IMG/VR virus record: IMGVR_UViG_3300038393_001148
DNA: 64,000 bases
From: a virus
Taxonomy: Duplodnaviria; Heunggongvirae; Uroviricota; Caudoviricetes
Direction: 5' to 3' (one strand)
The notes beneath the pieces are model-generated. The model was not told the origin of the DNA and ran no database searches. It worked only from the letters and a program-made list of their open reading frames with translations. Both the position numbers and the translations under genes were made by a program. Below are positions 1 to 64,000 of the stretch, in pieces. Each line of letters opens with the position of its first letter. The first letter of the stretch is position 1.

Positions 1-193
1 AATAATTTGGCCCGACCGAATAGCCTAGCTCCTCGCAGGCTGCAAGCGTGGTCGCTACGATCTCGTGCTGATGAACCCCATAGCCGGGGCAGAGCGGATC
101 GAAGAGGAGCCGCCATTGTTCGTCCTCCCCCCAGAGCAGCCAGGCGTTGGTATGCCTAGCATCGCTGCCTGTGGTGACGTAGTAGTAGTTCAT
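1..193 (-). CDS. Partial small protein whose C-terminus runs off the window. The N-terminus carries the Trp-rich module (WLLWGEDEQWRLLF) seen in the zinc-ribbon family.
   Basis: Minus-strand ATG at 193 overlaps the stop of gene 190..474 (ATGA). The translation MNYYYVTTGSDARHTNAWLLWGEDEQWRLLFDP resembles the N-termini of 190..474 and 1213..1515. The track ORF 65..451(+) on the opposite strand is judged spurious. Confidence 0.45.
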   Translation of the reverse strand, partial: MNYYYVTTGSDARHTNAWLLWGEDEQWRLLFDPLCPGYGVHQHEIVATTLAACEELGYSVGPNY

Positions 194-474
194 GGCTTGC
201 ACTCCGGGCAGAGGTATTCCGCATCCCAGGCTTGGAACGTGGCCTCGCAGCTTCCGCAAAAACGGTCCGGGATCTTGGGCTCGATGGTCCGCCAATCGGT
301 GTCCCGATACTTGCTCGGGGGATCGGCATTAAGCTGGAGATTCCCATTGCTGTGCCGGACGTTCCATAATTCTTGCTGCTCGTCCCAGAACAGCGTCCAC
401 GATTTGTCTAGACACTCGCAGAGACGCGGACGCTTGTCCTCGTCATCGTAGATCCACTCGGGAAGCTCCCCCAT
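190..474 (-). CDS. Zinc-ribbon family paralog (W-rich N-terminal module plus C-terminal CGSC-x11-EYLCPECK)
   Basis: Track ORF of 94 aa with WDEQQELW and a C-terminal four-Cys ribbon. It is paralogous to its neighbours. Confidence 0.6.
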   Translation of the reverse strand: MGELPEWIYDDEDKRPRLCECLDKSWTLFWDEQQELWNVRHSNGNLQLNADPPSKYRDTDWRTIEPKIPDRFCGSCEATFQAWDAEYLCPECKP

Positions 475-515
475 AGCCCTAGCAGATTACCAGGAACAAT
501 ATCTACTTACAAGTC

Positions 516-671
516 CTAGTTCAATCCCAACAGGAGGATGACGACACCGGTCGAGCAGATGACGCCTGCCACGAGAGATGAAGCATGCCCACCGCTACGG
601 AAGTAGTGGTGGAAGTTCAACGCGGCGAAGGCCGCATTTAGCATGATGAAGATGTTTGCGAGGAAGAACAT
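516..671 (-). CDS. 51-aa hydrophobic membrane peptide, missed by the 60-aa ORF cutoff
   Basis: Hand translation of the minus strand gives MFFLANIFIMLNAAFAALNFHHYFRSGGHASSLVAGVICSTGVVILLLGLN*, which contains two hydrophobic stretches. Confidence 0.35.
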   Translation of the reverse strand: MFFLANIFIMLNAAFAALNFHHYFRSGGHASSLVAGVICSTGVVILLLGLN

Positions 672-685
672 AGCCGCTAACTCTA

Positions 686-973
686 TCAGGAACAATAACT
701 ACAATCAAGTCGGCATGAATGACAGAGATAGTCCGCGTTGATGGCGTAGATGATGCCTTCGCAGTTGGCGCAGGCTCGATGAGGAATGACGCTGACGTTG
801 GCCTGCCACTGATCGTACTGGATCCCTACGCTAGTGCGGACGGTGTTGGGATCGTCGCGCTCATGCCACATGTGCCAGCCCTGCCAGGACTCGTCGTACC
901 AGATGACCAACCAGTAGTCCCTGATCCCAGATCGGACCTTGGCGCAGTAGGTCTGAGAACGGTCACGCTCCAT
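686..973 (-). CDS. Zinc-ribbon family paralog (WYDESWQGW ... CANCEGIIYAINADYLCHSCR)
   Basis: Track ORF 686..1075. An internal Met (MERDRSQ...) at 973 removes the overlap with the upstream gene and matches the length of the other paralogs. Confidence 0.55.
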   Translation of the reverse strand: MERDRSQTYCAKVRSGIRDYWLVIWYDESWQGWHMWHERDDPNTVRTSVGIQYDQWQANVSVIPHRACANCEGIIYAINADYLCHSCRLDCSYCS

Positions 974-1220
974 CTCTGCACCTCGGACAGAGATAGTCGA
1001 GGAAGCTTGGCCCGCCACACTCTGCGCACTGGAGCCAGAGCCAGTGGAGCGGGCTGAAGTTCGCGGCCTTAACATAGTCGTCAGCTAGCAGGCCGGGATG
1101 CCAATCGCGGTCCAGAGCGTGCCGCCCGGGACTTCTACACGAACTCCAGTGCCAACGCTCAGCTACCTTCCACATCATCACGAATTCGCTGCCGTAGTGA
1201 TAGAAGCGACAGTCATCCAT
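963..1220 (-). CDS. Zinc-ribbon family paralog (CAECGGPSFLDYLCPRCR)
   Basis: Track ORF of 85 aa. The C-terminal motif is nearly identical to those of 1213..1515 and 1525..1845. Confidence 0.6.
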   Translation of the reverse strand: MDDCRFYHYGSEFVMMWKVAERWHWSSCRSPGRHALDRDWHPGLLADDYVKAANFSPLHWLWLQCAECGGPSFLDYLCPRCRDGA

Positions 1221-1515
1221 GGCGGCAGCCCTTGCATAGATAATCCAGGAACGATGGCTCCTCGCACTCGGCGCAGACGGGCCATGATAATGGACAACCG
1301 CTGTCGATGATCTTCCAATCCTTCAGGAAGGAATCCAACTCTAACTCTCCCGAGGAGAAGGGCTCATCGGGAGCCAGCGAGCACGCCAGCCCCAGGCCCT
1401 CCTCGTCGTTATAGGCCCATAGCTCCTGGTCGTCATCCCACCAGATGAGATAGCAGCGCCCGATGCGCCGTTCTCGGACAACGCCTTCGAAGCTATGAGG
1501 GAGGAGCCAGCCCAT
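1213..1515 (-). CDS. Zinc-ribbon family paralog (YLIWWDDDQELW ... CAECEEPSFLDYLCKGCR)
   Basis: Track ORF of 100 aa. It has both the W-rich N-terminal module and the canonical ribbon. Confidence 0.65.
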   Translation of the reverse strand: MGWLLPHSFEGVVRERRIGRCYLIWWDDDQELWAYNDEEGLGLACSLAPDEPFSSGELELDSFLKDWKIIDSGCPLSWPVCAECEEPSFLDYLCKGCRHG

Positions 1516-1524
1516 CGCCCTACA

Positions 1525-1845
1525 TTAGCGGGCAGAATATTTCACGTCAAGCCTGCATCGTTGACAGAGATAGTCTAGGAACGATGGCTCAGCACATTCC
1601 GCGCAGCGCGGCCAGGGCACCGGACAACTGCGCTCTACCTCCACGAAGCCGCTCCTGCGCATCTCGGTGAGGTTGAGGCAGATATATTGGCCCCGGTCGG
1701 TCCGCAGGGTTTTGGAGTTGTCGTTCTCCATCACGTCCCTGACCCAGTGATAGCCGGAGATCTTCCGCTGCTTGGCGCTGAGCCGATGGCTCATCATGAG
1801 ATAAACATCGTCCCGAGGATGATAGAGCAGACGGCCGTCAGTCAT
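1525..1845 (-). CDS. Zinc-ribbon family paralog (CAECAEPSFLDYLCQRCR)
   Basis: Track ORF of 106 aa. The DNA of the C-terminal motif (gagccatcgttcctagactatctctg) is almost identical to that of 1213..1515. Confidence 0.65.
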   Translation of the reverse strand: MTDGRLLYHPRDDVYLMMSHRLSAKQRKISGYHWVRDVMENDNSKTLRTDRGQYICLNLTEMRRSGFVEVERSCPVPWPRCAECAEPSFLDYLCQRCRLDVKYSAR

Positions 1846-1963
1846 CCCGCCTCCGAATGCGCAGATAGAGGGCGCGCAGCAACCGGGCGCAGCCGTAGGC
1901 CAACGCCGCAGCGGCGCTCAGCACGAGGATCCCGATGGCCCAAAAGGCAAGGAAGTTGACCAT
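1838..1963 (-). CDS. 41-aa hydrophobic peptide (MVNFLAFWAIGILVLSAAAALAYGCARLLRALYLRIRRRDD), below the ORF cutoff
   Basis: Hand translation. Its TGA stop overlaps the ATG of gene 1525..1845 (ATGA coupling). It has a single TM-like helix followed by a basic tail. Confidence 0.3.
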   Translation of the reverse strand: MVNFLAFWAIGILVLSAAAALAYGCARLLRALYLRIRRRDD

Positions 1964-2011
1964 GGCCCCGAGCACATTAGCAGGGAGAATATGTTCTGGC
2001 AAGCCTACACA

Positions 2012-2149
2012 TCACAGAGACCTAGATCCGATGGCAAACCACAGGATGCCAAGGGCTACAGGGATGAATAGCCACGGCCAGGTGACGCAGGCCGCAATGA
2101 TGCAGAGGAGAATGATGATGAAGAGGGGTGTATCTTCGGTTGGCCACAT
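2012..2149 (-). CDS. Small two-TM membrane protein (MWPTEDTPLFIIILLCIIAACVTWPWLFIPVALGILWFAIGSRSL)
   Basis: Track ORF 2012..2242. Its first 31 codons are a translation of the tandem 12-bp DNA repeats, so the internal Met at 2149 is preferred as the start. Confidence 0.35.
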   Translation of the reverse strand: MWPTEDTPLFIIILLCIIAACVTWPWLFIPVALGILWFAIGSRSL

Positions 2150-2171
2150 GGTCTCAGAGTACCACACGGTT

Positions 2172-2228
2172 GCCTTGTAGCCTTGTAGAGTCCCTTCAGA
2201 GACCCTTGTAGAGACCCTTGTAGAGTAC
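2172..2228. repeat. Five tandem copies of a 9–13 bp unit CCTTGTAGAG(A/T)(C/A)C at the edge of the divergent control region
   Basis: Read directly: gccttgtag / ccttgtagagtc / ccttcagagac / ccttgtagagac / ccttgtagagtac. Confidence 0.6.
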
Positions 2229-2708
2229 CAGACCACCCTCAAAAGCGCTCACCTTATGCGCGCGTATAGGCATAGCACTCGACCCAAGGCATAGGCTATG
2301 CCTCGTCTCAATGCTATTAACAACCTGCAATACATTATTGCACTTGGCTTAGTAGAGCCAAATCAAACGACATTCTCCCAGGGCCAGGTAAGGATTTAAT
2401 AGTAACCTAGCCTGATCATATAGGCCATTAGCATCCCATACCACAAGAGGATGGCCTACACCTCGGTCATACACATACATCAAGCCCCATGTCCTATGCG
2501 TTGACTCGACATAAGGCCTATGACAAGAAGCGGAGGGCCCGAGAAAGGAGGCTCATTTGTTGCGGTAGGGTGATAGCCCTTCCGGCAGCGGTTTGTAATT
2601 TTCAACTTTCTTGCTATGGGTCCTTGCATTGGGTAACAGACCGGGATTGAGATTCCCTACACTTTAGGAGTCCCTATGGGAACCCGAGAGGACGGGTCCT
2701 CTGCGGTA

Positions 2709-2736
2709 TTGACAGAGAATATTGCGTCTGTATCAC
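2709..2736 (+). promoter_or_regulatory. Candidate sigma70-like promoter TTGACA-N16-TATCAC
   Basis: TTGACAgagaatattgcgtctgTATCAC. It shares the TTGACAGA(G/T)A -35 context with the promoters at 2768, 3997, 6239 and 6714. Confidence 0.35.
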
Positions 2737-2767
2737 ATCCCGTGCAGGGTCCCATATCTGATGGAAC

Positions 2768-2796
2768 TTGACAGATAAGGTCCCTTCGGGTATCAT
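2768..2796 (+). promoter_or_regulatory. Candidate promoter TTGACA-N17-TATCAT. The ATG of gene 2803 lies 6 nt downstream of the -10, which implies a leaderless mRNA.
   Basis: TTGACAgataaggtcccttcgggTATCATaggcatATG. Confidence 0.45.
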
Positions 2797-2802
2797 AGGC
2801 AT

Positions 2803-2988
2803 ATGCGCGTTCGTATCAGCTACACAGTAGACGTGGATGATCAATTCCGACGCGAAATCAATCGCTGGTATGGCCGCCCTGGGCTCGCCAGCCGCGAGGA
2901 GGTCAAGCGCTGGTTTGAGCGGAACGGCTCCTCAATGAACGATGATCTATCCCTTCAGGCCGACGCCGACGAACGCGACGAAGAATGA
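2803..2988 (+). CDS. Hypothetical 61-aa acidic protein, first gene of the rightward early block
   Basis: Track ORF. It sits immediately after the leaderless promoter, and its stop overlaps the next start. Confidence 0.4.
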   Translation: MRVRISYTVDVDDQFRREINRWYGRPGLASREEVKRWFERNGSSMNDDLSLQADADERDEE

Positions 2989-3239
2989 CTACCCCATATC
3001 GTATCGCCTGTCGTCATGGGCATGAGGCCTCCGTTCATCGAAACGGTCTATGCGTTCACTGCCTTATTGAGGGGAAGAACGAGCGAGCGTTTTATCTCTA
3101 CGAGGACGGACGACGACGGCAGATTTTTACTAATCATGGGGAAATGATTCCCCTTCCCGTCTTTACTCGTTGCGCCGAATGCAATGAGTTCGTTGACGAG
3201 GAGGGGGATTATCTCTGCCCCGGATGCCGTTATGGATAA
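2985..3239 (+). CDS. Double zinc-binding protein (CRHGHE...CVHC plus CAECNEFVDEEGDYLCPGCR). Paralog of 4956..5216.
   Basis: Track ORF of 84 aa. It aligns along its full length with 4956..5216. Confidence 0.65.
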   Translation: MTTPYRIACRHGHEASVHRNGLCVHCLIEGKNERAFYLYEDGRRRQIFTNHGEMIPLPVFTRCAECNEFVDEEGDYLCPGCRYG

Positions 3240-3549
3240 CGCCTGGCTCCTCATCCTTCGAGGAGAGGAAGAGAATTACCACCGTTGGATCTGCGTCTGG
3301 TACGAGAACGACATGTTCTGGGATAGCTACATGAATCCCAAGGCGGACACCATTCAATCCTTTCCCGAGGGCACAAGCGGCTATGAGTCCCTGCCAGAAT
3401 ATGACTCCAGCTTCAAGGTGATTCCCAACGCCTCTCCTCTCCCCGTGGGCGTCTGCGGGGGATGCGAAAGCCCCGCCCTCTTGGGCGACTATCTGTGTAA
3501 GAAATGTAGAGCGTCTAATGACGAGGACTCTGCTAGGCTGACGCCATGA
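3232..3549 (+). CDS. Zinc-ribbon family paralog (WICVWYENDMFWDSY ... CGGCESPALLGDYLCKKCR)
   Basis: Track ORF 3184..3549. The internal Met at 3232 gives the W-rich N-terminus and removes most of the overlap. Confidence 0.6.
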   Translation: MDNAWLLILRGEEENYHRWICVWYENDMFWDSYMNPKADTIQSFPEGTSGYESLPEYDSSFKVIPNASPLPVGVCGGCESPALLGDYLCKKCRASNDEDSARLTP

Positions 3550-3830
3550 TCCGGGTACGAATCGTGGGCTTGGCGGCAGGCGGCAAGACGCCCTTCGACG
3601 GGAAGTTCCTCAAGGAGTACGACCCGGGACGCGACGGCGTGGATCCCGATGGGAGCCCCATGCTCGCGCATATCGTCTGCACCGACGATCCCGAGCAGGC
3701 GCTCGTACTCGAAGATCTCGCGGCGCTGCACGAACTGTGGACGCGCGTAGACCCGCGCCGTCCCACTCGGCCGGACGGCAAGCCCAACATGCCGCTGACG
3801 GCGTTCACGGTCGCAACGGAGCAGGCGTGA
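3546..3830 (+). CDS. Hypothetical 94-aa protein
   Basis: Track ORF, start/stop coupled to 3549. Confidence 0.4.
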   Translation: MIRVRIVGLAAGGKTPFDGKFLKEYDPGRDGVDPDGSPMLAHIVCTDDPEQALVLEDLAALHELWTRVDPRRPTRPDGKPNMPLTAFTVATEQA

Positions 3831-3996
3831 CCTGGAAGATCGATGGGCTGGACGAGGGAGAGTTTCTAACCCTCTGGCAGCTTCGCTATCTGCGGGCGGA
3901 CGGGACGCCCTGGCCGGGGATCCATCTGGCGCGGCTGATGACGGCCATCACGATCCTGCGCGGCGCTCATCCCGAGCGGCTTGTTCCTTACCATCC

Positions 3997-4025
3997 TTGA
4001 CAGAGAATTTTCATCTCAGTAAGGT
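3997..4025 (+). promoter_or_regulatory. Candidate promoter TTGACA-N17-TAAGGT. The ATG of gene 4032 lies 7 nt downstream (leaderless).
   Basis: TTGACAgagaattttcatctcagTAAGGTgagtccATG. The same -10 hexamer TAAGGT occurs at 6737. Confidence 0.45.
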
Positions 4026-4031
4026 GAGTCC

Positions 4032-4301
4032 ATGACTGATCGAGCGAAAGAGCGCGACGGGGTTTACTGCGGTAGTCCCGGAGCGATCCGCGCGGCAGCA
4101 ACGGCGTATCCCGGCGCAGATTCGGCAAAGCTTGCCGACGCACTAATCGCGTCTCACCATCCCGTCCTTGGGCTGGATCGGTCGGTGTGTCTCCGTGACA
4201 TCATCGAAGCGTTAGACAAGGAAGCTGGCATGGGCTTCGGCGACCCGGATGACCCGTTCTGGTATGTGGCGAGGTTCCTGGAGCGCAAGTTCAATGGCTG
4301 A
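4032..4301 (+). CDS. Hypothetical 89-aa protein
   Basis: Track ORF directly downstream of the leaderless promoter. Confidence 0.45.
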   Translation: MTDRAKERDGVYCGSPGAIRAAATAYPGADSAKLADALIASHHPVLGLDRSVCLRDIIEALDKEAGMGFGDPDDPFWYVARFLERKFNG

Positions 4302-4611
4302 GACGCCGATGTTCGATGGAACGCCATATGCCGGGTCCCTCTGGCGGGACTATAACGATCATATCTTCCGCCTAGACAGGATCACCGAAGATTTGTCTCG
4401 GCGAGCCTCCGACGAAAAATTCGGCCTGGAGCCTTTGCTGACCCTCCACGGGACGATGATGTATTGCCCCGACTGGTGCCAGGATCCCCGGCATGCCGAT
4501 GGGCAGCCCTACGAGACCTGGGCGCTGCCCAAGGATCTGCCGAGCGGCGAGATCTTCGGCTGGTCCCTCATGTGGATGAACAATGGACCGTCGAGCCATG
4601 ACTCGGATTAG
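4294..4611 (+). CDS. Hypothetical 105-aa protein
   Basis: Track ORF 4249..4611. The internal Met (MAETPMF) overlaps the upstream stop (ATGGCTGA). Confidence 0.45.
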   Translation: MAETPMFDGTPYAGSLWRDYNDHIFRLDRITEDLSRRASDEKFGLEPLLTLHGTMMYCPDWCQDPRHADGQPYETWALPKDLPSGEIFGWSLMWMNNGPSSHDSD

Positions 4612-4623
4612 CGAGCTAGGACA

Positions 4624-4962
4624 TTGATGGACGATCATCCCAACAACAACGTCAGAGGTGGCCTGGGCATCCTCAAGGATGCGCAAGATCAACGCTGGCA
4701 GCATATAGGAATGCGGGTCCTCGGACCCGCCGAGCGTCTTGACATCTTCTGCCTGTTGGATAATGACGATGGCTGTCAGACCAAGTTCGTCCAACCACAC
4801 GATCCCTGGCTGGACAGCCTAGTGGCTTTTGTTCCGTCCATGCGCGACATGAGTTGTTGCGATAGGTGCGGTGGATGGTGGAATAAGAGAATGTTTGACT
4901 GGCTGAATGCCCCGGATTATATGTGCCCATTTTGTCGTTACGACCTTGACGACCAATGGTAG
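4624..4962 (+). CDS. Zinc-ribbon family variant (CCDRCGGWW...DYMCPFCRYD)
   Basis: Track ORF of 112 aa with the family signature at its C-terminus. Confidence 0.55.
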   Translation: MMDDHPNNNVRGGLGILKDAQDQRWQHIGMRVLGPAERLDIFCLLDNDDGCQTKFVQPHDPWLDSLVAFVPSMRDMSCCDRCGGWWNKRMFDWLNAPDYMCPFCRYDLDDQW

Positions 4963-5216
4963 GCATCCGGGGAAAAGACTACATAATCTCGTGCCGCCAT
5001 GGGCACGAGGATACTCTCCATCAAGCCGGAGATTGCAGAGAATGTCTTAAGCGTGGCCGCAAGGAATCCGCTTTCCGCCTCTGGAAAGACGGAACGATAG
5101 AGACTTACTATGATCAGCCATTGCCTCCCATGTGCCGCTGCGCAGAGTGCGACAAGTTCATCGCGGCCAGCGATGATTATCTCTGCGAAGACTGTAGAGT
5201 CCAGGTGGATAGATGA
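4956..5216 (+). CDS. Double zinc-binding protein (CRHGHE...CRECL plus CAECDKFIAASDDYLCEDCR). Paralog of 2985..3239.
   Basis: Track ORF of 86 aa. Confidence 0.65.
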   Translation: MVGIRGKDYIISCRHGHEDTLHQAGDCRECLKRGRKESAFRLWKDGTIETYYDQPLPPMCRCAECDKFIAASDDYLCEDCRVQVDR

Positions 5217-5419
5217 ATATCTGTTCCCTCTGCCATAACGAAGTGATTATCAGGACGCTTCCGGCGAGCGGGGTCATGATCGAGGAATGCCGGACGTGCA
5301 AGACGGCAACGAACTGGCATACGCATACAAAAATGAACTGCACGCGCCTCTGTCATTGCGGCAAGGGCATTTGGCAAGACGACTATCTATGCTGCTGGTG
5401 TCGGAGCGAACATGACTAA
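5213..5419 (+). CDS. Double zinc-ribbon protein (CSLCHNE...CRTCK ... CHCGKGIWQDDYLCCWCR). Upstream partner of cassette copy 1.
   Basis: Track ORF of 68 aa. Confidence 0.55.
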   Translation: MNICSLCHNEVIIRTLPASGVMIEECRTCKTATNWHTHTKMNCTRLCHCGKGIWQDDYLCCWCRSEHD

Positions 5420-5705
5420 CGAAGAATTCATCGCGGCGGCTGAGTACTACAGGTGCCCGTTCTTCGCCAAGAGCGACCCGTGGGCAGCGACCTGGCTCGT
5501 GCGCTGGAACGGAACAGAATGGGAAGAATCCCGCTCTGATAAAGATGGCCTGCTTAAGGACGAGTTCTCCCCAATGGGCGGCATCAGCCACTTCACACTC
5601 CGATGCTGGGAGTTAGCGTGGAAAGATAGATTCCTGTTCTACAACCAGCCCGCTAGGCCTATTGCCGAGGACCTTTATGAGCACATGAGATCGGTGGACC
5701 CTTGA
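5412..5705 (+). CDS. 'MTNEEFIA...RPARPIAEDLYEHMR' family protein, copy 1
   Basis: Track ORF of 97 aa. It shares its N-terminus and C-terminal motif with 5953..6243 and its C-terminal motif with 7588..7890. Confidence 0.6.
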   Translation: MTNEEFIAAAEYYRCPFFAKSDPWAATWLVRWNGTEWEESRSDKDGLLKDEFSPMGGISHFTLRCWELAWKDRFLFYNQPARPIAEDLYEHMRSVDP

Positions 5706-5953
5706 TGGACATTGATCCGGGCCGCTGGTGCGGCGAATGCCGAATTCTGGCCTGCACACCGGGAGATTATCTCTGCAAGCACTGTCGGCTGGACGATGGC
5801 GCACCCATCGTCCAGTGGTGGATGAATGGGGCGATGAAGGGCGTCTACGCGGAGGTATATTTTCTCTCGAATTACGAGGGTAAGAATTATGTCTGCGAGA
5901 CGAAGCCTCCGCATAGGGTGTACGCTGTCGGGCCTACGGGGATCAAACGCTGA
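5702..5953 (+). CDS. Protein with the zinc ribbon at its N-terminus (CGECRILACTPGDYLCKHCR)
   Basis: Track ORF of 83 aa. Confidence 0.55.
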   Translation: MMDIDPGRWCGECRILACTPGDYLCKHCRLDDGAPIVQWWMNGAMKGVYAEVYFLSNYEGKNYVCETKPPHRVYAVGPTGIKR

Positions 5954-6243
5954 TGACTAACGAAGAATTTATCGCTGATGCCAAGTTTTACAAACGCTCG
6001 TTTTACGCTAAGAGCCACAGGCGAAGTGGAACCTGGCTTCTCCAGTGGAAGGAGGGCGAAGGTTGGCAAGAACGCGAAATAAGACGGGACGAGTGGGTAT
6101 CGGCCACGACCATTAACCACTTTTTCACCACTCCGGACAATGATTGGAAACTATCCTGGGCCGACGATACTCTGATCTATGATCGACCTGCCAGGCCCAC
6201 GGCTGAAGACTGGTATGAACACATGAGACTAAGGGACCCTTGA
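5953..6243 (+). CDS. 'MTNEEFIA...RPARPTAEDWYEHMR' family protein, copy 2
   Basis: Track ORF of 96 aa. It is a tandem paralog of 5412..5705. Confidence 0.6.
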   Translation: MTNEEFIADAKFYKRSFYAKSHRRSGTWLLQWKEGEGWQEREIRRDEWVSATTINHFFTTPDNDWKLSWADDTLIYDRPARPTAEDWYEHMRLRDP

Positions 6244-6267
6244 CAGGGGCCCTTGCGCAAAATATTC
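6239..6267 (+). promoter_or_regulatory. Candidate promoter TTGACA-N17-TATTCT
   Basis: TTGACAggggcccttgcgcaaaaTATTCT. It overlaps the stop of 5953..6243, and gene 6289 begins 21 nt downstream. Confidence 0.35.
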
Positions 6268-6288
6268 TGATCCGGTAGGATCCGCCGC

Positions 6289-6492
6289 ATGGCTACTTAC
6301 AAGAAGGTCATCAACCTCCAGCCCGGCGACCAGATCATCCGGGACCCGAGCATCCGCTTTCCGGATCTCCGGTTCTTGGGAACGGTGGAGCAGGTCATCG
6401 CCCTCGGCGATGACGCGGACACGTTCGAGATCAAGCTCCAGCCTTCCGGATCCTTCAAGCGCCCGGCCAAGCATCTCCTGGAGGTGCAGTAG
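6289..6492 (+). CDS. Hypothetical 67-aa protein
   Basis: Track ORF. Confidence 0.4.
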   Translation: MATYKKVINLQPGDQIIRDPSIRFPDLRFLGTVEQVIALGDDADTFEIKLQPSGSFKRPAKHLLEVQ

Positions 6493-6711
6493 ATGGCCCG
6501 CACCAGGGACGAGTGGGTGCAGGCCATGGGCGAGGACGTGAAGCTGATCAACTACTACCTGCGTCTACGCCGCGAGGATGAGGAGCCCACCGCGCTCTCC
6601 TTCGCCATGGCCCTCAAGGAGGCCCGGCGACTTCAGTCCGATATCTATCGCTATGCCCACGATATCTACGGGATTAGCAAGGAAGACATCGACGCGGAGC
6701 GCCCGCTATGA
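6493..6711 (+). CDS. Hypothetical 72-aa protein
   Basis: Track ORF directly abutting the gene at 6492. Confidence 0.4.
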   Translation: MARTRDEWVQAMGEDVKLINYYLRLRREDEEPTALSFAMALKEARRLQSDIYRYAHDIYGISKEDIDAERPL

Positions 6712-6713
6712 AG

Positions 6714-6742
6714 TTGACACACCTCACTTAGCCTGGTAAGGT
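6714..6742 (+). promoter_or_regulatory. Candidate promoter TTGACA-N17-TAAGGT. The ATG of gene 6750 lies 7 nt downstream (leaderless).
   Basis: TTGACAcacctcacttagcctggTAAGGTagaagtcATG. This is the same geometry as at 3997. Confidence 0.45.
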
Positions 6743-6749
6743 AGAAGTC

Positions 6750-7073
6750 ATGGATCTACAGAATCTACGGCTTGCTTACACCAAGGGGCAGCGAGCCGCG
6801 TTGAAGCTCCTACTGGAGGATCCGCGCCTGCCCGAGGACGCCAAGGAATTGGTGCTCGAACATCATGGCTACACCGAGGCCATGATCGCGGAGATGGAGG
6901 CTCCTCAATATTCTTCTGAGGAACTTGAGGCCATCGCCCATGTGGAAGAGCGCATCAGGGAGGACGGCGCTCATAGCGTCTCCGGATGCCCGCGCTATTG
7001 CCGCGCCATGTGCCAATATCGGAAGACGATTAAGGAGCTTGAAGCGAAGGGCTGGAAGCCTACAAGTCAATGA
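6750..7073 (+). CDS. Hypothetical 107-aa protein
   Basis: Track ORF downstream of the leaderless promoter. Confidence 0.45.
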   Translation: MDLQNLRLAYTKGQRAALKLLLEDPRLPEDAKELVLEHHGYTEAMIAEMEAPQYSSEELEAIAHVEERIREDGAHSVSGCPRYCRAMCQYRKTIKELEAKGWKPTSQ

Positions 7074-7315
7074 CCTTCCGACACAAAGATAACAAAGAGT
7101 CCCGATGGGAATGGCTGCCCGAGATCTCGGCGCTGAAGGTTGTTGATGGGCCACGAGCGGGCGAAATTATCGGCAACGGTCAATACACGCAGAAATATAT
7201 CTCACAGTACATCGAGTCCGGCGTCTGGATCGAAGTGTATCAATTCCGTTGCGCTAACTGCGATGCAGGAGTGGGAGAACTCGACTATCTATGTCGGAAG
7301 TGCCGAGATGTCTAG
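7070..7315 (+). CDS. Zinc-ribbon family paralog (CANCDAGVGELDYLCRKCRDV)
   Basis: Track ORF of 81 aa. Confidence 0.6.
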   Translation: MTFRHKDNKESRWEWLPEISALKVVDGPRAGEIIGNGQYTQKYISQYIESGVWIEVYQFRCANCDAGVGELDYLCRKCRDV

Positions 7316-7333
7316 AGGCGAATATACAGGACA

Positions 7334-7591
7334 ATGGGGATCATGATGTACTGCCCACTCTGCGGAGTCGCAAGTAGGGATGGTATCGGACGCCCCTGGT
7401 GCCAACGACACGCTCTACACGGATATAAGCAGCCCAAGCTCTATAACCCTGATACGGGAGAAGCATGGTTCCCGTGCGCAGAGTGCGGTAAGACACGAGA
7501 GATCATCCTTGGCGGGGCCGTCCACGCCATCTCCAAGGTTCCCGATGATGATTATCTATGCGTCACTTGTCGTAGGAAATTCGATTCATGA
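7334..7591 (+). CDS. Double zinc-ribbon protein (CPLCG...CQRH ... CAECGK...DDDYLCVTCRR). Upstream partner of cassette copy 3.
   Basis: Track ORF of 85 aa. Confidence 0.6.
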   Translation: MGIMMYCPLCGVASRDGIGRPWCQRHALHGYKQPKLYNPDTGEAWFPCAECGKTREIILGGAVHAISKVPDDDYLCVTCRRKFDS

Positions 7592-7890
7592 ATAAGTCTC
7601 AACTCCTTGGATACACCTTCTTCACAGGTGACTCAAAACGATATATCATCCTTGAATGCAGCCCTCCCCATCCTGGCATGATAGAGGTGTACGGATGTCT
7701 TCCAGGGACGCTTCAACCAAATTTGCACGGCGATCATTCTCCCTGGGAAATCGACACATTGGTTAATTGCTTTAAACAATACCCCTGGACGATGGATGTC
7801 TTTGGATTTGGACTTGAGTATATTTATCCCCTCCGTCCTACCGCAGAGCAATTTTACGAAATGCTGAGAAGATCCGATGCTCTCGCATGA
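7588..7890 (+). CDS. '...RPTAEQFYEMLR' family protein, copy 3. Its C-terminal motif is shared with 5412..5705 and 5953..6243.
   Basis: Track ORF of 100 aa. Confidence 0.55.
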   Translation: MNKSQLLGYTFFTGDSKRYIILECSPPHPGMIEVYGCLPGTLQPNLHGDHSPWEIDTLVNCFKQYPWTMDVFGFGLEYIYPLRPTAEQFYEMLRRSDALA

Positions 7891-7970
7891 AGAGACATAG
7901 GATTGCCGCCCAGGGAGATTATTTGTGCGGAACCTGCCGCGTGCTTGACGAGAATATTTCGCCCTGGTAA
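7887..7970 (+). CDS. 27-aa micro-ORF carrying the family signature (MKRHRIAAQGDYLCGTCRVLDENISPW). It is either a degenerate relic or a functional mini-copy.
   Basis: Hand translation. Its ATG overlaps the stop of 7588..7890 (ATGA). Confidence 0.3.
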   Translation: MKRHRIAAQGDYLCGTCRVLDENISPW

Positions 7971-7980
7971 CCTTGGCGCA

Positions 7981-8340
7981 ATGCCCTACGTTTCTTACGC
8001 CAAGATGGTCTCGCCTGGTCGGACTAGCGTCTATCATATCGCAGAACGTTATGTCGGTCGGACTCGCTGGTCCCCGTGCTGCGGGGCTCATAACTACGGA
8101 CAAAGAATCTCTCTTCGAGACCTTACTGAGTCGGATGCCTCTCTCAGGGAGTGCAAGCAATGCGCTCAGATCATCTTAAAGCGTCGATCAGCTATTGACA
8201 AGCTTATAGGTCCAACGGGAACCTCAAAGCTGGTCCTTATGGATCTTGAAAGGGCCGTGGACGAATACGACATGGCAGATACCGTCTTCGGCCACGTCGT
8301 CAAGGACATTGTGTTGAAGCACTATCATCAGGAGGAATAG
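7981..8340 (+). CDS. Hypothetical Cys-rich protein (CCGAHNYG...CKQCAQ)
   Basis: Track ORF 7903..8340. An internal Met is preferred because the 5' part overlaps the micro-ORF in another frame. Confidence 0.35.
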   Translation: MPYVSYAKMVSPGRTSVYHIAERYVGRTRWSPCCGAHNYGQRISLRDLTESDASLRECKQCAQIILKRRSAIDKLIGPTGTSKLVLMDLERAVDEYDMADTVFGHVVKDIVLKHYHQEE

Positions 8341-8663
8341 TGCCTTTCACAGTTACCGGGTCCACGCGGGTCTATCGACATCAGGTCATTAGTTCTGGAA
8401 AGACTGTACATGTCGAAATCGAGATCAGCGATGCCCAAGTCTACGCTTGGCACGCCCAACTAGAAGCTGAGCGTGAAGCTCGCCTAAGGGAAGACGCTAC
8501 CTCCATCTGTAGCGACTGCGAAAGCCGTCCTAGTCAAGATGGAGACTACCTTTGCAAAGAGTGTCGTGACCTGCTAGACTACGTTCCTCCCGAGCCTGTG
8601 ATAGATGAGCTAGAGAAGCTTCGTCTTGAGGCTATGGAAGAAGGATATAGGTCTGCCATATGA
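8340..8663 (+). CDS. Zinc-ribbon family paralog (CSDCESRPSQDGDYLCKECRDLL)
   Basis: Track ORF of 107 aa. Confidence 0.55.
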   Translation: MPFTVTGSTRVYRHQVISSGKTVHVEIEISDAQVYAWHAQLEAEREARLREDATSICSDCESRPSQDGDYLCKECRDLLDYVPPEPVIDELEKLRLEAMEEGYRSAI

Positions 8664-8789
8664 AAATCCAACGAATCAGAAACACCAAGACTTTCGCCTT
8701 TCGCGTCACCACGAAGAAGGGCACCAAGGTCATCTCCCGACATCGGCTGAAGCTGCGCACTCCGAAGCTTCCTCCAAAGAGGAGGCAAG

Positions 8790-9161
8790 ATGGCTACGGA
8801 GGCTGACGTTCTCCCCGGTTCGGTATGGGAGTACAAGGACACCCAGGTGCAGGTCGAGGTGGTGAAGCGAAACGGAAATTTGGGTACTTGGCGGGTAACG
8901 TCATATCCAACCTACCCCTTATACGACGGAAAGTATTGGTACACCGGCAATACTGTTTCAAGTCTTGTCCGTAATGCGTATTTAGTTCAAGATGATCCTC
9001 AAGAAGGTGAGCTAACCGATCTTGACGTTATGAATTATCACGTCGCTGATAGCCCCGTGAAGAGGATTTCCCGTTCTCGCGGAGACTTCATTATCCATTT
9101 AGAGGACGCAATCCTAATCGCGTCAGGCCTGAAGCTTAAACTGGTGAAGGACGATGAGTAA
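8790..9161 (+). CDS. Hypothetical 123-aa protein
   Basis: Track ORF with a strong Shine-Dalgarno sequence (AAGAGGAGG) 5 nt upstream. Confidence 0.5.
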   Translation: MATEADVLPGSVWEYKDTQVQVEVVKRNGNLGTWRVTSYPTYPLYDGKYWYTGNTVSSLVRNAYLVQDDPQEGELTDLDVMNYHVADSPVKRISRSRGDFIIHLEDAILIASGLKLKLVKDDE

Positions 9162-9336
9162 GGTAATCCAAGAGGGAAACACCCTCAAGCTGAGGGGCCA
9201 AGGCTTTGGCACCATGACAGAGGCCGGTTCCGGCGAGAAGCAACTCATGAGCCTTATCTCTGCCATCGGCGTGACCTCCCCGGAAGAGAAGCAGGAGTGG
9301 ATGAATGGGTTTATTCCGCCGACGAGAGAAGACTGA
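9154..9336 (+). CDS. Hypothetical 60-aa protein
   Basis: Track ORF, coupled to the flanking genes. Confidence 0.3.
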   Translation: MSKVIQEGNTLKLRGQGFGTMTEAGSGEKQLMSLISAIGVTSPEEKQEWMNGFIPPTRED

Positions 9337-9679
9337 GGAGCTACGGATGAGATATCCAGCAGACTTGGCTGCCGAGTGGTATATGGAATCGGTTAATGCG
9401 CAGCCTGATGACCATAAGAGGTGGACTCGGGTCTTTATTCAGATCCGCCGCCCCGGTCGTGATAGTGTTTGCGACTTTGGGTCCGTGGACATTCGAGATC
9501 CCTCCTTTGAAACAAATTACAAGGAACTTGTGAATAAAGCACGGAAGCGTGTGGACCTACTAATAAGTTTCACTGGCGATGGAGAGCCACCAGAAGGTAT
9601 CTGCGCCGAATGCGGCGGGGACGCTTCAGCCAACGATTTCCTCTGCGAGACCTGTAGGAAGTCAGCCTCCGCAATATAA
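9305..9679 (+). CDS. Zinc-ribbon family paralog (CAECGGDASANDFLCETCRK)
   Basis: Track ORF of 124 aa. Confidence 0.55.
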   Translation: MGLFRRREKTEELRMRYPADLAAEWYMESVNAQPDDHKRWTRVFIQIRRPGRDSVCDFGSVDIRDPSFETNYKELVNKARKRVDLLISFTGDGEPPEGICAECGGDASANDFLCETCRKSASAI

Positions 9680-9686
9680 TCTTTGT

Positions 9687-10115
9687 ATGCCTTGGGAAGA
9701 CGTAGCACAGCCATCTGACATTACCGTCCATCGCCCTAATCCAGAGATGGATCCTTTCTACGATGGGCGAGGCGGGAACGACTATGAGGGTTTCCGAGGA
9801 AGAATCCCCCTAATCTACAACCCGCGAGAACGTCAGATTTGGACCGGCGAGCCCAACTGGTTTCACCATGACACCATCGAACATCATGGGCTTACCTCTA
9901 GCCAGTCGAGTCGTTATAATTATGATACGGCCTACCATGGATACTTTAATGGCGGGCCTGAGTGGGGCAGGGGAGAGCTAAGGTGGTATAATACTCCCCC
10001 CGAACCGGGGGCGCACGAGAACGTTGTTAATGCTCTAACCCAGGCTGGCTATCAGGTTAATCCCCAGACTCAAGCAGACGACCTAGAGAACGACGATCTC
10101 TGGGAAGACGACTAG
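9687..10115 (+). CDS. Hypothetical protein rich in W, Y and G, starting MPWEDVAQ
   Basis: Track ORF 9579..10115. The internal Met lies just after the upstream stop. Confidence 0.4.
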   Translation: MPWEDVAQPSDITVHRPNPEMDPFYDGRGGNDYEGFRGRIPLIYNPRERQIWTGEPNWFHHDTIEHHGLTSSQSSRYNYDTAYHGYFNGGPEWGRGELRWYNTPPEPGAHENVVNALTQAGYQVNPQTQADDLENDDLWEDD

Positions 10116-10151
10116 ACACGAAAAGGTCTGTTTGCTAGCCTTTCAGGCTGA

Positions 10152-10676
10152 ATGCCTGATAAGCCGCTACTACTACTTGATGTTGACGGAGTGCTGTGTC
10201 CCTTCGAAGGGATGATGCGCTATGAGAAGGCCGCTGGCCTAGATGTGGAAGGGATCCCCGGCTTCGAATGGAGCGAGTGGGGATGCGTTTTCTGGCGCAA
10301 GGAGAACGCTGAGCGCGTCCGCCGTCTCGCCCAATCCTTCGAGATCCATTGGTGTACGGGATGGTGCGAGGACGCCAACGAGATTATCTCTCCGCTCCAT
10401 GGCCTCCCCTCCTTCCCGGTCGTCCCGCTAGAGACAGCCTCCTATCTCGGCCAACACGACATCCACTGGAAGCACTCTGCTATCGAAGAATATGTCGGGG
10501 ATCGCCCCTACGCCTTTATCGATGACGACATCACTCATAAGGGCGTAGAGTACGCCGAGAGACGCGGCGTCCCGACGCTGTGGGTCCATACCCGCCCGAG
10601 CGAGGGCATTCTCGATAAACATGTCGAGAAGCTTGAAGAATTCGCGCGTCTTTGCGAGAATGTTTCCGATGCCTAA
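10152..10676 (+). CDS. HAD-superfamily phosphatase-like protein
   Basis: Motif I LLLDVDGVL (DxDGxL) and motif IV FIDDD are read in the translation. Confidence 0.65.
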   Translation: MPDKPLLLLDVDGVLCPFEGMMRYEKAAGLDVEGIPGFEWSEWGCVFWRKENAERVRRLAQSFEIHWCTGWCEDANEIISPLHGLPSFPVVPLETASYLGQHDIHWKHSAIEEYVGDRPYAFIDDDITHKGVEYAERRGVPTLWVHTRPSEGILDKHVEKLEEFARLCENVSDA

Positions 10677-11121
10677 CCCGCCCTTCGGCCTCCCGGCCAC
10701 GCTTGATTCGGCCATCGAGGTCTGGAAGCACCGCAACCTCACCAAGGAGCAGCGGGCGCAGTTCAAGGATAAAAAGCTGATACGGATTGCCTACCCGTAT
10801 CAGCCCATGGGAAACTATATCGGCTCCCCCCGCGCGACTGGCAGCCGCCCTTGGTACCCGCACCCGCATGAGGTGCGACCATGTTGCTGGGATGTCAAGG
10901 CAACATCCGTCAATTTCTTTACCTGGACCTGGCATAACCACTGCCGCACCGCCCGCCATGTAGCCCACCTATTCGACGTGAGCGAGGTCGAGCTACGTCG
11001 TCATGTGGGAATAAAGTCGGCCCCGTCACACTGTTCATGCGGGCGTTTCCGGCCCAAGGCCGACTATTTGTGCGGAAAGTGTCGAGAGAAGTTCCTTGAC
11101 ACCGAAATTTTGGACAAGTAG
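10669..11121 (+). CDS. Zinc-ribbon family paralog (CSCGRFRPKADYLCGKCREKF)
   Basis: Track ORF 10621..11121. The Met at 10669 (MPNPPF) overlaps the stop of the HAD gene. Confidence 0.55.
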   Translation: MPNPPFGLPATLDSAIEVWKHRNLTKEQRAQFKDKKLIRIAYPYQPMGNYIGSPRATGSRPWYPHPHEVRPCCWDVKATSVNFFTWTWHNHCRTARHVAHLFDVSEVELRRHVGIKSAPSHCSCGRFRPKADYLCGKCREKFLDTEILDK

Positions 11122-11131
11122 GCTTGTCACC

Positions 11132-12091
11132 ATGACAAAACAGAGTAGTACCAAGTTCTATGCCCTAGCCGTGCTCACCGTGGTTGGTGTGATCGTGGCG
11201 CTGTGGCTGTTCTTCTCATGGATCGGCGCATTCCAGAACCCCAAGCCGGGGAACGTTGGCATCTGCCAGCACACCGGGTGGAAGGGTTCGGGCACCTGCG
11301 GTGTCCTCCCGGCCGGTTCCAAGAAGAAGAACATCGGCATCCAGAACGAGCTTCGCAACCTGCCGATCACTCAGCGAAATTACTTGCTGACGGCAGACGC
11401 GGCTCGCTCGGATTCCAAGAACGTCGATAACGTGGTCCTCCCGACCGCTGACGGCGTGCGCGTGGGGATCGAGGGACAGGCGTTGTTCACCCTGGACGGC
11501 GATCCCAACAAGGCGCTGAGCTTCTACAAGAAGTTCTACCAGTTCAGCCCTTGGACCAGCAACGGATGGTCGTCCTGGCTGGACGTTCGCTTCCGTCCCA
11601 TCCTTGAGAACGCTCTACGTGAGGAAGTCGGCGGATATAACTGCACCGATCTCAACCCGTCCTGCGTGGCAATCAAGGGCGGCGCTGCGAATGGGACGAA
11701 GGCCAATGCCAATATCTCGCTCATCCAGGGCCGGATCGCGGACCAGCTTCGTCAGGATCTCAAGGACCGTCTCGGCGAGGAGTATTTCGTCAATGTACAG
11801 TTCCAGTTGACGAAGGTGACTCTTCCGGGCCTTCAGGACGAAATCGACCGCTACAACGCGGCGAAGGCGTCCCAGGCCACTGCGCAGGCCCGTGCAGAGC
11901 AGGTCAAGCAGGTCGCCATCGGCGAGCGCCAGGCTGCCGAGGAGAAGGCCAAGGGCATCCGTGCCCTGAACGAGGCCTACAAGAACTCCACGACCAAGGC
12001 ACAGATCGACGCCATCGCGGCCCTCCCGCGTAACCTCCAGACTCTCGTCCTCGGCGGGAGCGGAACCGGGCTCACGAAGCTCATCAAGTAG
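11132..12091 (+). CDS. SPFH/band-7-like membrane protein
   Basis: It has an N-terminal TM helix (FYALAVLTVVGVIVALWLFF). The central domain and the A/E/K/Q-rich C-terminal tail ending ...RNLQTLVLGG resemble prohibitin/HflC-type proteins. Track ORF 11096..12091. Confidence 0.5.
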   Translation: MTKQSSTKFYALAVLTVVGVIVALWLFFSWIGAFQNPKPGNVGICQHTGWKGSGTCGVLPAGSKKKNIGIQNELRNLPITQRNYLLTADAARSDSKNVDNVVLPTADGVRVGIEGQALFTLDGDPNKALSFYKKFYQFSPWTSNGWSSWLDVRFRPILENALREEVGGYNCTDLNPSCVAIKGGAANGTKANANISLIQGRIADQLRQDLKDRLGEEYFVNVQFQLTKVTLPGLQDEIDRYNAAKASQATAQARAEQVKQVAIGERQAAEEKAKGIRALNEAYKNSTTKAQIDAIAALPRNLQTLVLGGSGTGLTKLIK

Positions 12092-12098
12092 TACAACT

Positions 12099-12141
12099 AG
12101 GGCGAACGGTTCTGGGGAGGGTTCGATTCCCTCCCGCCCTA
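12099..12141 (+). other. tRNA-like minihelix: a T-arm (GAGGG-TTCGATT-CCCTC) stacked on a 6–7 bp acceptor-like stem (AGGGCGA/CCGCCCT). It lies 8 nt after the stop of the SPFH gene.
   Basis: Read directly: tAGGGCGAacggttctgGGGAGGGTTCGATTCCCTCCCGCCCTaa. The T-loop GTTCGATTCC is canonical, but the element is too short (43 nt) to be a complete tRNA. Confidence 0.45.
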
Positions 12142-12183
12142 ATATGACTAAGTACCTGACAATTCAAACTCAGGACGGCCAGG

Positions 12184-12564
12184 ATGCCTGAGCGATGGGA
12201 GCAGAAGACCACTAAGACACCGGGCCCGCGTCGGCAGATCACGCTGGACATCGGCGAGCGCTCGATTACATCCTTGCTCACGGGTGAGAAGGCCGACCGC
12301 ATCTGGATCACCGAGAACGACGATGGCTCCTACGGTCTGCACGCCACCACCCCGGTGGGCGTGACCCGCGCCGCTGGCGTCAAGCCGGTCTCTGACGTTG
12401 TGGTCGAGTGCATGAACGAACTGGTTGACAGCATCAACGCCAACCTGGACGAGATGCCGCAGCCGGTGCTCGACACGCTCGACAGGGTGACCGAGCGCTA
12501 CCTCAACTACAACGGCGAGGTCGCCGAGGCCAACGCTTCTGACGACGATCCGGAGTGTAGGTAA
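12184..12564 (+). CDS. Hypothetical 126-aa acidic protein
   Basis: Track ORF. Confidence 0.45.
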   Translation: MPERWEQKTTKTPGPRRQITLDIGERSITSLLTGEKADRIWITENDDGSYGLHATTPVGVTRAAGVKPVSDVVVECMNELVDSINANLDEMPQPVLDTLDRVTERYLNYNGEVAEANASDDDPECR

Positions 12565-12565
12565 T

Positions 12566-12850
12566 ATGCAGCGCCTAGCAGAAACGGCACTCTTCTTGTT
12601 CGTCATCTTCATGGTGATCCTCTTCCTGGCCTGGCTCTATGACCGGGCTCGGAAGCAGATCCGGTGGACTGTCGTCCGGGAAGAGACGGACGCTTTTACC
12701 GAGTTTTGGATCGCCAAGGGACGCCAGCGCAAGCATATTGGTCGCGCCCGAGTGGAGGCCGATAACTACGACGAGCACCTAGCGGAGCTAGAGGCCGAGG
12801 CCGAGGACCAGCGCGACAGACGCAATCAGGCCGAGTCGGCGCTACCGTGA
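12566..12850 (+). CDS. Hypothetical protein with an N-terminal TM helix
   Basis: Track ORF. The N-terminus reads LFLFVIFMVILFLAWLY. Confidence 0.45.
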   Translation: MQRLAETALFLFVIFMVILFLAWLYDRARKQIRWTVVREETDAFTEFWIAKGRQRKHIGRARVEADNYDEHLAELEAEAEDQRDRRNQAESALP

Positions 12851-13320
12851 CCATGCGGATTCCTGACGGGATCCCCGACATCCCTCCGTACCACATAGAA
12901 GAGAGAATTATGCTTGGAGAATTGAAGTTCGATTTCAGTCGCACCGAGATCATGGAGCGAGTGAAGGAAAACCGCGATAAGCATGCTGAAGAATTCGCTG
13001 TCGCGCTGAAGGGCTACTACCTGGAGGTTCAGGAGCAGCTTGAGAAGATCGCTGAGGAGGCGCAGAAGGCTTCCGTAAAGGCGGGCAAGGAGAAGGACCC
13101 CAAGTCTCTCACCTACTCCGTCAATGCGCGTAAGCCCGAGGATCACACCGGCGACTACGACCGGATTCTCGATATGCTTCGCCTGGCGAAGAACGAGAAC
13201 ATCGAACTGGACGAGCAGGAGTTCGCCCAGTACGTCCGCGACGAATGGGCCTGGAAGCAGCGCTTCACCGAGACCTCCTCTACCTATCTCTCCAAGTTCG
13301 GAACGAGGATCAGCGGATGA
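12847..13320 (+). CDS. Hypothetical coiled-coil protein (157 aa)
   Basis: Track ORF. Confidence 0.45.
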   Translation: MTMRIPDGIPDIPPYHIEERIMLGELKFDFSRTEIMERVKENRDKHAEEFAVALKGYYLEVQEQLEKIAEEAQKASVKAGKEKDPKSLTYSVNARKPEDHTGDYDRILDMLRLAKNENIELDEQEFAQYVRDEWAWKQRFTETSSTYLSKFGTRISG

Positions 13321-13505
13321 CGGTGAGGGATATGTCGCTGACGGAGATGTCTCCAAAGAAGATCCGCCTTCTTAGGGACTTCGGTCCTTATTCGAAGGGG
13401 GAGGTGGGGGATCTCTACAAGAGAGATGATGAACTCGCCTGGGTATATTTTGATGGGGATGACAAGCGCATCCTCTTCCACGACGAATACGAAGACGTGA
13501 AGTGA
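13317..13505 (+). CDS. Hypothetical 62-aa protein
   Basis: Track ORF 13245..13505. The Met at 13317 overlaps the upstream stop (ATGA). Confidence 0.35.
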   Translation: MTVRDMSLTEMSPKKIRLLRDFGPYSKGEVGDLYKRDDELAWVYFDGDDKRILFHDEYEDVK

Positions 13506-13690
13506 GCCAGATTTCTATTGTGGTGACCCTGAAGAAGGGAGCCAGCGTTGCCGCCGTACAGACGGGGCTGCGCAACGCCGGATTTGATCAGAAGCTCGCA
13601 ACCGACACCAGCTTCTATGGGACCATCGATGAGGACCAGTACAGGAACCTCGCGGTGATCACGGGTATTGATTCCGTCAAGCCCATGTGA
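13502..13690 (+). CDS. Hypothetical 62-aa protein
   Basis: Track ORF. Confidence 0.35.
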   Translation: MSQISIVVTLKKGASVAAVQTGLRNAGFDQKLATDTSFYGTIDEDQYRNLAVITGIDSVKPM

Positions 13691-14115
13691 TGTTCCCTGC
13701 TTCTGACACGGTATATGGCCTGCCTGTAGCGAAACTACAGGCAGGCGATTCCATTATCGGCCAGGATGATAGAGAATATCTGATCGAAGAAATAACGCCT
13801 CGTTGGGCCAACGCCCGCACGCGCGCAGAGGCCTCATTGACTGGTGACCTATTGACCGGCTTTGACATTAAGGCGCTTGATGTCAACGGGCTCGCGGTAA
13901 AGACCTTCATCGCGAAGAATGCCCGTCTCAACGCGATTAAACGACGCATCGATGACGAAGACGCCGAACGCCTCTTCGGAATTAAGGTGTGTCTTGAGTG
14001 CGAAGAGATGCGTTCAATCGCTCGTTACTGGGCCGACGACGACTATATCTGCAAAGTGTGTAGGGGGGACACTCATGAAACGGAAGCTTCATTTCAACCG
14101 CGCCAGCCACGATAG
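13687..14115 (+). CDS. Zinc-ribbon family paralog (CLECEEMRSIARYWADDDYICKVCRGD), directly upstream of the AAA+ ATPase
   Basis: Track ORF of 142 aa. Confidence 0.55.
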   Translation: MMFPASDTVYGLPVAKLQAGDSIIGQDDREYLIEEITPRWANARTRAEASLTGDLLTGFDIKALDVNGLAVKTFIAKNARLNAIKRRIDDEDAERLFGIKVCLECEEMRSIARYWADDDYICKVCRGDTHETEASFQPRQPR

Positions 14116-14116
14116 T

Positions 14117-15121
14117 ATGGAGGTTGCGGAGTATTTCGCCGCAATGTCTAATAAGCTGGAGTTTAACCATACGCAAAGGGCAGGCTGGGCGACGGATTTT
14201 AAGAATCTCGACCATCTTCCCTTTCAGGTGGCATCCCATCGCGGAGATGGTTATTGCTATGCGCTCTGCCATGAAGAGCACTTTGTAGCGCTTTACTATC
14301 TCAGCAACGGGACCGTTTGGCTTACCGTTGCTGCTCGAACTGCCGACCATCTTAGTAACTTCCAAAGTCTCAAGGATGCTGTGCCTGAGGCTAAGCACGA
14401 AGATGATCGCGTGGTATTCAAGTTCTGGGTCCAGACGCAGAACGGCCCAAGCAACTCAAACCGCAAGCTCGAAGCCCCAACCTGGGACGAGATCCGCGAT
14501 AACTACTCTGGGCTTATTCTTCCCGAGCTTGACACCCTTATGCAGGCTAAGGATGGCGAGGAGCTACGGGATGGGCGACTGCATCTCTGGCGTGGTGCTC
14601 CGGGAACCGGGAAGACCTACGCCATCCGAGCGATGGCCCGCGCCTGGCAGGATTGGTGCGATTTCCATTTCGTAGTGGACCCCGACCAGTTTTTTGGGCA
14701 CGGAGCCGACTACATGATGAAGGTCATCATGAGTGGGAGCGAGGACCGCTGGAAGATCTTGGTATTGGAGGACTCTGGCGAGTTGCTTGCCGCCGACGCG
14801 AAGCAACAAGCAGGCCAAGGGCTTTCCCGCTTGCTCAACGTGGTAGACGGGGTTCTCGGCCAAGGCCTGAAGCTAATGGTTCTGGTGACCACGAACGAGG
14901 ATCTTCAGGTTCTCCACGAAGCCGTCACGAGGAACGGGCGCTGCGCGTCCTGTCTCGCCTTCGATCCGCTGACGGGGCAGGAGGCCCGCGAGTGGCTTCG
15001 CGCCCGCGACTATAAGGGCGCAGTCCCAAGTCGGGAGGCCTCGGTATCTGAGCTTTATGCCATCCTCAAGGGTGAAGAACTAGAAACACAGAGCCCACGG
15101 AAAGCTATCGGCTTCGCCTAG
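14117..15121 (+). CDS. Classical-clade AAA+ ATPase
   Basis: Walker A GAPGTGKT and Walker B ILVLEDSGE are read in the translation. The LLNVVDG and VLVTTNEDLQ...RNGR sensor/arginine-finger region also matches. Track ORF 13919..15121, with the start taken after the upstream stop (an alternative start is at 14075). Confidence 0.7.
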   Translation: MEVAEYFAAMSNKLEFNHTQRAGWATDFKNLDHLPFQVASHRGDGYCYALCHEEHFVALYYLSNGTVWLTVAARTADHLSNFQSLKDAVPEAKHEDDRVVFKFWVQTQNGPSNSNRKLEAPTWDEIRDNYSGLILPELDTLMQAKDGEELRDGRLHLWRGAPGTGKTYAIRAMARAWQDWCDFHFVVDPDQFFGHGADYMMKVIMSGSEDRWKILVLEDSGELLAADAKQQAGQGLSRLLNVVDGVLGQGLKLMVLVTTNEDLQVLHEAVTRNGRCASCLAFDPLTGQEAREWLRARDYKGAVPSREASVSELYAILKGEELETQSPRKAIGFA

Positions 15122-15157
15122 CTTGCAACCCACGTAAGACCCTGGTACGCTACACAC

Positions 15158-15511
15158 ATGAGTAAGAAGGTCCCCCAGTCCACGCTCACTCCTTTGACCG
15201 AAGAGCAGATCAAGGAGCTTGCGCTCGGCATCTTCCGCAACGAGATCTTCACGGATCGGCACATCGATCCGCAGGACGCTCCGAGCATGCTCCGCAGCGT
15301 GTTCATGCCGCTGGGCTTTTTGGGGCGCAAGGAGATCCTGCACATGCAGCGCAAGCAACGTCCGGGGCTCTTCTACGCGCGCATGGATAAGGCGGGGCCT
15401 CGGAGCATCAACGGGTATCCGATGTTTTTCGAACTGAGCATGGCCTCTGAGGAAGATGCCGCCAAGGTCTGGGAAGAATATTCCCGCCTAGACAAGGCTG
15501 TGGAAGACTGA
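15158..15511 (+). CDS. Hypothetical 117-aa protein
   Basis: Track ORF. Confidence 0.45.
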   Translation: MSKKVPQSTLTPLTEEQIKELALGIFRNEIFTDRHIDPQDAPSMLRSVFMPLGFLGRKEILHMQRKQRPGLFYARMDKAGPRSINGYPMFFELSMASEEDAAKVWEEYSRLDKAVED

Positions 15512-15949
15512 TACACTTTGAGATGAGCACGACGCCCATCATCTATGGACCGCTACCTTTGAGTCGCTAGTGGAGCAAAATCCTGTCGAGGGAAAGTAGC
15601 TATGAGCCTATGCGGATAAGTGTGTTAGACTCACGCTCTTAGGATGTGGCCGATCTTCGGATCTCTGTAGGTGGCGGTGGCCGCAAGGCGCTCTGCCGTA
15701 TCTGGTATAAAGCCAGGTCTTTTATTAGAGTCGGTATCCTTCGGGAGTCCGAATACGAGAGAGTTCGGTAAAGGTGCGGATAGAAATTAGGTGCGCAACT
15801 AATCCTATCCTATTAGTACTGTCAATAGATTGTTTCTGATACGAAGCCTCTGGCGGACTATCATCTAACAAATGAGACGGGAAATCCATAATTCAGGTTC
15901 TATATCGATGCAGGATTGGACCCCTGCGACCTGACGCGCTCTACTCTTT

Positions 15950-16135
15950 ATGTTTAAAACACTGTTGATCAACCACGCAATGGATCGCCCGCGAGCGGAT
16001 AGAGAGTTTCTTGAGGCCGTTGAGATCGCCCTTAACGAGCCGCCCGAAGATTACTACGTGTATGACGTACAATACGCCTGTATAGGTCATCTTCAGCGAG
16101 CGCTCATCATCTACAGCAAGATCCCGGTGTCATGA
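15950..16135 (+). CDS. Small protein (61 aa) ending ...ALIIYSKIPVS. Tandem paralog of 16132..16310.
   Basis: Track ORF. Confidence 0.4.
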   Translation: MFKTLLINHAMDRPRADREFLEAVEIALNEPPEDYYVYDVQYACIGHLQRALIIYSKIPVS

Positions 16136-16310
16136 GAGTAAATCACATCGTGGCCTCCAGTTCGTATGAGTTTCAAGTCGCGATTAACCAAGCACTAAAC
16201 AGCATTCCTTTCGGCCTATTTGTCCAAGAGGTCAAATATGCGGCTGCCTCTAAGGCATCAAACACCGAATATTCCGCGCTGATTATCTACGGCGACATTC
16301 CTGTCACCTA
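16132..16310 (+). CDS. Small protein (58 aa, MRVNHIVASSSYEF...ALIIYGDIPVT). Paralog of 15950..16135. Missed by the ORF cutoff.
   Basis: Hand translation. The ATGA overlap with the upstream stop and the shared C-terminal motif support it. Confidence 0.35.
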
Positions 16311-16316
16311 AATAAT

Positions 16317-16685
16317 GTGGCAACGGCGCGCTATGAAGTTCTCATCCCTAAAGTAGACAACCTAGGATCTCCCCTCCGGGATCTAGCATCTCCCGCGCTT
16401 GCATATATCACGCAGGCGCTTCAAGTCACTACGGCTCATATCGAACTAGGCCGCTCCGTCTATTGGGGTGGCCGCACAGAGCCCTTCGACGCCCTCGTCT
16501 TCACCGCCGAAGACAACCCCCAGGCCGACTCTTCCGCCAAGCAGCTTGGAGCCTACATTGGCGATGTAGCCAATCAGGATGTCATCCTTGTTTCCAAGGA
16601 CGGCAAGGCCGGTCTGCAATCCTGGCCGATAAAGAATAATCAGTATCGTCCCGGTGAAACAGCGGAACCTACTGCATTAGCTTAG
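16317..16685 (+). CDS. Hypothetical 122-aa protein
   Basis: Track ORF. Confidence 0.45.
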   Translation: MATARYEVLIPKVDNLGSPLRDLASPALAYITQALQVTTAHIELGRSVYWGGRTEPFDALVFTAEDNPQADSSAKQLGAYIGDVANQDVILVSKDGKAGLQSWPIKNNQYRPGETAEPTALA

Positions 16686-16718
16686 TTTCCTAGCCACCCG
16701 ACTTGGTTAAGAGTTAGG

Positions 16719-17030
16719 ATGGCTTACTTTGGAACGACAAGCGCGCTAGGTTCAAACGGGACCGTTACTATTGGACCGCGCCCTACCGACCGTGCCGATT
16801 ATCTATCGGGCATGGTCTTTGCCGATCAGGCTGGCACGATCTTTATCGAGCAGTCTGGGGACGGCCAGAACTGGGACCTCTCTACCTCTCACCCGGTGGT
16901 TGCTAACACCGGCCAAGGCTTTACCGAGCCTCTATATGGGCCGTACGTTCGCGTCCGCTATGTGAACGGTCCTACGGCTCAGGGAGCGCTACGGATCTTC
17001 GCCCGTTACACCTCGGCTGGAGACTCTTAA
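16719..17030 (+). CDS. Hypothetical 103-aa protein
   Basis: Track ORF. Confidence 0.45.
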   Translation: MAYFGTTSALGSNGTVTIGPRPTDRADYLSGMVFADQAGTIFIEQSGDGQNWDLSTSHPVVANTGQGFTEPLYGPYVRVRYVNGPTAQGALRIFARYTSAGDS

Positions 17031-20000
17031 TGCAGTGCGCCGATTGCGGCCATATTTGGACAGGTCCGGGATATGATCAAGAAATTCACTCAAGTTGTCC
17101 TCAATGCGGGTCATACCGCACTCAAGTCTCTCCGACGCATTCGGAAATAGAGATGAGGAACATGCCCGCGCCGGGAGAAGAGGATATGGGCGGGAACCCT
17201 TTGAAGGAGGGGATCCTTGCCGATGGCGGTTGGCAGAACCGCATGAAGCGAGATGAGTCATTCGCCAGCCTCAAGAAGAAGGCAATGGATGATTTTGATT
17301 GGGACGACGATGACGATATGGGTAATGCAGAGAACCCGTATCAACCCTATGAGACGCAAGAGCCTTATATTCACTCTCGTTTCATCGTCACCCCTAACGG
17401 TCAACTCCTGACTCCCAGCGAGCAACTTATGGCTGAAAAAGGTCCTGATCGAGTTTTCCATGAGGACATCGCCAACGAGCATGGGATCCCCAACTTCACC
17501 CAGGGCCACTCGCTCGGAACAGCCCTCAGCGATGGGACCGTTCACTTCGACGCGGGCAACGCATCGGGGCTCGACCCACAGACCTTGGCCTCGCTTGTGC
17601 ATCAACATTTTCCGAACCACCACCTCGATCCAAACAGCATCGCCGCTGCGCCCGCCAGCCAAGAAGAGCGCTTTGGTCTAGATAGACTCCCTTATACACC
17701 CCAAGAGCGTAATCAGTTGAACTTCGGAGACAAGCAGCGTCAGGAGCAACAGGCCGTTGACCAGCGGGGCGGCCGTCCCTTCAACTACTATGACAATCCT
17801 TACTTTAATCGTGGTGGATCTACTCGCGACCGCATGTATCTTCCTTGGTCGCTCGATACTGCAAAGATTGCAGCAGACTTCGATGTTGAACAAGTAATCC
17901 CGGCTGGTCCTCATACCGAGGAAGTAGATGTAGGAGAAGCCAACCCGCTGATCCTCCAGCACGACGATCCTAACGTGGTCGGGGACGCCAAGACCCGTCT
18001 GGAATCGGCGACCAAGACCTCATTCCTTCCGATGCTTCTCGGCCTCGCCGGTGGGGCACTAGGGGCGGAAGCGCTCGGGGGAGCGGCGGCGGGTCGCATC
18101 GGAGGGTCCTTGGCCGGTCACCTCGTGGGACGAGCCCTAGAAGGCGGTCCGGGCGGCGGAAACGCGGCCCTCAATGGCCCTTCGGAGGTCCAGCAGTCGT
18201 GGGACACGCTGTCATCTATCAAAGAGGCAGACTGGGCGCGTGACACTGGCAACTGGCTTAAGGACAACGTAACCACCCCGGCGCATAATACAATCTATAA
18301 GCTCATGGGAAGCCCCTTCGATGGCGGTTCGACGTTTGATCGAAACTACGAACGATACCTACGTCAGGGTATTCCGCCCTCCGAGGCGCGAGATCGTGCC
18401 GCGTTGGATGCTGGCACGATCACGCCAGAGCAATTCCAGCAGCGACAGCAATATCATCAGGAGCGACAGCTAAATAGTATTCCGACAGCCGACATGACTT
18501 GGGATGATCCACGCAACGCCGCCTTCTCCATCCATGAGCGCCTAGCGTATGATCACCCGTCTTCAAATCCCGGATACGACGACACGGACGATCCGGGGGA
18601 CGTGGACCAGCATGAGCATAACGATGGCGATCACACCAACTTCGATGACGACATCGACAGCGCTGGTGGATCCGATGGCTTCGATGTAAATTCTGAGCTT
18701 GGACAGGCGTTTGTCAACGCTCTTCCTTCGCTCATGAAGTACTATGACTCGCCGGAGTCTGGTAAGGACGATCCTGCTATCGCCAGCCTAGTCGAGGCGA
18801 TGGAGCGCGAGATGCCAGGGATGATCGGCGCGCAACCTTCTGATGATGATCTTAGGATGATCGATGAGGTTAAGGGTGGACATCAGGACGATAGCCAAAT
18901 TCCTCCGGGACATACGGCGGCAGGCGTTCCCGGAATCGGAATGGCTCCGGGCACCCAAACCTTAGCTCCGGTCGGACCTAACAATTCGATCAACCCGATG
19001 TCCCAGGGCTCATGCCCTCATTGCGGAGCTATGGTCACCCCTGGTCAGGGGGTATGCCCGCAATGCAACTCAGCCGTGAGTCCGATGCAGCAGGGCGCTA
19101 CGGCAGTTAATCCACAAGCTCCTGTAGGTCCCGCAGGGCAGGCTATGCAACCGGTTATGGCGGCTAACCAGGGTCCTCACAACCCTGAGCAGTTCCAGGC
19201 CGTCATGCAGTATCTCCAGCAGGAAGGTCGGGACGAACTTATTCCCGACCTTATTGAACATCCTGAAAACTATGGGGATATTCTAGCGGAGATTCAGGGT
19301 AAGAGCCAGCCGCCAAATCCCGATCCAGATCCGGGTCCAGCACCGCCTATGGATCCATCGATGATGATGCAGCAGGGGATGCCTTCGGGAGGAGGAGGTA
19401 TGCCTCCCCAGGGTATGCCGATGCAGGGCCGCGCAGGAGGAATCGGTTCACGTATGGAGATCGATCTTCCGTGCCCGCACTGCCATAAGACCGGAGGAGT
19501 CGGTTATTACCCATCGAGCCAAGATTGTCAGTGCCGAAATTGCGGTTACGAATTCCCCGCAGGTAATGACCAAGGGCGAGAGCAGCAAATGGATGTAGAA
19601 GATTACCGAAGCCCGGAAGGACTCGAACCCGCACCGGCAGGGCTCGGACCCATCCACCAAGGAGCGGCAGATCCGGTCACTCCTCCATGCCCGAAGTGTG
19701 GCTCTCACACCACCGGTATCATCACCGACTCCGGTCAGGCTCAGTGCTCCAACTGCAATCACAAGTGGCAGACCAACGTTGAGGTCCAGGGAGAGAAGAC
19801 TCCCGTGCAGCCGAAGGCCAGCGCAGAGAATCCTTGGGTCACTCAGGACGGCCAGCCGCTTGTTGTAGGACAAGAGTATGAGATGTACTCGTCCAAGTAT
19901 GATGTTCCGGACGTTGTGAAGATTACTGCGGTCAAGCCCAACTCGATTGAGTACACGTTGACCGGAGCCTATGGCCTAGAGCACCGGACAGCGGTGACTC

Positions 20001-20740
20001 GTGAAGAGGCGCAGTTGGATGGACTCAGCTTTGTTTCCTCCGATGGCGCGGACGATATGGCTCCGGATACAAACCTCAATGAGCAGCAGCCCAACGATCA
20101 GATGCAGGTTCCGGCCGAGACCCATCAGGCTAACAGCGAGTCCGATGTTTGGTTACTGGTTTATCACTATGGGCTGGACGAGCGAACCGCCCGCGAGGTA
20201 TTAGCTGACCCCAAGACTCAGGGAATCGTCCAGCAGTGGAAGCAGGGTATCCCCGACGTTCAGACAGAACCGGGGCGCTCGATGCTCGATGAGTCGCCCT
20301 GGGATTTCCAAAACCGGAGGATGAAGGCCGCCCAGGCTCCGGGAAACGAAATAGACCCACAGGTTCTTCCTCATTTTCAGCAGGCATTCCAGCATGCTCG
20401 GCAAAATGGCGTAGATCAGGCTCACCAATTCCTACTTCAGAACCTACAACGGTACGATCCTCGACGGGCTACGAGCCTGGCTGATGACTGGCGAGCAAAG
20501 TATGACCGTCTCTTCGGCAACGGCGGGCCTATGGGCGAGCCTAATTTCGCTCCCAACGACGTTGGACCAAACGTACTTAAAATGGCGGGCAAGAAGTTCA
20601 CCCCGATGGAGCAGCGCGAATTCATCGATGAGCCGGGCAAGGCCCGCAATGCAGAGAAGCTAGACCTAGAAGGCACCCACTACACAGAAAGCCGCACCCA
20701 TAGCCTCCTAGATGATTCGTATTTCCTCTTTGGTCTATAA
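17030..20740 (+). CDS. Giant 1236-aa protein with four C-x2-C...C-x2-C zinc ribbons, acidic and P/Q-rich linkers and a glycine-zipper hydrophobic segment. Function unknown; it could be an internal virion or ejection protein.
   Basis: Ribbons read in the translation are CADC...CPQCGS, CPHCGAMV...CPQCNS, CPHCHKTGG...CRNCGY and CPKCGSH...CSNCNH. The glycine zipper is LLGLAGGALGAEALGGAAAGRIGGSLAG. Confidence 0.6.
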   Translation: MQCADCGHIWTGPGYDQEIHSSCPQCGSYRTQVSPTHSEIEMRNMPAPGEEDMGGNPLKEGILADGGWQNRMKRDESFASLKKKAMDDFDWDDDDDMGNAENPYQPYETQEPYIHSRFIVTPNGQLLTPSEQLMAEKGPDRVFHEDIANEHGIPNFTQGHSLGTALSDGTVHFDAGNASGLDPQTLASLVHQHFPNHHLDPNSIAAAPASQEERFGLDRLPYTPQERNQLNFGDKQRQEQQAVDQRGGRPFNYYDNPYFNRGGSTRDRMYLPWSLDTAKIAADFDVEQVIPAGPHTEEVDVGEANPLILQHDDPNVVGDAKTRLESATKTSFLPMLLGLAGGALGAEALGGAAAGRIGGSLAGHLVGRALEGGPGGGNAALNGPSEVQQSWDTLSSIKEADWARDTGNWLKDNVTTPAHNTIYKLMGSPFDGGSTFDRNYERYLRQGIPPSEARDRAALDAGTITPEQFQQRQQYHQERQLNSIPTADMTWDDPRNAAFSIHERLAYDHPSSNPGYDDTDDPGDVDQHEHNDGDHTNFDDDIDSAGGSDGFDVNSELGQAFVNALPSLMKYYDSPESGKDDPAIASLVEAMEREMPGMIGAQPSDDDLRMIDEVKGGHQDDSQIPPGHTAAGVPGIGMAPGTQTLAPVGPNNSINPMSQGSCPHCGAMVTPGQGVCPQCNSAVSPMQQGATAVNPQAPVGPAGQAMQPVMAANQGPHNPEQFQAVMQYLQQEGRDELIPDLIEHPENYGDILAEIQGKSQPPNPDPDPGPAPPMDPSMMMQQGMPSGGGGMPPQGMPMQGRAGGIGSRMEIDLPCPHCHKTGGVGYYPSSQDCQCRNCGYEFPAGNDQGREQQMDVEDYRSPEGLEPAPAGLGPIHQGAADPVTPPCPKCGSHTTGIITDSGQAQCSNCNHKWQTNVEVQGEKTPVQPKASAENPWVTQDGQPLVVGQEYEMYSSKYDVPDVVKITAVKPNSIEYTLTGAYGLEHRTAVTREEAQLDGLSFVSSDGADDMAPDTNLNEQQPNDQMQVPAETHQANSESDVWLLVYHYGLDERTAREVLADPKTQGIVQQWKQGIPDVQTEPGRSMLDESPWDFQNRRMKAAQAPGNEIDPQVLPHFQQAFQHARQNGVDQAHQFLLQNLQRYDPRRATSLADDWRAKYDRLFGNGGPMGEPNFAPNDVGPNVLKMAGKKFTPMEQREFIDEPGKARNAEKLDLEGTHYTESRTHSLLDDSYFLFGL

Positions 20741-20791
20741 CAAGCCAGAGTGTTACTTTAATCTTCCACTGAACCGAGAATAAAGAATAGA

Positions 20792-21586
20792 ATGCTTTAC
20801 GCAAAAAGAACAGTCCGTTGCTCCGCTGCTAACATGACGCGCGAGGCTGCCCAGAAGTCACTTAAGAAGAACTTCTCTGAGGCCGAGCTTTTAGATCTTA
20901 AGCGTCAGGGGAACCAATGGGTGGCGACCCTGCTTGAGCCCAAGCAGGCCGAATTCCCTCCCAAGAAGGATGATTCCGATAGCGCGCCCGAAGGCAACCC
21001 ATTCTCAGAAGACAAGAGCGACTCAGACTCCGGAGATTCCGGAGACGACTCGTCATCGAACGATGGCCCGCCATCCGATGACTCTAAGGGTCCAAAGCCT
21101 CCTAAGGAAGATGGATCGAAGGGCGAAAAGGGCGAGCTAGCCGCCGTTCTCGATCTCATCACCCAGATCGCCGACAAGCTAGGAATCGTCCCTGGCGGCG
21201 ACCCGATGGCTCCCGGAGCAGAGGATCCAATGGCGGACCCGATGGCTGGCCCGCCCGCGCCTCCTGCGGGACCTCCCGGTGCCGGTGGCCCTCCGGGTCC
21301 AGGTCACGGCAATGAGATCCTTCATCGTACAAAGCTAAAGCCCGGCGAAACTCCTCCAGGAGGAACGCCCATTGGTGCCCCAGCTTTCGCGAGTACACAA
21401 AGCTCTGAGCATGAGCAGTTGGCTCGCATGGCTTCGTTCGACGCCTTTGACGACACCCCTGGCAAGTCCATTAGGCAGGCTCACGATGAGCTAACCGCGC
21501 TTTATGGACCGCATGGATTCGCTGTCCGTCAAATTAAGCGCGTCGAGGGTGGCCGTCGTCTTGCCGCCAAACTCTCCAGAAAGTAA
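20792..21586 (+). CDS. Low-complexity acidic Ser/Asp/Pro-rich protein (264 aa)
   Basis: Track ORF. Confidence 0.5.
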   Translation: MLYAKRTVRCSAANMTREAAQKSLKKNFSEAELLDLKRQGNQWVATLLEPKQAEFPPKKDDSDSAPEGNPFSEDKSDSDSGDSGDDSSSNDGPPSDDSKGPKPPKEDGSKGEKGELAAVLDLITQIADKLGIVPGGDPMAPGAEDPMADPMAGPPAPPAGPPGAGGPPGPGHGNEILHRTKLKPGETPPGGTPIGAPAFASTQSSEHEQLARMASFDAFDDTPGKSIRQAHDELTALYGPHGFAVRQIKRVEGGRRLAAKLSRK

Positions 21587-21591
21587 CCCGC

Positions 21592-21762
21592 ATGGCAAAC
21601 GAGCAAACGATAACGGAGGAGTTCAACCGCCTCCGGGGTCGAATGTGCGGTCTAATCGAGAGTTTCGGCCTCCCGGAGAAGCAAGAGCGCGGGGCTATCA
21701 ATACCCTAAAGTCCTTGAGCTACGACGCCCAAAAGGCGATCACTGAGTCGCTGAAGGACTAA
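21592..21762 (+). CDS. 56-aa helical protein (MANEQTITEEFNRLRGRMCGLIESF...), below the ORF cutoff
   Basis: Hand translation. It is followed immediately by the strong terminator at 21773. Confidence 0.3.
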   Translation: MANEQTITEEFNRLRGRMCGLIESFGLPEKQERGAINTLKSLSYDAQKAITESLKD

Positions 21763-21772
21763 ACAACCACAA

Positions 21773-21825
21773 GAGAGGGAATGCTAGGGCAATGTATATG
21801 GTCCTAGCATCCCTCTTTTTATTTG
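21773..21825. terminator. Bidirectional rho-independent terminator between convergent genes
   Basis: A 13–14 bp perfect stem (GAGAGGGAATGCTAGG / CCTAGCATCCCTCT) is followed by TTTTTATTT. Confidence 0.65.
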
Positions 21826-21834
21826 TGGTGTTGG

Positions 21835-22170
21835 TTATACTGATTCTGATATGCTAGCCCGACATTTCGGACACAAGTAATCTGAGGAGTCGGGGTTTTC
21901 GGCTTCGCAGTTGCCACAGACTCTCCGGGAAAGTAGGATCCATACCCCATCGGCGGATCTTTGGGGCCACCACCTCACTTTCCACCTAATAGGTGATTCG
22001 TGAAACGGCGACGACGACGACTCGATGCGGTCAGCGTGCCAATATTCAAAGCCCCCCTCGGTGCGCTCGCGGCTTTTGAATTCCCATAGTGCCCACTGCA
22101 CATCGGAATTCTCGTACCTCCAGACCTGACCTGGCTTAGGACTCTCGACAGACTCGGCAGAGGTAGTCAT
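21835..22170 (-). CDS. Zinc-ribbon family paralog (CGNCEAENPDSSDYLCPKCRAS)
   Basis: Track ORF of 111 aa. Confidence 0.6.
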   Translation of the reverse strand: MTTSAESVESPKPGQVWRYENSDVQWALWEFKSRERTEGGFEYWHADRIESSSSPFHESPIRWKVRWWPQRSADGVWILLSRRVCGNCEAENPDSSDYLCPKCRASISESV

Positions 22171-22708
22171 CCTTCGCCGCCTCCCTTACTAGCCCGCACT
22201 CAGGACAGTCAATGACCTGTCCGTATTTCTGAATCTTCGTCCCGCAATCAGGACAGGAGGCGCGGATCATCCTCCGTCCGTTCTTGGCCTCGATCTGTTC
22301 CCAAGCCAAAATCGTGACGTGCTTCTTTTCCTTCATGCAGTAGCCCGTGTTGGGCGGGTTCTCTGCAATCGGCTTGGCAACAATACCTTCGGTTGCCTTC
22401 CGCCCATTGGCGAGGTTGATACTTCTTTCCTTACACGCCGACTTTGAACGTCTCTTGGTCGTCAGGCGCTCGACGTAGGCGAAGTTCCATCCTACCCCCT
22501 TCCTTGCGCCCGGCCCGTACCTCTTGAAGAAGAACGAGTAGTACCAGCCGTCCTGATCAGGGCGCATGGTCCAGGCCCCCGCTCCTGCCCGGCCGACAAC
22601 ATAGTTCCAGTGTACGCCGCCAAACGGACCTGGATTATAGAAGTGCGGCGTCTGCTCAGATGCCGACAAAGATACTCGGGGAGCCATGGAGAGCATGGTA
22701 GCAGCCAA
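22136..22708 (-). CDS. Zinc-ribbon family paralog with a double ribbon (CPDCGTKIQKYGQVIDCPECG...DDYLCRVCRES)
   Basis: Track ORF of 190 aa. Confidence 0.6.
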   Translation of the reverse strand: MAATMLSMAPRVSLSASEQTPHFYNPGPFGGVHWNYVVGRAGAGAWTMRPDQDGWYYSFFFKRYGPGARKGVGWNFAYVERLTTKRRSKSACKERSINLANGRKATEGIVAKPIAENPPNTGYCMKEKKHVTILAWEQIEAKNGRRMIRASCPDCGTKIQKYGQVIDCPECGLVREAAKDDYLCRVCRES

Positions 22709-22821
22709 TTAGCCGCAGGTCAAGCGAAACAAGCTAAAAATCGCACGTATTCAGTGCCGCGAGGCCAATCGGTTGGAGTTCCACGCTTACTTGTTGGAGC
22801 CCCCGCAGCGTAAGAAGTAGC

Positions 22822-24990
22822 ATGCTTCGCAAATTCGCTTCCCTTGAACAAGCTCAGGTATTATCCCTCAAGGGATCATCCACAAGGCGTCAGGCTTCGC
22901 TAGATAAGATCTCGGAGTTTAGCGACTACCGCACCGAAGACGGCTATCTCTACGCGCGCATTCGCGCGATCTCTTCGAGAGTAAATAAGAATCACGACGG
23001 CTGGCCTTCGGTCGAGCTAGCGGGCGGCGAGGACGTATTCCGCCAGCATCAATCTTCTGAAGGCGGATTCACCGTCGAAGCATCCCGAGGAGCCAAGCAC
23101 GGATTCTCTACCTTTCTTGGGAAGCCCATCTTTGTAGATCATAATAACTCCAACCCCGACCGCGCTCGCGGAGTTATCGTTGACGCCAAGCTGCATGTCG
23201 AGGATCACCGCACGGCCTCGGAATTGGATCCTTATTACGCTTCGGCCCCGGATAACCACATGCCGCCAACGTGGGTGGAGCTTCTCCTGGAAGTTGATGC
23301 TAAGTCCTTTCCTAAGCTCGCCAAGGCCATTGTTGAAGGAAGCAAGGACCCTAAGAAGGGTATCGATGGCTTCTCCATGGGATGCGATGTTGAACGCTCA
23401 GTGTGCAGTATTTGTAAAAATTCTGCCACATCCCCCGACGACTTTTGTAAGCACGTAAAACTCAAGGGAGCGGAATTTGATTGGATTAATCCTAAAAATG
23501 GTCGTAAAGAGTCAAAGAGATCTTATGAAGACTGCTACGGAATCAAGTTCTTTGAAATATCTGCTGTCTTCGATCCGGCAGACGAAACGGCGCTGATCAA
23601 GGAAGTGCGTCATGAAGCTCGGCAAAGTTCTGTACATACCGCAGAGCACCCATTGCCCCAGGCAGACATGATGACGGCTCCCGAATATGTAGACACTCTT
23701 CGGGAGGAAGAAATCTGCCCGGTCTGCGGATCGAACATGGACGAGGGCCATCAATGCGAGGTGTGTGGATACGTCGCCCCTCCTGAGGGACTAGACAACC
23801 CGGACCTCGGTAAGGCCCACGACACCAACGCTTTGCAGGACCCTCAGGACTTAGGCAACCCTGCTGAAAATGTAGATATAACAACCCACCCTAGTACACC
23901 TGATGCGGCACAGCCTACAAACAACCAGATTGCCGCCTCAGTAACAAACGAGATGTCTTGGAGAATTCATCACCCCCGCGTGGCACAGATCAACTCTGTT
24001 GAGCGACCTTTGCAATCTAATCCTCGTCCGGCTACAAACGAGCCGCGAGAGACGGTCATTTCCGACCAGACTAAACCAGTAACCAATCGCACCGCAGCGT
24101 CAATGATTGCGGCTGTTAACCAAGGAGAACCAATGAGCAGCATTAGGACTGCCGCCGATGCTCCAACCGCAGATACTCGCGCAGATAATCGCGTTGATGT
24201 GACCGGCGTTGGCGGTGTAATGGATTCGAGCAATGAGAAGGCCTCAACGCCTGACGTTGACACCGAAGTAGAAGGAAAGGGAGCCGTCACGGACGGTTCG
24301 AACCAAGAGGCTTCAAAGGCTGACCGTCGTGAAGATCTGCCTACGGCAGGCAAGGATTCTGACGACGCTGGCTTTAACAAGGATAAGACAACGGATGACT
24401 CTGGGAAGACTAAGACATTCGATAATTCAAACGAGCCGAACTCTGCCGTTACGAACGAAGCATTTCCTACGGCATCGACGCATGCGGCGGGCGATGACAA
24501 GGCCTACCCAGATGAAGACGGTGGCCTCGCGGGTGGATCGGCTAATAAGGGAACTCAGCCGGTTGATCCGGTAGGCAAGGCCGATGACCGTGTTGATGTT
24601 CTTGACCATGTGACTTCCCCGGAGAACAACTCGGGGAAGACAAAGACCTGGACCGGCACCGATGGCAACGGTGTGACGAAGCAGCAGCCCGCCGTCACCC
24701 GTGAGGTCTTTGCCCCGTGGACTTCTTCAGTGGTGGAAATCCTGAAGATCGCTGACGCGGAGGTCGAGCTTGGCCTTATCGACGCTGAGCAAAAGTATGA
24801 CCGTATCGCCGAGCTAGAGCAGGAGGCTCCGGAGTCCATCGCAGCGACGGCCAAGGTTCTGGCTCGCGTCAAGACCGCTGGCCTCAAGAAGAACGCCGCG
24901 ACCAAGCAGGGTGGCGTAGGCCGTATGCCATCGCTTCGCCAGGCTTCCGCTGCCCGTCAGGATTCTCCTGACGAAGCCGTATTCTGGTAA
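22822..24990 (+). CDS. Putative prohead protease–scaffold fusion (722 aa)
   Basis: It sits upstream of the decoration-like and capsid genes. The N-terminal region has a weak resemblance to HK97-type prohead proteases (GFSMGCDVE). The C-terminal half is a long D/T/N/K-rich low-complexity region ending in a helical tail, as scaffolds do. It also contains the zinc ribbons CSICKN...CKH and CPVCGSN...CEVCG. Confidence 0.45.
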   Translation: MLRKFASLEQAQVLSLKGSSTRRQASLDKISEFSDYRTEDGYLYARIRAISSRVNKNHDGWPSVELAGGEDVFRQHQSSEGGFTVEASRGAKHGFSTFLGKPIFVDHNNSNPDRARGVIVDAKLHVEDHRTASELDPYYASAPDNHMPPTWVELLLEVDAKSFPKLAKAIVEGSKDPKKGIDGFSMGCDVERSVCSICKNSATSPDDFCKHVKLKGAEFDWINPKNGRKESKRSYEDCYGIKFFEISAVFDPADETALIKEVRHEARQSSVHTAEHPLPQADMMTAPEYVDTLREEEICPVCGSNMDEGHQCEVCGYVAPPEGLDNPDLGKAHDTNALQDPQDLGNPAENVDITTHPSTPDAAQPTNNQIAASVTNEMSWRIHHPRVAQINSVERPLQSNPRPATNEPRETVISDQTKPVTNRTAASMIAAVNQGEPMSSIRTAADAPTADTRADNRVDVTGVGGVMDSSNEKASTPDVDTEVEGKGAVTDGSNQEASKADRREDLPTAGKDSDDAGFNKDKTTDDSGKTKTFDNSNEPNSAVTNEAFPTASTHAAGDDKAYPDEDGGLAGGSANKGTQPVDPVGKADDRVDVLDHVTSPENNSGKTKTWTGTDGNGVTKQQPAVTREVFAPWTSSVVEILKIADAEVELGLIDAEQKYDRIAELEQEAPESIAATAKVLARVKTAGLKKNAATKQGGVGRMPSLRQASAARQDSPDEAVFW

Positions 24991-25019
24991 TCAAGCTAGC
25001 TAGTCATAGAAATTTTAAG

Positions 25020-25057
25020 GAAGGCCCTTACTTTTCAGTTTGGGCCTTCTTTATATC
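25020..25057 (+). terminator. Rho-independent terminator after the protease/scaffold gene
   Basis: An 8-bp GC-rich stem (GAAGGCCC / GGGCCTTC) is followed by TTTATATCTAT. Confidence 0.5.
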
Positions 25058-25103
25058 TATGACGGGCCGCATACGCGGACCTAATCACTAATCAAGGAAA
25101 CTG

Positions 25104-25652
25104 ATGCTAAGAATCGGAAATCTCCGTAATAAGTACCAGAAGCGCTTGATTCGTCCGCTGTATGCGCAGACGCAGGCTACGCCCTATGCAGCAGTGCTCG
25201 ATGATTCGCTGAAGGACGCCACAGGCTCCTTTGTCTTCACCGCCAACTCCTTCAAGTACAAGAACGGTCTCGTTCCCGGTACTGTGATGGTTAACCGTGG
25301 AGATAAGGTTACTGTTGCCACTGGTGCTAACCCAGCTTCCGCTGGAGCAGGACCGCTGGCCTTTGGTCTCCTCGCCAACTTCGTTGGTGGAGAACTAAAT
25401 GATCTTGGAGACGAGAATTACGTAGGAGTTTGGCGTGGTCCTGACTCGGTGTACGAGATTCTTGCTCCCGGCTTTGACGACACCGGCCTCTCAGCAGCTT
25501 GGGACGCCTCAACTCAGGGCCTCTCTGTTCCGCTGTACGCAGGAACAGACGGACGCCTCGGCTACAACGCTTCTCCTGGTAACCGCCAGGTCGTTGCTTA
25601 CCTAATCGAGCGCCCATCAGCTTCCCGAATCGTAGTTGACCTAAAGGTATAA
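25104..25652 (+). CDS. Head decoration-like or minor capsid protein (182 aa)
   Basis: It lies between the scaffold and capsid genes, as in the lambda-type order C/Nu3–D–E, and is Gly/Ala-rich. Confidence 0.4.
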   Translation: MLRIGNLRNKYQKRLIRPLYAQTQATPYAAVLDDSLKDATGSFVFTANSFKYKNGLVPGTVMVNRGDKVTVATGANPASAGAGPLAFGLLANFVGGELNDLGDENYVGVWRGPDSVYEILAPGFDDTGLSAAWDASTQGLSVPLYAGTDGRLGYNASPGNRQVVAYLIERPSASRIVVDLKV

Positions 25653-25659
25653 GGTAAAT

Positions 25660-26742
25660 ATGTCTGATTTTGCATTCAGAGGACGCCAGGCAGTTGCCTC
25701 ATCCGACTACGAGGAGAAGCTTAAGGACCTTCCGAAGCTGACGAAGCAGGCGAAGGCTAAGGCGTTGGAGTCGATCCTCGCCGACAAGAAGAACGCCATG
25801 CAGCGCATCGGTCAGGGAATGATCGGTCCTATCCAGATCCGTCTTCGTTACGAGGGAATCGTACGTAACGTTCTGGTCGAGGACACGCTAGAGCGTGGTC
25901 CGCTCATGCCGTATGACATCCTGGACGATCTTGGCCGCGCGTACGTGCTCAACAGCACGGACTCTGAGGTTAAGATTACTCCGTTCGAAGGCAAGCAGGC
26001 CTTCCCGCAGCTATTCCGCATCGCTTCGTTCCCACGAATCCGTAAGGAAGATCTGTACTACCTGCGTGTCAACGCTGTGGAGTACGCACAGGACGAAACC
26101 CGCCAGGCCATCCAGAAGCAGGAGGACGCTCGTCTTATTGTCCTTCTGGAGAACGCGATCACCGACCTTGGAGCAGTCCGAGGCAACGTCGCCGGAATTT
26201 CCAACACCATTGGTGCTGGACAGACCGGTGGTGTCGCAACCGGAATCGCGGCTGGTCCTGCTGGCGCGGTCAACGAGCAGACGGTGCTCATCGGTGCAGG
26301 TAATGCACTAGAGCCGGGCGACTTCTACAACGCGGTCACCCAGATCGAGATCAACCAGCTAGAGGCTTCGCGCGTCCTTGCCCACCCGGCAGATATCCGC
26401 GATCTCTACACCTGGGACATCAACGTCACCGGCTTCCGCTTCAAGGACGAGGTATTCGCTGGAGGAAAGATCACCACCTTCGGTGAGTTCCAGATCCAGA
26501 AGTCGATTATTGTTCCGCAGGGAGAAATCTTCCTAACGGCCGATCCTGAGTTCGTCGGCGTCATGCCAGTCATGTACTCGCTGGATGTCGAGGAGAACCA
26601 TCAGGTCGAGCAGTTCTACAAGGGATGGGTCATGGACGAGCTTATCGGCATGCTTGTGCTGAACGCTCGCGGTCTTGCCCGCATCCTGAAGGCTGGCTCA
26701 ACAGCCGTGCCGGGCAAGCTAGATATCACTGGACTGCAATAA
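25660..26742 (+). CDS. Putative major capsid protein (360 aa)
   Basis: The call rests on its position after the scaffold/decoration genes, its size and the strong terminator that follows. Confidence 0.55.
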   Translation: MSDFAFRGRQAVASSDYEEKLKDLPKLTKQAKAKALESILADKKNAMQRIGQGMIGPIQIRLRYEGIVRNVLVEDTLERGPLMPYDILDDLGRAYVLNSTDSEVKITPFEGKQAFPQLFRIASFPRIRKEDLYYLRVNAVEYAQDETRQAIQKQEDARLIVLLENAITDLGAVRGNVAGISNTIGAGQTGGVATGIAAGPAGAVNEQTVLIGAGNALEPGDFYNAVTQIEINQLEASRVLAHPADIRDLYTWDINVTGFRFKDEVFAGGKITTFGEFQIQKSIIVPQGEIFLTADPEFVGVMPVMYSLDVEENHQVEQFYKGWVMDELIGMLVLNARGLARILKAGSTAVPGKLDITGLQ

Positions 26743-26770
26743 GTCCAGCGGTTAAGGGGATAGACAAAGA

Positions 26771-26808
26771 GAAGGCCCGGCAATCCCTTGCCGGGCCTTC
26801 TCTATTTT
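26771..26808 (+). terminator. Strong rho-independent terminator after the capsid gene
   Basis: A 13-bp perfect stem (GAAGGCCCGGCAA / TTGCCGGGCCTTC) with loop TCCC is followed by TCTATTTTG. Confidence 0.7.
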
Positions 26809-27430
26809 GCAGCGAGCTTCCCCGATCCCTCGCTTGGCTGCATTTCCCCGGTAGGGTCTCAACCATTCGCCATCGGGACGAATGGCCGCTGATCGGAGGG
26901 AAATTCCGGGCGCGTCCGCTAAACAAGTTGAGCCCTTACCGTAGCGGGGCTCCGACGCGATTCCCAATCCCAATATAGCACCGCGCGTTTCGCTGCGGGG
27001 ATACCCATGCCCGTTCTATGCGCAATCCAGCGTTTCCCTGCTACCACAGGTACCGCGCGCTACCAGACTTTATCACGGGTGGTTAGGCCGCTGCTCTCGC
27101 TCGCCCAGTCTTACGGCTCTATTGCATAGCTCAGGACTCTAACCTGTGACGATCCTCACACCGTCGCCCAGCGAGAGCTACAGCTACTTTACGCGATGTC
27201 CTGCGGTCTGTCAACCCATGTTATAGACCCTCCAAGATCTCACCTAACGTCACTCCGGCCTAATAGGTATGGGTTCCCGCCCATGTTTGGTCCTATCAAA
27301 CCTCTATACTCTATCAAGGCACGGATCCTAGCAGGATAGTCCTGAAACGTCAAGGGCTAACTTCCGCCATAGCTCCCGCGAGTAAAGGGTAGCGGTAAAG
27401 TCAAGTGCAATATCGACAAGAAGGAGCTAT

Positions 27431-27997
27431 ATGCCACCTGTAAAGAAAAAGCCCGCTGTGAAGCGGAGCACGCAAAAGTACATCAGGAATGTACGTTTTG
27501 TCCACGTAGGTGTTCGTCTAGGAACTGGACGCCGAATCGATCTTCAGCCTCGCGGAGGACGCGGAGATTGCGCACCAGTTAATAAGGACGAGATGAACGA
27601 TGAGATATTTTTAGGGAATTTGGGAATACTCTTTGAAGTAATCACCGAATCCGAAGCTAAGGACGTAATCAGTAAGCAGACTACGAACCAGCAGACCCTT
27701 CATCCAGCACTGAACCAGTTACGAAACGCAAAGGGCGAGGAGTATCAACGAGGAGTTGTTGTCGAAGAGAATTTTGATGATCAAGGTAAGGTGGTTGCAG
27801 CAGTCACCGACCGAGGATCCATTTCTCGTTTTAAGGCTCCTGGCACGGTTGACCAGCCGCTACCAGATGTCCCACAGGATGTCCGTCCGGAAGAGGTCGC
27901 CGACTGGGTAGCGCGACAGAGTAATGTCGAAGGTCCTGAAGCAGGGATTGCAGGACTTAAGGTAACCAAAGAACAACCCCAAACTACCAAGGAGTAA
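27431..27997 (+). CDS. Hypothetical structural protein with a basic N-terminus (188 aa)
   Basis: Track ORF with a GAAGGAG Shine-Dalgarno sequence. Confidence 0.5.
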   Translation: MPPVKKKPAVKRSTQKYIRNVRFVHVGVRLGTGRRIDLQPRGGRGDCAPVNKDEMNDEIFLGNLGILFEVITESEAKDVISKQTTNQQTLHPALNQLRNAKGEEYQRGVVVEENFDDQGKVVAAVTDRGSISRFKAPGTVDQPLPDVPQDVRPEEVADWVARQSNVEGPEAGIAGLKVTKEQPQTTKE

Positions 27998-28005
27998 CTT
28001 ATAGA

Positions 28006-28389
28006 ATGCCCGATCCATGGCTAGAAGGTGAAGACCTTCAAAAGCACGAAGAAGAAGTAGCAAATCATCCGTTGACGCAGGAAGCTCAGGCGTTGAAGGA
28101 TCAGGAGGACGAGCTTCAGAAGCTCCACGAGGAGCGTCAGGAGCAGGCGGCTAACGAGGTTAGTGGCCTACCGGCTGACGGCGTTGACACCTCCAGCATC
28201 CACCCCGCCGAAGACACCGGCTATTCCGAGAACGTGGCTTCCGGAGGCCAGGGAACCTCGGGAGAGGCCACCGCTCCGGAGCCAGCGGGCAACGTAGATT
28301 CCGATCTACCAACGCAGAAGGAATTGTCCGATCAAGACGAAGAGGCTCCCAAGAAGAGGGCCGCAGCAAAGAAGTCAGACTCGAAGTAG
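28006..28389 (+). CDS. Hypothetical acidic protein (127 aa)
   Basis: Track ORF with an AAGGAG Shine-Dalgarno sequence. Confidence 0.5.
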   Translation: MPDPWLEGEDLQKHEEEVANHPLTQEAQALKDQEDELQKLHEERQEQAANEVSGLPADGVDTSSIHPAEDTGYSENVASGGQGTSGEATAPEPAGNVDSDLPTQKELSDQDEEAPKKRAAAKKSDSK

Positions 28390-28414
28390 TTTTTCGTAAA
28401 ACCAGGGTATCGCC

Positions 28415-28448
28415 GAGGGCCGCTAACCAGCGGCCCTCTTTATTTTCT
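28415..28448 (+). terminator. Rho-independent terminator
   Basis: A 10-bp stem (GAGGGCCGCT / AGCGGCCCTC) with loop AACC is followed by TTTATTTTCTG. Confidence 0.65.
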
Positions 28449-28471
28449 GAAAGCTTCTACAGAAAAGATAG

Positions 28472-28816
28472 ATGAGTGTTCAGCCTGTAAGGATCTCTCA
28501 AACGGCGTGGCGAGGAGCGACGTTCAAGAAGCGCTATGCCGTGCTCCAAAGCGATGGCGTCTCGGCGAAGGATCTGAGCAACTACACGGGTCGGTTTGTC
28601 GTCCTCAACGTCATCACCGGAAACATATTGCTGGACGAAACGACGGAGACCGGAGGCGTCACCCTCACCTCGGACGGAGCCGTTGTTATCACCATCGCGG
28701 ACGAGATCACCGAGACCCTGCCCTGGAACGCGGGCGTCTACAAGCTCTTTCTGACCGACGCTAATGGAGATACCGATCTGGTTCTCCACGGGTCGTTCAA
28801 AGTAAAGAAACAGTAG
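28472..28816 (+). CDS. Hypothetical structural protein (114 aa)
   Basis: Track ORF. Confidence 0.5.
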   Translation: MSVQPVRISQTAWRGATFKKRYAVLQSDGVSAKDLSNYTGRFVVLNVITGNILLDETTETGGVTLTSDGAVVITIADEITETLPWNAGVYKLFLTDANGDTDLVLHGSFKVKKQ

Positions 28817-28859
28817 CCCTACAAGAAAAGCTTAGGCTCCCAGTATTTAAAGTCTGAGC

Positions 28860-29057
28860 ATGCTTCCCACCAAGGAAATTCAAGGCCATCCCTCCGTATC
28901 TACTGGGGCGATGGAGATCACAGTCTGTGCCGAATGCGAGCGTCTACGAACCGTTCTGTTTCTTAGCGGAGATAGATGGTTCTGCACGTCTTGCAAGTCA
29001 GCGGGGAACGCGCGACCTACCCAGGTATTCCTAAACAACCCGACCAAACGGAGATAG
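28860..29057 (+). CDS. Small zinc-ribbon protein (CAECERLRTVLFLSGDRWFCTSCKS). Divergent relative of the family.
   Basis: Track ORF of 65 aa. Confidence 0.45.
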   Translation: MLPTKEIQGHPSVSTGAMEITVCAECERLRTVLFLSGDRWFCTSCKSAGNARPTQVFLNNPTKRR

Positions 29058-29063
29058 CCTTCG

Positions 29064-29498
29064 ATGGCTGAAATTTTCCCGGATGAAGGCCTAGACATCA
29101 TCCTCAACATCTTCCCTAAGGGAGGAACAAACCTAACGACGACGTATCTTGGCCTATTTACGTCGTTTACGGCAACAACGGTGGGTTCAGCGTCTCAGAC
29201 CCGCTCATCATACACGGAATCTGACTATGGTGCATATGCCCGTCAGTCCATCGCCGCTGCCTCGTGGGGAGCGATTGCCGCTGGTACCGGTGGTCGTACA
29301 ACTACGGCTGCACAGGTCACCTTCCCAACCGCGACCGGAGCCGGAACAGTTTCCATCAAGGGATTCTTCCTAGCCAACCAGTTGTCGTCAACCGGTGACA
29401 AGTGCATCTTCGCTGCAAACTTTGATGACAACACTGCGGTTTCTATCGCAACAAACGATATCATCAAGGTTACTCCAACAGTTCAGTACAATAACTAA
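29064..29498 (+). CDS. Hypothetical structural protein (144 aa)
   Basis: Track ORF. Confidence 0.5.
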   Translation: MAEIFPDEGLDIILNIFPKGGTNLTTTYLGLFTSFTATTVGSASQTRSSYTESDYGAYARQSIAAASWGAIAAGTGGRTTTAAQVTFPTATGAGTVSIKGFFLANQLSSTGDKCIFAANFDDNTAVSIATNDIIKVTPTVQYNN

Positions 29499-29508
29499 AT
29501 AGGTAGTT

Positions 29509-29931
29509 ATGGCGGATAACCTTTCAGTCACCCCTGGCGGCGGCGCGACGGTTGCCGCCGATGATGTCGGAGGCATCCTGGTCCAGCGCGTCAAGCCCAC
29601 CTGGGGCGTAGACGGTACGGCTAGCGATGTCACCGTGACGACTCCCTTGCCCGTGCGCGAGCCCGTAAAGGGCAATGCGTTAGGGAAGGGCGGGGTCACC
29701 TCCTCTGGCGCTTCTCAGCCGCTAGTTGCGGCCAATACCAACCGCACGGTCGTGGAGGTCGCCAACGGCAGCGTCAGCGGCATTTGGCTCGCTTTTGGTT
29801 CTTCGGCAGTAGCCGGACAGGGCTCTTACTTGCCCTCGAAGGCTACGGGCTACTGGCCCACGACTGCCGCCGTGAACATCATCATGGAGGCATCGGGGAC
29901 TGCTGGTCCTGTCGGATATACCGAATGGTAG
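29509..29931 (+). CDS. Hypothetical structural protein (140 aa)
   Basis: Track ORF. Confidence 0.5.
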   Translation: MADNLSVTPGGGATVAADDVGGILVQRVKPTWGVDGTASDVTVTTPLPVREPVKGNALGKGGVTSSGASQPLVAANTNRTVVEVANGSVSGIWLAFGSSAVAGQGSYLPSKATGYWPTTAAVNIIMEASGTAGPVGYTEW

Positions 29932-32510
29932 GGCGGCGATCCATAAGTGCCATTCTTGTTGCTGGAGCCATCTTCGGTGGCGCATTGGTCGCTGCGTCAG
30001 GCGGGGGAAACGGCGGGGGTAATCCGACTCCCGGAACCTTCAACCTCCGGATTGATCAGAACGGCGGCGCTTGTACTCGTTCGGCTAGCGCCGTCGCTGA
30101 CGGAACAACGCTCGACAATAATTCGTGCAGCAGTCTTCAAACTGCACTAGCAGCGTGCTCGCCGGGTGACACGATTCTGATGAAGAACACCGGGACGCCC
30201 TACGGAGACCAGTCGATCTCCGCAAGTAAGACTTCGCCTGGATGTACGGTCACGGCCGAGAGCGGCGCGAAGGTCGGCAGTATTAGCACTGGCGGTGCTT
30301 GGTACACGATTGATGGGTTGATTGCCGATATCGGCAGCCGCCACGGCACCGGCTGGAACGTCAGCGGCGACCACATCACCATGAAGAATTTCAAACTCTG
30401 GGGTCCGTATGTGTCGGTCGGTGGCGGCGGATCGAACATCACCTGGCAGGGCGGCGAGCACGGCCAGCCCGGCGTCACGCCGGGGAAGCGCCTGTTCGCG
30501 GACACCGCGTGCCCGACAGCCCCCGACAGCGACCCGTTCCTGCTCGATAGCGCGAGCAATTGGGTGATCGACGGCGTGACATTTGGCCCCAACGATGCCG
30601 ACAAGTCGTTCCCCTCATGTAGCCACATGGAGAATATCTGGATCGGACAGAGCGTCAACAACGTCACGATCAAGAACAGCGTTTTCAAAAGCGGCGACCA
30701 GAGCGGCACGTCGCGAATCTTCATCACATGTAGCGGCACCTGCGTCCGCCCGACGAACATCACGATCTTCAACAACTTCTTCGGAACGCAGTCCTCCGGC
30801 TACACGATCCAGGTCCGCGCCGGGTCGGTCGATAACTGCTCGGGCTACCTAGTGGCCTATAACACGTTCCTGGGTGGAGATAACTCACAGTCCACCGCGT
30901 GCGGCTCATCGGGCTATACCTGGGTCGGCAACCTCAGCAACTTCGTCGGTCAGTGCCGTGGAACCTACATTGACAACGTATGGGTGCGTAATACCAACCC
31001 CGGTTGCAGCGCTTCTGACAAGTGGGTGCAGGACTCCAACGTGTGTGTGTCCTGCTCGAACCCTCACACGTCGATGGGCATTGTCAACGACGCAACGGAC
31101 GACCTTCATCTCTTGTCGTCCTCGCCAGCTATCGACTCCGGGGAGTCCACATATTGCGCATCTCTAGGTAATGGTGACATCGATGGTGGAACCCGACCTA
31201 CCGGCACAATCTGTGACGCGGGGGCCGACGAGTTCGGGGCCACGGCACCGTCTCCTAACGACGCCAACCTCTTCGTCAATACAACGGCGGGTGCCTCTCC
31301 GACACGCTGCGCGGTCGCCTGTCCGTATGACTCAACCAAGGCATACGGGTCGCTCAACGCGGCCTACCAGGCAGCCTCTCCAGGCGACAAGATCCGCGTT
31401 CAAGGCGGCACCTACGCCGCTCAGAGCCTTGCCTGGAAGGCCAGCGCCGCCTCACCCGCTGTGGATATTCAGCCGGTTGCGGGAGCCACGGTCAACCTCG
31501 CCAGCCTCAACATCTCGGGTAGCTGGGTGAGCTTTAAAAACTTCGCTCAGCTAGGTGTGGGCGCAAGCGGTCTGACCATCGGTAACAGTGCGGCCAACCT
31601 CAGCACGATCCCGACCGACATCACCGTCGATGGTGGATCGGGCTATTCCGTCGTGGATGGTCAGTCGGCTACGCAGCCGGTCTTCTACTTCCGGGGAGCC
31701 CAGAACGTGACCCTGAAGAAGCTTGATGTTGGCAATTCCAATAACAACTCCTTGGTCATGGGAGATCAGAACCAAAACTACGGCGGATTGACCAACATCG
31801 TCATGGATCAGGTTGTCTTCCATGACGCTCATAAGGATGTTGGCAACCCGACTCACACGGAATGCTTCTTCGCTCAGGGCATTCAAGGTCTCACGTTGAC
31901 CCGTAGCCGGTTCTTCCGCTGCGTCCCGCAAGACCTGTTCATCACCCGAAACAGCACCGGGCCTGGACCGAGCGATCACATCATTGAAAACAACATCTTC
32001 GAAGCCCCGATGACGGCCGGAAATTCCGCCAACTCGGGGGGATACAGCGTTCAGTTCTTCAACCAGTCCCCCGCGATGACCGTCACCAACATGGTCTTCC
32101 GCCACAACGTGATCGAGGGCGGCATCCTCCTAACGGATAACACCCTCTCCTTCCCGGTCTCTGCCGGATCCCCAACCAAGCTCGTCGGCAACATCATCCT
32201 CGGCGACCAGCTTACGGGTACGGGCCAGGGAGGTTGTAGCCAATCGGGCCAGGGCGTCACCTGGAAGAGCAATGTCATGGTCACCGGGTCGTGCTCGGGC
32301 ACCAACCAGACTTACGCTTCTCTGTCGGCTATCCGTGCCTCTCTGACTGGCCCAACCGGAGATATCGCAGGAAACGATAACTACGTTCCGGCCTCTGGCT
32401 CACTGGTAATTGACAAGGGAGACGCTACGGACTTCCCGACAACGGACCTTCTTGGAATCGCACGCTTCCTCGGAGTAGGTCCCGACGCGGGCCCTTACGA
32501 GGCAGGATAA
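29925..32510 (+). CDS. Parallel beta-helix (pectate-lyase-like) protein with a signal-peptide-like N-terminus. Putative polysaccharide depolymerase or fibre.
   Basis: Track ORF 29784..32510. The Met at 29925 overlaps the upstream stop (ATGGTAG). The N-terminus MVGRRSISAILVAGAIFGGALVAASGGGNGG has a positively charged region followed by a hydrophobic region. Repeated N-x-x-I-x-N beta-helix rungs occur, e.g. NVTIKNSVF, NITIFNNFF, HIIENNIFE and NMVFRHNVIEGG. Confidence 0.6.
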   Translation: MVGRRSISAILVAGAIFGGALVAASGGGNGGGNPTPGTFNLRIDQNGGACTRSASAVADGTTLDNNSCSSLQTALAACSPGDTILMKNTGTPYGDQSISASKTSPGCTVTAESGAKVGSISTGGAWYTIDGLIADIGSRHGTGWNVSGDHITMKNFKLWGPYVSVGGGGSNITWQGGEHGQPGVTPGKRLFADTACPTAPDSDPFLLDSASNWVIDGVTFGPNDADKSFPSCSHMENIWIGQSVNNVTIKNSVFKSGDQSGTSRIFITCSGTCVRPTNITIFNNFFGTQSSGYTIQVRAGSVDNCSGYLVAYNTFLGGDNSQSTACGSSGYTWVGNLSNFVGQCRGTYIDNVWVRNTNPGCSASDKWVQDSNVCVSCSNPHTSMGIVNDATDDLHLLSSSPAIDSGESTYCASLGNGDIDGGTRPTGTICDAGADEFGATAPSPNDANLFVNTTAGASPTRCAVACPYDSTKAYGSLNAAYQAASPGDKIRVQGGTYAAQSLAWKASAASPAVDIQPVAGATVNLASLNISGSWVSFKNFAQLGVGASGLTIGNSAANLSTIPTDITVDGGSGYSVVDGQSATQPVFYFRGAQNVTLKKLDVGNSNNNSLVMGDQNQNYGGLTNIVMDQVVFHDAHKDVGNPTHTECFFAQGIQGLTLTRSRFFRCVPQDLFITRNSTGPGPSDHIIENNIFEAPMTAGNSANSGGYSVQFFNQSPAMTVTNMVFRHNVIEGGILLTDNTLSFPVSAGSPTKLVGNIILGDQLTGTGQGGCSQSGQGVTWKSNVMVTGSCSGTNQTYASLSAIRASLTGPTGDIAGNDNYVPASGSLVIDKGDATDFPTTDLLGIARFLGVGPDAGPYEAG

Positions 32511-32512
32511 CA

Positions 32513-33190
32513 ATGGCTACGGTACAGAGAAGAAATAATGGAGCGGCTGCAACATCAACCACTGTTGCAGTAACGATGTTGAGCCCGCTCACAGTTGGTA
32601 ATGTCATTGCTGTGTGGGTTGTCGCTGGTTCTCAGACAGCCACACTAACAGGTGTATCTGCTGGTACAGATACGGTGACTATTCAGGGTACCACGCAGAC
32701 CAACAACTCATTCAGCACGAAAATCTTCCAAGGACACATGGTCGTAGCTACAGCAGGTCAGTCTACGATCACAGCGACATTTGGTGAGACTCATCCTAAC
32801 AACATCATCGTTGTTCACGAGCTTAGTGGTATCAACACTTCATCTCCACTTGTTGGAGCAGCATTTGGTAATTCCACATCTAACCAGACTACGCCTGTAT
32901 CAGCGGGAGTCACACTTGCTTCTGGGACAGCGACGGCTATCTCGATGCTGATTCCAGCCTTCCCGAAGCCAACTATCACAGCGACCTCTCCGTATACGAT
33001 TCAGCACCCGGTTGTAACAGATGGTGTGTATGCCTATGAGTCAGAAGATGCATTCGGCCTAACCCCAGGCACTCTAGCTGCGGCATGGAGTCAGTCCCCG
33101 GCTGCGTTCTATTCTCTTGGATTCCTCGTATTCAAAGAGATCGCAACGAATACCTACAACAAGACCGGTCTAGGAATAATTGGACCTTAA
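32513..33190 (+). CDS. Thr/Ser-rich beta-rich protein (225 aa)
   Basis: Track ORF. Confidence 0.5.
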   Translation: MATVQRRNNGAAATSTTVAVTMLSPLTVGNVIAVWVVAGSQTATLTGVSAGTDTVTIQGTTQTNNSFSTKIFQGHMVVATAGQSTITATFGETHPNNIIVVHELSGINTSSPLVGAAFGNSTSNQTTPVSAGVTLASGTATAISMLIPAFPKPTITATSPYTIQHPVVTDGVYAYESEDAFGLTPGTLAAAWSQSPAAFYSLGFLVFKEIATNTYNKTGLGIIGP

Positions 33191-33202
33191 GGAGAGAGAG
33201 TA

Positions 33203-33646
33203 ATGGCTGATTTTGTTTTCAATATTGCTAAGGGTAAGGTGAAGTATTATACGGAGCTTCCGGCTGCCAATGATGCCCTAATAGTGATCCCTCTAGAGGC
33301 TACGGGTATAGAGGCGGATACAACACTTAAGGACTACGACGATGTTGCTACTCTTCTCGCTGGTACCTCTAACGAGCAGACGACAATGGGGCGTAAGACT
33401 GCGGCCAGTGTTGTCAACACAGTGGACGATACTAATGATCGTCTAGACACAGATATGGCAGACATAACCTGGACGGCAGCAACAGGTAACGCGCTGGCTT
33501 GCATTATTGTTTGTTACGACCCTGATACAACCACCGGTACAGACTCTAGCCTAATCCCGTTGACTAAGCATGACTTTGCACTCACCCCTGATGGTAGCGA
33601 TATCACGGCCGTGATTGCTACAACAGGTTTCTTTAGGGCAACGTAA
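33203..33646 (+). CDS. Hypothetical protein (147 aa)
   Basis: Track ORF with an AAGGAGAGAG Shine-Dalgarno sequence. Confidence 0.5.
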   Translation: MADFVFNIAKGKVKYYTELPAANDALIVIPLEATGIEADTTLKDYDDVATLLAGTSNEQTTMGRKTAASVVNTVDDTNDRLDTDMADITWTAATGNALACIIVCYDPDTTTGTDSSLIPLTKHDFALTPDGSDITAVIATTGFFRAT

Positions 33647-36600
33647 TGCCTCAGGCAGCGTACGATAGTGCCGTTCTGGCGCTGTCTGGTCTGAACAACT
33701 ATTGGAAACTGACTGAGACTTCCGGTACGTCGTTTACCGACTCGAAGGGCTCCAACGCGCTAGCTGCGGCAGCCTCTCCATCTCGCACTACCGGGCCGGA
33801 CGGAACGGCCTCGGCGATCAACGTCGCCGCGACCACAAACAGCGTCATGGTCGCGGGCACGAACTTCGCGTTCCCGAAGGACCACACGGTCTTCTACTGG
33901 ATGAAGCTCAATAGCCAGTCGGCGGGCGACATGATGGCGTTCGAGTGGGCGACATCATCGTTCACGAACTATGTCCAGAGCGACATCGGCTACTCGTCCG
34001 TTACAGGTAAGTCCGTCTTCAGTGCTTATTACGGAACCGTGACGGGTGCGGCCGCCGAGTTGTGTGACCGCAGCACCTTCGGTACTGGTACCTGGGTCTT
34101 CGTCGCGATCACGACGGATACCACCCTCGGTAACACCAACGAAACCAAGCTGTATGTGAATGGTGTTCACGTCGGTACTGCCAGTGCGGGCTTTCATCAG
34201 ACCCAAACGCCTGGCTCGGGTGCCCTAGGTGTTGGAGGCCGAGCCCAAGGAGGTCGCGGCCTACCGCTTGACGGTGCGCTAAACGGCGTTGGCATCCTCG
34301 GTCGTGTAATGACGACGACCGAGATGACTACGCTCTACCAGCGTATGACTGGAAAGATAGCTGTCAACCAAGTAAGCGAACTTGAGACGGCTCTCCCAAT
34401 CTCGGTTTCACACAGTGGACGAATTCTAGTCGAAGATTGGTCGGGAGACCCTAATGGCTGGAACCACAACGCCTTCCCCGGTATGGTGCGTTCCACAGAC
34501 GGCTCGACCCTGATCTTAGGCTACCAGCACCAGGACCAGCACCAGGGCACGGCGGGAACTGTCAGGATCAGACGTATCGACACCCAGAACGGTTCAACCA
34601 TCGGTTCTCCGTTTGACATCCGTACAGTTCTAGTCGCCGACCCGGACACCAACCTCGCCGATATCTCGCTGTGGCGGATGAGCAATGGCGAGATCGGCAT
34701 CCTGTGGAACGAGAGTTCCACACCAGGAACAGCGAACATCAATACGGTTGTCACCTATAAGGCCGCGTTCTCATCGAATGAAGGCGTAACTTGGGGCACC
34801 CCTATAACTATTACTACGTTCCCGTTTGTGACGAACGGCGCTGGTACTGCGGGTGCCTACGGCATCGCCCCGACCCCGCCCATCGAGCTTGCAGCCGGTA
34901 CCGTCCTAAAAAACGGGTCAACCGTGGCTACAACGACGCAATTGGCCGCTGTCTATGGATACGACGACAAGACTATCCCAGGCACAGCTTCAGCGCCGGG
35001 TTACGTAAAGGTATACAAGTCAACCGACTTTGGCCGTACGTGGTCTTCGCTAAGTACCCCCTTTCCCGCATCCACAACAACATACGACAGTGATGAGACT
35101 GCTCTAAGGCTCCTTAATAACGGCCAAATCCTCTCGATGTCTCGTACGGCGTATTACCCAACTGGCCGAGGTAATGGAACGGCGTACGTACAACGGGCTG
35201 TAACATCAGATGACGGTGGTAGTACGTGGACTACCCCTATCCATGCTCTAGGTAGCGGAGTGGTAGGACAAGTGGGATACGGCGGTCGCCCCGATCTAAT
35301 TCAGACACCTAATGGGGTTCTCTTCGCTCGCTGTCGCGTTATGTCTACGACAGGCACTTCTAGTTATCCCAGCTATCGCAGATCGGACGATAATGGTATA
35401 ACGTGGTCAGCAGGTCGAGACCCGTGGGACCTAGCGCTTGAACGCACTACTAGCCCTGACACAGACGGTACAACGCGAGGAGTTGACGTATATAGCGCCT
35501 CGGCACAACTTCTAGGTTCAAACGATACTATCGCGTTCATCTGGGCAGAAGAGCGTCAAACAGGTACGACTCCTCCCAATAAGGCGGCTATCTACTACCG
35601 CACGCTTGTGCTGCGTACTCAGGCAATTAGTCAGCCGGTAGAAACCGATGTTGCGATGCCTATCAAGGCGGTCAAGACACGGAGTATCGGGCAAGCTATC
35701 GAGACAGACGTAGCGACCGTAATTCCGCGCATTACTTCCGTCAAGAGCGGCAAGGGCGTAATTGGTCGATCTCCGCTCGTTTTTGTTGAGAGCGGAAGCG
35801 GCGTCTCAACGTTTGTAGGATCAGGACCCAAGTCGGTGTCCACCACTAAGTCCGGCGCGGGTATCTCTAGTCTTACAGCAAGCGGGGTCAAGGTATTTAA
35901 TTCCGTAACGTACAGTAAGGCCGGTATCGCCATTGTCGGCCGGGGTCCTATAACCTTCGCTCCTACGGGCTCAGGCGTCTCGACCTTCTCGGCCTCGGGC
36001 ACCAAGACCCTCGGCTCGTCGGTCATCGCCAAGACCGGCGCTGGTGTAACGGCGTTCTCTGCTTCCGGAGTAAAGTTCTATAGCGGCCTAAGCGTCACCT
36101 ACACGAAGTCCGGTAGCGCTGGTCTTGGGCATCTCCAAGTCATCTCGCCGAAGACTGGAGTGGGAGTTCTTCAGTCTATCGCGAGTGGATCGAGCTTTAA
36201 GACCGATGCCTCCATTATTAAATCCGGTGGAGGGCGGGGCGGCACCGGTACGCCGACAGGATGGCTGCTGCTGCTGTCCAACGCTCGCGGGTTCAGCGCC
36301 TCTGGCGTGAAGATCTTCACCAGTGTCTCTCAAGAGACGGCGACGGCGGCGTCCCTGTTCAGCGGCTCGGGCGTCAAGTCAATTTCGTTCACCAAGAGCG
36401 GATCTGGGATCACGAACTTTACCGCTGCGGGTCCTCGGATCTCCCAGACAATACGAACAGGGCGAGGCATCTCGCCGCGCGTCGTCAGCGGATCTCGCAT
36501 CATCCTGCGCACCAAGAGCGGGGCGGCCGCCAGCGATCTAATCGCATCCGGGCCGCGCTTGGCGAATCTCAACAAGACCGGCCTGGGTGCCCTCGTCCCG

Positions 36601-37158
36601 ATGGCGAGCGGATCAAAGACAATTGTCTCGCCAGGATCCACCACCTACAGCAAGACCGGTAGGGCTGTCACCGACCTCACGGCCACGGGCAATGTGAATC
36701 TGGTCAAGACCACGACCGGAATCAGCGTCAGCGCGTTCGCAGCGAGCGGTGTTAAGTCGCTCACCTACACCAAGGTCGGAAGTGGTATTTCCGCATTTGC
36801 AGCCAAGGGTCCGGATTCATTTACGCGCCTGAAGACTGGTGCCGGTGAAGCTGGCATGCGTGCCAGCGGAATGCCTGCGTACGTCTATCATAAGTCTGGA
36901 CTCGGGGCCTCAGATATGCTCGGATCTGGCCTGGCAAGCACAGCCCCGATCACCGTCTCGACCAAGAGCGGAACGGCCATGTTGGCGCGGAGCGTGTCTA
37001 GCCCATCCGTCAAGAAGCATCTCGTTATCACCTATTACGATGGAGCCCTTTACATCCAAACCATCCCACGACTCCATCGCGGAGGCGACGATGTAATCCG
37101 CTCGTACGACGAGAAATATGTCTTGAAACCCGCATATACCGTCACCACCGAAACGTAA
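33646..37158 (+). CDS. BNR/Asp-box (sialidase-like beta-propeller) protein with a C-terminal array of about 18-aa tandem repeats. Putative receptor-binding or glycan-degrading fibre.
   Basis: Four Asp-box matches to S-x-D-x-G-x-T-W are read in the translation: STDFGRTW, SDDGGSTW, SDDNGITW and SSNEGVTW. More than 20 repeats of the form TKSG-G-S-F-ASG-K follow. Confidence 0.65.
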   Translation: MPQAAYDSAVLALSGLNNYWKLTETSGTSFTDSKGSNALAAAASPSRTTGPDGTASAINVAATTNSVMVAGTNFAFPKDHTVFYWMKLNSQSAGDMMAFEWATSSFTNYVQSDIGYSSVTGKSVFSAYYGTVTGAAAELCDRSTFGTGTWVFVAITTDTTLGNTNETKLYVNGVHVGTASAGFHQTQTPGSGALGVGGRAQGGRGLPLDGALNGVGILGRVMTTTEMTTLYQRMTGKIAVNQVSELETALPISVSHSGRILVEDWSGDPNGWNHNAFPGMVRSTDGSTLILGYQHQDQHQGTAGTVRIRRIDTQNGSTIGSPFDIRTVLVADPDTNLADISLWRMSNGEIGILWNESSTPGTANINTVVTYKAAFSSNEGVTWGTPITITTFPFVTNGAGTAGAYGIAPTPPIELAAGTVLKNGSTVATTTQLAAVYGYDDKTIPGTASAPGYVKVYKSTDFGRTWSSLSTPFPASTTTYDSDETALRLLNNGQILSMSRTAYYPTGRGNGTAYVQRAVTSDDGGSTWTTPIHALGSGVVGQVGYGGRPDLIQTPNGVLFARCRVMSTTGTSSYPSYRRSDDNGITWSAGRDPWDLALERTTSPDTDGTTRGVDVYSASAQLLGSNDTIAFIWAEERQTGTTPPNKAAIYYRTLVLRTQAISQPVETDVAMPIKAVKTRSIGQAIETDVATVIPRITSVKSGKGVIGRSPLVFVESGSGVSTFVGSGPKSVSTTKSGAGISSLTASGVKVFNSVTYSKAGIAIVGRGPITFAPTGSGVSTFSASGTKTLGSSVIAKTGAGVTAFSASGVKFYSGLSVTYTKSGSAGLGHLQVISPKTGVGVLQSIASGSSFKTDASIIKSGGGRGGTGTPTGWLLLLSNARGFSASGVKIFTSVSQETATAASLFSGSGVKSISFTKSGSGITNFTAAGPRISQTIRTGRGISPRVVSGSRIILRTKSGAAASDLIASGPRLANLNKTGLGALVPMASGSKTIVSPGSTTYSKTGRAVTDLTATGNVNLVKTTTGISVSAFAASGVKSLTYTKVGSGISAFAAKGPDSFTRLKTGAGEAGMRASGMPAYVYHKSGLGASDMLGSGLASTAPITVSTKSGTAMLARSVSSPSVKKHLVITYYDGALYIQTIPRLHRGGDDVIRSYDEKYVLKPAYTVTTET
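35740..36990 (+). repeat. In-frame coding tandem repeats of about 54 bp (the KSGxGxSxxxASGxK array) within 33646..37158
   Basis: The repeat is read in the translation. It is not a CRISPR array because there are no spacer-like unique segments and it lies inside a continuous ORF. Confidence 0.6.
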
Positions 37159-37167
37159 TAGGCGACC

Positions 37168-38013
37168 ATGCCTTTAGGATACGACGGAGATCAGAGGATC
37201 CTCAACATTGGGGATACGGCAGAATTGTATGCATACCTTTATGATAAGGAGGATGCGCCAGAATCCCCTGACGAGATTCTTGCCGTCTCCTTCATCATCC
37301 AAAAGCCCAACGGAGACCTTTTCACCATTGAGGGCGAGGTGGGGGATGATAACTCCGGGTACCTTCAATTCACCGACACGGATATCGAAGGCAGCTATGT
37401 AGTCGTAGCTCAGTTTACATTGGGCAACGGGTCGATCAAATCAATTCGCAGCGACTTCATTATCGAGAACCCGTTCGCTCCAGATATCCTAACGCTGGAA
37501 GATGAGGTCTCAACTCGCGTTTGGAGGAAGCTCGAAGATCTCTTCGACTCAAGCGACGGCGGGCCGTGGATGAGGGATATGACCCTGGCAGTTTTCAGCC
37601 CATCCCGAGTACAGAATTTCATCGAAGAAGCCTTGTTCGATATTAACGTCTATAACCCGCCCACCCATTTCAACATCGACAAGTTCGCTACGCCGATCAA
37701 TAACAATCCCAACCCGGATATTACCCTCCTGGTGCAGGGAACGCTCATAGCGGTCATCCGCCATCTCATGCGGAGCTACACGGAGCAGCCGTTGCCAACC
37801 GGAGGACAGGTCACGTATGAAGATCGTAGGGATTACTTACAGCGCTGGGGGACGATTTATCAAATCGAGTTCCAGCACTATGACCACCTCGTGAAGATGT
37901 GGAAGAGACAGTTCCTCGGCCTGAATACGTCCAAGCAGCTTATCTCCAACAAATCCGGACGCAACCTTCCCGCTCCTCTGCGTACGCGCGGCATCAATCG
38001 AGGCTACTACTGA
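37168..38013 (+). CDS. Hypothetical structural protein (281 aa)
   Basis: Track ORF. Confidence 0.5.
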   Translation: MPLGYDGDQRILNIGDTAELYAYLYDKEDAPESPDEILAVSFIIQKPNGDLFTIEGEVGDDNSGYLQFTDTDIEGSYVVVAQFTLGNGSIKSIRSDFIIENPFAPDILTLEDEVSTRVWRKLEDLFDSSDGGPWMRDMTLAVFSPSRVQNFIEEALFDINVYNPPTHFNIDKFATPINNNPNPDITLLVQGTLIAVIRHLMRSYTEQPLPTGGQVTYEDRRDYLQRWGTIYQIEFQHYDHLVKMWKRQFLGLNTSKQLISNKSGRNLPAPLRTRGINRGYY

Positions 38014-38726
38014 TGCCGATTTTTATTGGCCGCAGATCCACACGGTTTGTTGGCGAGCCCAACGTCCCTCGGGATGTGGCTCGCCGTCGTCGCTCTACGT
38101 CCGAAATGCTGCACCGGATGGGTACTCCGATGGTCATCAAGCATCGATACAACGATGTCGATTTTCAAAACGGCGAGGCAGTCAAATCTCCCGTCTACGA
38201 CTCGGTTTACGAACAGACTCGCAACCATGACCCTATCTCTCATGGCGTCGGGTATGTCGGAATCGAGCTATCGGACAACGAGTGGTATGACGCCAACGGC
38301 GAGATCGTCGTATCCGAAATAAGTCCTGGTGCGGGCTGGATCCAAGCTCCGAAATATCGCGGGTATGGGCCAGGAACCTTGACCTACATCATCGAGCCGG
38401 ATCGAGCCGAAGACTTCTACAAGTCCACGGTCGGAGGCCCCATCTTCCAGGTACAGAGCGCGCTAGCTATCGCTCCTTGGTGGCCCAACATCAACGACAA
38501 TGACTTGCTCATCAACGTCACGCTGGCGGCAAACGGCGACATCCTCGAAACCCACGAGCGATTTGAAGCTAAGAACGTCAACCCGGTGTCGATGCGAGGG
38601 CTGGATCGGAGAGGCCGCAAGGAGTATGGAGAGTCGTTTGGAAACAGCCATGTGATCAACCAGACCTTCGAGATGGCGCTGATCCCTACCAACGACGTGC
38701 TCTACGAAGTAGAGGTAGATCGCTGA
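38013..38726 (+). CDS. Hypothetical structural protein
   Basis: Track ORF 37899..38726. The Met at 38013 overlaps the upstream stop (TGATG). Confidence 0.5.
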   Translation: MPIFIGRRSTRFVGEPNVPRDVARRRRSTSEMLHRMGTPMVIKHRYNDVDFQNGEAVKSPVYDSVYEQTRNHDPISHGVGYVGIELSDNEWYDANGEIVVSEISPGAGWIQAPKYRGYGPGTLTYIIEPDRAEDFYKSTVGGPIFQVQSALAIAPWWPNINDNDLLINVTLAANGDILETHERFEAKNVNPVSMRGLDRRGRKEYGESFGNSHVINQTFEMALIPTNDVLYEVEVDR

Positions 38727-39088
38727 TGTATGACGACTACCCAGTTAAGCAGCTAGCTTATCAAACAATTCTCGGCGCGGCTGTGGAATTCGCCAACGCC
38801 GACACCCGCAAACCTTACTATCTCGGCGGGGATATTTTTCACACACCCAACACCTTCGATCACTTAGAGCTTCGTTACGACCCGGATCTCGTAAAGTATG
38901 CGATTCAGGACGCTATCGCCCGTCATGGCGAAGTCCGCTCAGAAGAGGAAATCTACCGGCTCTTGGTCGAGATCGTTCGGGATGCCGTTGCGGAAGCGAT
39001 CAAGCACGACCGGGAGTCCGCCGAAGCCTTTTCTGCGTTGATCGTCCATCAGACCCGCAATCAAACCTCTCCCGAATCTTGGTTTTAA
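38726..39088 (+). CDS. Hypothetical neck or head-tail joining protein (120 aa)
   Basis: Track ORF. The call is positional only. Confidence 0.45.
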   Translation: MYDDYPVKQLAYQTILGAAVEFANADTRKPYYLGGDIFHTPNTFDHLELRYDPDLVKYAIQDAIARHGEVRSEEEIYRLLVEIVRDAVAEAIKHDRESAEAFSALIVHQTRNQTSPESWF

Positions 39089-39864
39089 TGCCTCTACTTC
39101 CTGAGCGGACCATCCCCTACAAGAGCTACGTTAAGGCGGCGATAGTCGAGGCTCTGCGAGAAGTCTTTCTCAACCACCCCGATTCGAAGCTCCGGAAAAC
39201 GAAGGTCTCCATCGAGTTTCCCACATCTCAACTTAGTTATCCGGCCATAGTTGTACGCTTCGTAGAGCGTTCTATAGAGAACGCGGGCGTGGGTCATGTG
39301 GAGTTCCTATTCGTGGAGTCAGACGATCCCGTGGCCTTTAAATTCCGCCATTATCTCTACCACGGAGACATTGAATTCGGTGTATATGCGCTGTCGTCGC
39401 TGGATCGAGACCTTATCTCCGACACGCTCGTCCAAACTCTGTCAATGCCGGATATGGCCGAGTACACCGAGAACTTCTTCTCGCGTATCTACTACCCCAT
39501 CAATATCGAAGCCGATCCTAATGGCGCTCCGGGGAGCGACGAGGACCCGCGCAACAAGCACCGCTGGAACTACCTCAACCTGAACACGGACAGGCTCTCC
39601 CCTATGGGAGAGACGCAGACGCCTCAGCCCTGGCTCTCAGAAGACCAACTTGTATACCAATCATCTTACCGGGTCGGAATCATGGGCGAGTTCTATAGCC
39701 TGCCACCTGAAGAAGCGATTGATGGATTCGGAACGGTTCAGAAGGTCAATGTCTATCCTTACCTAGATGGCCTAGAGTCAAGGCCGGAAGGCACGCCAGA
39801 TTCTTCTAGTTGGTCACAAGCAGATAACGCCTACGACGCCAGTCGTGGGGAGTATGACGTGTAA
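39079..39864 (+). CDS. Hypothetical neck or tail-completion protein (261 aa)
   Basis: Track ORF. The call is positional only. Confidence 0.45.
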   Translation: MVLMPLLPERTIPYKSYVKAAIVEALREVFLNHPDSKLRKTKVSIEFPTSQLSYPAIVVRFVERSIENAGVGHVEFLFVESDDPVAFKFRHYLYHGDIEFGVYALSSLDRDLISDTLVQTLSMPDMAEYTENFFSRIYYPINIEADPNGAPGSDEDPRNKHRWNYLNLNTDRLSPMGETQTPQPWLSEDQLVYQSSYRVGIMGEFYSLPPEEAIDGFGTVQKVNVYPYLDGLESRPEGTPDSSSWSQADNAYDASRGEYDV

Positions 39865-39906
39865 CTACAAAAAGCTTGGACGCAACAGGGATAATAATCG
39901 AGAACT

Positions 39907-41409
39907 ATGGCCTCTGCTTACACACCCCCTGGCGTTTACGTCCAAGAGTTATTTTCGCCATCCGTCAATACCATCCTAGCTACTTCAGCCCAGGTCTGCC
40001 TTGTGGGCTTGGCGCAGGGGTATCAGCTAAAGACGGCGCAGCTTACCTTCCCGGCCTCGGGGACGGCCCAAACGATCTCGGCTCCAGCCGGATCCATCTT
40101 CCAAAAGGTTGACACCAACACCTCGTTCGAGAAGGTCCGAGATCTCGTTGACCCGACTGCGGGCACCAACGGTGTCTATGCTGAAGGCGCTGATTTCACC
40201 GCAACGCTATCCAGCGACAAGCTGACCTTTACAATCACGCCGGTCAATGGATCGGGCCTAAAGACCAACGGCGGCGTCCTCGCATTTACCTTCCGCCACG
40301 TTCCCGAGAAGTACTTTGTTGCTACCCGGCTCGACACCCTTGCGGCAGTCGAGGATCGCTACGGCGCAGCCTTCGACACCAGCGGAATCCTGACCCCGCT
40401 CACCGCTGCGGCTACCATCGCCTTTGAAAACGGCGCGCAGAACGTCGTGGTCCAGCCGCTCTTCGAGGTAGACACCGATGCCAATGGCAACGTCACCCGT
40501 CGTCAGCCTGATTCCGGCGACGTTAACGCTTTTGCGACCTTCCAGACCACGCTAGTCGGGCTTCGAGACATCGAAGACATCAACGTGGTCGTCCCGATTT
40601 TCCCATCGGGATTGAACGCTGCCGCTCAACTTCAGCTTATTGAAGCTGCACAGGATCACGTCCGCTATCAGGCGGCCCAGGGACAACTACTTGTCGTCAT
40701 TGCTGGAGAGGATAGTGTGCTCCAGTCAGAGCTACAGGGTCATGCGGCGGCTCTCCGCACTCGTGGAGACACCGAGGCCGAGGCAACTGTGCTGGTATCC
40801 CCCGCACGATTTGGCCGGACCCTTCCTTCTACCGGGGCCAGCATCGTGGTTGGTGGTCAGTATGCCGCAGCAGCTATTGCGGGAATGCTTGCTGCCCGCC
40901 CGGTCTCTACCCCGCTCACCCGCAAGCAGCTATCGGGCTTCCAGACCGTTGAGGATCCCCGCGACAAGGCAGCGAAGGACGCTGACGCTGCCGCAGGTCT
41001 CATGGTTGTTGAGCAGAAGGGCGCTGTCCTCCAGGTCCGCCATGCGCTGACGGTGGATAACACGGCAACAGCACGTCGTGAACTCTCAGTGGTGAGATCC
41101 AAGCACCGGATGATCGACTCGATCCGAAACACGATTGATACGCAGATCATCGGCAACGTGCCTGCGGACGGCAATGCCCCGTTCACCGTGAAGAACGCGG
41201 TGATCGGAGTCCTTGAGGCGCTGCGCTCACGTCGAGACCTTGTGGACTACAAGGGGGTCCAGGCTCGCGTTCTCGCGTCCGATCCGACCACCGTTGAGGT
41301 TCGATTCTCTTACCTCCCAGCGTTCCCACTCAACTACGTCACGATTATCTTCTCGCTGGACTTGACGGATAACACACTAACTACTACAACAACTACGGCT
41401 GCCGTCTAG
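39907..41409 (+). CDS. Tail sheath protein
   Basis: The N-terminus MASAYTPPGVYVQE matches the hallmark (Y.TPGVY.EE) of contractile sheath proteins. At 500 aa it has the right size, and it is followed by a tube-sized gene. Confidence 0.7.
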   Translation: MASAYTPPGVYVQELFSPSVNTILATSAQVCLVGLAQGYQLKTAQLTFPASGTAQTISAPAGSIFQKVDTNTSFEKVRDLVDPTAGTNGVYAEGADFTATLSSDKLTFTITPVNGSGLKTNGGVLAFTFRHVPEKYFVATRLDTLAAVEDRYGAAFDTSGILTPLTAAATIAFENGAQNVVVQPLFEVDTDANGNVTRRQPDSGDVNAFATFQTTLVGLRDIEDINVVVPIFPSGLNAAAQLQLIEAAQDHVRYQAAQGQLLVVIAGEDSVLQSELQGHAAALRTRGDTEAEATVLVSPARFGRTLPSTGASIVVGGQYAAAAIAGMLAARPVSTPLTRKQLSGFQTVEDPRDKAAKDADAAAGLMVVEQKGAVLQVRHALTVDNTATARRELSVVRSKHRMIDSIRNTIDTQIIGNVPADGNAPFTVKNAVIGVLEALRSRRDLVDYKGVQARVLASDPTTVEVRFSYLPAFPLNYVTIIFSLDLTDNTLTTTTTTAAV

Positions 41410-41422
41410 GTAAGAAATAGCA

Positions 41423-42007
41423 ATGGCTGACTCGATTTCAGGTTACTCTCGCGACGTTAGCGGCGCGCGTACCCGTACAGGCGGTTCGGGCTTTACCGCC
41501 TTCTTCTGGCGCTCAAAGCCTATCGGATTTTGCCGACAGATCGCTCACGTTTCTCCGACTCCGGTCGGTCCTGGTCCTACGCCGATCCATCCTTTGGACG
41601 AGCCGTATGCGCTGGAAATCATTACCCCTGCGGCACAGAATCCTGGAACGCTCACGCTTGAGCTTTACGAGTTGTACAACCACAAGGTCTGGGATCACCT
41701 ATCGCTGATCGCAGGCTCGGTTGACCTTGTAAACATTTTTATTGCGGTGGCGGCAGAGACGGATCCGATCACCGTTGTTAAGCTTATTTCTCCTCCGACG
41801 ATTCGTGGCGTGAAGCCATCTCCATATGCGGAGCGCTTCCACAACTGCATTATCTCCAATGTGGAGGACGGGGAGACCATCGAAGTTGGGACAATGGAAG
41901 TCACCAAGCGCATTACAGTCATGTATACGCACATCACGCGAGACGGCGCTGACGCCAACCAGGCGATTGCGCTCCGTGATGGGCGTTCTCTCCCAGTCAA
42001 GTCTTAG
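41423..42007 (+). CDS. Putative tail tube protein (194 aa)
   Basis: It lies immediately downstream of the sheath gene and is of appropriate size. Confidence 0.5.
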   Translation: MADSISGYSRDVSGARTRTGGSGFTAFFWRSKPIGFCRQIAHVSPTPVGPGPTPIHPLDEPYALEIITPAAQNPGTLTLELYELYNHKVWDHLSLIAGSVDLVNIFIAVAAETDPITVVKLISPPTIRGVKPSPYAERFHNCIISNVEDGETIEVGTMEVTKRITVMYTHITRDGADANQAIALRDGRSLPVKS

Positions 42008-42013
42008 TTAAAA

Positions 42014-42568
42014 TTGCCCGTCCCATTTGATGAGTTTCCTCCAGAAGTAGCTCAGTCCGTCGAAGGCCTCATGTGGCTTGGGCATCTCGAAGCCCATGTT
42101 TCTAAATGGGGTCACAACTGGGTTCTACGCACGCTACGTGCGGACGAAGAGCTAGTCGCCTCCCTGATCGCCAAGGAATATCAGGACTCCTTGGGTCAGG
42201 TCAAGGCGTATGCCTGGGCACACCTGGCAGCGGCTATCGTTGCCGTCGATGGCGACGATAACTACTGTCCATCCATCGGGCCGAACATCCAAGATAATGT
42301 TCGGGCTAAATTCAACTGGATGACCGAGAACTGGTACTGGCCTATCGGAGAGTTCCTATTCGGTCACTACACCGAGCTACTCTCCAAACAGGCCGAGGCG
42401 CTGGACGCCGTAGATTCTTTATCACAACGGAGTCTGCGGACCTCTTGGCCCTCGCGAGACTCCTTGAACGAACAGGGCGACTCTCTGGAAACCTCAACCG
42501 AGTCCAACTCAGGCTTGTCGCCTATCTCATCCGAGCAGATGAAGACGCTCGCGGACAAGCCCGAGTAG
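42014..42568 (+). CDS. Putative tail assembly chaperone (184 aa)
   Basis: It lies between the tube and tape measure genes. Its 3' end overlaps a -1-frame ORF. Confidence 0.4.
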   Translation: MPVPFDEFPPEVAQSVEGLMWLGHLEAHVSKWGHNWVLRTLRADEELVASLIAKEYQDSLGQVKAYAWAHLAAAIVAVDGDDNYCPSIGPNIQDNVRAKFNWMTENWYWPIGEFLFGHYTELLSKQAEALDAVDSLSQRSLRTSWPSRDSLNEQGDSLETSTESNSGLSPISSEQMKTLADKPE

Positions 42569-42726
42569 ACCAATTTAAGGATCATCTCCTCGCAACCCAT
42601 CCGGATATCTACGCCCAGGTCTATGGCGAAGAAGATAATCCGGAAGAGGAAATCATCGAGGAGATCCCTCAGACAGAAGCCGATGTCGAACGTATGATGG
42701 CCGAGCTAGCTCGGCTCGGTGTCTGA
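42445..42726 (+). CDS. The -1-frame extension ORF. It is a candidate frameshift-fused chaperone C-terminus (G/GT-like) or an independent small acidic protein.
   Basis: Its frame is -1 relative to 42014..42568, and there is no in-frame ATG after 42568 until near the end. I found no canonical X-XXY-YYZ slippery heptamer in the overlap. Confidence 0.3.
   Translation: MALARLLERTGRLSGNLNRVQLRLVAYLIRADEDARGQARVDQFKDHLLATHPDIYAQVYGEEDNPEEEIIEEIPQTEADVERMMAELARLGV
42701..42716. terminator. Perfect 16-bp palindrome GCCGAGCTAGCTCGGC between convergent genes. It could be a bidirectional terminator or an operator.
   Basis: Read directly. Confidence 0.4.
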
Positions 42727-42867
42727 TTTGACGGCCGTATATGCGGTCAAGGTCAGGACAACGCCTATAAGCAGCATGGACAACGCCAAGTAGATGTCGC
42801 CCCACCACCACGCCTGACTGAGCGCCGTCACGCAGCCACAGATCCAGCCCGCGATTAGAAGTCGCAT
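42708..42867 (-). CDS. 53-aa two-TM membrane peptide (MRLLIAGWICGCVTALSQAWWWGDIYLALSMLLIGVVLTLTAYTAVK...). Last gene of the antisense cassette.
   Basis: Hand translation. Its start is embedded in the 3' end of 42855..43037. Confidence 0.35.
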
Positions 42868-43037
42868 GGCTCCCCGGTCTTAGCAGCGGCGCTGTCAAGC
42901 AGGTTTTGCAGGCCCTCGGCGAGGTCCTGGTGGCCGTCAGCCCGCAGCGCCGCCACGTTCTTCGCGCCCTCGCGGAGCGCATTGGCGCGCTGCTCGTCCG
43001 TAAGCGGGCTGTCGCTTCGCTGGGAAGGCGATGACAT
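42855..43037 (-). CDS. Hypothetical 60-aa helical protein
   Basis: Track ORF. Confidence 0.35.
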   Translation of the reverse strand: MSSPSQRSDSPLTDEQRANALREGAKNVAALRADGHQDLAEGLQNLLDSAAAKTGEPCDF

Positions 43038-43130
43038 CTAGGAGCGCCCCGCCAGCCACAGACAGCCAGCAGCCAGCATCAGGTTCGGTACCGCCAACAC
43101 CACGGCGACGATCAGATCGCTCGTCATCAT
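43035..43130 (-). CDS. About 30-aa hydrophobic peptide (MMTSDLIVAVVLAVPNLMLAAGCLWLAGRS)
   Basis: Hand translation. Its ATG overlaps the stop of the HTH gene (ATGATGA). Confidence 0.3.
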
Positions 43131-43432
43131 GCGTTCTCTCCTGTCTGGGTTCTCGGTCGCTTTCCGGTCTTTACGCTCGTGTCCGGGAGCCAGTCCTTGG
43201 GGTCGTAGCCCATCGCCTTGAGGTAACGCTCAGCCCGCAGACGATTCATGCTCAAGTTTCGCGCCTCGTAGCGCACCGTCTCGCCAGCGGCGTTCGCCTT
43301 GAACTGGGGCGAGATCCGCTGGGTGCTCACGACACGGCCGACGCTGGAGTGATGAACGTTCAAGCGGCGGGCAAGCTCGCGGATGCTGAGGCCAGACTCG
43401 TGAAACGCGCGGCGGATCGCCTCGACCGGCAC
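43127..43432 (-). CDS. Helix-turn-helix DNA-binding regulator (101 aa)
   Basis: The motif LSIRELARRLNVHHSSVGRVV is a classic HTH. The gene is transcribed antisense to the flanking tail genes. Confidence 0.55.
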   Translation of the reverse strand: MPVEAIRRAFHESGLSIRELARRLNVHHSSVGRVVSTQRISPQFKANAAGETVRYEARNLSMNRLRAERYLKAMGYDPKDWLPDTSVKTGKRPRTQTGENA

Positions 43433-43568
43433 GCTCTCTCATGCAAGACCCGTGGGGTAGCCACCGGCCGTGTGGTTTGGGTCTGGGGTTACGTAGCTAT
43501 CGGATTGCTGGGAATCCATCAGACTCACCAGGGAGACCCATTGTGATTGGAGCCGTAGTAGGGAAGCT

Positions 43569-43588
43569 TATCGAGGATCCACTCGATA
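43569..43588. promoter_or_regulatory. 20-bp palindrome TATCGAG-GATCCA-CTCGATA in the divergent region between the HTH gene and the tape measure gene. Candidate operator.
   Basis: Read directly. It lies about 135 bp upstream of the HTH gene start. Confidence 0.4.
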
Positions 43589-43666
43589 GGCCTGAAAATA
43601 AAATCGATCATAGGCGGTAGTATACCCTTGTTTGCCCTTTTGTCAAGTCCGGTCACATAAGATTCG

Positions 43667-45871
43667 ATGGCAGAAGAGAATGATCCTGGCAGCATCAGAG
43701 TACAGCTAAGCCTTCTTTCGGCCCAGGATACCCAGGCCGCGCAGCAGCTTGCCGCCTCCCTTGGAGAAATCTCCAAGATGTTCCAGGCGCTTAAGGCTAC
43801 CGACTTTCAGGACACGGCCAAGAAGATGGGCCAACTGCATGCTCAGATGGTCCGTGATACCGAGCGTCTTCAACAGCAACAGCAACAACTTATGAGCGGC
43901 GGTGGAGCTTCAACCATCGACAAAGTTAAGGGTTTCTTTGGGCGGGGGAAGTCGGACGAGACTATTGCGGATAACTTGCGCGATACGGCACGGCAAAACC
44001 GAGACGAAGCTGCCAGAAAAGAGGAAGAGCGCAAGGAGCGCGAGCGCGTCCGCATTGAGAATCTTACCGAGCAACAGCACAGGGCAGATCAGATGCGTCG
44101 GGCTGCCAAGCTTCCCAATGTAGGTGAAGGGAATTATATGAAGGACGGCAAAGAGGTTATTCCCTGGTTCAACCGCATCGAGCCTCTTGTCGGCGAACCA
44201 ACGGGCTTCCGTATTCCCCGCTTCGGTGAACTTAACGCGCAGGACTACTTTAACATCCTCCGCGACAGCCGAATGAAGAAGGCGCTTGAGGCGCAGAGCG
44301 CAGGAGATATTGCCGGGGCTGACCGGATTGGTGGTCAGGCCGCCCGCCTCCAGCAAGTGTCAGATATCGTCGGATATGGATATGCCGCGCGGAACCTCTT
44401 CCAGCGCGCCGGGAACTATATGGCGGGTCAGGGATTCAGCATTCGAGGGATGCGAGATGCCGGATCCGCTCTTGGGTTCCGTAGGGACTCGAACGCCCTC
44501 TCCGACATCTTTGGCATGCAGACTCCCTTCTCCCAAGCCGGAGCGGAAGGCTTCCGTCAGTCTATGGATATTCAAAGACTGCGCTTTTCGGCAGGAATCA
44601 ATAAGGAACAGGCCGCACAGATTGTGTCTGCCTCGGCAGCGGCCGGGTTCTCAGGCGGTGCTCGTCAGGACATCGCCACCCAATTCATGGGACCTCTCTT
44701 CCGCCAGTTTGGCGTAGACCCGCAAAACCTCATTCCCTTTACCCAAGTCCTGCGCACGGGAACGGCTAGCGTCCAAGACCTACATAAGGAGCTTGCCAGC
44801 TTGGGCGAAACCGCTAGAGCCGCAAGGCTTGATGTCAATGCCATGGCGCAAGCCCTCGCCCAGTCGGGAGAGGCCGCTCAAGCAGCGGGAGGCAACTACA
44901 TGTCCGGCGTGAGCTTCGGACGCCAGTTTTCCACCGCCTATGGCCTATCTCCAAACGTGGGCAATCAATTACTCCAGAATCCCTTTGTCCAGGCACAGCT
45001 AGGCGCGAGCACAGGGTTGCCAGCGTTTGCGCAGGCGTCTCTTCCAGGCTCGGTAAAGAGTCAGGCACTTTCCGCCTCAGCCAAAATGCTCTATCGAGCC
45101 TTCGCGGGCTCCTTAGGGACCCAAGGAAGACGGGTAGCGATCAAAGACGCCCAAGGCAACACCATCGGTTACGAGACTGGAGCCAATCCCGCGATGGCTG
45201 CCGCAGCTTCGCAGCTTGGAATGAATGCGGACGAGCTTCAAAAACTCCTCAATGGTCAAGACTTCGGCAGTCGCATGGGCGCGGCGCAGTCTGCTGTCAA
45301 TGCCTATAACGATGCCGGGGCGGCGATGTCTAACCGATCAGATGCGGGCCTGCGCTGGGCGCACTCCCAGGGCTATCGGGTCAATGCACAGGGCGAAGTC
45401 CTTGCCCCAATGAGCGTCGGATCCGGGCGCGGCTCGTCAGGAGGGATCCGATGGCGTGTCAACAGGGGCTTGACGGAGGAAATGCAGAAGCGTTCTTCGG
45501 CTACGGCGATGGATATCTTGAGTGGCAACGGTGGGGCACACGTCGGATGGGACGAAGTAGCCAAATTGGCGCGTCAAGCGGGAGTATCTGCCGATGACCT
45601 CAAGGAGGCTCACGGTAAGAAAACCATCAAGGCTCAGGTTGAGGAGGTCCGCCGCCTACTTGGCGACAAGTCTGCCGAGCAACAGGCTCAAGCGCTGGTC
45701 GCCTTCACCGGCCCCGCCGCGAAGTTCTTCAAGGCGCTGGTCAACAAGAATGGCGGTTGGGACCAATTCGGCGGACAGCCAAACGCCCTAGCCGCCTCGT
45801 CGTCTGGACCATCTCCTCTCAGCAATCAAGGGAACTCTGGCCTTAGCGGCTTTGACACCCCCGGTCCATAA
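43667..45871 (+). CDS. Putative tape measure protein (734 aa)
   Basis: It follows the tube and chaperone genes. It has a Q-rich coiled-coil N-terminus and is Ala/Gly-rich and long. Confidence 0.55.
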   Translation: MAEENDPGSIRVQLSLLSAQDTQAAQQLAASLGEISKMFQALKATDFQDTAKKMGQLHAQMVRDTERLQQQQQQLMSGGGASTIDKVKGFFGRGKSDETIADNLRDTARQNRDEAARKEEERKERERVRIENLTEQQHRADQMRRAAKLPNVGEGNYMKDGKEVIPWFNRIEPLVGEPTGFRIPRFGELNAQDYFNILRDSRMKKALEAQSAGDIAGADRIGGQAARLQQVSDIVGYGYAARNLFQRAGNYMAGQGFSIRGMRDAGSALGFRRDSNALSDIFGMQTPFSQAGAEGFRQSMDIQRLRFSAGINKEQAAQIVSASAAAGFSGGARQDIATQFMGPLFRQFGVDPQNLIPFTQVLRTGTASVQDLHKELASLGETARAARLDVNAMAQALAQSGEAAQAAGGNYMSGVSFGRQFSTAYGLSPNVGNQLLQNPFVQAQLGASTGLPAFAQASLPGSVKSQALSASAKMLYRAFAGSLGTQGRRVAIKDAQGNTIGYETGANPAMAAAASQLGMNADELQKLLNGQDFGSRMGAAQSAVNAYNDAGAAMSNRSDAGLRWAHSQGYRVNAQGEVLAPMSVGSGRGSSGGIRWRVNRGLTEEMQKRSSATAMDILSGNGGAHVGWDEVAKLARQAGVSADDLKEAHGKKTIKAQVEEVRRLLGDKSAEQQAQALVAFTGPAAKFFKALVNKNGGWDQFGGQPNALAASSSGPSPLSNQGNSGLSGFDTPGP

Positions 45872-46659
45872 TGTCTCATAGCCTTATCTTTTCTCATCCT
45901 GACGTAGATGCGGATATCGGATCCCTGACGATAACGACCGGCATGAACCGCGTAAGCTGGGCATACAACTTGAACACCCAGGCGTATCCGACATACGCGG
46001 GAGAGGTCGTGCAAATACTATCATGTAATATCGACAATCTTCAAATTGAAGGAGATGTCCGGTCGTACGCAGAAATGGAGGCCATCTATCGATGGTTCCT
46101 CCTCTACATGCAGAAGGCCACCCAGGGTGCGGGAGGAGACTCGTATGTGGAAAAGGCGGTTAAGCTGGAATACCCTCATCGAGGATGGACGATGTTTATT
46201 AAGCCGATCCAACTCCCAGCGCTGCGCTATGGCCGAGATGTCGTCGTCCCTTCCTGGTCGATGCAGGCGCACGTCGTTAACCCTGATCCAGAACAAGCAG
46301 AACTTAGTATTGATAATGCTGTCGGAGTCGCAGGACAGATCGAGAACTTCGAAGCTCGCGTCAGCGCCGATATCGGCTTCCGTCGAAGCAACCCATTTTC
46401 CGACCCACTGGCAACGATTACCCAAGAAGAGAACAAGCTCTACCCCGGAGCCAGTGATATTGCAGGGATCAAGGTCCAGGGATCTGGTCAGGCGGCTGGA
46501 GACCTTGGTGTGGCTCTCCAGGGTCTTGCCAAGCAGATGCAGAGTATGTTCGAGGCCCTGATGAGCGGCGATGTCAAGGACTTGATCCAGTCCTCAGATG
46601 TTGGGAGTAAGCCAGCGACCTCCACAGGCTCATCGTCAGAGCAGACTAAGACGCCTTAG
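45871..46659 (+). CDS. Putative distal tail or baseplate hub-associated protein (262 aa)
   Basis: The call is positional. Its start overlaps the tape measure stop (ATAATG). Confidence 0.45.
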   Translation: MSHSLIFSHPDVDADIGSLTITTGMNRVSWAYNLNTQAYPTYAGEVVQILSCNIDNLQIEGDVRSYAEMEAIYRWFLLYMQKATQGAGGDSYVEKAVKLEYPHRGWTMFIKPIQLPALRYGRDVVVPSWSMQAHVVNPDPEQAELSIDNAVGVAGQIENFEARVSADIGFRRSNPFSDPLATITQEENKLYPGASDIAGIKVQGSGQAAGDLGVALQGLAKQMQSMFEALMSGDVKDLIQSSDVGSKPATSTGSSSEQTKTP

Positions 46660-46690
46660 GAAACCACTTGCGCCGTCAGGTAATACCTGC

Positions 46691-47425
46691 ATGGCAGCCT
46701 GGCAATATAACTTCCCCGGAGAAACAGCCCCGGTCGTCGGCACCGACCAAGGGTACTACGTTAATCACCCTAACGTTCCGACTCGCTATACCGCGAACGC
46801 CGACAACAGCATCGGCTATCTAGAGGACCAGGACGGAAAGCGCCTGCACCTGTGGATTACGGACATTGAGATGAACTTCCAGGTCTCTGGACAATACGCT
46901 CAGTCCCACCGCTATCGGCAATGGTATCCGCGCAACTTCGTCCAGCCTCGGGTGATGATCCAGGGCCAGGTTGCAAATGAAGCCGATTACGGAAACCTTG
47001 CAGAGTTTATCCGCATCACCCAACGCAAGGCGCTGAGGTGGGCAAGTGCGGATGACCATATGTGGTCTACCAACCTTCATATTTCATCGGGCGGTATACA
47101 GAACCACCGGCGTCAAGGGCACTCACTTAACGGCCATATTCTCAACATCCAGCGTACGGCCGAGCGATGGGTTAATGCTCCCACGTTCCAGTTCGAATTC
47201 GTCGTCGTGACCGCAGCCGCAGGCCTATATCACACCCAAAGTACGGATGCCTCTGGAGCTAAGAATAAGATTGCTAAGTACATGGATCCGATGGCGCAGC
47301 AGGTGAACAACACGGCGCGCAACGGTCAGTCCATCGACTGGATACGAGATCCCGATAACGGTCCGGCCGGACAAGGCGGAAGCGGAGTAGCGGGCTATAG
47401 CAAGGGCGAAGGGAAGCCGGACTAA
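46691..47425 (+). CDS. Putative baseplate or tail protein
   Basis: Track ORF 46598..47425. The first Met after the upstream stop is preferred. Confidence 0.45.
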   Translation: MAAWQYNFPGETAPVVGTDQGYYVNHPNVPTRYTANADNSIGYLEDQDGKRLHLWITDIEMNFQVSGQYAQSHRYRQWYPRNFVQPRVMIQGQVANEADYGNLAEFIRITQRKALRWASADDHMWSTNLHISSGGIQNHRRQGHSLNGHILNIQRTAERWVNAPTFQFEFVVVTAAAGLYHTQSTDASGAKNKIAKYMDPMAQQVNNTARNGQSIDWIRDPDNGPAGQGGSGVAGYSKGEGKPD

Positions 47426-50100
47426 TGCGGCGATTGGTGTACAGCCCCAAAGCATATGTCTACATTCAAACCGACTCCGGGACCTACAACATCTCGGACT
47501 TGGTGGTATCCGGAAGCGTTCATCGAAAGGTCAATCAGGTTAGCACCGCCGAGGTTACCTTCCAGAATCCAAACCGTACCTTCACGCAACCGGGCAATCC
47601 GACGTTTCGCCCGATGGACAAGATTACGATCTTCCTTCAGCGGCTTCCGGGGTTCCCGGTCCAGTCGTTCACGGGGTACTTGGATCAGACGCCGTACTAT
47701 CAGATGTACCCAGGTACATGTACGCTTCGCGCCTCTTGTACGTTGAAGCGTCTTCAGTATACGTATTTCGATCCGGGACTACCATTCGTCATCAACTTCC
47801 TGGCACGCTATGGCTGGCTTACGGATGGTAACGGGACGATCCAGAATCCGAAAAAGCCCGGTACCAAGCCCGTCGATGAGGCCCAGGCAGCACAGTCGGC
47901 GTCCATGGCAGACCTAATGTTCGCCTCCCTCAAGCACATCGCCGGATGGGACCCCGACCTGATCTTCATCGAACAGCTTCCAACTTCGCTGACGGATCGA
48001 ATCCACGAAATCTACTTCGCCCTCCACGAGAGCGCCGATGCCGCATCGGAAGATTTCAAACAATGGCTGAAGGACTACATCGGCGCAGGGTCGGTAGGCG
48101 GTGGCGGAACGGCTCCTTCGGGGACGCCTTCCGGACCTGTCAAAGAACTTAAGAATATCGTTCCTATCGTCGTTGACGCAGCCGAAAAGAATGGCATACC
48201 AGCGGAGCTACCCCTCGCCGTTATTGGTCTGGAGACGGGCTACGGGGTCAACATGCACAACCCTCGCTCTGACGCCAATGGATGGTTTCAATGGACTCGT
48301 GGTTCATTCGGCCCGTCAGAGAACGCGGGCTGCCCCGGATCCTGGGCAAAGTGCGGGCATCCGGCCACTCTGAAGTACTCAGATAACGACGACCTTGGGA
48401 TTGCCTCAAACGGCTTCGCGTACGCAGCCAAGTTGGCCGCTAATAAGAATCCATCCTTCAGGCGCAACCTCCAAGAATGGGCAATGTATATTCAGGGAGT
48501 CACCCTGAGTAACAACCCGCTCTACGGCACGTTTAACGCTGAGGTAGAAAAGGCTAAGGGCTATATCTCGTCCTATGGCGGTACCAGCGCGAAGGCCAAG
48601 GCGTCCTCGGTAGAAGATCAGCAAAAGGGCGGCAAGGAGGGCGTGGATACGCAGACCAAATCTGGAGATCCCGCCGCCACAAGCGACCCTTCTCAGACTA
48701 AGAGCGTGACAATCTATGCACCGATCAAGGGCAACGTTCACTACGGTCGTGGATGGCATCAGGCGACCGAGGGCGGTCCTATTGAGCAGACCAGTACTTC
48801 GGGACATATCCACTGGCACTCTGGCATAGACGCTGGGGTACCGGCTGGCACGCCGTGTATCGCACCATGCGATGGAGAAATCACCCTCTCGACTCCCACA
48901 TGGTCGGACGGAGGAATGATCCATTTTAAGTTCACCGAGCAAACGGGAGACATCAACGCTGGCACGATCATCGGTTGGGGCCACGTCCAAGCAACGGGCC
49001 TGCACCCCGTTGGTAAGGTGAAGGGCGGAACACAAATCGCCCTCAGTGGCAATCCGGGTGGTGGGCCTCACGTCCACTTCATCCAGCGAAACGACGGAAC
49101 GGACGGCACCGGGGACGGCAATACCGACCCCTTGTCATTGTTGAAGGCCTTGCAGAAGGGCGAAACGGCTCCGACCGACGCCTCGGATCCGGGTTCCGGT
49201 GGCCCGGACTCCACCGGCTTTGGAGACGCCCTAGCGGCGGCTAAGACTGCATCGGTCTTTACCACACTGAATTTCCCCCAGGCCGTCTCAGCGGCCGAAT
49301 CTCTCGTGTTGCGCGGCGACGATGCGCGTGGTCGATCATTGATGAACGATCAGCCACTACTTCCATTTATCGAGCAACTAGCCAAGGGTTCGTTGCGGTC
49401 ATTCATGACCTTGCCTAACGGAGATTTCTTTTCCTTCCACCCAGATTATTTTGGAGCCTTCAACACCGCTCCTTACTGGGAGATTGATGACATCGAAGTC
49501 CTTGAAGGCAATATCGACCTCACGGACGAGGCGCTGATCACCCACGTCTTCGTGACCGGGGCTACGCTGCCGAGCCAGCAGATCGACATCACCCGAAAGC
49601 TAAACACCCATGGCGTAGTGAATGTCCTGAACGCGGGGACGGCTGATTTCCTGAATACCGACCCCAAGGAGGCCAAGAAGACCAACGAGCAGGGCGACAC
49701 TAAGGAGAAGGACTTGACCCCGTTCCTGGGCTCGATAGACGCCTCTATCGCATTCCTGACCCGCTACGGCACGCGGCCTTATGTCGAGGATGCTCCGTTC
49801 ATCCGCTCCCATATCTTTGAGACCTTCTACGCCTACCAGACATTTATGTTGGCCTGGGCGAGGCAGTTCATGACGACCTTTAGCTTCACCTTTATGCCGG
49901 AGATATACCCCGGAGGGCTAGTGAAGTTTAAGGATCACGATATCCAGATGTACGTAGACGAAGTACACCATTCCTGGGATTACTCGTCGGGCTTCACCAC
50001 CCAAGCCAATCTCTCGGCTCCTTCTTCCACCGGAACGAACAAGAGCATCTCAAGAGGCATGGTCCGCGCGATGAGCCAGAAGGGTCTAGGGGATCAGTGA
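47425..50100 (+). CDS. Tail-associated lysin with lytic transglycosylase (SLT-like) and M23 peptidase-like domains (891 aa)
   Basis: The SLT-like segment is ...AVIGLETGYGVNMHNPRSDANGWFQW.... The M23-like segment is HIHWHSGIDAG...GGPHVHF (HxxxD...HxH). Confidence 0.65.
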   Translation: MRRLVYSPKAYVYIQTDSGTYNISDLVVSGSVHRKVNQVSTAEVTFQNPNRTFTQPGNPTFRPMDKITIFLQRLPGFPVQSFTGYLDQTPYYQMYPGTCTLRASCTLKRLQYTYFDPGLPFVINFLARYGWLTDGNGTIQNPKKPGTKPVDEAQAAQSASMADLMFASLKHIAGWDPDLIFIEQLPTSLTDRIHEIYFALHESADAASEDFKQWLKDYIGAGSVGGGGTAPSGTPSGPVKELKNIVPIVVDAAEKNGIPAELPLAVIGLETGYGVNMHNPRSDANGWFQWTRGSFGPSENAGCPGSWAKCGHPATLKYSDNDDLGIASNGFAYAAKLAANKNPSFRRNLQEWAMYIQGVTLSNNPLYGTFNAEVEKAKGYISSYGGTSAKAKASSVEDQQKGGKEGVDTQTKSGDPAATSDPSQTKSVTIYAPIKGNVHYGRGWHQATEGGPIEQTSTSGHIHWHSGIDAGVPAGTPCIAPCDGEITLSTPTWSDGGMIHFKFTEQTGDINAGTIIGWGHVQATGLHPVGKVKGGTQIALSGNPGGGPHVHFIQRNDGTDGTGDGNTDPLSLLKALQKGETAPTDASDPGSGGPDSTGFGDALAAAKTASVFTTLNFPQAVSAAESLVLRGDDARGRSLMNDQPLLPFIEQLAKGSLRSFMTLPNGDFFSFHPDYFGAFNTAPYWEIDDIEVLEGNIDLTDEALITHVFVTGATLPSQQIDITRKLNTHGVVNVLNAGTADFLNTDPKEAKKTNEQGDTKEKDLTPFLGSIDASIAFLTRYGTRPYVEDAPFIRSHIFETFYAYQTFMLAWARQFMTTFSFTFMPEIYPGGLVKFKDHDIQMYVDEVHHSWDYSSGFTTQANLSAPSSTGTNKSISRGMVRAMSQKGLGDQ

Positions 50101-50585
50101 GCCTAGGCAAGCAATGGATGGAGGTTACCCACGTCTATCCTCCTAACAAGGAGGTCGCCGGAACGCTGCGCGATGGTGGGACCGTTGCCGTTTCGCTCTT
50201 CGAGGTCCCGTCAGGATTTCGGTGGCCCATCGAAGGAGAAATATGGACCATTGAGCGGGATCGCCTCGATAACACCCAATGGGTATTAGGCAATCGAGTC
50301 CATCATCAACTTCTGGACCACGAACTTGCCATCACGGATATGAGTCCGGGAGAGATGCGCCTTGACGCCACCTCGGTCGTAGATCGGAATGGCAGGCAAA
50401 TACTCAACACCGAGAGCCCTCTACGAGAGTTCAACACAGCAGGGAAGACCAGTGCCCAGATTGACGCCTTGTTCTCGTCCGTCCCGCCAAACGGCACTTT
50501 TATTTCGGATCCGACCAATAAATTACTCCTAATCAGGCAAGCTGGGAAGTGGAATAAGACAGCCATTCTAACCACTATTGCCTAG
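50097..50585 (+). CDS. Putative baseplate spike or hub accessory protein (162 aa)
   Basis: The call is positional. Confidence 0.4.
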   Translation: MSLGKQWMEVTHVYPPNKEVAGTLRDGGTVAVSLFEVPSGFRWPIEGEIWTIERDRLDNTQWVLGNRVHHQLLDHELAITDMSPGEMRLDATSVVDRNGRQILNTESPLREFNTAGKTSAQIDALFSSVPPNGTFISDPTNKLLLIRQAGKWNKTAILTTIA

Positions 50586-50607
50586 GGCTGCGCTCTTGTA
50601 ATCTCTG

Positions 50608-51084
50608 ATGAGTTGGTCGCTGCAAGTAAATAATGGAGATTTGGTTCTAAACGGGGCTCAATTTGGGACCGTTACGGATGAAAATAAACTTGTGCAGGAT
50701 TTTCGTCATTTCATCTTAGAAAAGATGGGGACTGACCCATCCTATCCATGGTATGGATCCTTGCTTGATGGAGGCGTAAAGCCCAACGGACAGGTGGTTG
50801 AATCCGTAATCGCAGGCACCGACTGGGGCCACCTCAAGCTGCGCATCGAAGCCGAAATTCGTCGTATCGCCAGCCTCTACCAGAATCAACAGGTCGAACG
50901 AGCAAAGCGAGATCGCGACCGCTACAACCGCTCCACGCTCTCGCTCGGGGAGGTTCTCGCCGCTGTGAATTCGATTGACTTCTCCCAGAACGCAGACGCT
51001 CTTACTATCACCATCCACCTTCAAAGCGGACGCGACAACAACCCAGTTGTAGCCCTTGACCTTCCCCCAGTAATCACACGTTAA
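50608..51084 (+). CDS. Putative gp25/GPW-like baseplate wedge protein (158 aa)
   Basis: The call rests on size and position. Confidence 0.4.
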   Translation: MSWSLQVNNGDLVLNGAQFGTVTDENKLVQDFRHFILEKMGTDPSYPWYGSLLDGGVKPNGQVVESVIAGTDWGHLKLRIEAEIRRIASLYQNQQVERAKRDRDRYNRSTLSLGEVLAAVNSIDFSQNADALTITIHLQSGRDNNPVVALDLPPVITR

Positions 51085-51085
51085 T

Positions 51086-53182
51086 ATGGCTCTCACTCAG
51101 CAAGAACTAGCTGCACAAATGCTCGCCCAGCTTCGCTTGCTGGACCCTTCGGTTTCGGCCGAGGTGGGGACGCCCGAGCGTAAGATCCTTGACACGGTAG
51201 CTCAGGCGCTCTCGGACGCGCAAGTCGATCTCGTCCAGCTTTCGGGGGCCTTAGATATCGATTCCAAGGTAGGGTCCAAGCTAGATAACTTCCTAGCCTT
51301 GTTCGGATTCGGTCGTCAAAAGGCCGTTGCCGCTAGCGGGTTCGTGTCCTTCGGGCGAACATCCCCTTCGACTCAAGACATCCGGATCCCAGCCGGAACC
51401 CAGGTCATTGCCCCAAACCAATCATCAAGCCTGGTTTCCGCAGACACCCTTCAGAACGTCGTATTCGAGACGACGTTCGACACCACCCTACTTGCCGGAC
51501 AGACTAGTGTTGCTGCCCCAGTGAGGGCAATGCTCACCGGGTCTATCGGCAACGTAGCCGCAAATAAGATCACCCTGTTTGCAGCAAACCCTGTCTACGG
51601 CATCCACACGGTCAATAACGAAGCGGCCATCTCGGGAGGAGTCGATCAGGAAGATGACGACCAACTTAAGGTCCGATTCAAGAACACCGTCTTCCGAAAC
51701 CTCGCTGGCACCCAAGACCAATATATCGCTATTGCCGCCTCAGCAGCGACGACTACCAAGGTAAACGTTGTCGGCCCGATCTCCCGGTACCGGGAATACA
51801 TTCAGGTACCTCCCGTAGACGACAACTCCGCGTATGACGTGGACAGTGATGGATCGCCGGATCTGGGCCTCGGTACGGTTGGCGAGTACACCACCGCTAT
51901 GTCAACTGTTCCCTACTCTAAACACATTTATTCAAACGTTCCTAACTTCATCTCTAACGGTCAGAATGGCTCTAGCTCAGTCTTCTGGCGCGAGGGATTT
52001 GATTGGCGGATGAACGTTCTGTCTTCGGCCAAGGATCGCGGTGATACGCGACGTTTTGCCGCTACGAATATCGACGTGAGCGCCGCCAACGCACCTTTCC
52101 GTCCTAATATCACGTTCACCAACGTCTACACGGGTACAAACGATGACGTGGTAGCCATCCGGCCAGGAGACACCTTGCTGTTCGAGCATAGTTACATGTC
52201 TCAGGCTTCGCGAAATAACTTCGACATAAATGTTACAAATTGCGTTGATGTATATGTTGATGGAGCGAACGAGGTGGTTGGTTCTACCATCTTCCCTTCA
52301 CCCGGTGCCTCGACTACCGCAGCCATCGTTAATACAGCCACGAGTAAATACTATCAACAGAATTATCGACTCGCGGGTCAACCTACAACACTCCCGACCC
52401 TGGGCTATCTCCTATTTCCTCTGTACTGGCAGCCGGTAGTTGATCTCCCTGAACAGATCATCATCTCAACTACGACCGACACCTCAATTTTCTACCTCGG
52501 CGAACACTACTTCCTCGCCGAGGATGTCACCGAACTTCGGGGAACGATCCGCGCTCGCAACGGAATCCTATGGAACCCCAATGCTAATGGAGCAACCTCG
52601 CCGTCCGACGTTGCCAGAACTGGGCTCTCACTTAACGAATTCCCAGCCGGGACTTCGGTTGCTGTGGATAATTATGTCTACGACCGCAACATCGTAGACC
52701 TTCAAGGCAATCTTGAGGCTTCTAAGCAGGTTACCACCGATGTCCTCGTCCATCGTGCCAAGCTCCGTTACTTCAAGCTTGACATCACCGTCATGTATGG
52801 ATCCGGAGCGAATACAGCGGCAACCAACAACGCAATCCGTATTGCAGTAAATAATTACTTTCAATCTCAGTATTTTGGCAACGTTATCCAGCTATCTGAC
52901 TTACTACAGGCGATCCACTCCGTCTCTGGCGTGGACAACGTGAGATGGTCCTCTGACTTGCCCAATTCGGTCGCTACGACGAGAGTCGCTGAGACGAGTC
53001 AGATGGGAGTCGAATTGGGCACGAATTTTTCATCAGATTTCTTCGTCAAGGATGATGAGCTTCCGCGCTTGTCTGAAGCTTTGAGTTCAGGTGACGAGTC
53101 AGGGGTCGCTAATAGACAGTGGGCCGCAGTGCCAGGAATTCTTATTAGGGCGCGAGCACAGAACTCGTGGCAGAGGTCGTAA
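51086..53182 (+). CDS. Putative baseplate J-like protein (698 aa)
   Basis: It lies immediately after the gp25-like gene, as in P2 and Mu-like baseplates. No motif was verified. Confidence 0.4.
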   Translation: MALTQQELAAQMLAQLRLLDPSVSAEVGTPERKILDTVAQALSDAQVDLVQLSGALDIDSKVGSKLDNFLALFGFGRQKAVAASGFVSFGRTSPSTQDIRIPAGTQVIAPNQSSSLVSADTLQNVVFETTFDTTLLAGQTSVAAPVRAMLTGSIGNVAANKITLFAANPVYGIHTVNNEAAISGGVDQEDDDQLKVRFKNTVFRNLAGTQDQYIAIAASAATTTKVNVVGPISRYREYIQVPPVDDNSAYDVDSDGSPDLGLGTVGEYTTAMSTVPYSKHIYSNVPNFISNGQNGSSSVFWREGFDWRMNVLSSAKDRGDTRRFAATNIDVSAANAPFRPNITFTNVYTGTNDDVVAIRPGDTLLFEHSYMSQASRNNFDINVTNCVDVYVDGANEVVGSTIFPSPGASTTAAIVNTATSKYYQQNYRLAGQPTTLPTLGYLLFPLYWQPVVDLPEQIIISTTTDTSIFYLGEHYFLAEDVTELRGTIRARNGILWNPNANGATSPSDVARTGLSLNEFPAGTSVAVDNYVYDRNIVDLQGNLEASKQVTTDVLVHRAKLRYFKLDITVMYGSGANTAATNNAIRIAVNNYFQSQYFGNVIQLSDLLQAIHSVSGVDNVRWSSDLPNSVATTRVAETSQMGVELGTNFSSDFFVKDDELPRLSEALSSGDESGVANRQWAAVPGILIRARAQNSWQRS

Positions 53183-55060
53183 ATGGCGACAATCGGCATC
53201 CCCGGATATTCAGATGTCGTTAGACAGTCGTTCCTGGTCGAGTCCCTTGGCGGGCCAAAGGACACCTTTTACTACCTCGACCGCTTCCCGAACGAGATCT
53301 ATAACAAGTCGCCCGACTCGCATCTCTACAAGTTCATGCGAACTCTCCTGGGCGAGGCGGGAGTCAACTGGATCAAGAAGGATTATCTCCAGGCTCGCAT
53401 CTCCTTGGAGGAAATGGGTCTTGACTCCTTCGATTTGGATCGCTTCTTCGGATCCCCGTTTGCCTTCGGACGCATTATCGATGAGACCTTCGATCAGGCC
53501 CCGGATGGTGTTCTCGACAAGGATGCCTGGGAAGAGATCCGAGCTAAGAACGCCCGCTACCGCAACCGCGCGCTGGATTACGTCAACGGAGCGCGAGCCG
53601 GAAACACGCCATTCGGTATGCGTCTTACGGCTAAGGCGGGGCTCGGCCATGATGTCGAGATTATCGAGAACTACAAATACCTCTTTGACGTGCGCTCTGA
53701 TGATCCTCTGGGCCTGGACAAACATGGGCAGACTGATTCGACCGGAGAGTTTGTTGTCGTTCCCCGACGTACCATCAGCCAGTCCGAGACGCAATCCATC
53801 AGCATCATCGGCGAGCCCTTTCTCCCCAATGCTGGGAGCTTCCGCCTAGTCTATAACGGTTCCCCATCAGACGGCACTTACTCGTACTTCGACGGGACCA
53901 GCACATTATCCTTTACCGACATCCCTTGGAACGCTACAAGGGATCATGTCCGTCTGGCACTAGAACGTATTGATGCGGTTGGAGAAGGAAACGTCAAGGT
54001 CGAGGGCGGCCCTCTACCTAATTTCCCGGTATTTATTACTTTCCAGAATGAACTAGCAGATTGGGATGTCCCGCAGCTTGAGTCAGTGAACAACCTTGCA
54101 TACAACGACATCAATGGAAATCCGTTAAGTAACAATGTCGTCATCTTCATCGAAACGCTTGTGGGCGGTCAAGATGCGAGCGACGAGGTTGTGTCTATCG
54201 CTCCTAAGGATCAGTATACCCTACAACAGGCCTTGGACAGGATCCGCCCGCAGACTACCATTCCAACCCTGTACACCGGCAAGGGAACCAAGAAGGTTAC
54301 AACGTGGAATCAGGTGGATTCCACGTCCGAATACACCGAGGTGGTCAGGTTTGTCACCGGTTCGCCTACGATAGATTGGCCGGTGCCCTCCCCTTCTAAG
54401 CCTTACAATTGGATCGAAGCTAAGAAGGAAAAGGAGGCTCCACGAATTCAAAACGACCTTCAGTATCATTATTCTGCGTTTCATAATATCTCGAAGGTCA
54501 CCGCTTCGTCTGTCGCCGCCACCGCAGACGACATCTCTGTTGCGGACAAAGCACTAGCGAACTATGCCGAGCCGCTGTTTATCACCGCATCAAAGGAGAT
54601 CAACGGAACCGGCGTATCCATGATTAACGGAATCTATCCTACCGACTATGCCCAGTTGCCGGGAGCGCCGCAGATCCAATATTCTTCCGACAATTTCTGG
54701 GCCTCAGCCGAACGAAGCGACGACGAATGGTTAACTATCCACTTCCCATTCGTCAAGTGTGTTAACTATATCTCATTCGATATTCTCAAGGTCCCGGTAC
54801 AAATAGACATCGAATATGACATCTTAGACTCAGGAGAGACTGAAGAATGGCATCCCGCGCAGCCGGTCGGGCCGTTCTCCAACATCCTTTATCCATCGAT
54901 GGATGAATCAAATGTCTGGGCTTCGCTAGGGCTTTCCTTTGTTGATTTAAAGAGCCAGCTTCCATGGTCCCGGGCGCTGAGGATCGGATTTACCCGTCTA
55001 CGATCATATGATGATCAGATTAAAGTTAAAAACCTTAGAGCAGGAAGAAATATCGGATAA
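53183..55060 (+). CDS. Putative baseplate wedge or tail fibre protein (625 aa)
   Basis: Track ORF, translationally coupled to its neighbour. Confidence 0.45.
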   Translation: MATIGIPGYSDVVRQSFLVESLGGPKDTFYYLDRFPNEIYNKSPDSHLYKFMRTLLGEAGVNWIKKDYLQARISLEEMGLDSFDLDRFFGSPFAFGRIIDETFDQAPDGVLDKDAWEEIRAKNARYRNRALDYVNGARAGNTPFGMRLTAKAGLGHDVEIIENYKYLFDVRSDDPLGLDKHGQTDSTGEFVVVPRRTISQSETQSISIIGEPFLPNAGSFRLVYNGSPSDGTYSYFDGTSTLSFTDIPWNATRDHVRLALERIDAVGEGNVKVEGGPLPNFPVFITFQNELADWDVPQLESVNNLAYNDINGNPLSNNVVIFIETLVGGQDASDEVVSIAPKDQYTLQQALDRIRPQTTIPTLYTGKGTKKVTTWNQVDSTSEYTEVVRFVTGSPTIDWPVPSPSKPYNWIEAKKEKEAPRIQNDLQYHYSAFHNISKVTASSVAATADDISVADKALANYAEPLFITASKEINGTGVSMINGIYPTDYAQLPGAPQIQYSSDNFWASAERSDDEWLTIHFPFVKCVNYISFDILKVPVQIDIEYDILDSGETEEWHPAQPVGPFSNILYPSMDESNVWASLGLSFVDLKSQLPWSRALRIGFTRLRSYDDQIKVKNLRAGRNIG

Positions 55061-57192
55061 TGGATAGATTTGTCCCCGACATCACCTTCCGTCATACGCT
55101 GCTGAGCGGAATCGAATTATCCTTTAATGACACCCAAGGCTCCCAGGCCCTTCCCGCATTTGCTTATCGAACCTTTGCTCTGCCAACCAATTATCTTAGG
55201 ACAAATTTGGTCCCCGATATCACGGGCGTTCAGATTTGTGCAGACACACGCAATGGGTTCTCGGCTAACATCACGTTAGATGTCAACGAACTTGGCTATT
55301 GGACGAATCTGGTTCAAGGCAGCTACTCAGACGTAATTGGAGCGGAGAAGGAGTGGCTTCCGATCTTCTTCAACAGACCCGTCACCCTTCCGGCCGAGTA
55401 TGTGAATAGACAGTTCAGGATCGGAGTCCAGTCGGATGATCCGGTCTACTTCGAATCTGGTGGGCTGGCCTTTAAGCTCATGACGTTCACGGCCGACTCG
55501 GGAGAAGACTTCCTCTCCAACCAGTATCGATCGATAGTTCGGCGGTCTAAGGCCAACAGCTTTGCCAGCTTCACTTCCGACACCAATTCGTTTTGGTACT
55601 CCAAGCCAAATCCTTCAAAATATGCCGTAGAGTCGCTCTACTTTGACGTTCGCCCCAACCCGCATACAACTACTTACGCGGTCGCCAATGAAGCTATCGA
55701 TCCAAACGTTGATTCTGACGTTCTTGACGGAGGATATGTCAACTACACAAGCAGCACTATCGTCACAGATGATGAGTTGGGCCACGCCTGGGAGAACAGC
55801 AAGAATCCTTCAACCAACGGCACGGCGTATAGATACTTTGGATGGTATCCCGCTCCCAACGATCCTCGCAACATTTCTGTTACTTCCGGAGAAGAAGTAT
55901 TTCTCCGCGTGTCACAGAAGGTCGTTGCACCGGGACCGGGAACTACGTCCTTCCGACTGGCTCCGCTCTGGCTCCGCGCGAATGGCACGGACTACGTTGG
56001 CACCGTCCTAGCCACATCGAATAGTCCGACAACGGATAGTTGGGTCGAACTCACGGGGCGGACGGTCGCTCCCTCGGACGCCGTAGGCGTAGCCATCGCG
56101 GCCATCTACACCTGGACCCCGGCTTCGGGATCGAACCTCGTTGTCCGTATCACCCGAGGGCAGATCCTCACCAATCCTGGTCCTGATGATCCAGAATTTG
56201 CAGTAGGAAATATGGCCGGGTATGTCTGGGCCGGGGCTCCTACGCTTTCGCCCACCCTAAAGGCAACCTTGAACCCTAATGACACCCCAGCGGTCATTGA
56301 CCGGGTTCTCATCGATCCAATCACCCCAGGCGTCTATTTCAACCTGTACTACTCGAACGAGGGAGATCCAGGGGTCTCTGATTCGGATTGGGAGTCCAAG
56401 CTGTGGACCCCGGTATACCAAACATATCGCGCCGACCGGCGCGAAGAGCACATGTTGCCCGAACCGATCAAGGCCCGCTACGTCAAGATCGAATTCTCTC
56501 ATCTCCAGGCGCAGCATTATTCTCCAGGCACCTTTTCCCAAGCTACCCGCTACAAGAAGCATCCAAAGTGGGTTCTCGATTACTTCCTGACCCGTCTGGA
56601 CGCTGAGCAAACTACCGGAGACGCCTTTGTGGCGTCCCAGGTCAGGGTGGTATACAACGCGCTTCAGCTTGGATATGACTATTACCTAGATGACCTTCAT
56701 CAGACCGCAGATACGCCAACGACTCAAGAGCTAGAGAATTTCCTTCGAGCGGGAGACGCACCATCCTCGACTATCGATCAGGACACGCTGAATCGCGTTC
56801 GCTTGGGCCTAGATCCATACACACAGCAACCGGCTGAACGTATCACGGGTCTGGAATTTCTCATCTCGGCCTTTGCTCAGGACACTCTTACTAAGAACTA
56901 CCCCGTTGAACAGAAGAACCCAGCTAAGGCCATCACCGATCAAGTCTCGCAGCTTAACCGTGAGTCCTTGATAGTAGAGCAGAACTTCCCGGTCATGTTC
57001 TTTTACGTGACCTGTCGCCATAAGTATCGAGAGCTAGAGGCTAATTTCGAACAGGATCGCGCCTACTTCGTGGGCATCCGCGAGCTTGCCTTTGTCCGTG
57101 ATCAATACACCACGGCGTCCGACCAAGGGACCTACATCGAAAACCTCACGGATTTCACGAATGTTATTCGTAATGATTTTATTGAAAGCTAA
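55060..57192 (+). CDS. Putative tail fibre or baseplate protein (710 aa)
   Basis: Track ORF. Confidence 0.45.
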   Translation: MDRFVPDITFRHTLLSGIELSFNDTQGSQALPAFAYRTFALPTNYLRTNLVPDITGVQICADTRNGFSANITLDVNELGYWTNLVQGSYSDVIGAEKEWLPIFFNRPVTLPAEYVNRQFRIGVQSDDPVYFESGGLAFKLMTFTADSGEDFLSNQYRSIVRRSKANSFASFTSDTNSFWYSKPNPSKYAVESLYFDVRPNPHTTTYAVANEAIDPNVDSDVLDGGYVNYTSSTIVTDDELGHAWENSKNPSTNGTAYRYFGWYPAPNDPRNISVTSGEEVFLRVSQKVVAPGPGTTSFRLAPLWLRANGTDYVGTVLATSNSPTTDSWVELTGRTVAPSDAVGVAIAAIYTWTPASGSNLVVRITRGQILTNPGPDDPEFAVGNMAGYVWAGAPTLSPTLKATLNPNDTPAVIDRVLIDPITPGVYFNLYYSNEGDPGVSDSDWESKLWTPVYQTYRADRREEHMLPEPIKARYVKIEFSHLQAQHYSPGTFSQATRYKKHPKWVLDYFLTRLDAEQTTGDAFVASQVRVVYNALQLGYDYYLDDLHQTADTPTTQELENFLRAGDAPSSTIDQDTLNRVRLGLDPYTQQPAERITGLEFLISAFAQDTLTKNYPVEQKNPAKAITDQVSQLNRESLIVEQNFPVMFFYVTCRHKYRELEANFEQDRAYFVGIRELAFVRDQYTTASDQGTYIENLTDFTNVIRNDFIES

Positions 57193-59318
57193 TGTCTATC
57201 GCGATCTCTGAAAATTTCGACAACCCTTTGGGACAATACGTCAACTACGACGCTGCAATTGTCGAAGTAGATGATTTACGAGCCCGCACGCATACGGACA
57301 TTAGGTCGTTCTATCATGACACGATTACTCGGCCTATCGAGCTAGTGGATCTATTGGCCGACTCCATGTCCGACCTCAATAATTTGACCATGCTGAATCT
57401 TGAGTCGGACAAGGTTATTCGACCCGCTGAAGGGTGGACGAGCGGGCTCTATGGATCCAACTCATCACTTGGTCGCAGGAACGCGCTTGGACTGTCAGGC
57501 CTGGCTGGAGACGTGCTGTCCACCACGTCGATAAGCACCCCCGTGGATCTATCAACGTACGATGGCGCTGATTGGGTCAGCGTCTCGCTCCCGTCTTTCC
57601 CGGGGGACAAGATCAATCTATCGGTCTCCTACGTAGAATTTACCCAAGGAAGCACGACCCAAAGGCTCTACTTCACTGCCGCAAATCCCGTAACTGGAAA
57701 CCAGGAAGTCAAATGGCCGGTCTCTGCCCTAGGAACGGTTCTTCAACCAGACACGGTGAAATTTAGCTTCACGCTCACGGCTGTCGCGGTGGTCACAATC
57801 GCGGCGCTGCGCGTCCTGCCATCGACGTGGACCCCTACGAAGTTGGATATCGATACCCGCACCGAGCGACTGGTCTCGATTGTGGATCGCGACGGAAGCA
57901 TCCCTACAACAAAGTTCCCGCGCCTGTGGAGACAGAGCGATACCGACATCTTGCCCATCAATAGCAAGATGTCTTGTAATTTTTATAGCGGACATTGCGA
58001 TTTAGATAATTACCTAAAGTTTTACTTCCGAGGAAGAAGGGAGGACTTCCTTACCCAGCTAGACCTCGATGCCACCCTTGTCAGGGACTCAAATGGCAAC
58101 CCGCTCTATGGAAACTCTCAGGAAAACCTTGACAGCTTGAAGCATCAGCCCGATTTCGGACAGGCCGTCTATAACCCCCGGCCCCAAACGGATTTTGACA
58201 CCCAGAGTCAGACCGACCTCGACACCCAGAGTCAGGCGGCCCTCGAACGCCTTCCCGACTCCATCTCGGAATCCTGGATCGAAGTGACGTTGCAATGGGG
58301 TTCCATCGCTCGGCTTACCATCGCAACGACCGAGACTCTTTCCTCGTCTGATCAGTACATCTTCGATCTCGCGGGAGTATTTACCATCAATCAGCAATAT
58401 CTCCTGAACCTCGACCTTCAAGACAACTCTATTTCGGTAAAACTATACGAAATTAGCAGTTCGGGAGAGATTGATTACAACGCGGTATTTGATACGGGGA
58501 CCATCACAGATAGCTTCAAGCTGAAGCGGCGTAAGGGCCGTCTCGGCTGGGATCTCGGGCTGGCTGACGGAGACGCCTGGGTCGGTTCGATTTCTTCGCG
58601 CTCCCAAATGTTCGGAGAAATTATCAGCAACAACTTCGAGTCGATCACTCCTATCGAAGGCTCTCAGCTTATAGTCGGAAGCACACCACCTCAGGTCGTT
58701 GACCGCCAGGTACTTGGTTACCAATCTGCAACTCTCGCGGCGGATCTCTACAACGCTCGTTCAAGCGACGGATCTATGAAGGTTACGGCCCCACCAGGAT
58801 CGGGAATTCAAACTTCGTTCTTTCTCATTGAGGATTTCTTCAACTCGACTATCGAGTTTGACTTTTGGTATCCCTCAGAGGCAGTCGGCCAGAACGTTTT
58901 CCCGGTGGCCTTCCTAGAAGGCGATCAAGGAAGGATCATTCCTCTCACCCTATCAGTTTCTTCAGGAAGTCGTTGGCAGCACTACAAAATTCCGCTGATT
59001 CCCGGAGGCGATGAACAAGCAGGCAACTATAAGTTTGTCATCGCCCAGATCAACGCGACCCAGACGTGGTGGATCGACAACCTGAAAATCTCGCGTAGAG
59101 CCATTAACTGGGCTGGCCGGGCCTCGACAGGAAATGCTTGGAACCAAGACTCTACGTGGGTTGAATTCCAAGACCTCATCAATTCCGAAATTGATGGCGT
59201 CCTCTTCGGGCAGCGGACCCGAATCCTTCAAATTCGAGGCCAATCCCTTGTCCCTGAAGGAAAAATCGACAAGTTTTACATCAATCCTAAGTACGCTCAG
59301 CTAGGACGAGTGCGATGA
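57192..59318 (+). CDS. Putative tail fibre protein (708 aa)
   Basis: Track ORF. Confidence 0.45.
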   Translation: MSIAISENFDNPLGQYVNYDAAIVEVDDLRARTHTDIRSFYHDTITRPIELVDLLADSMSDLNNLTMLNLESDKVIRPAEGWTSGLYGSNSSLGRRNALGLSGLAGDVLSTTSISTPVDLSTYDGADWVSVSLPSFPGDKINLSVSYVEFTQGSTTQRLYFTAANPVTGNQEVKWPVSALGTVLQPDTVKFSFTLTAVAVVTIAALRVLPSTWTPTKLDIDTRTERLVSIVDRDGSIPTTKFPRLWRQSDTDILPINSKMSCNFYSGHCDLDNYLKFYFRGRREDFLTQLDLDATLVRDSNGNPLYGNSQENLDSLKHQPDFGQAVYNPRPQTDFDTQSQTDLDTQSQAALERLPDSISESWIEVTLQWGSIARLTIATTETLSSSDQYIFDLAGVFTINQQYLLNLDLQDNSISVKLYEISSSGEIDYNAVFDTGTITDSFKLKRRKGRLGWDLGLADGDAWVGSISSRSQMFGEIISNNFESITPIEGSQLIVGSTPPQVVDRQVLGYQSATLAADLYNARSSDGSMKVTAPPGSGIQTSFFLIEDFFNSTIEFDFWYPSEAVGQNVFPVAFLEGDQGRIIPLTLSVSSGSRWQHYKIPLIPGGDEQAGNYKFVIAQINATQTWWIDNLKISRRAINWAGRASTGNAWNQDSTWVEFQDLINSEIDGVLFGQRTRILQIRGQSLVPEGKIDKFYINPKYAQLGRVR

Positions 59319-59689
59319 CGGAGGCCTCATTCACCGTCTCGCCAGACGGCGATCCCATTTCGATCTCGACTTCATATGACACATACACGTACGCCCAAAC
59401 TCATCATGAGGTTGATGTAGAATACACCTTCACCGGCAGCTTCGCGGGAGCGAACCCAGTCGAATGGCACTGGGATTTTGGAGATGGCACCGAAGCACTG
59501 GGCCAGGTGGTAACCCACACGTATACCGCTGGTAGTCCGGAGATCCAATGCACTCTCCGGGTGACTGATAGTGCGGGGAAAAAGACGTACGCCTGGGTCA
59601 ACATGATGATGATCGTGCCTGTTATAGATGTCGCGCCACATAATTATCCGAGCAATTTGCTTTATCCGAGCCTTACTACTTATCCATAA
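59315..59689 (+). CDS. PKD-domain protein (124 aa)
   Basis: The sequence WHWDFGDGTEALGQVVTHTYTAGSPEIQCTLRVTDSAGK matches the PKD signature W.FGDG...H.Y...G.Y.V.L.V.D..G. Confidence 0.55.
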   Translation: MTEASFTVSPDGDPISISTSYDTYTYAQTHHEVDVEYTFTGSFAGANPVEWHWDFGDGTEALGQVVTHTYTAGSPEIQCTLRVTDSAGKKTYAWVNMMMIVPVIDVAPHNYPSNLLYPSLTTYP

Positions 59690-59696
59690 AAACTAG

Positions 59697-61154
59697 ATGA
59701 GCTTTGTTCCGAAATCATGGGAGAACAACCCCTCAGTAACCACGCCAATCAGCGCCTCAGCGCTGATGGACTTGGAGCAGCGCGTTTACAACAGCGCGTT
59801 AGCAGACGCAAGATCGTTTACCAACGTCAAAGCCTATGGGGCGACTGGAGACGGAACTACGGACGACACGGCTGCCGTACAGGCTGCCGTCACCGCAGTG
59901 GGCGCGGGCGGGACGGTCTACTTCCCGAAGGGCACTTATTCGCTATCGTCCGCGAGCACCAAGGCAATATCCGTTACCGGCAATATAACCCTCATCGGCG
60001 ACGGGGAATCGAGCGTCCTAAAGCACAGCGGGACGGTCAGCACTGGAGGAAAAAACTTTATCGAGTGCAGCGGGATCGGGAGCCGCTGCGTGTTCAGATC
60101 GCTCAAGATGGTAGGGCCAACACTCTCGGGCTCGTCATCAACTGTTGACAATACAGCCGTCTTTCATTCATCTACAACAACCGGAACCCTGGTTATCAAT
60201 GATTGTTATATTTCTGGCTTTGCTTATAGCGTCCGAACTTGGAGTGGTGGTACTCATCGGGTAGAGGTTTACAACTCCCGAATAGAGGGAGCCAACTTTA
60301 TCACCCCTGGGTCTATGGGATTAGTTATCCCTGGAGCCCTGGGCGCAGAGTTGATCGTTGACAACTGCGACTTCTCCAAGACCGGCGAAACCGCCGACAC
60401 GTTCCACTGCCATTGCATCTACATCTACGAGCCAGTGGCCTTCAGCATTACTCGTTGCCGCTTCGACAACGTGAAGGGCCGGTATTTCCAGTCCTTTAGC
60501 GGCACGGGCACTCCCAAGTACGCCCGTTTCACCGACTGCTGGTTTGGCCCTAATATCCCCGTAGACGTTCAGGGCGTGATCACCAACTCGCAGGTCCCGA
60601 CAATCTTTACCGGTTGCCGCTTCGATCATCCGGGCAGCGCCGTCCAGGTCGAAGGAGATGCTGAATTTAATGGCTGCGTTATGAATGGGGCAGCGGCTAC
60701 GACCTTTTACCCACAGATATCGGTCATCGCGAACGGGGCGCGAATTTCGGTGCGAGGAGGGATTTGGCCGTCAAACAACCAGTTCGTTATCAAACTTGAT
60801 TCGGCGACCAACGTTCGGCTTAAGGTCTCGGGAGTCCAATTCACGGGTCAAGCCTTCGCGCACATTACGGCGCGCACGGGTAGTTCGGGGTCGCTCATCG
60901 AAGTTGAAGGGTGTTCCTTCTTCGACAACTCCACGGGTGGCCGAGCCATTGAGATCAACGAAGTGGTGACCCTTACCCTCCGTGGAAACCGTTTCCAGAC
61001 GACTAAGGACGCGGTGAACTCCAACCAGGCGGGAGCCACGATCCGGGCGCTGTTCAACGACTTCTCTCAGACCGGTGCCAGCATCGGCGGGACAGCGCCC
61101 ACGACCAAGAAGTACCTCGGGAACTATGGCAGCGTCGGGCTAGCCGACGCCTAG
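59697..61154 (+). CDS. Tailspike/depolymerase-like protein with a pectate-lyase-superfamily beta-helix (485 aa)
   Basis: The N-terminal motif YGATGDGTTDDTAAVQAAV is typical of this superfamily, and repeated beta-helix rungs follow. Confidence 0.6.
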   Translation: MSFVPKSWENNPSVTTPISASALMDLEQRVYNSALADARSFTNVKAYGATGDGTTDDTAAVQAAVTAVGAGGTVYFPKGTYSLSSASTKAISVTGNITLIGDGESSVLKHSGTVSTGGKNFIECSGIGSRCVFRSLKMVGPTLSGSSSTVDNTAVFHSSTTTGTLVINDCYISGFAYSVRTWSGGTHRVEVYNSRIEGANFITPGSMGLVIPGALGAELIVDNCDFSKTGETADTFHCHCIYIYEPVAFSITRCRFDNVKGRYFQSFSGTGTPKYARFTDCWFGPNIPVDVQGVITNSQVPTIFTGCRFDHPGSAVQVEGDAEFNGCVMNGAAATTFYPQISVIANGARISVRGGIWPSNNQFVIKLDSATNVRLKVSGVQFTGQAFAHITARTGSSGSLIEVEGCSFFDNSTGGRAIEINEVVTLTLRGNRFQTTKDAVNSNQAGATIRALFNDFSQTGASIGGTAPTTKKYLGNYGSVGLADA

Positions 61155-63011
61155 AATATATAGCAAATCCTCCGAGGTCATTTGGGCTGACTCGCTCTGG
61201 TCAGAAATAGCCCCCTTGAAAACCTCGTTATGGAATTTCTGCTTCTTTTTTAGGATTTTTAGCTTACGTTCTTCCACCGAATCCGCCATCATGAGCGTGT
61301 AGTAGCGAACCTTGTCATGCTCGGAGGTCACGCGATGGATGCGATTCTGGCGCTGAATATAGGTGGACCACTTCCAGGGAAGGTCGTAGTGGATCACGAC
61401 CGACGCCTGCTCAAGGGATATCGAGTCGCTTCCCTTGTCAGATGATAGAAATACGCGCACGAAATTTTCGTTCGTGAAATAGTCCTGAGCCTTTTGCTTC
61501 TCCTTGGCCGTTCCCTCATACGTCACGTAGGGGACCAACCAATCATTTAGGTGCTTTTCTAGGATCGGAAGCAAGGTGGCCGAATAGGACGAGAAGATGA
61601 CGACCTTCTCATTCGGATGGGTCTCTAGGAGAAGTTCCTTTAGTGTCTGGAGCTTGGTATGGGCATCGTCATTTAGTTTTCTCGTCAGGATCCTTTGAAG
61701 CTCTAGGGCCACCTCTGATCCCGCCTTCTGAGAAATAATCCCCAGATCCCAGGCCTCCCGTAACGAGGCGGAATTGCTCACCATCGATGGGGCGTTACAG
61801 AGCATCTGCATAACCTGAAGAAACCCGAAGACGCCCTGTGTATCAAAGTAGTCCCGATCTATAACCTTCTTCTTGGCCTCCTCGGCTAGAAGGTTATAGA
61901 TCGCTCGATCCCCCTTATCCCAGTCGATGTAATACGGCTCCTCGATCACCTGAGGAAATTGAGCCGAGATCTCGGGGGAATCCTTATCTACTTGATGGGT
62001 GATATGGGCAGCCTTCAACCCCATCTTGTCTAGGTTTTGCCAAACCTGGGGCTCGTAACTAAACGGGTTATAGCTCTGGACGTATTCATCTCGGAAGTCA
62101 TTGATCTTCCCGTAGACCGAGGGATCTAAGAGGCGAACGCAGTTGTACCAGTCCTCAGGGCCGTTCTCGATGGGGGTCGCTGATAGCATGTACTGCCGCA
62201 GGTCGGCGGGGCGTTCAGCCGAAAGATCGACTTTCGTATAGAGACACTTCCGGATCGATTTGTAAAGCTGGGTCTTGCGCGACTTCAACTTCGTTGGCAT
62301 CTCATCCCAAATAATCAGAACCCTCTTTTGAAACAGAGGAAGTAAATGGGCTTGGTCGATGCGGAACTTCTCATAATTGGTAATGACGACGTTCGGACTC
62401 GCTGGGTCTTCAAGAAGGCCAGCAAGGGCTTCGTGTCGGCGTTTCTGTGGGCCATCCAACACCAGCGAATCGATATCGGCCAGCCGCTTGAGGGTACGTT
62501 GCGTATTAACCTTGTTATGTGCCTTCACGACAACCCACGCAACGTCGAAGTCACCAAGATCCGCATGGTATTTGAGTAGGGAAGCAGCCAACACGGTCTT
62601 TCCCGTTCCCGTGCTCCACATTGCCACCCCCGCCTTTTGATCCTTCAAGAAGTTATATCCCTGAAGCTGATAAGGCAGAAAGCCCTTCGTCGTTCCCGGC
62701 AAGGAAGACAGGATCTCGACTTGGGGCTTTTCGTTAAGCCGCTCATAGCTCTTTAAGATCTCTGTCGGCTCCTCAGCGAAGATCACGATGTAGTCAAGCT
62801 CCTCGGCTCGCTTAGTAAAATCCTGAAGCTTATTGGGACTCAACAGTCGATGGTTGCCGATCATGTCTTTGAAGTCCAGAAGGAAGCTGGACCCTAGACT
62901 TTGAACGAGCCATTGACCCGGAAAGTCTTCATGCTCTTCCAGGATCAGGTAATCGCCCGGCCGATCAGAGTCGGTGATCACCTTCATCATCTCCTGGTCG
63001 AGTAACCTCAC
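61140..63011 (-). CDS. SNF2-family DNA-dependent ATPase/helicase (623 aa)
   Basis: Motifs read in the translation include LPYQLQGYNFL, Walker A GTGKT, IIWDEMP, LSATPIENGPEDWYNCVRLLDP (motif III region), and C-terminal VVIHYDLPWKWSTYIQRQNRIHRV with LMMADSVEERKL. Confidence 0.8.
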   Translation of the reverse strand: MRLLDQEMMKVITDSDRPGDYLILEEHEDFPGQWLVQSLGSSFLLDFKDMIGNHRLLSPNKLQDFTKRAEELDYIVIFAEEPTEILKSYERLNEKPQVEILSSLPGTTKGFLPYQLQGYNFLKDQKAGVAMWSTGTGKTVLAASLLKYHADLGDFDVAWVVVKAHNKVNTQRTLKRLADIDSLVLDGPQKRRHEALAGLLEDPASPNVVITNYEKFRIDQAHLLPLFQKRVLIIWDEMPTKLKSRKTQLYKSIRKCLYTKVDLSAERPADLRQYMLSATPIENGPEDWYNCVRLLDPSVYGKINDFRDEYVQSYNPFSYEPQVWQNLDKMGLKAAHITHQVDKDSPEISAQFPQVIEEPYYIDWDKGDRAIYNLLAEEAKKKVIDRDYFDTQGVFGFLQVMQMLCNAPSMVSNSASLREAWDLGIISQKAGSEVALELQRILTRKLNDDAHTKLQTLKELLLETHPNEKVVIFSSYSATLLPILEKHLNDWLVPYVTYEGTAKEKQKAQDYFTNENFVRVFLSSDKGSDSISLEQASVVIHYDLPWKWSTYIQRQNRIHRVTSEHDKVRYYTLMMADSVEERKLKILKKKQKFHNEVFKGAISDQSESAQMTSEDLLYILGVG

Positions 63012-63553
63012 TCGATAACTTCAGCTTCTACAACTTCGGTCAAGGCCGCTACGGCTTCGGCGGGGGTCTTCTCTTCCTCTTCTGATTGGGTGAAATCTAC
63101 CTCGCGCCCGGTAGCGCGCAGGAGGTCGGCGGTTCGACCCACGATGGACTCCCAGCGCTCGCGCTCCACAAGCTCCTTCACCGCCTGCATGAACATTTGG
63201 AACTGGATCCTTAGTTCGTCAAGAGCCACATCTTGATTCTCATTCTGGAGCTTCTGAAGCGTCTCGATGACCTTCACCGCATCCTTGGGCTCCACGATGG
63301 CATCGTTATTGATTAGCGCGTCATAGGCCTTTTGGAGCGCCACTTCAAGATAAGTATTCTTAGTGACAAGACGGGTCACGCCCTCTTCATAATTACGTTG
63401 GGCGGCCTGGGCTTCGCGCTCGATGACCTCACGGATGGCCGCATCCTCGTATCCCAAGTGCTTGTCCTTGTGGGAGGCAATCGACTTGCGCGAGATATTG
63501 GCGAACCCGAAGTGGCGTTCGATCTCCGAGTAGGAGAGCCCGGCGATGAGCAT
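63008..63553 (-). CDS. HTH-domain protein with an acidic coiled-coil C-terminus (181 aa). Possible regulator or small-terminase-like protein.
   Basis: The N-terminus GLSYSEIERHFGFANISRKSIASH is HTH-like. The gene is translationally coupled to the SNF2 gene. Confidence 0.45.
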   Translation of the reverse strand: MLIAGLSYSEIERHFGFANISRKSIASHKDKHLGYEDAAIREVIEREAQAAQRNYEEGVTRLVTKNTYLEVALQKAYDALINNDAIVEPKDAVKVIETLQKLQNENQDVALDELRIQFQMFMQAVKELVERERWESIVGRTADLLRATGREVDFTQSEEEEKTPAEAVAALTEVVEAEVIE

Positions 63554-63656
63554 CTTGTCGATCAGCGCCCGATGCTGAGACTGACAGACCTTGCAGCGGG
63601 TCTCGATGATCTGCGGGACCTTGGTGGAAACCGTCGTCCCGTTCTTCTTCTTGGGA

Positions 63657-63980
63657 TCAAATTTGGGAATGTCTACACCTTACGCAGATATAGTCGCTAT
63701 TCGCCATGACGGCAACCTGCTCGCATTCGGGGCACTCTTGAATCTGCGCCCACTCCATTTGCAGTGGGAACTCACTAGGATCCTCGTTGTTCCACGCCGA
63801 GGCGCTCCGACAGTAGTTCTCTAACTCCAATTCGGCCCTGGATGGCGTGTACCACATCGTATCGCCACTTCCAGGATTATTTTTGAAGTAGTCATCGATA
63901 GTGATTGGCTGTCCCATAGTAGTGGGAAGCTCCTGCCATACACCGCCGAGGACTCGCTCATTTTTGATTGCTTGAGCCAT
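63657..63980 (-). CDS. Zinc-ribbon family paralog (CPECEQVAVMANSDYICVRCRHSQI)
   Basis: Track ORF of 107 aa with an AGGGAG Shine-Dalgarno sequence. Confidence 0.6.
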   Translation of the reverse strand: MAQAIKNERVLGGVWQELPTTMGQPITIDDYFKNNPGSGDTMWYTPSRAELELENYCRSASAWNNEDPSEFPLQMEWAQIQECPECEQVAVMANSDYICVRCRHSQI

Positions 63981-64000
63981 TCATCTTACTCCCTGCATTA

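What the first reader, a model, noticed from the sequence alone, without database searches (positions are those of the whole stretch)
12099..12141. tRNA-like T-arm/acceptor minihelix immediately after the SPFH gene
The sequence AGGGCGA-acggttctg-GGGAG-GGTTCGATTCC-CTCC-CGCCCT folds into a canonical T-arm (5-bp stem, TTCGATT loop) stacked on a 6–7 bp acceptor-like stem. It is the 3' 'top half' of a tRNA, too short to be a tRNA gene.

Such elements could be (i) a phage attP core copying the 3' end of a host tRNA integration target, (ii) an RNase P, RNase Z or CCA-adding substrate that defines an mRNA 3' end, or (iii) a degraded tRNA gene. No integrase is nearby, which makes (ii) or (iii) more likely.
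Basis: partly seen in the sequence, partly recalled or inferred. Interest (0 to 1): 0.55.

Follow-up and report, generated by a model that had tools for sequence, protein, structure and literature searches.

The report
Phage tRNA-like minihelix between genes
The 43-nt hairpin after the SPFH gene is a real, conserved mimic of the top half of a tRNA, one member of a widespread and apparently undescribed class of such elements that sit between genes in phages and other mobile elements, most likely as cutting sites for the host's tRNA-processing enzymes.

Summary
Window 12099-12141 (+) folds into a 6-bp acceptor-like helix, an unpaired A, an AACGGUU linker and a canonical T-arm (5 bp, UUCGAUU).

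It is not a tRNA or tmRNA gene, an attP core, a decayed tRNA or a chance hairpin. A phage whose SPFH protein is only 36% identical carries the same element right after its SPFH stop, with compensatory changes in both helices.

Pattern scans found more than 80 distinct copies in viral contigs and in prophage-, Mu-like- and ICE-like regions of many bacterial phyla. All share the same architecture: free-varying but complementary helices, a D-loop-like A-R-Y-G-G-U-U linker and UUCGAYU. A covariance model built without the window or its relative scores the window element at 52.1 bits (E about 3e-13).

Copies lie on the coding strand and usually start 0-10 nt after a stop codon. The next gene starts about 20-45 nt downstream. 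Some elements carry 3-5 copies between successive small genes.

Best explanation (inferred, not shown): a compact acceptor-plus-elbow tRNA mimic read by host RNase P, RNase Z and CCA-adding enzyme, which punctuates polycistronic mRNAs. Rfam has no such family, and seven full-text searches found no description.

The parts
11132..12091 (+). Upstream gene: SPFH/Band_7 protein (319 aa as called in public assemblies; stop TAG 12089-12091).
   Evidence: Pfam Band_7, 3.2e-12. A 100%-identical 319-aa protein, P0001, lies on contigs up to 165 kb.
12098..12100 (+). Second TAG, in frame with the SPFH stop and 3 nt before G6. This is the stop-to-element spacing typical of the class.
   Evidence: Sequence. 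Stop-to-G6 distance is 3-7 nt in 23 of 36 elements that have an upstream ORF.
12099..12104 (+). 5' strand of the acceptor-like helix (AGGGCG); G12104 is the invariant 'G6'.
   Evidence: Pairs with 12135-12140. Covariation in the family: all four Watson-Crick pair types at 4 of the 6 helix pairs (2:71-5:68; the outermost pair 1:72 is unpaired in 12 of 35), G6:C67 invariant. L006 has C-G changed to T-A at pair 5:68.
12105..12111 (+). Unpaired A7 plus the linker core AACGGTT (A-R-Y-G-G-U-U), read as a stemless D-loop mimic. The GG would correspond to G18 G19, which dock on the T loop (inference).
   Evidence: Identical in L006. It recurs as AATGGTT, AGTGGTT, ATGGTCC and AATGGAG in extra copies that the search pattern did not select.
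12112..12116 (+). Variable part of the linker (CTGGG).
   Evidence: Length and sequence vary across the family; the whole linker is 10-18 nt.
12117..12133 (+). T-arm: stem GAGGG/CCCTC and 7-nt loop TTCGATT (12122-12128).
   Evidence: The three outer stem pairs covary; G52:C62 and G53:C61 are fixed. L006 has A-T changed to C-G at pair 50:64. Loop position 59 is U or C in all members.
12134..12134 (+). Unpaired C opposite A12105 (the '7:66' layer).
   Evidence: 0-2 unpaired nt at this place across the family. Total stack is 11-13 layers, mode 12.
12135..12140 (+). 3' strand of the acceptor-like helix (CGCCCT).
   Evidence: Complementary to 12099-12104.
12141..12141 (+). A in the discriminator position; could also pair with T12098.
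   Evidence: The first base after the helix is A in 24 of 43 non-redundant members.
12184..12564 (+). Next gene (126 aa, no family match), starting 43 nt after the element.
   Evidence: It is not homologous to the gene that follows the element in L006.

Best explanation
Window 12099-12141 encodes, on the mRNA strand, a roughly 43-nt RNA that mimics the acceptor/T-arm half of a tRNA including its elbow. It has a 6-bp acceptor-like helix, an unpaired A, a stemless D-loop-like linker (AACGGUU, whose GG would dock on the T loop as G18/G19 do in tRNA), and a canonical T-arm.

It belongs to a widespread class of such minihelices in phages, prophages, Mu-like elements and ICE-like elements.

Proposed mechanism (inferred):
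1. The element folds within the polycistronic transcript.
2. The host's sequence-independent tRNA-maturation enzymes recognise it by shape. RNase P cuts at its 5' edge, just after the upstream stop codon. RNase Z or exonucleases trim at the discriminator, and CCA-adding enzyme may complete the 3' end.
3. The SPFH cistron is thereby separated from the downstream cistron and a small minihelix RNA is released. This would uncouple the stabilities of neighbouring messages, as RNase III sites do in phage T7 and as t-elements do in plant mitochondria.

Shown here: the structure, its conservation and covariation, its orientation, its position and its multiplicity. Inferred: the GG/T-loop docking, the identity of the enzymes, and the cleavages.
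For: (1) A distant relative has it at the same place. L006 (SPFH 36% identical) has AGGGTGAACGGTGCAGGCGGGTTCGACTCCCGCCCACCCT right after its stop, with double compensatory changes in both helices and the A7xC66 mismatch kept. The downstream genes are unrelated.

(2) Family.
- The viral scan gave 47 distinct minihelices.
- In the genome scan, 38 of 128 pattern hits have at least 5 contiguous acceptor pairs, against about 2% expected by chance.
- About 80 distinct copies were found in all.

(3) Covariation on 35 sequences.
- 133 double-change cells against 41 +/- 5 in shuffles.
- Covariation score 0.86 against 0.16, and at most 0.27 for slid registers.
- All four Watson-Crick pair types at 7 of 11 pairs (three Watson-Crick types at an eighth varying pair).

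(4) The held-out model scores the window at 52.1 bits.

(5) Anatomy fits a tRNA-shape reader.
- The stack is 11-13 layers, mode 12.
- The T loop is invariant, UUCGAYU.
- The linker A-R-Y-G-G-U-U matches D-loop positions A14 R15 Y G18 G19 U20, also in copies not selected by the pattern.
- The helix sequence is free to vary.

(6) Position fits punctuation.
- Copies are always on the strand of the flanking ORFs.
- The stop codon ends 3-7 nt before G6 in 23 of 36.
- The next start is typically 19-45 nt after the helix.
- L132 has 5 copies in 3.4 kb and L272 has three small ORFs each followed by a copy 8-9 nt later.
- No promoter or terminator lies near the window copy.

(7) The genes upstream of the elements are unrelated to one another: SPFH, DUF1340, a peptidase, HU and FtsK-like. 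In other loci the element lies directly before the Mu-like transposase or an MCM helicase gene. Hosts span many phyla, which points to a universal host factor.

(8) Precedent: a bacterial tRNA-like module (M. smegmatis YrlA) is cut by RNase P and receives CCA in vivo (PMC4201824). t-elements define mRNA ends in plant mitochondria (PMC8003010).
Against: - There are no expression or end-mapping data, so cleavage is entirely inferred.
- The acceptor helix is only 5-6 bp plus a mismatch in most members. [quoted passage not shown]
- RNase P cutting would leave the upstream mRNA with an unprotected 3' end at its stop codon, and the benefit of that is not obvious.
- In about a third of lineages the stop codon lies inside the helix. 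Cleavage at the helix edge could then remove it.
- A conserved A-C-A after the helix is not explained by this model, and it is absent in the window and L006.
- The family was collected with a pattern taken from the window and L006 and then filtered for pairing. Percent paired and linker conservation are therefore partly built in; only the diversity of pair types and the off-pattern copies are free of this bias.
- In a longer context the window's MFE fold is a different structure.
Confidence: 0.5

Rival explanations
1. The product matters, not the cut. The released or embedded minihelix is an abundant tRNA decoy. It would titrate a host factor that recognises the acceptor end and elbow of tRNAs. 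Candidates are defence toxins that modify or cleave tRNA 3' ends (toxSAS such as CapRel/FaRel2, MenT, Cas12a3) or SmpB/tmRNA partners, and sequestering them would protect the mobile element.
For: - The class is restricted to mobile elements and often lies in early or accessory regions.
- The helix sequence is free while the shape is fixed.
- An A-C-(A) motif follows the helix at the place of A73-C74.
- The best Rfam similarity is to the tmRNA tRNA-like domain, with the same UUCGAUU loop.
- tRNA-acceptor-targeting immunity exists (titles and abstracts of PMC11559606 and PMC12851939).
Against: - Nothing links the element to any defence or counter-defence gene.
- Only one copy occurs in the 64-kb window, embedded in an mRNA, which is a poor design for a stoichiometric sponge.
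- There is no G3:U70 or other identity set, so it is unlikely to be charged.
- The tight placement after stop codons and before ribosome-binding sites is not explained.
- This reading is compatible with, rather than exclusive of, processing.
Confidence: 0.2
2. It is an uncleaved structural cap. The compact, stable tRNA-like fold acts as a 3' barrier to exonucleases for the upstream message, or as a 5' stabiliser for the downstream one after unrelated cleavage. tRNA enzymes would play no part.
For: It lies immediately 3' of ORFs. The fold is GC-rich and stable, -22.5 kcal/mol. There are no U-tract terminators, so a separate stabiliser could be useful.
Against: A plain hairpin would do this job. 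The model does not explain the invariant T loop, the GG linker or the roughly 12-layer length kept across phyla.
Confidence: 0.12
3. It acts at the DNA level, as a module-boundary or recombination sequence. The short conserved cores at gene junctions would promote mosaic exchange between mobile elements.
For: The element stays with the SPFH gene while the downstream gene differs between the window and L006. It sits at junctions of unrelated genes.
Against: The strict strand bias relative to genes, the compensatory base changes, G-U-tolerant pairing and a tRNA T loop all indicate selection on an RNA fold.
Confidence: 0.05
4. It is an attP core or a remnant of a tRNA gene: a copy of a host tRNA 3' end used for integration, or a tRNA gene that lost its D and anticodon arms.
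For: The 24 nt GAGGGTTCGATTCCCTCCCGCCCT are identical to the 3' part of a tRNA-Leu(TAA)-like fragment on one IMG/VR contig.
Against: - A complementary 5' strand is present.
- The same deletion-like architecture and the same linker occur in more than 80 independent sequences with different helices.
- Both helices show compensatory changes in L006.
- None of the ten ORFs scanned between 9.6 and 21.6 kb matches an integrase family, and the window is from a large myovirus.
- Some loci hold up to 5 copies.
Confidence: 0.03

Closest known systems
Plant mitochondrial t-elements (tRNA-like processing signals)
   Same: These are tRNA-like folds that are not tRNAs. They lie next to protein-coding genes in polycistronic transcripts and define mRNA ends through tRNA-processing endonucleases (PMC8003010).
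   Different: They are organellar, heterogeneous, degenerate tRNA-like folds. The present class is a uniform 40-47-nt design with a fixed D-loop-like linker, found in bacterial mobile elements. Its cleavage has not been demonstrated.
mascRNA / MEN-beta tRNA-like elements (Rfam RF01684)
   Same: A tRNA-like structure within a longer transcript whose excision by RNase P and RNase Z makes the 3' end of the upstream RNA (my own knowledge). There is a weak Rfam match over exactly 12099-12140 (16.8 bits).
   Different: mascRNA is a eukaryotic nuclear RNA with a full cloverleaf-like fold that includes an anticodon-like arm. The match is far below the gathering score of 42.5, so the window element is not a member.
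tmRNA tRNA-like domain, including the reduced jakobid mitochondrial tmRNAs
   Same: It has an acceptor stem plus T-arm with a UUCGAUU-type loop and a stemless GG-containing D-loop analogue, with no anticodon arm. tmRNA is the best Rfam hit (21.3 bits). Reduced mitochondrial forms are mentioned in the abstract of PMC3590771.
   Different: The window element has no G3:U70 alanine identity, no mRNA-like domain or tag, and no encoded CCA. It is below the gathering score of 47, is not found by ARAGORN, is embedded between ORFs, and can occur in several copies per locus.
YrlA bacterial Y RNAs
   Same: A bacterial or phage ncRNA with a tRNA-like module. The M. smegmatis YrlA module is cut by RNase P and receives CCA (PMC4201824).
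   Different: YrlA has D and T arms and a Ro60-binding stem, is encoded next to rsr, and is over 100 nt long. None of these features is present here.
Phage T7 intergenic RNase III sites; P1/P7 C4 and P4 CI RNAs processed by RNase P
   Same: Phages use a host RNA-processing enzyme on structured sites in their own transcripts (my own knowledge).
   Different: Those sites have different folds, irregular hairpins or antisense RNAs without a T loop. The T7 sites use a different enzyme.

Membership tests
Canonical tRNA gene | Cloverleaf with D arm and anticodon arm, about 70-90 nt, detected by tRNA finders | tested here: not met
   ARAGORN finds 0 genes in the window and none at 22 related loci' elements. 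The element is 43 nt, with a 12-nt linker in place of two arms.
Canonical tRNA gene | T-arm: 5-bp stem, 7-nt loop T54 T55 C56 R57 A58, G53:C61 | tested here: met
   GAGGG-TTCGATT-CCCTC at 12117-12133.
tmRNA (Rfam RF00023) | Reaches the Rfam gathering score (47 bits); has an mRNA-like tag reading frame | tested here: not met
   21.3 bits, with most of the model skipped. ARAGORN finds no tmRNA.
tmRNA (Rfam RF00023) | G3:U70 alanine identity pair in the acceptor stem | tested here: not met
   The window has G12101-C12138. No G-U occurs at that pair in 35 family members.
Phage attP core copied from a tRNA 3' end | Identity to the 3' end of a host tRNA gene | tested here: inconclusive
   There is a 24-nt exact match to a tRNA-Leu-like 3' fragment on one viral contig. 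No candidate host is known.
Phage attP core copied from a tRNA 3' end | Adjacent integrase; a single copy; only the 3' part of the tRNA is present | tested here: not met
   No integrase family matches the ten ORFs scanned between 9579 and 21586. A complementary 5' strand is present. Related loci hold up to 5 copies.
Intrinsic transcription terminator | GC-rich hairpin followed by a U tract | tested here: not met
   The element is followed by AATATGAC, and the terminator scan lists nothing there.
tRNA-like mRNA processing elements (t-element / mascRNA kind) | Acceptor-like stem stacked on a T-arm-like hairpin inside a longer transcript, at a cistron boundary | tested here: met
tRNA-like mRNA processing elements (t-element / mascRNA kind) | Endonucleolytic cleavage by RNase P and/or RNase Z at its edges | not testable with these tools
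   No transcript-end data are available. Needs end mapping or in vitro cleavage.
Mobile-element 'elbow minihelix' class (defined here) | 5-8-bp closing helix of free sequence ending in G6:C67, then an unpaired A | tested here: met
   AGGGCG/CGCCCT with A12105 unpaired. G6:C67 is invariant in 35 of 35.
Mobile-element 'elbow minihelix' class (defined here) | Linker starting A-R-Y-G-G-U-U, 10-18 nt in all | tested here: met
   AACGGTT at 12105-12111; the linker is 12 nt.
Mobile-element 'elbow minihelix' class (defined here) | T-arm with loop UUCGAYU; total stack of 11-13 layers | tested here: met
   The loop is TTCGATT. The stack is 6 + 1 + 5 = 12 layers.
Mobile-element 'elbow minihelix' class (defined here) | Scores with a covariance model built without the sequence itself | tested here: met
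   R2 (33 sequences, excluding the window and L006) gives 52.1 bits, E 2.7e-13.
Mobile-element 'elbow minihelix' class (defined here) | Coding strand; begins within a few nt of an upstream stop codon; next start about 20-45 nt downstream | tested here: met
   The stop at 12089-12091 lies 7 nt before the helix, and an in-frame TAG overlaps the helix start. The next ATG is 43 nt after the element.
Mobile-element 'elbow minihelix' class (defined here) | A-C(-A) immediately 3' of the helix (about half of members) | tested here: not met
   The window has AAT (or ATA) after the helix and L006 has CTT. This is not a universal feature.

The most novel reading that the evidence does not exclude
Bacterial mobile elements of many phyla (tailed phages, Mu-like transposable phages, ICE/AICE-like elements) use a dedicated 40-47-nt 'elbow minihelix'. 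It is a tRNA reduced to acceptor stem, stemless D loop and T-arm. It serves as a portable, host-independent punctuation mark that recruits RNase P, RNase Z and CCA-adding enzyme to cut their operons, a bacterial counterpart of mitochondrial tRNA punctuation. The released CCA-tailed minihelices may in addition act as tRNA decoys.
Probability: 0.4. Interest if true: 0.85.

Novelty: new variant of a known kind. Interest (0 to 1): 0.78.

Why it matters
If these elements are processed by tRNA enzymes, a large set of phages and conjugative elements shapes gene expression through a signal that annotation pipelines do not see. It is too short for tRNA finders and has no Rfam family.

- It would add a widespread class of natural non-tRNA RNase P/Z substrates in bacteria.
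- It would explain many 'empty' 70-100-nt gaps between phage genes.
- It offers a compact, sequence-programmable, host-independent processing tag for synthetic operons.
- It defines a minimal natural design for a tRNA elbow (stemless D loop plus T loop) that structural biologists can test.
- If the released RNA is instead a decoy, it would be a new kind of RNA-based counter-defence.

Tried and rejected
- **tRNA or tmRNA gene.** ARAGORN finds none. Rfam gives only sub-threshold tmRNA and mascRNA hits.
- **Close annotated phage relatives.** There is no megablast hit for 10-14 kb of the window. The Staphylococcus copy also has none. Only Streptococcus phage SA-TP2 carries a family member, and it is unannotated there.
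- **Association with SPFH.**
  - The SPFH protein has no relatives in IMG/VR.
  - Bacterial SPFH homologues (GC 0.57-0.73, mostly about 0.72) lack the element.
  - Phage-like homologue loci L039-L045 have the next gene 7-24 nt after the stop and no copy anywhere.
  - The element is therefore not a feature of SPFH genes in general.
- **Near-identical contigs L002-L005.** They carry no information, being 100% identical.
- **attP.** See the rival explanations. The L001 match was followed up and looks like a partial tRNA-Leu, with no tRNA call by ARAGORN.
- **Other copies in the window.** There are none (filters off).
- **A fixed protein partner.** The neighbouring genes are unrelated across loci.
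- **Aminoacylation identity.** G3:U70 is absent.
- **Literature.** Seven full-text searches found no description of such elements. The library holds open-access papers only, so absence is not proof.
- **Structure-only scan.** It was too noisy to serve as a census, because parts of real tRNAs also pass.

Full report
**1. What is in the window**

Read on the + strand, the region is:

...AAG TAG(12089-91) TACAAC T|AGGGCG|A|ACGGTTCTGGG|GAGGG|TTCGATT|CCCTC|C|CGCCCT|A ATATG...

- A12099-G12104 pairs with C12135-T12140 (6 bp). T12098-A12141 could add a seventh pair.
- A12105 faces C12134 and cannot pair.
- G12117-G12121 pairs with C12129-C12133 around the 7-nt loop TTCGATT.

The isolated 59 nt fold into exactly this shape (-22.5 kcal/mol), but the energy is only 2 sd better than shuffles. 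In a 161-nt context the minimum-energy fold is different. The T-loop word GGTTCRAWTCC occurs once in the window against 0.23 expected. So the sequence alone does not show that this is more than a hairpin.

ARAGORN finds no tRNA or tmRNA in the 64 kb. Rfam gives only sub-threshold similarities: tmRNA 21.3 bits (gathering score 47) and mascRNA 16.8 bits (gathering score 42.5).

**2. Surroundings**

- The upstream ORF is an SPFH/Band_7 protein. An identical 319-aa protein lies on metagenomic contigs up to 165 kb.
- The window is a large myovirus. It encodes a prohead protease, major head protein, tail sheath, baseplate and fibres between 22 and 60 kb.
- Genes around the element are all on the + strand. 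No promoter-like or terminator-like site lies near it, so it sits inside an operon.
- None of the ten ORFs scanned between 9.6 and 21.6 kb matches an integrase family.

**3. The decisive comparison**

Four near-identical contigs carry an identical element and add no information.

A distant phage contig (L006), whose SPFH protein is 36% identical, has this sequence directly after its SPFH stop: AGGGTG-A-ACGGTGCAG-GCGGG-TTCGACT-CCCGC-C-CACCCT. Compared with the window:

- The architecture is the same.
- The GAACGGT linker start is the same.
- The A-opposite-C mismatch is the same.
- One acceptor pair changes from C-G to T-A.
- One T-stem pair changes from A-T to C-G.

The genes downstream of the element are unrelated in the two phages. 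The SPFH coding DNA around it aligns poorly, while the element is about 80% identical. This rules out a chance hairpin and argues against a decaying tRNA remnant.

**4. A large family**

I scanned IMG/VR for GAACGGT-N(3-12)-GGTTCGANTCC, which specifies neither helix.

- About half the hits are ordinary tRNAs.
- The rest are minihelices of the same design: 47 distinct sequences with at least 5 contiguous acceptor pairs.
- Their helices all differ but are all complementary. Examples are AGCCGG/CCGGCT, CCCACG/CGTGGG, GGAGTG/CACTCC and GGTCGG/CCGACC.

A similar scan of one genome per prokaryotic species also hit its limit. There, 38 of 128 hits are minihelices. Three registers at (6/16)^5 each would give about 2% by chance.

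The host genomes include:

- Firmicutes and relatives: Streptococcus, Staphylococcus, Lachnospiraceae, Acholeplasmataceae.
- Bacteroidota: Parabacteroides, Odoribacter, Dysgonomonas, Pedobacter, Chitinophagaceae.
- Actinobacteria: Glycomyces (four species), Kribbella, Amycolatopsis.
- Others: Chloroflexi, Bdellovibrionales, Neisseria.

None of the elements checked is called as a tRNA, and they are not in tRNA arrays.

**5. Covariation and membership**

I aligned 35 non-redundant members of the commonest register (A4) and counted pairs for the proposed structure.

- 133 cells show changes on both sides, against 41 +/- 5 in shuffles.
- The covariation score is 0.86, against 0.16 in shuffles and at most 0.27 when the 3' partners are slid by 1-3 columns.
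- Eight of the 11 pairs vary on both sides; seven of them show all four Watson-Crick types.
- G6:C67, G52:C62 and G53:C61 never vary.

One caveat applies. The sequences were filtered for pairing, so the 96% paired is partly by construction. The diversity of pair types is not.

A covariance model built from 33 members, without the window and L006, scores the window element at 52.1 bits (E 2.7e-13) and L006 at 43.5 bits. With filters off, model R1 (which includes the window sequence) gives a next-best match in the window of 14 bits. The window therefore holds exactly one copy.

**6. The linker**

The search pattern fixed GAACGGT, so its conservation among primary hits is circular. Extra copies found in the same loci by the model or by a structure-only scan were not constrained in this way. 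They show AATGGTT (10 times), AGTGGTT (2 times), ATGGTCC and AATGGAG.

The consensus A-R-Y-G-G-U-U is what a tRNA D loop looks like without its stem: A14, R15, Y16/17, G18, G19, U20. In tRNA, G18 and G19 dock on psi55 and C56 of the T loop to form the elbow.

I therefore read the element as acceptor stem plus elbow. This is everything that shape-reading tRNA enzymes (RNase P, RNase Z, CCA-adding enzyme, TruB, TrmA) contact, and nothing that decoding needs. It is an inference from established tRNA structure and was not tested.

Two further features fit this reading.

- The helix-mismatch-T-stem stack has 11-13 layers, mode 12, as in tRNA.
- Loop position 59 is always a pyrimidine, as in tmRNA. 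The tRNAs caught by the same pattern have a purine there.

**7. Where copies sit**

Copies are always on the strand of the flanking ORFs.

- In 23 of 36 distinct elements with an upstream ORF, the stop codon ends 3-7 nt before G6. The stop therefore abuts the 5' strand or lies inside it.
- The next start codon is typically 19-45 nt after the helix.
- In the window the SPFH stop lies 7 nt before the helix. A second in-frame TAG occupies the class-typical position.

The genes upstream of the elements are unrelated to each other: SPFH, DUF1340 (Streptococcus phages), an M42-like peptidase, HU and an FtsK/SpoIIIE-family protein in an AICE-like region of Glycomyces. In other loci the element lies directly before a gene: the rve transposase plus AAA_22 ATPase pair of Mu-like prophages in several Bacteroidota and a Bdellovibrionales genome, and an MCM helicase.

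Some loci are punctuated repeatedly.

- L132 has five copies in 3.4 kb, one in each gap between small genes.
- L109 has three copies.
- L272 has three small ORFs, each followed 8-9 nt later by a copy.
- Streptococcus phages carry two copies about 215-335 nt apart, between the last early gene and the late regulator. Both are unannotated in phage SA-TP2.

**8. Mechanism**

It must be present in hosts of many phyla, be indifferent to helix sequence, and depend on the T loop, the GG and a roughly 12-layer stack. The tRNA-maturation enzymes fit.

The most economical model is tRNA-style punctuation:

1. RNase P cuts at the 5' edge, in the window between T12098 and A12099.
2. RNase Z or exonucleases trim at A12141.
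3. CCA may be added.
4. The cistrons are separated.

There is precedent. The tRNA-like module of M. smegmatis YrlA is cut by RNase P and gains CCA in vivo (PMC4201824). Plant mitochondrial t-elements define mRNA ends (PMC8003010). From my own knowledge, phage T7 uses host RNase III in the same spirit.

The model has weak points.

- There are no end-mapping data.
- Most helices are only 5-6 bp plus a mismatch.
- The benefit of leaving the upstream message without a 3' structure is unclear.
- Stops inside the helix would be lost if cutting is at the helix edge.
- An unexplained A-C-A follows the helix in about half of lineages ('AC' in 20 of 43), and the window lacks it.

I put 0.5 on this model. 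The alternatives are a decoy role for the RNA itself at 0.2, a purely structural cap at about 0.1, a DNA-level boundary role at 0.05, and attP or a tRNA remnant at about 0.03.

**9. Known or new**

The element is not a tRNA or tmRNA. It is not YrlA, which has D and T arms plus a Ro60-binding stem next to rsr. It is not mascRNA or a terminator (see the membership table).

In function it most resembles t-elements and mascRNA. In shape it most resembles the tmRNA tRNA-like domain.

Rfam 15 has no family that matches it even at E up to 10. Seven full-text searches found no description. That library is limited to open-access papers and preprints, so an earlier description cannot be excluded.

I rate it a new variant of a known kind: a tRNA-like processing or mimicry element, but a distinct, compact class tied to mobile elements.

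**10. Verdict**

Noticed in passing
window 10152-10676 (+); also L043 2040-2537 and L044 1863-2414: A gene with a HAD_SAK_2 domain ('HAD domain in Swiss Army Knife RNA repair proteins') lies two genes upstream of SPFH. The arrangement HAD_SAK_2, one further ORF (none called in L043), then SPFH is kept in two other phage-like contigs that lack the minihelix. A link to RNA-end chemistry is possible but was not examined.
   Followed up: partly
L001 4990-5140 (- strand), IMG/VR UViG_3300026320_000006: This is a partial tRNA-Leu(TAA)-like sequence: anticodon loop CTTAAAA, long variable arm, T-arm and 3' acceptor strand. Its last 24 nt are identical to window 12117-12140. ARAGORN does not call it, and it lies about 5 kb from the contig end, so it may be an att-site fragment of a prophage.
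   Followed up: partly
window 12156-12175 (+): A small hairpin, CCTGA-caattcaaac-TCAGG, lies between the minihelix and the start of the next gene (ATG 12184). Its conservation was not assessed.
   Followed up: no
L132 (- strand; reverse-complement coordinates 7652-11080): Three of the five minihelices in this locus are followed within a few nt by a short hairpin with the loop TCACAT (GGCATCACATTGCC, GGCGTCACATCGCC) just before the next start codon. This looks like a second, lineage-specific intergenic motif.
   Followed up: no
43 non-redundant family members (L046-L286): The three bases after the acceptor-like helix are enriched for A-C-A ('AC' in 20 of 43, against about 3 expected), and the base before the helix is A in 23 of 43. 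Only one copy (Staphylococcus, L243) has a full ACCA. The motif is unexplained and is absent from the window and L006.
   Followed up: partly
L177 1815-5003, L188, L211, L252: In several Bacteroidota genomes and one Bdellovibrionales genome, the minihelix lies immediately upstream of a 670-713-aa rve-domain (DDE) protein followed by an AAA_22 ATPase. This is the transposase A and B pair of Mu-like transposable prophages.
   Followed up: partly
L172 6286-6328, L198, L234, L241 (Glycomyces spp.): Four Glycomyces species share the element with conserved flanks. It lies downstream of an FtsK/SpoIIIE-family gene and upstream of a DUF2637 gene, which suggests an actinomycete integrative conjugative element rather than a phage.
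   Followed up: partly
L179, L185, L250, L245, L193, L256 (Clostridia genome contigs): The same search pattern also picks up tmRNA 3' ends, which read ...AACGGTTTTCGGAC-[T arm]-..CCTCCACCA. The tmRNA region 5' of the T-arm in these taxa thus shares the AACGGUU word with the minihelix linker. Whether this is coincidence or shared structural logic is open.
   Followed up: no
L046 5455-6040; L166 4152-4796 (Streptococcus phage SA-TP2): A 600-690-nt stretch with no called gene lies between the last early gene and the ArpU-like late regulator, and it holds both minihelix copies. The roughly 170-290 nt between the two copies could be released as a separate RNA if both are cut.
   Followed up: no
window 17030-20740 and 33646-37158 (+): Two very large ORFs (1236 and 1170 aa) have no convincing Pfam or PHROG match. 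The first has only weak zinc-ribbon hits.
   Followed up: no

Follow-up and report, generated by a model that had tools for sequence, protein, structure and literature searches.

Results

Organization of the chaperone/tape-measure junction

Within the window (the whole 64,000-nt stretch of DNA analysed here), a group of small leftward genes lies between the gene for a G-like tail-assembly chaperone and a large rightward gene assigned as the tape-measure gene (Table 1). The chaperone is 73% identical to its homologue in the related contig L009 and 28% identical (E 8e-8) to gp114 of Rhodococcus phage E3, which is annotated as a tail assembly chaperone. Pfam and PHROG searches of the 734-aa protein on the right returned no match, and its assignment as the tape measure is therefore based on synteny and size: the order of chaperone followed by tape-measure gene matches that of phages E3 and RedWattleHog, and the L009 homologue is 49% identical. 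The initial annotation had placed the cassette between these two tail genes, and that placement stands.

The chaperone gene probably undergoes -1 frameshifting at T TCT TTA. The block at this site, GATTCTTTATC, is common to the window, L009, L013 and L010; L018 has a canonical A AAT TTA at the equivalent position; and the -1 frame peptide downstream of the putative slip site (FFITTESADLL...) is conserved. The C-terminus of the GT-like extension, ...EADVERMMAELARLGV, can be aligned with the extensions of L009, L015, L007, L013 and L018, and the final 21 nt of the extension overlap the 3′ end of p53.

On the minus strand, ORFs of 101, 30, 60 and 53 aa are present at 43127-43432, 43038-43130, 42855-43037 and 42706-42867. 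All four had been called previously, with the ends of two misplaced by 2-3 nt. Missing from the initial annotation were the promoter at 43646-43619 and a fifth gene, 28 aa long, at 43611-43525; the true start of the unit lies further right than was proposed. Two other ORFs, at 43031-43546 on the plus strand and 42653-42982 on the minus strand, were rejected as genes: each has a GC3 of 0.58 and mirrors the HTH gene and the small ORFs.

Table 1 Features of the locus between the tail-assembly chaperone and tape-measure genes, in window coordinates
Feature	Position	Strand	Basis or remarks
Tail-assembly chaperone (G-like), 184 aa	42014..42568	+	Left neighbour; phrog_2792 'tail assembly chaperone', E 7e-11
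Probable -1 frameshift site T TCT TTA	42415..42421	+	Conserved block GATTCTTTATC; putative frameshift
-1 frame chaperone extension (GT-like)	42421..42726	+	Conserved C-terminal peptide ...EADVERMMAELARLGV
Perfect 16-bp palindrome GCCGAGCTAGCTCGGC	42700..42715		Convergent gene ends; contains p53 stop codon
p53, 53-aa ORF, two hydrophobic segments	42706..42867	-	GC3 0.78
Phage-specific GC-rich insert, 0.8 kb (HTH gene, p30, p60, p53)	42727..43524	-	Composition and absence from relatives
p60, 60-aa acidic soluble ORF	42855..43037	-	GC3 0.80; frame plot
p30, 30-aa single-pass hydrophobic peptide	43038..43130	-	GC3 0.84; ATGA overlap with HTH gene
Xre-like HTH gene, 130 codons elsewhere	43127..43519	-	HTH_38; split here by TGA 43441-43439
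Nonsense SNP, A versus G in three other assemblies	43441..43441		Minus-strand CGA (Arg27) to TGA
Conserved 28-aa micro-ORF MIDFIFRPIEWILDKLPYYGSNHNGSPW	43525..43611	-	First gene of antisense unit; C-terminal motif
Inverted repeat GCTTATCGAG-N6-CTCGATAGGC	43566..43591		Inside micro-ORF (codons IEWILDKL)
Sigma-70-type promoter TTGACA-16 nt-TATACT	43619..43646	-	11/12 consensus matches
Tape-measure gene, 734 aa	43667..45871	+	Right neighbour; synteny and size

An Xre-like regulator gene carries a nonsense allele

As judged from the reading frame in other assemblies, the 101-aa ORF is the distal portion of a 130-codon gene (43519-43127). In the window copy, a TGA splits this gene into a 26-aa N-terminal peptide and the 101-aa ORF, which restarts at a GTG 9 nt past the TGA (43432-43127) and retains a complete HTH domain. 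The SNP that creates the stop, at 43441, is the single difference over 12.6 kb (35423-48007) between the window and L003, L004 and L005, three other assemblies of the same phage; the DNA alignment has CGA at this codon in L003-L005 and CGC in L001 and L002. An Rfam search of positions 41000-45000 and a tRNA scan of the whole window found nothing, and we therefore rejected a suppressor tRNA or recoding as an explanation for the TGA.

The HTH call of the initial annotation was confirmed by Pfam HTH_38, whose curated threshold the protein exceeds in both forms (28.3 bits for 101 aa and 27.3 bits for 130 aa, against a cut-off of 27), consistent with Xre/Cro-like membership; HTH_31 and HTH_3 match as well. 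PADLOC and NCBIfam gave generic HTH matches only, all sub-threshold. The AlphaFold model is a three-helix bundle with a mean pLDDT of only 61, and the predicted fold runs as three helices, a beta-hairpin and two helices; a Foldseek search of the model against the PDB returned nothing below E 0.03, and generic regulators only. In its HTH_38, HTH_31 and HTH_3 matches and its predicted fold the protein resembles the small Xre/Cro-type regulators of phages, but unlike these it belongs to a tiny family, for which a search of 1.84 billion representatives gave just two full-length relatives at E<1e-10, and has no specific structural match. A tblastn search against GenBank phages found no match, and exact-sequence look-ups of the window protein and of P0001 found neither on record. 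The JGI name of P0001, 'IS30 family transposase', was rejected: there is no DDE domain, the protein has 101 or 130 aa, and its only match is to the N-terminal HTH_38. The label refers to nothing more than the shared HTH.

The homologues P0002 and P0003 are 85-87% identical to the window protein and have the N-terminal extension. Synonymous and non-synonymous codon differences number 21:11 and 31:12, and this codon evidence shows purifying selection on the HTH core across lineages. In L001 and L002, the HTH homologues form part of arrays of small genes with a shared orientation, and p30, p60 and p53 are absent there.

Three small ORFs follow the regulator gene

The start of p30 overlaps the end of the HTH gene in the sequence ATGA, and p30 has an AGGAG 8 nt upstream and a GRAVY of 1.47; both its hydrophobicity and its coupling to the HTH gene thus agree with what had been proposed. 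p30 is annotated as a gene in L003-L005. The p30 stop and p60 start abut (TAGATG), p60 and p53 overlap by 13 nt, and p53 has a GGGGAG 3 nt ahead of its ATG, its final ~5 codons being antisense to native chaperone-extension sequence. A Kyte-Doolittle script assigned one hydrophobic segment to p30 and two to p53, the latter, by this script only, in agreement with an earlier two-TM call, and classed p60 as soluble and acidic.

The initial annotation had made the standing of the small ORFs depend on their conservation and ribosome occupancy; conservation we did not find. A search of concatenated p30, p60 and p53 against 5.8 billion proteins returned nothing at E<=10, and Pfam, PHROG, NCBIfam and PADLOC searches gave no family above noise for any of the small ORFs, and no family match at all for p60; p53 has weak sub-threshold matches to phrog_22388 'membrane protein' (E 0.002) and holin family PF07332 (E 0.015). 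Since there are no homologues, and since identical copies carry no comparative signal, any of the three could be spurious, and composition is the sole support for their reality. The tail genes have a GC3 of 60-65%, the four cassette ORFs one of 78-84%; a frame plot tracks the called frames, less clearly in the 3′ part of p60. We conclude that the GC3 values support all four reading frames.

A GC-rich block is specific to this phage

The four ORFs occupy a block that spans from the chaperone-extension stop to the stop of the conserved micro-ORF. Its GC content is 63.7%, compared to 55.2% for the window (the region ranges from 61 to 68%, against ~55% in the flanks). The block is missing from L009, L015, L007, L010, L013 and L018. 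In L009 and L015, merely 186-197 bp separate the chaperone extension from the tape-measure gene, with room taken by the micro-ORF only, and the convergent stops of the extension and the micro-ORF are 1-2 nt apart. The relatives' chaperone extensions are 2 codons longer than that of the window, which puts the insert boundary at ~42724-42727. Within the block, the HTH part is the sole portion with homologues, and these are on contigs of 66-67% GC. A megablast search of 41400-46000 against GenBank phages found no match. Scanning IMG/VR with the HTH protein and the tape-measure protein, and a metagenome collection with the sheath protein, returned no relatives.

These data bear out the earlier description of an antisense accessory unit in the tail module, and the base composition of the unit is foreign. 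They also match the definition of a moron given for HK97 and HK022 (Juhala et al. 2000, as summarised in PMC3594210), in that the block is extra DNA absent at the same site in relatives and differs in composition. The only candidate for a terminator of its own is a palindrome in native coding sequence that occurs at chance frequency (see below), and no promoter-like site was found within 42727-43524. The cassette by itself is an ordinary moron-like mosaic insertion.

The nonsense SNP and the lack of homologues of p30, p60 and p53 would also fit a recent recombination scar, in which the block is decaying passenger DNA, the HTH gene is a pseudogene in the making and the small proteins are chance ORFs, which GC-rich DNA yields at length on both strands; the termination of p53 in flanking native sequence points the same way. 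However, the HTH gene is intact in three other assemblies that are otherwise identical over the compared 12.6 kb, its core appears to be selected between lineages, and the position of the GTG restart preserves the entire HTH domain. The four frames also combine the GC3 periodicity of real genes with ribosome-binding sites and coupling. We therefore consider decay unlikely.

A conserved micro-ORF begins at a predicted leaderless promoter

The first gene of the antisense unit is the 28-aa micro-ORF, whose C-terminal motif, PYYG(S/D)NH(N/H)GSPW*, is common to the window, L009, L015-17 and L018. Differences between relatives fall almost exclusively at third codon positions, and the stop codon itself varies (TGA, TGA, TAA, TAG). 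The hydropathy script did not class this family as hydrophobic. The ATG of the micro-ORF (43611) is 55 nt from the tape-measure start (43667), and the -10 element of the promoter ends 7 nt ahead of it, so that the predicted transcription start site falls on the ATG and the mRNA is predicted to be leaderless. The promoter agrees with the sigma-70-type consensus at 11 of 12 positions.

The layout of promoter plus ATG is kept in 8/8 of the closest relatives, with a spacer of varying sequence; TTGACA-N16-18-TAnnnT-N6-7-ATG occurs in L009, L015, L007, L010, L013, L018 and L044. More broadly, 23 of 48 surveyed junctions have it, compared to 1.3% of random 300-nt windows. Hence, on comparative evidence, the promoter belongs to a clade-wide antisense locus and not to the inserted block. 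Nine leaderless promoter/ORF pairs were found in the window, against 0-2 in shuffles; five are in its left third (starts 2803-11132), and another coincides with the ATG (22687) of a minus-strand ORF of 183 aa. Given a near-consensus host-type promoter of a leaderless class found at nine sites, it is a reasonable inference that the antisense unit is expressed separately from the late genes.

Conservation of the promoter raises the alternative that it is itself the conserved element: early leftward transcription into the chaperone, tube and sheath genes would delay or tune tail expression, and the ORFs would be of minor importance. The promoter and its spacing to both start codons are far better conserved than the cargo, and there is no convincing terminator to halt an antisense transcript. 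On the other hand, the conservation of the micro-ORF is codon-periodic, which argues for selection on the peptide, the unrelated cargo proteins at this junction have membrane character in common, and the ATG is held exactly at the predicted start site, a constraint relevant to translation only. We regard this alternative as quite unlikely, if only a little more so than decay. It also invokes the presence of RNA polymerase at a distance of 20 nt from the start of the tape-measure gene.

The palindromes are not convincing regulatory sites

The initial annotation had equipped the cassette with an operator and a terminator of its own, and neither assignment is supported. The perfect 16-bp palindrome proposed as the terminator exists, at 42700-42715 rather than 42701-42716. 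The window has one such palindrome where 1.2 are expected by chance, and GCCGAGCTAGCTCGGC encodes AELARLG of the chaperone extension, indicating that it belongs to the native sequence rather than to the cassette. It has a weak T-run on the plus strand only, with none on the minus strand, and no conserved terminator hairpin was found at the convergent gene ends of relatives. A clear terminator for the antisense unit was not found.

The 20-bp palindrome proposed as an operator is an inverted repeat within micro-ORF coding sequence, with 7-nt arms and a 6-nt spacer, or 10-nt arms with one mismatch (43566-43591). The window contains 70 inverted repeats of equal quality. A search for further copies gave only two matches elsewhere in the window, with 3 mismatches each, and the loci yielded none. 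With the promoter shared across the clade, the 'operator' in coding sequence and the 'terminator' at chance level, the picture of a self-contained control region is not supported.

Neither a toxin-antitoxin pair nor a lysis function fits the locus well

The order of the genes, with the HTH gene first and an ATGA overlap with a small hydrophobic ORF, led us to weigh a toxin-antitoxin module, in which the HTH protein would be an Xre/HigA-type antitoxin and autorepressor, and p30 (perhaps p53) a membrane-damaging toxin, stabilising the phage or aborting infection. The HTH protein has a weak likeness to the Xre-like antitoxin HTH PF20432 (25.4 bits) and to HigA TIGR02607 (E 6e-4), but these scores are below the cut-offs (25.8 for PF20432; 19.7-20.6 versus 47.7 for TIGR02607). 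For p30 and p53 no toxin family was retrieved, and a PADLOC search gave nothing above noise. Moreover, the HTH homologues in L001 and L002 have unrelated genes before or after them and never p30, indicating that there is no conserved toxin-antitoxin pair. For known peptide toxins of the size of p30 and p53, the usual controlling factor is an RNA rather than an HTH protein. We conclude that a toxin-antitoxin function, one of the initial proposals, is improbable.

A role in lysis timing, with the small membrane proteins of the junction acting as holins or antiholins, would accommodate the many cargo proteins with 1-3 hydrophobic segments and a charged C-terminus, and the match of p53 to holin family PF07332. 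That match scores 15.8 bits against a cut-off of 28.4, however, and there is no adjacent endolysin, the neighbours being the chaperone and tape-measure genes. A host-type leaderless promoter opposing the late operon is the reverse of holin regulation, and the micro-ORF family in the equivalent position is non-hydrophobic. Lysis timing thus appears the least probable of the functions considered.

An antisense gene occupies the same junction across the clade

The antisense unit is not a one-off insertion, as had been supposed; only 42727-43524 is phage-specific. About 35 of 46 related junctions hold a small minus-strand ORF, mostly encoding membrane proteins of unrelated families, and most junctions that lack the promoter layout still hold a minus-strand membrane ORF beside the tape-measure gene. 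The cargo proteins as a whole belong to many unrelated families, and many have 1-3 hydrophobic segments and a charged C-terminus. Pfam and PHROG searches of the relatives' cargo genes found nothing but HNH endonucleases, and none of the cargo proteins could be assigned to a known family of exclusion or defence proteins. Hence, of the universal conservation against which the initial annotation could be judged, the presence of an antisense gene at the junction is clade-wide, whereas the cargo is not conserved. In the cultured outgroups E3 and RedWattleHog, there is no gap at this junction.

The clade with the antisense junction gene is drawn from metagenome and IMG/VR collections and includes a Solirubrobacter prophage. 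This member sits within a 603-kb Solirubrobacter scaffold, suggesting that lysogeny is possible in the group. A related element (L117, identical to L020), with a junction gene of 64 aa, is present in the Solirubrobacter isolate URHD0082. Samples containing the phage of the window include SRR35145553, SRR35148586 and JGI 3300037418. No integrase was seen among ten large ORFs scanned in the 64-kb window.

Discussion

Comparison with known exclusion systems

HK97 gene 15 encodes a small inner-membrane exclusion protein, lies between the chaperone and tape-measure genes, and has been shown to function by blocking genome injection by competing phages (PMC3594210). The cassette shares this chaperone/tape-measure position. 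In both cases, the DNA is extra relative to relatives, deviates in GC content and lies behind a promoter independent of the late operon (predicted for the cassette), and the products are small predicted inner-membrane proteins; for p30 and p53, the hydrophobic segments that place them with gp15 and YebO in this respect come from the hydropathy script only. There are also differences. The cassette is antisense to the tail operon and comprises five genes, including a regulator, and its promoter comes from a conserved clade locus with a predicted leaderless mRNA. Its phage is a myovirus of roughly 165 kb, whereas HK97 is a lambdoid temperate siphovirus, and the family and protein searches with the small ORFs brought up no sequence similarity to gp15 or YebO. 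A literature search for an antisense gene between chaperone and tape-measure genes returned nothing beyond HK97 gene 15.

The llp gene of phage T5 is an early-expressed exclusion gene that adjoins, and is divergent from, the receptor-binding protein gene. The two are a matching pair inherited together, and Llp blocks a step of entry. Like llp, the antisense gene described here is divergent from its neighbour, the tape-measure gene; their starts are separated by 50-60 bp. Llp is a lipoprotein that blocks an outer-membrane receptor, whereas the cassette has no lipobox and its putative partner would be the tape-measure protein.

The title of Bebeacua et al. (2013; cited in PMC3952083) names the tape-measure protein as the target of the exclusion protein Ltp. 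As far as that title goes, Ltp supports the existence of tape-measure-linked exclusion as a phenomenon. Ltp, from Streptococcus phage TP-J34, appears from the same source to be a cell-envelope exclusion factor, as we propose for the cassette; it is a lipoprotein, however, and has no homology to the cassette proteins. The ltp gene is known from the lysogeny module rather than the tail operon.

A model for the antisense unit

On balance, and with modest confidence, we favour the explanation that the locus is a leftward, moron-like accessory operon in a conserved antisense position, transcribed by the host polymerase and encoding products that block injection. Host RNA polymerase would initiate at the promoter, on the micro-ORF ATG, yielding a leaderless mRNA. 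A 0.8-kb GC-rich block from a higher-GC relative may have recombined in behind the micro-ORF, contributing a DNA-binding protein with an Xre-like HTH, along with three ORFan micro-proteins whose translation would be coupled. Expression of the unit would coincide with that of the early genes read by the host polymerase (or would occur from a prophage), opposing late tail transcription. If translated, its products might insert in and act at the cytoplasmic membrane, stopping the injection of competing phages' genomes; the probable role of the HTH protein is to control the unit or other early genes. Judging from where the genes lie, how small and membrane-like their products are and how rapidly they are replaced by non-orthologous ones, and by analogy with HK97 gp15, membrane-level superinfection exclusion is probably the function. 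Of the moron, exclusion and toxin-antitoxin readings offered initially, we thus retain that of a moron-like accessory unit at the HK97 gene 15 position. Several observations count against the model we favour: the micro-ORF family is non-hydrophobic, the regulator has a nonsense mutation in the window copy, p30, p60 and p53 lack homologues, the cargo could not be tied to known exclusion or defence proteins, a clear terminator was not found, and no integrase was seen among the ten ORFs scanned.

More tentatively, a widespread clade of large uncultured myoviruses may keep the antisense slot, with its host-type promoter and leaderless mRNA, as a fast-evolving exclusion or immunity locus in which small membrane proteins are swapped to match the tape measure. 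The cassette in the window would then be an expanded slot with its own regulator. The chaperone/tape-measure junction is usually among the tightest gene joins in tailed phages, and here a whole clade has opened it for a backward gene with independent promotion, the content of which turns over more quickly than the surrounding tail genes. The locus also makes leaderless early promoters cleanly recognizable by bioinformatics in uncultured phages that are probably actinobacterial. If the small proteins do block injection, it would amount to a catalogue of natural exclusion proteins paired with tape-measure genes, which would be useful for studying how phage DNA passes through the cytoplasmic membrane.

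Setting of the antisense genes in the tail module

The window is a piece of a large phage without a close cultured relative; megablast with 41400–46000 gave no match among GenBank phages, and the sheath protein shares at most 30% identity with its counterparts in myoviruses of Rhodococcus, Gordonia and Mycobacterium. The initial annotation placed an antisense cassette of four genes (an HTH regulator and three micro-proteins, with an operator and a terminator of their own) between the tail-assembly chaperone and tape-measure genes, and this placement is borne out by the phrog match of the chaperone and by the synteny and size of the tape-measure gene. The likely slip site of the chaperone, a non-canonical T TCT TTA within the block GAT TCT TTA TC, is conserved in close relatives; another relative, L018, has a canonical A AAT TTA at this position, and downstream of the slip site the peptide in the −1 frame is conserved. 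The gap preceding the tape-measure gene measures 190–940 bp in the window and its relatives, and their alignment (A4; 43650–43669) contains a conserved …GTAAGTTGCG ATG without a Shine-Dalgarno-like motif.

Coordinates of features in the window
Feature	Coordinates	Strand	Remarks
SPFH/Band-7 protein	11096–12091		
AAA ATPase with DUF5925	13919–15121		
Sheath protein	39907–41409		
Tube protein	41423–42007		phrog_2756, E 1e-27
Tail-assembly chaperone	42014–42568		phrog_2792, E 7e-11
Likely slip site	42415–42421		
Chaperone −1 frame ORF	ends 42726		overlaps chaperone
Perfect 16-bp palindrome	42700–42715		
p53	42706–42867	minus	53 aa
p60	42855–43037	minus	60 aa
p30	43038–43130	minus	30 aa
HTH gene	ATG at 43519	minus	TGA at 43441–43439
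Micro-ORF	43611–43525	minus	28 aa
Inverted repeat	43566–43591		
Predicted promoter	43646–43619	minus	
Tape-measure gene	43667–45871		734-aa ORF; synteny and size
Tail protein with M23 peptidase domain	47425–50100		891 aa
SNF2-type helicase	61140–63011	minus	

Coding content of the cassette

ORF calling recovered all four leftward ORFs, and the HTH assignment held narrowly (Pfam HTH_38, 28.3 bits versus a cut-off of 27). The HTH gene and p30 overlap as ATGA, p30 and p60 abut as TAGATG, and 13 nt are common to the p60 and p53 ORFs; AGGAG lies upstream of p30 and GGGGAG upstream of p53. GC content is 61–68% across 42650–43550 versus about 53–56% on either flank. GC3 is 0.78–0.84 in the four ORFs versus 0.60–0.65 in the sheath, tube, chaperone and tape-measure genes, and is 0.58 in the competing ORFs (109 aa, minus strand; 171 aa, plus strand). 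In a sliding frame plot, the frame changes exactly where the ORFs change. A simple hydropathy script assigned one hydrophobic segment to p30 and two to p53, and scored p60 as acidic and soluble. A toxin-antitoxin module, which the initial annotation had also considered, fails its tests and is less well supported than the moron-like reading developed below.

The perfect 16-bp palindrome is the only one in the window (1.2 expected); it contains the p53 stop codon and, read as part of the chaperone extension, codes for AELARLG, the T-run beyond it is weak and on the plus strand only, and no conserved hairpin was found at this site in the convergent junction of relatives. The "20-bp palindrome" is an inverted repeat of 7-6-7 form (the arms reach 10 nt if one mismatch is allowed) lying within the coding sequence of the micro-ORF; it is one of 70 inverted repeats of comparable quality in the window, and a search for a second copy found none that was convincing.

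Two homologues of the HTH protein (P0002 and P0003; 85–87% identity) have about 30 additional N-terminal residues. The window encodes this extension in frame upstream of a GTG, cut off by a TGA whose equivalent is CGC in contigs L001 and L002. Over 35423–48007 (12.6 kb), three other, independent assemblies of this phage (L003–L005) match the window at every position but 43441, which is A in the window and G in the assemblies, giving CGA (Arg27) and an intact 130-aa gene. Because this sole mismatch converts CGA to TGA, we conclude that the window carries a nonsense allele. The GTG, 9 nt past the TGA, could act as a restart that retains the whole HTH domain; recoding of the TGA is unlikely, since a tRNA scan found none in the window. 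Between lineages, codon differences in the HTH core are more often synonymous than non-synonymous (21:11 and 31:12).

Among 1.84 billion representative proteins, the HTH family has 22 matches at E ≤ 1e-3 and only two full-length relatives at E ≤ 1e-10. Similarity to the longer proteins is limited to repeated short HTH stretches. What the remote small members have in common, an HTH at the N-terminus and a ...AMGxDPxD... helix at the C-terminus, resembles an Xre-type domain into which a hairpin has been inserted. The AlphaFold model is of low confidence (pLDDT 61), and Foldseek returned only generic regulators (E > 0.03). The JGI label, "IS30 family transposase", reflects nothing beyond a shared HTH.

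A predicted promoter and micro-ORF upstream of the HTH gene

The antisense unit appears actually to start with a promoter and a micro-ORF that the initial annotation overlooked. A consensus scan identified TTGACA-16 nt-TATACT (11/12 consensus positions), with 7 nt between the end of the −10 and the ATG of a 28-aa ORF, MIDFIFRPIEWILDKLPYYGSNHNGSPW, whose stop lies 5 nt before the HTH-gene ATG. Its C-terminal motif also ends co-located minus-strand ORFs in L009, L015–17 and L018, and within IMG/VR is confined to one contig of the same clade. Across four lineages, nearly all variation in the motif codons falls at third positions, and different stop codons are used, indicating that the peptide is under selection. 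Purely regulatory antisense transcription is possible, but would leave this selection unexplained, and is less well supported than a unit acting through its products.

Leaderless-type promoter/ATG pairs number nine in the window versus 0–2 in shuffles, which suggests that leaderless genes are widespread in the phage. Five lie in the left third (ORF starts 2803, 4032, 6750, 7656 and 11132) and a sixth falls on the ATG (22687) of a minus-strand ORF encoding 183 aa; the two best promoters, each 11/12, are the junction promoter and the site at 2768. TTGACA-17-TAnnnT sites with the −10 ending 6–7 nt before an ATG occur at 2768–2988, 3997, 6714, 7621 and 11096 (plus strand) and at 22723 and 29391 (minus strand); that at 11096 would shift the SPFH/Band-7 start to the ATG at 11132. 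The predicted junction promoter thus belongs to a class that occurs mostly at ORFs not part of the tail operon, from which we infer that the antisense unit would be expressed by host RNA polymerase, separately from the late tail operon.

The junction carries antisense genes across the clade

Relatives were found by a tube-protein search, on contigs including 15 IMG/VR loci and 80 metagenome loci. All close relatives (tube identity 72–83%) have minus-strand genes in the junction gap. The minus-strand cargo is a micro-ORF of 41 aa in L009 and of 45 aa in L015–17, a 111-aa ORF with the micro-ORF motif in L018, an 85-aa ORF with one hydrophobic segment in L007, a 135-aa membrane protein plus a 92-aa ORF in L010, and a 195-aa ORF with hydrophobic segments and a Cys-rich tail in L013 and L014. 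The spacer to the tape-measure start in close relatives is 49–59 bp and contains CTTGACA-N16–18-TAnnnT, the −10 ending 6–7 nt before the ATG; the remaining spacer sequence is variable.

Under a strict test (promoter ≥9/12, start codon 5–8 nt past the −10, ORF ≥20 aa), 23 of 48 non-redundant junctions passed, among them all 8 with tube identity ≥61%; 300-nt windows drawn at random from these loci passed at a rate of 1.3%. In nine of the junctions that failed, the tape-measure gene directly adjoins a minus-strand ORF that contains a hydrophobic segment. Another has an ORF of 107 aa without membrane character, and in two the gap houses an HNH endonuclease gene, accompanied in L076 by a two-segment membrane ORF. 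An antisense gene is present in about 35 of 46 ingroup junctions, and the cargo belongs to many unrelated families. The cultured outgroup phages, E3 of Rhodococcus and RedWattleHog of Gordonia, have chaperone genes that lead directly into the tape-measure gene. A holin role for the junction membrane proteins is at odds with the promoter type and orientation, and is less well supported than a moron-like role.

Minus-strand HNH genes (Pfam HNH, E 1e-9 to 4e-11) occupy the same gap in several distant relatives (L031/L032/L076, 7807–8367; L027; L112, 1278–1841), so the junction also accepts mobile nuclease genes. Separately, otherwise unrelated junction proteins of L028 (7571–7810, minus strand) and L083 (start 2639, minus strand) both end in ...RAEGKNWL*, paralleling the common ...GSPW* ending of the micro-ORF family; both tails lie beside convergent stop codons.

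Origin and limits of the inserted block

At the DNA level, only 43507–43187, the HTH gene, resembles L001 and L002, and in those contigs the gene lies within a run of small co-oriented genes; p30, p60 and p53 have no similarity to L001 or L002 DNA. The HTH-bearing contigs have 66–67% GC (L001, 66%). The donor-like lineage is nonetheless a related phage, because L001 (194–574) shares a gene with the window (12184–12564, plus strand; 126 aa, 63% GC) at 94% protein identity, itself a further sign of exchange with a relative of higher GC. The insert is limited by the stops of the chaperone extension and the micro-ORF (42727–43524). Chaperone extensions of relatives are two codons longer, and p53 ends with ~5 codons that run antisense to native chaperone-extension sequence. 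A search of 5.8 billion proteins gave no homologue of p30, p60 or p53, even with the limit set at E ≤ 10. This ORFan part may be a decaying passenger block, a reading less well supported than a functional, moron-like unit.

Discussion

The nearest known case is HK97 gene 15, the first moron described. Flanked by the chaperone and tape-measure genes, it has deviant GC, carries a promoter and a terminator of its own, and specifies a small inner-membrane protein that prevents genome injection (PMC3594210). The window unit is like it in position and foreign composition and, as predicted here, in independent promotion and small membrane products. Unlike HK97 gene 15, the window unit is antisense and has five genes including a regulator; the main difference is that it occupies a conserved antisense slot, predicted to yield leaderless mRNA, that is kept clade-wide. 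Given these likenesses and differences, we read the antisense unit as a moron-like accessory operon. By analogy, its products would most likely act at the membrane against superinfection; for Ltp, another exclusion protein, a title cited in PMC3952083 reports the tape-measure protein as target. Overall, the initial observation is confirmed in part: the four ORFs, the HTH and the position stand. Its interpretation is likewise supported in part, though not as regards the toxin-antitoxin suggestion.

Leaderless translation is common in Actinomycetota. This fits a clade member (L117, identical to L020; NZ_AUEK01000007.1, 343775–352308; tube protein 53% identical; a 152.6-kb viral region in IMG/VR) inside a 603-kb scaffold of the actinobacterium Candidatus Solirubrobacter pratensis URHD0082, which indicates a possible host phylum and makes lysogeny a possibility within the group. 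No integrase was seen in Pfam scans of ten large window ORFs.

Literature searches found no description of a conserved antisense slot at the chaperone/tape-measure junction. The cassette itself is an ordinary mosaic insertion; the slot that received it is the more interesting result, and the Solirubrobacter-borne member provides a culturable test system for the clade.
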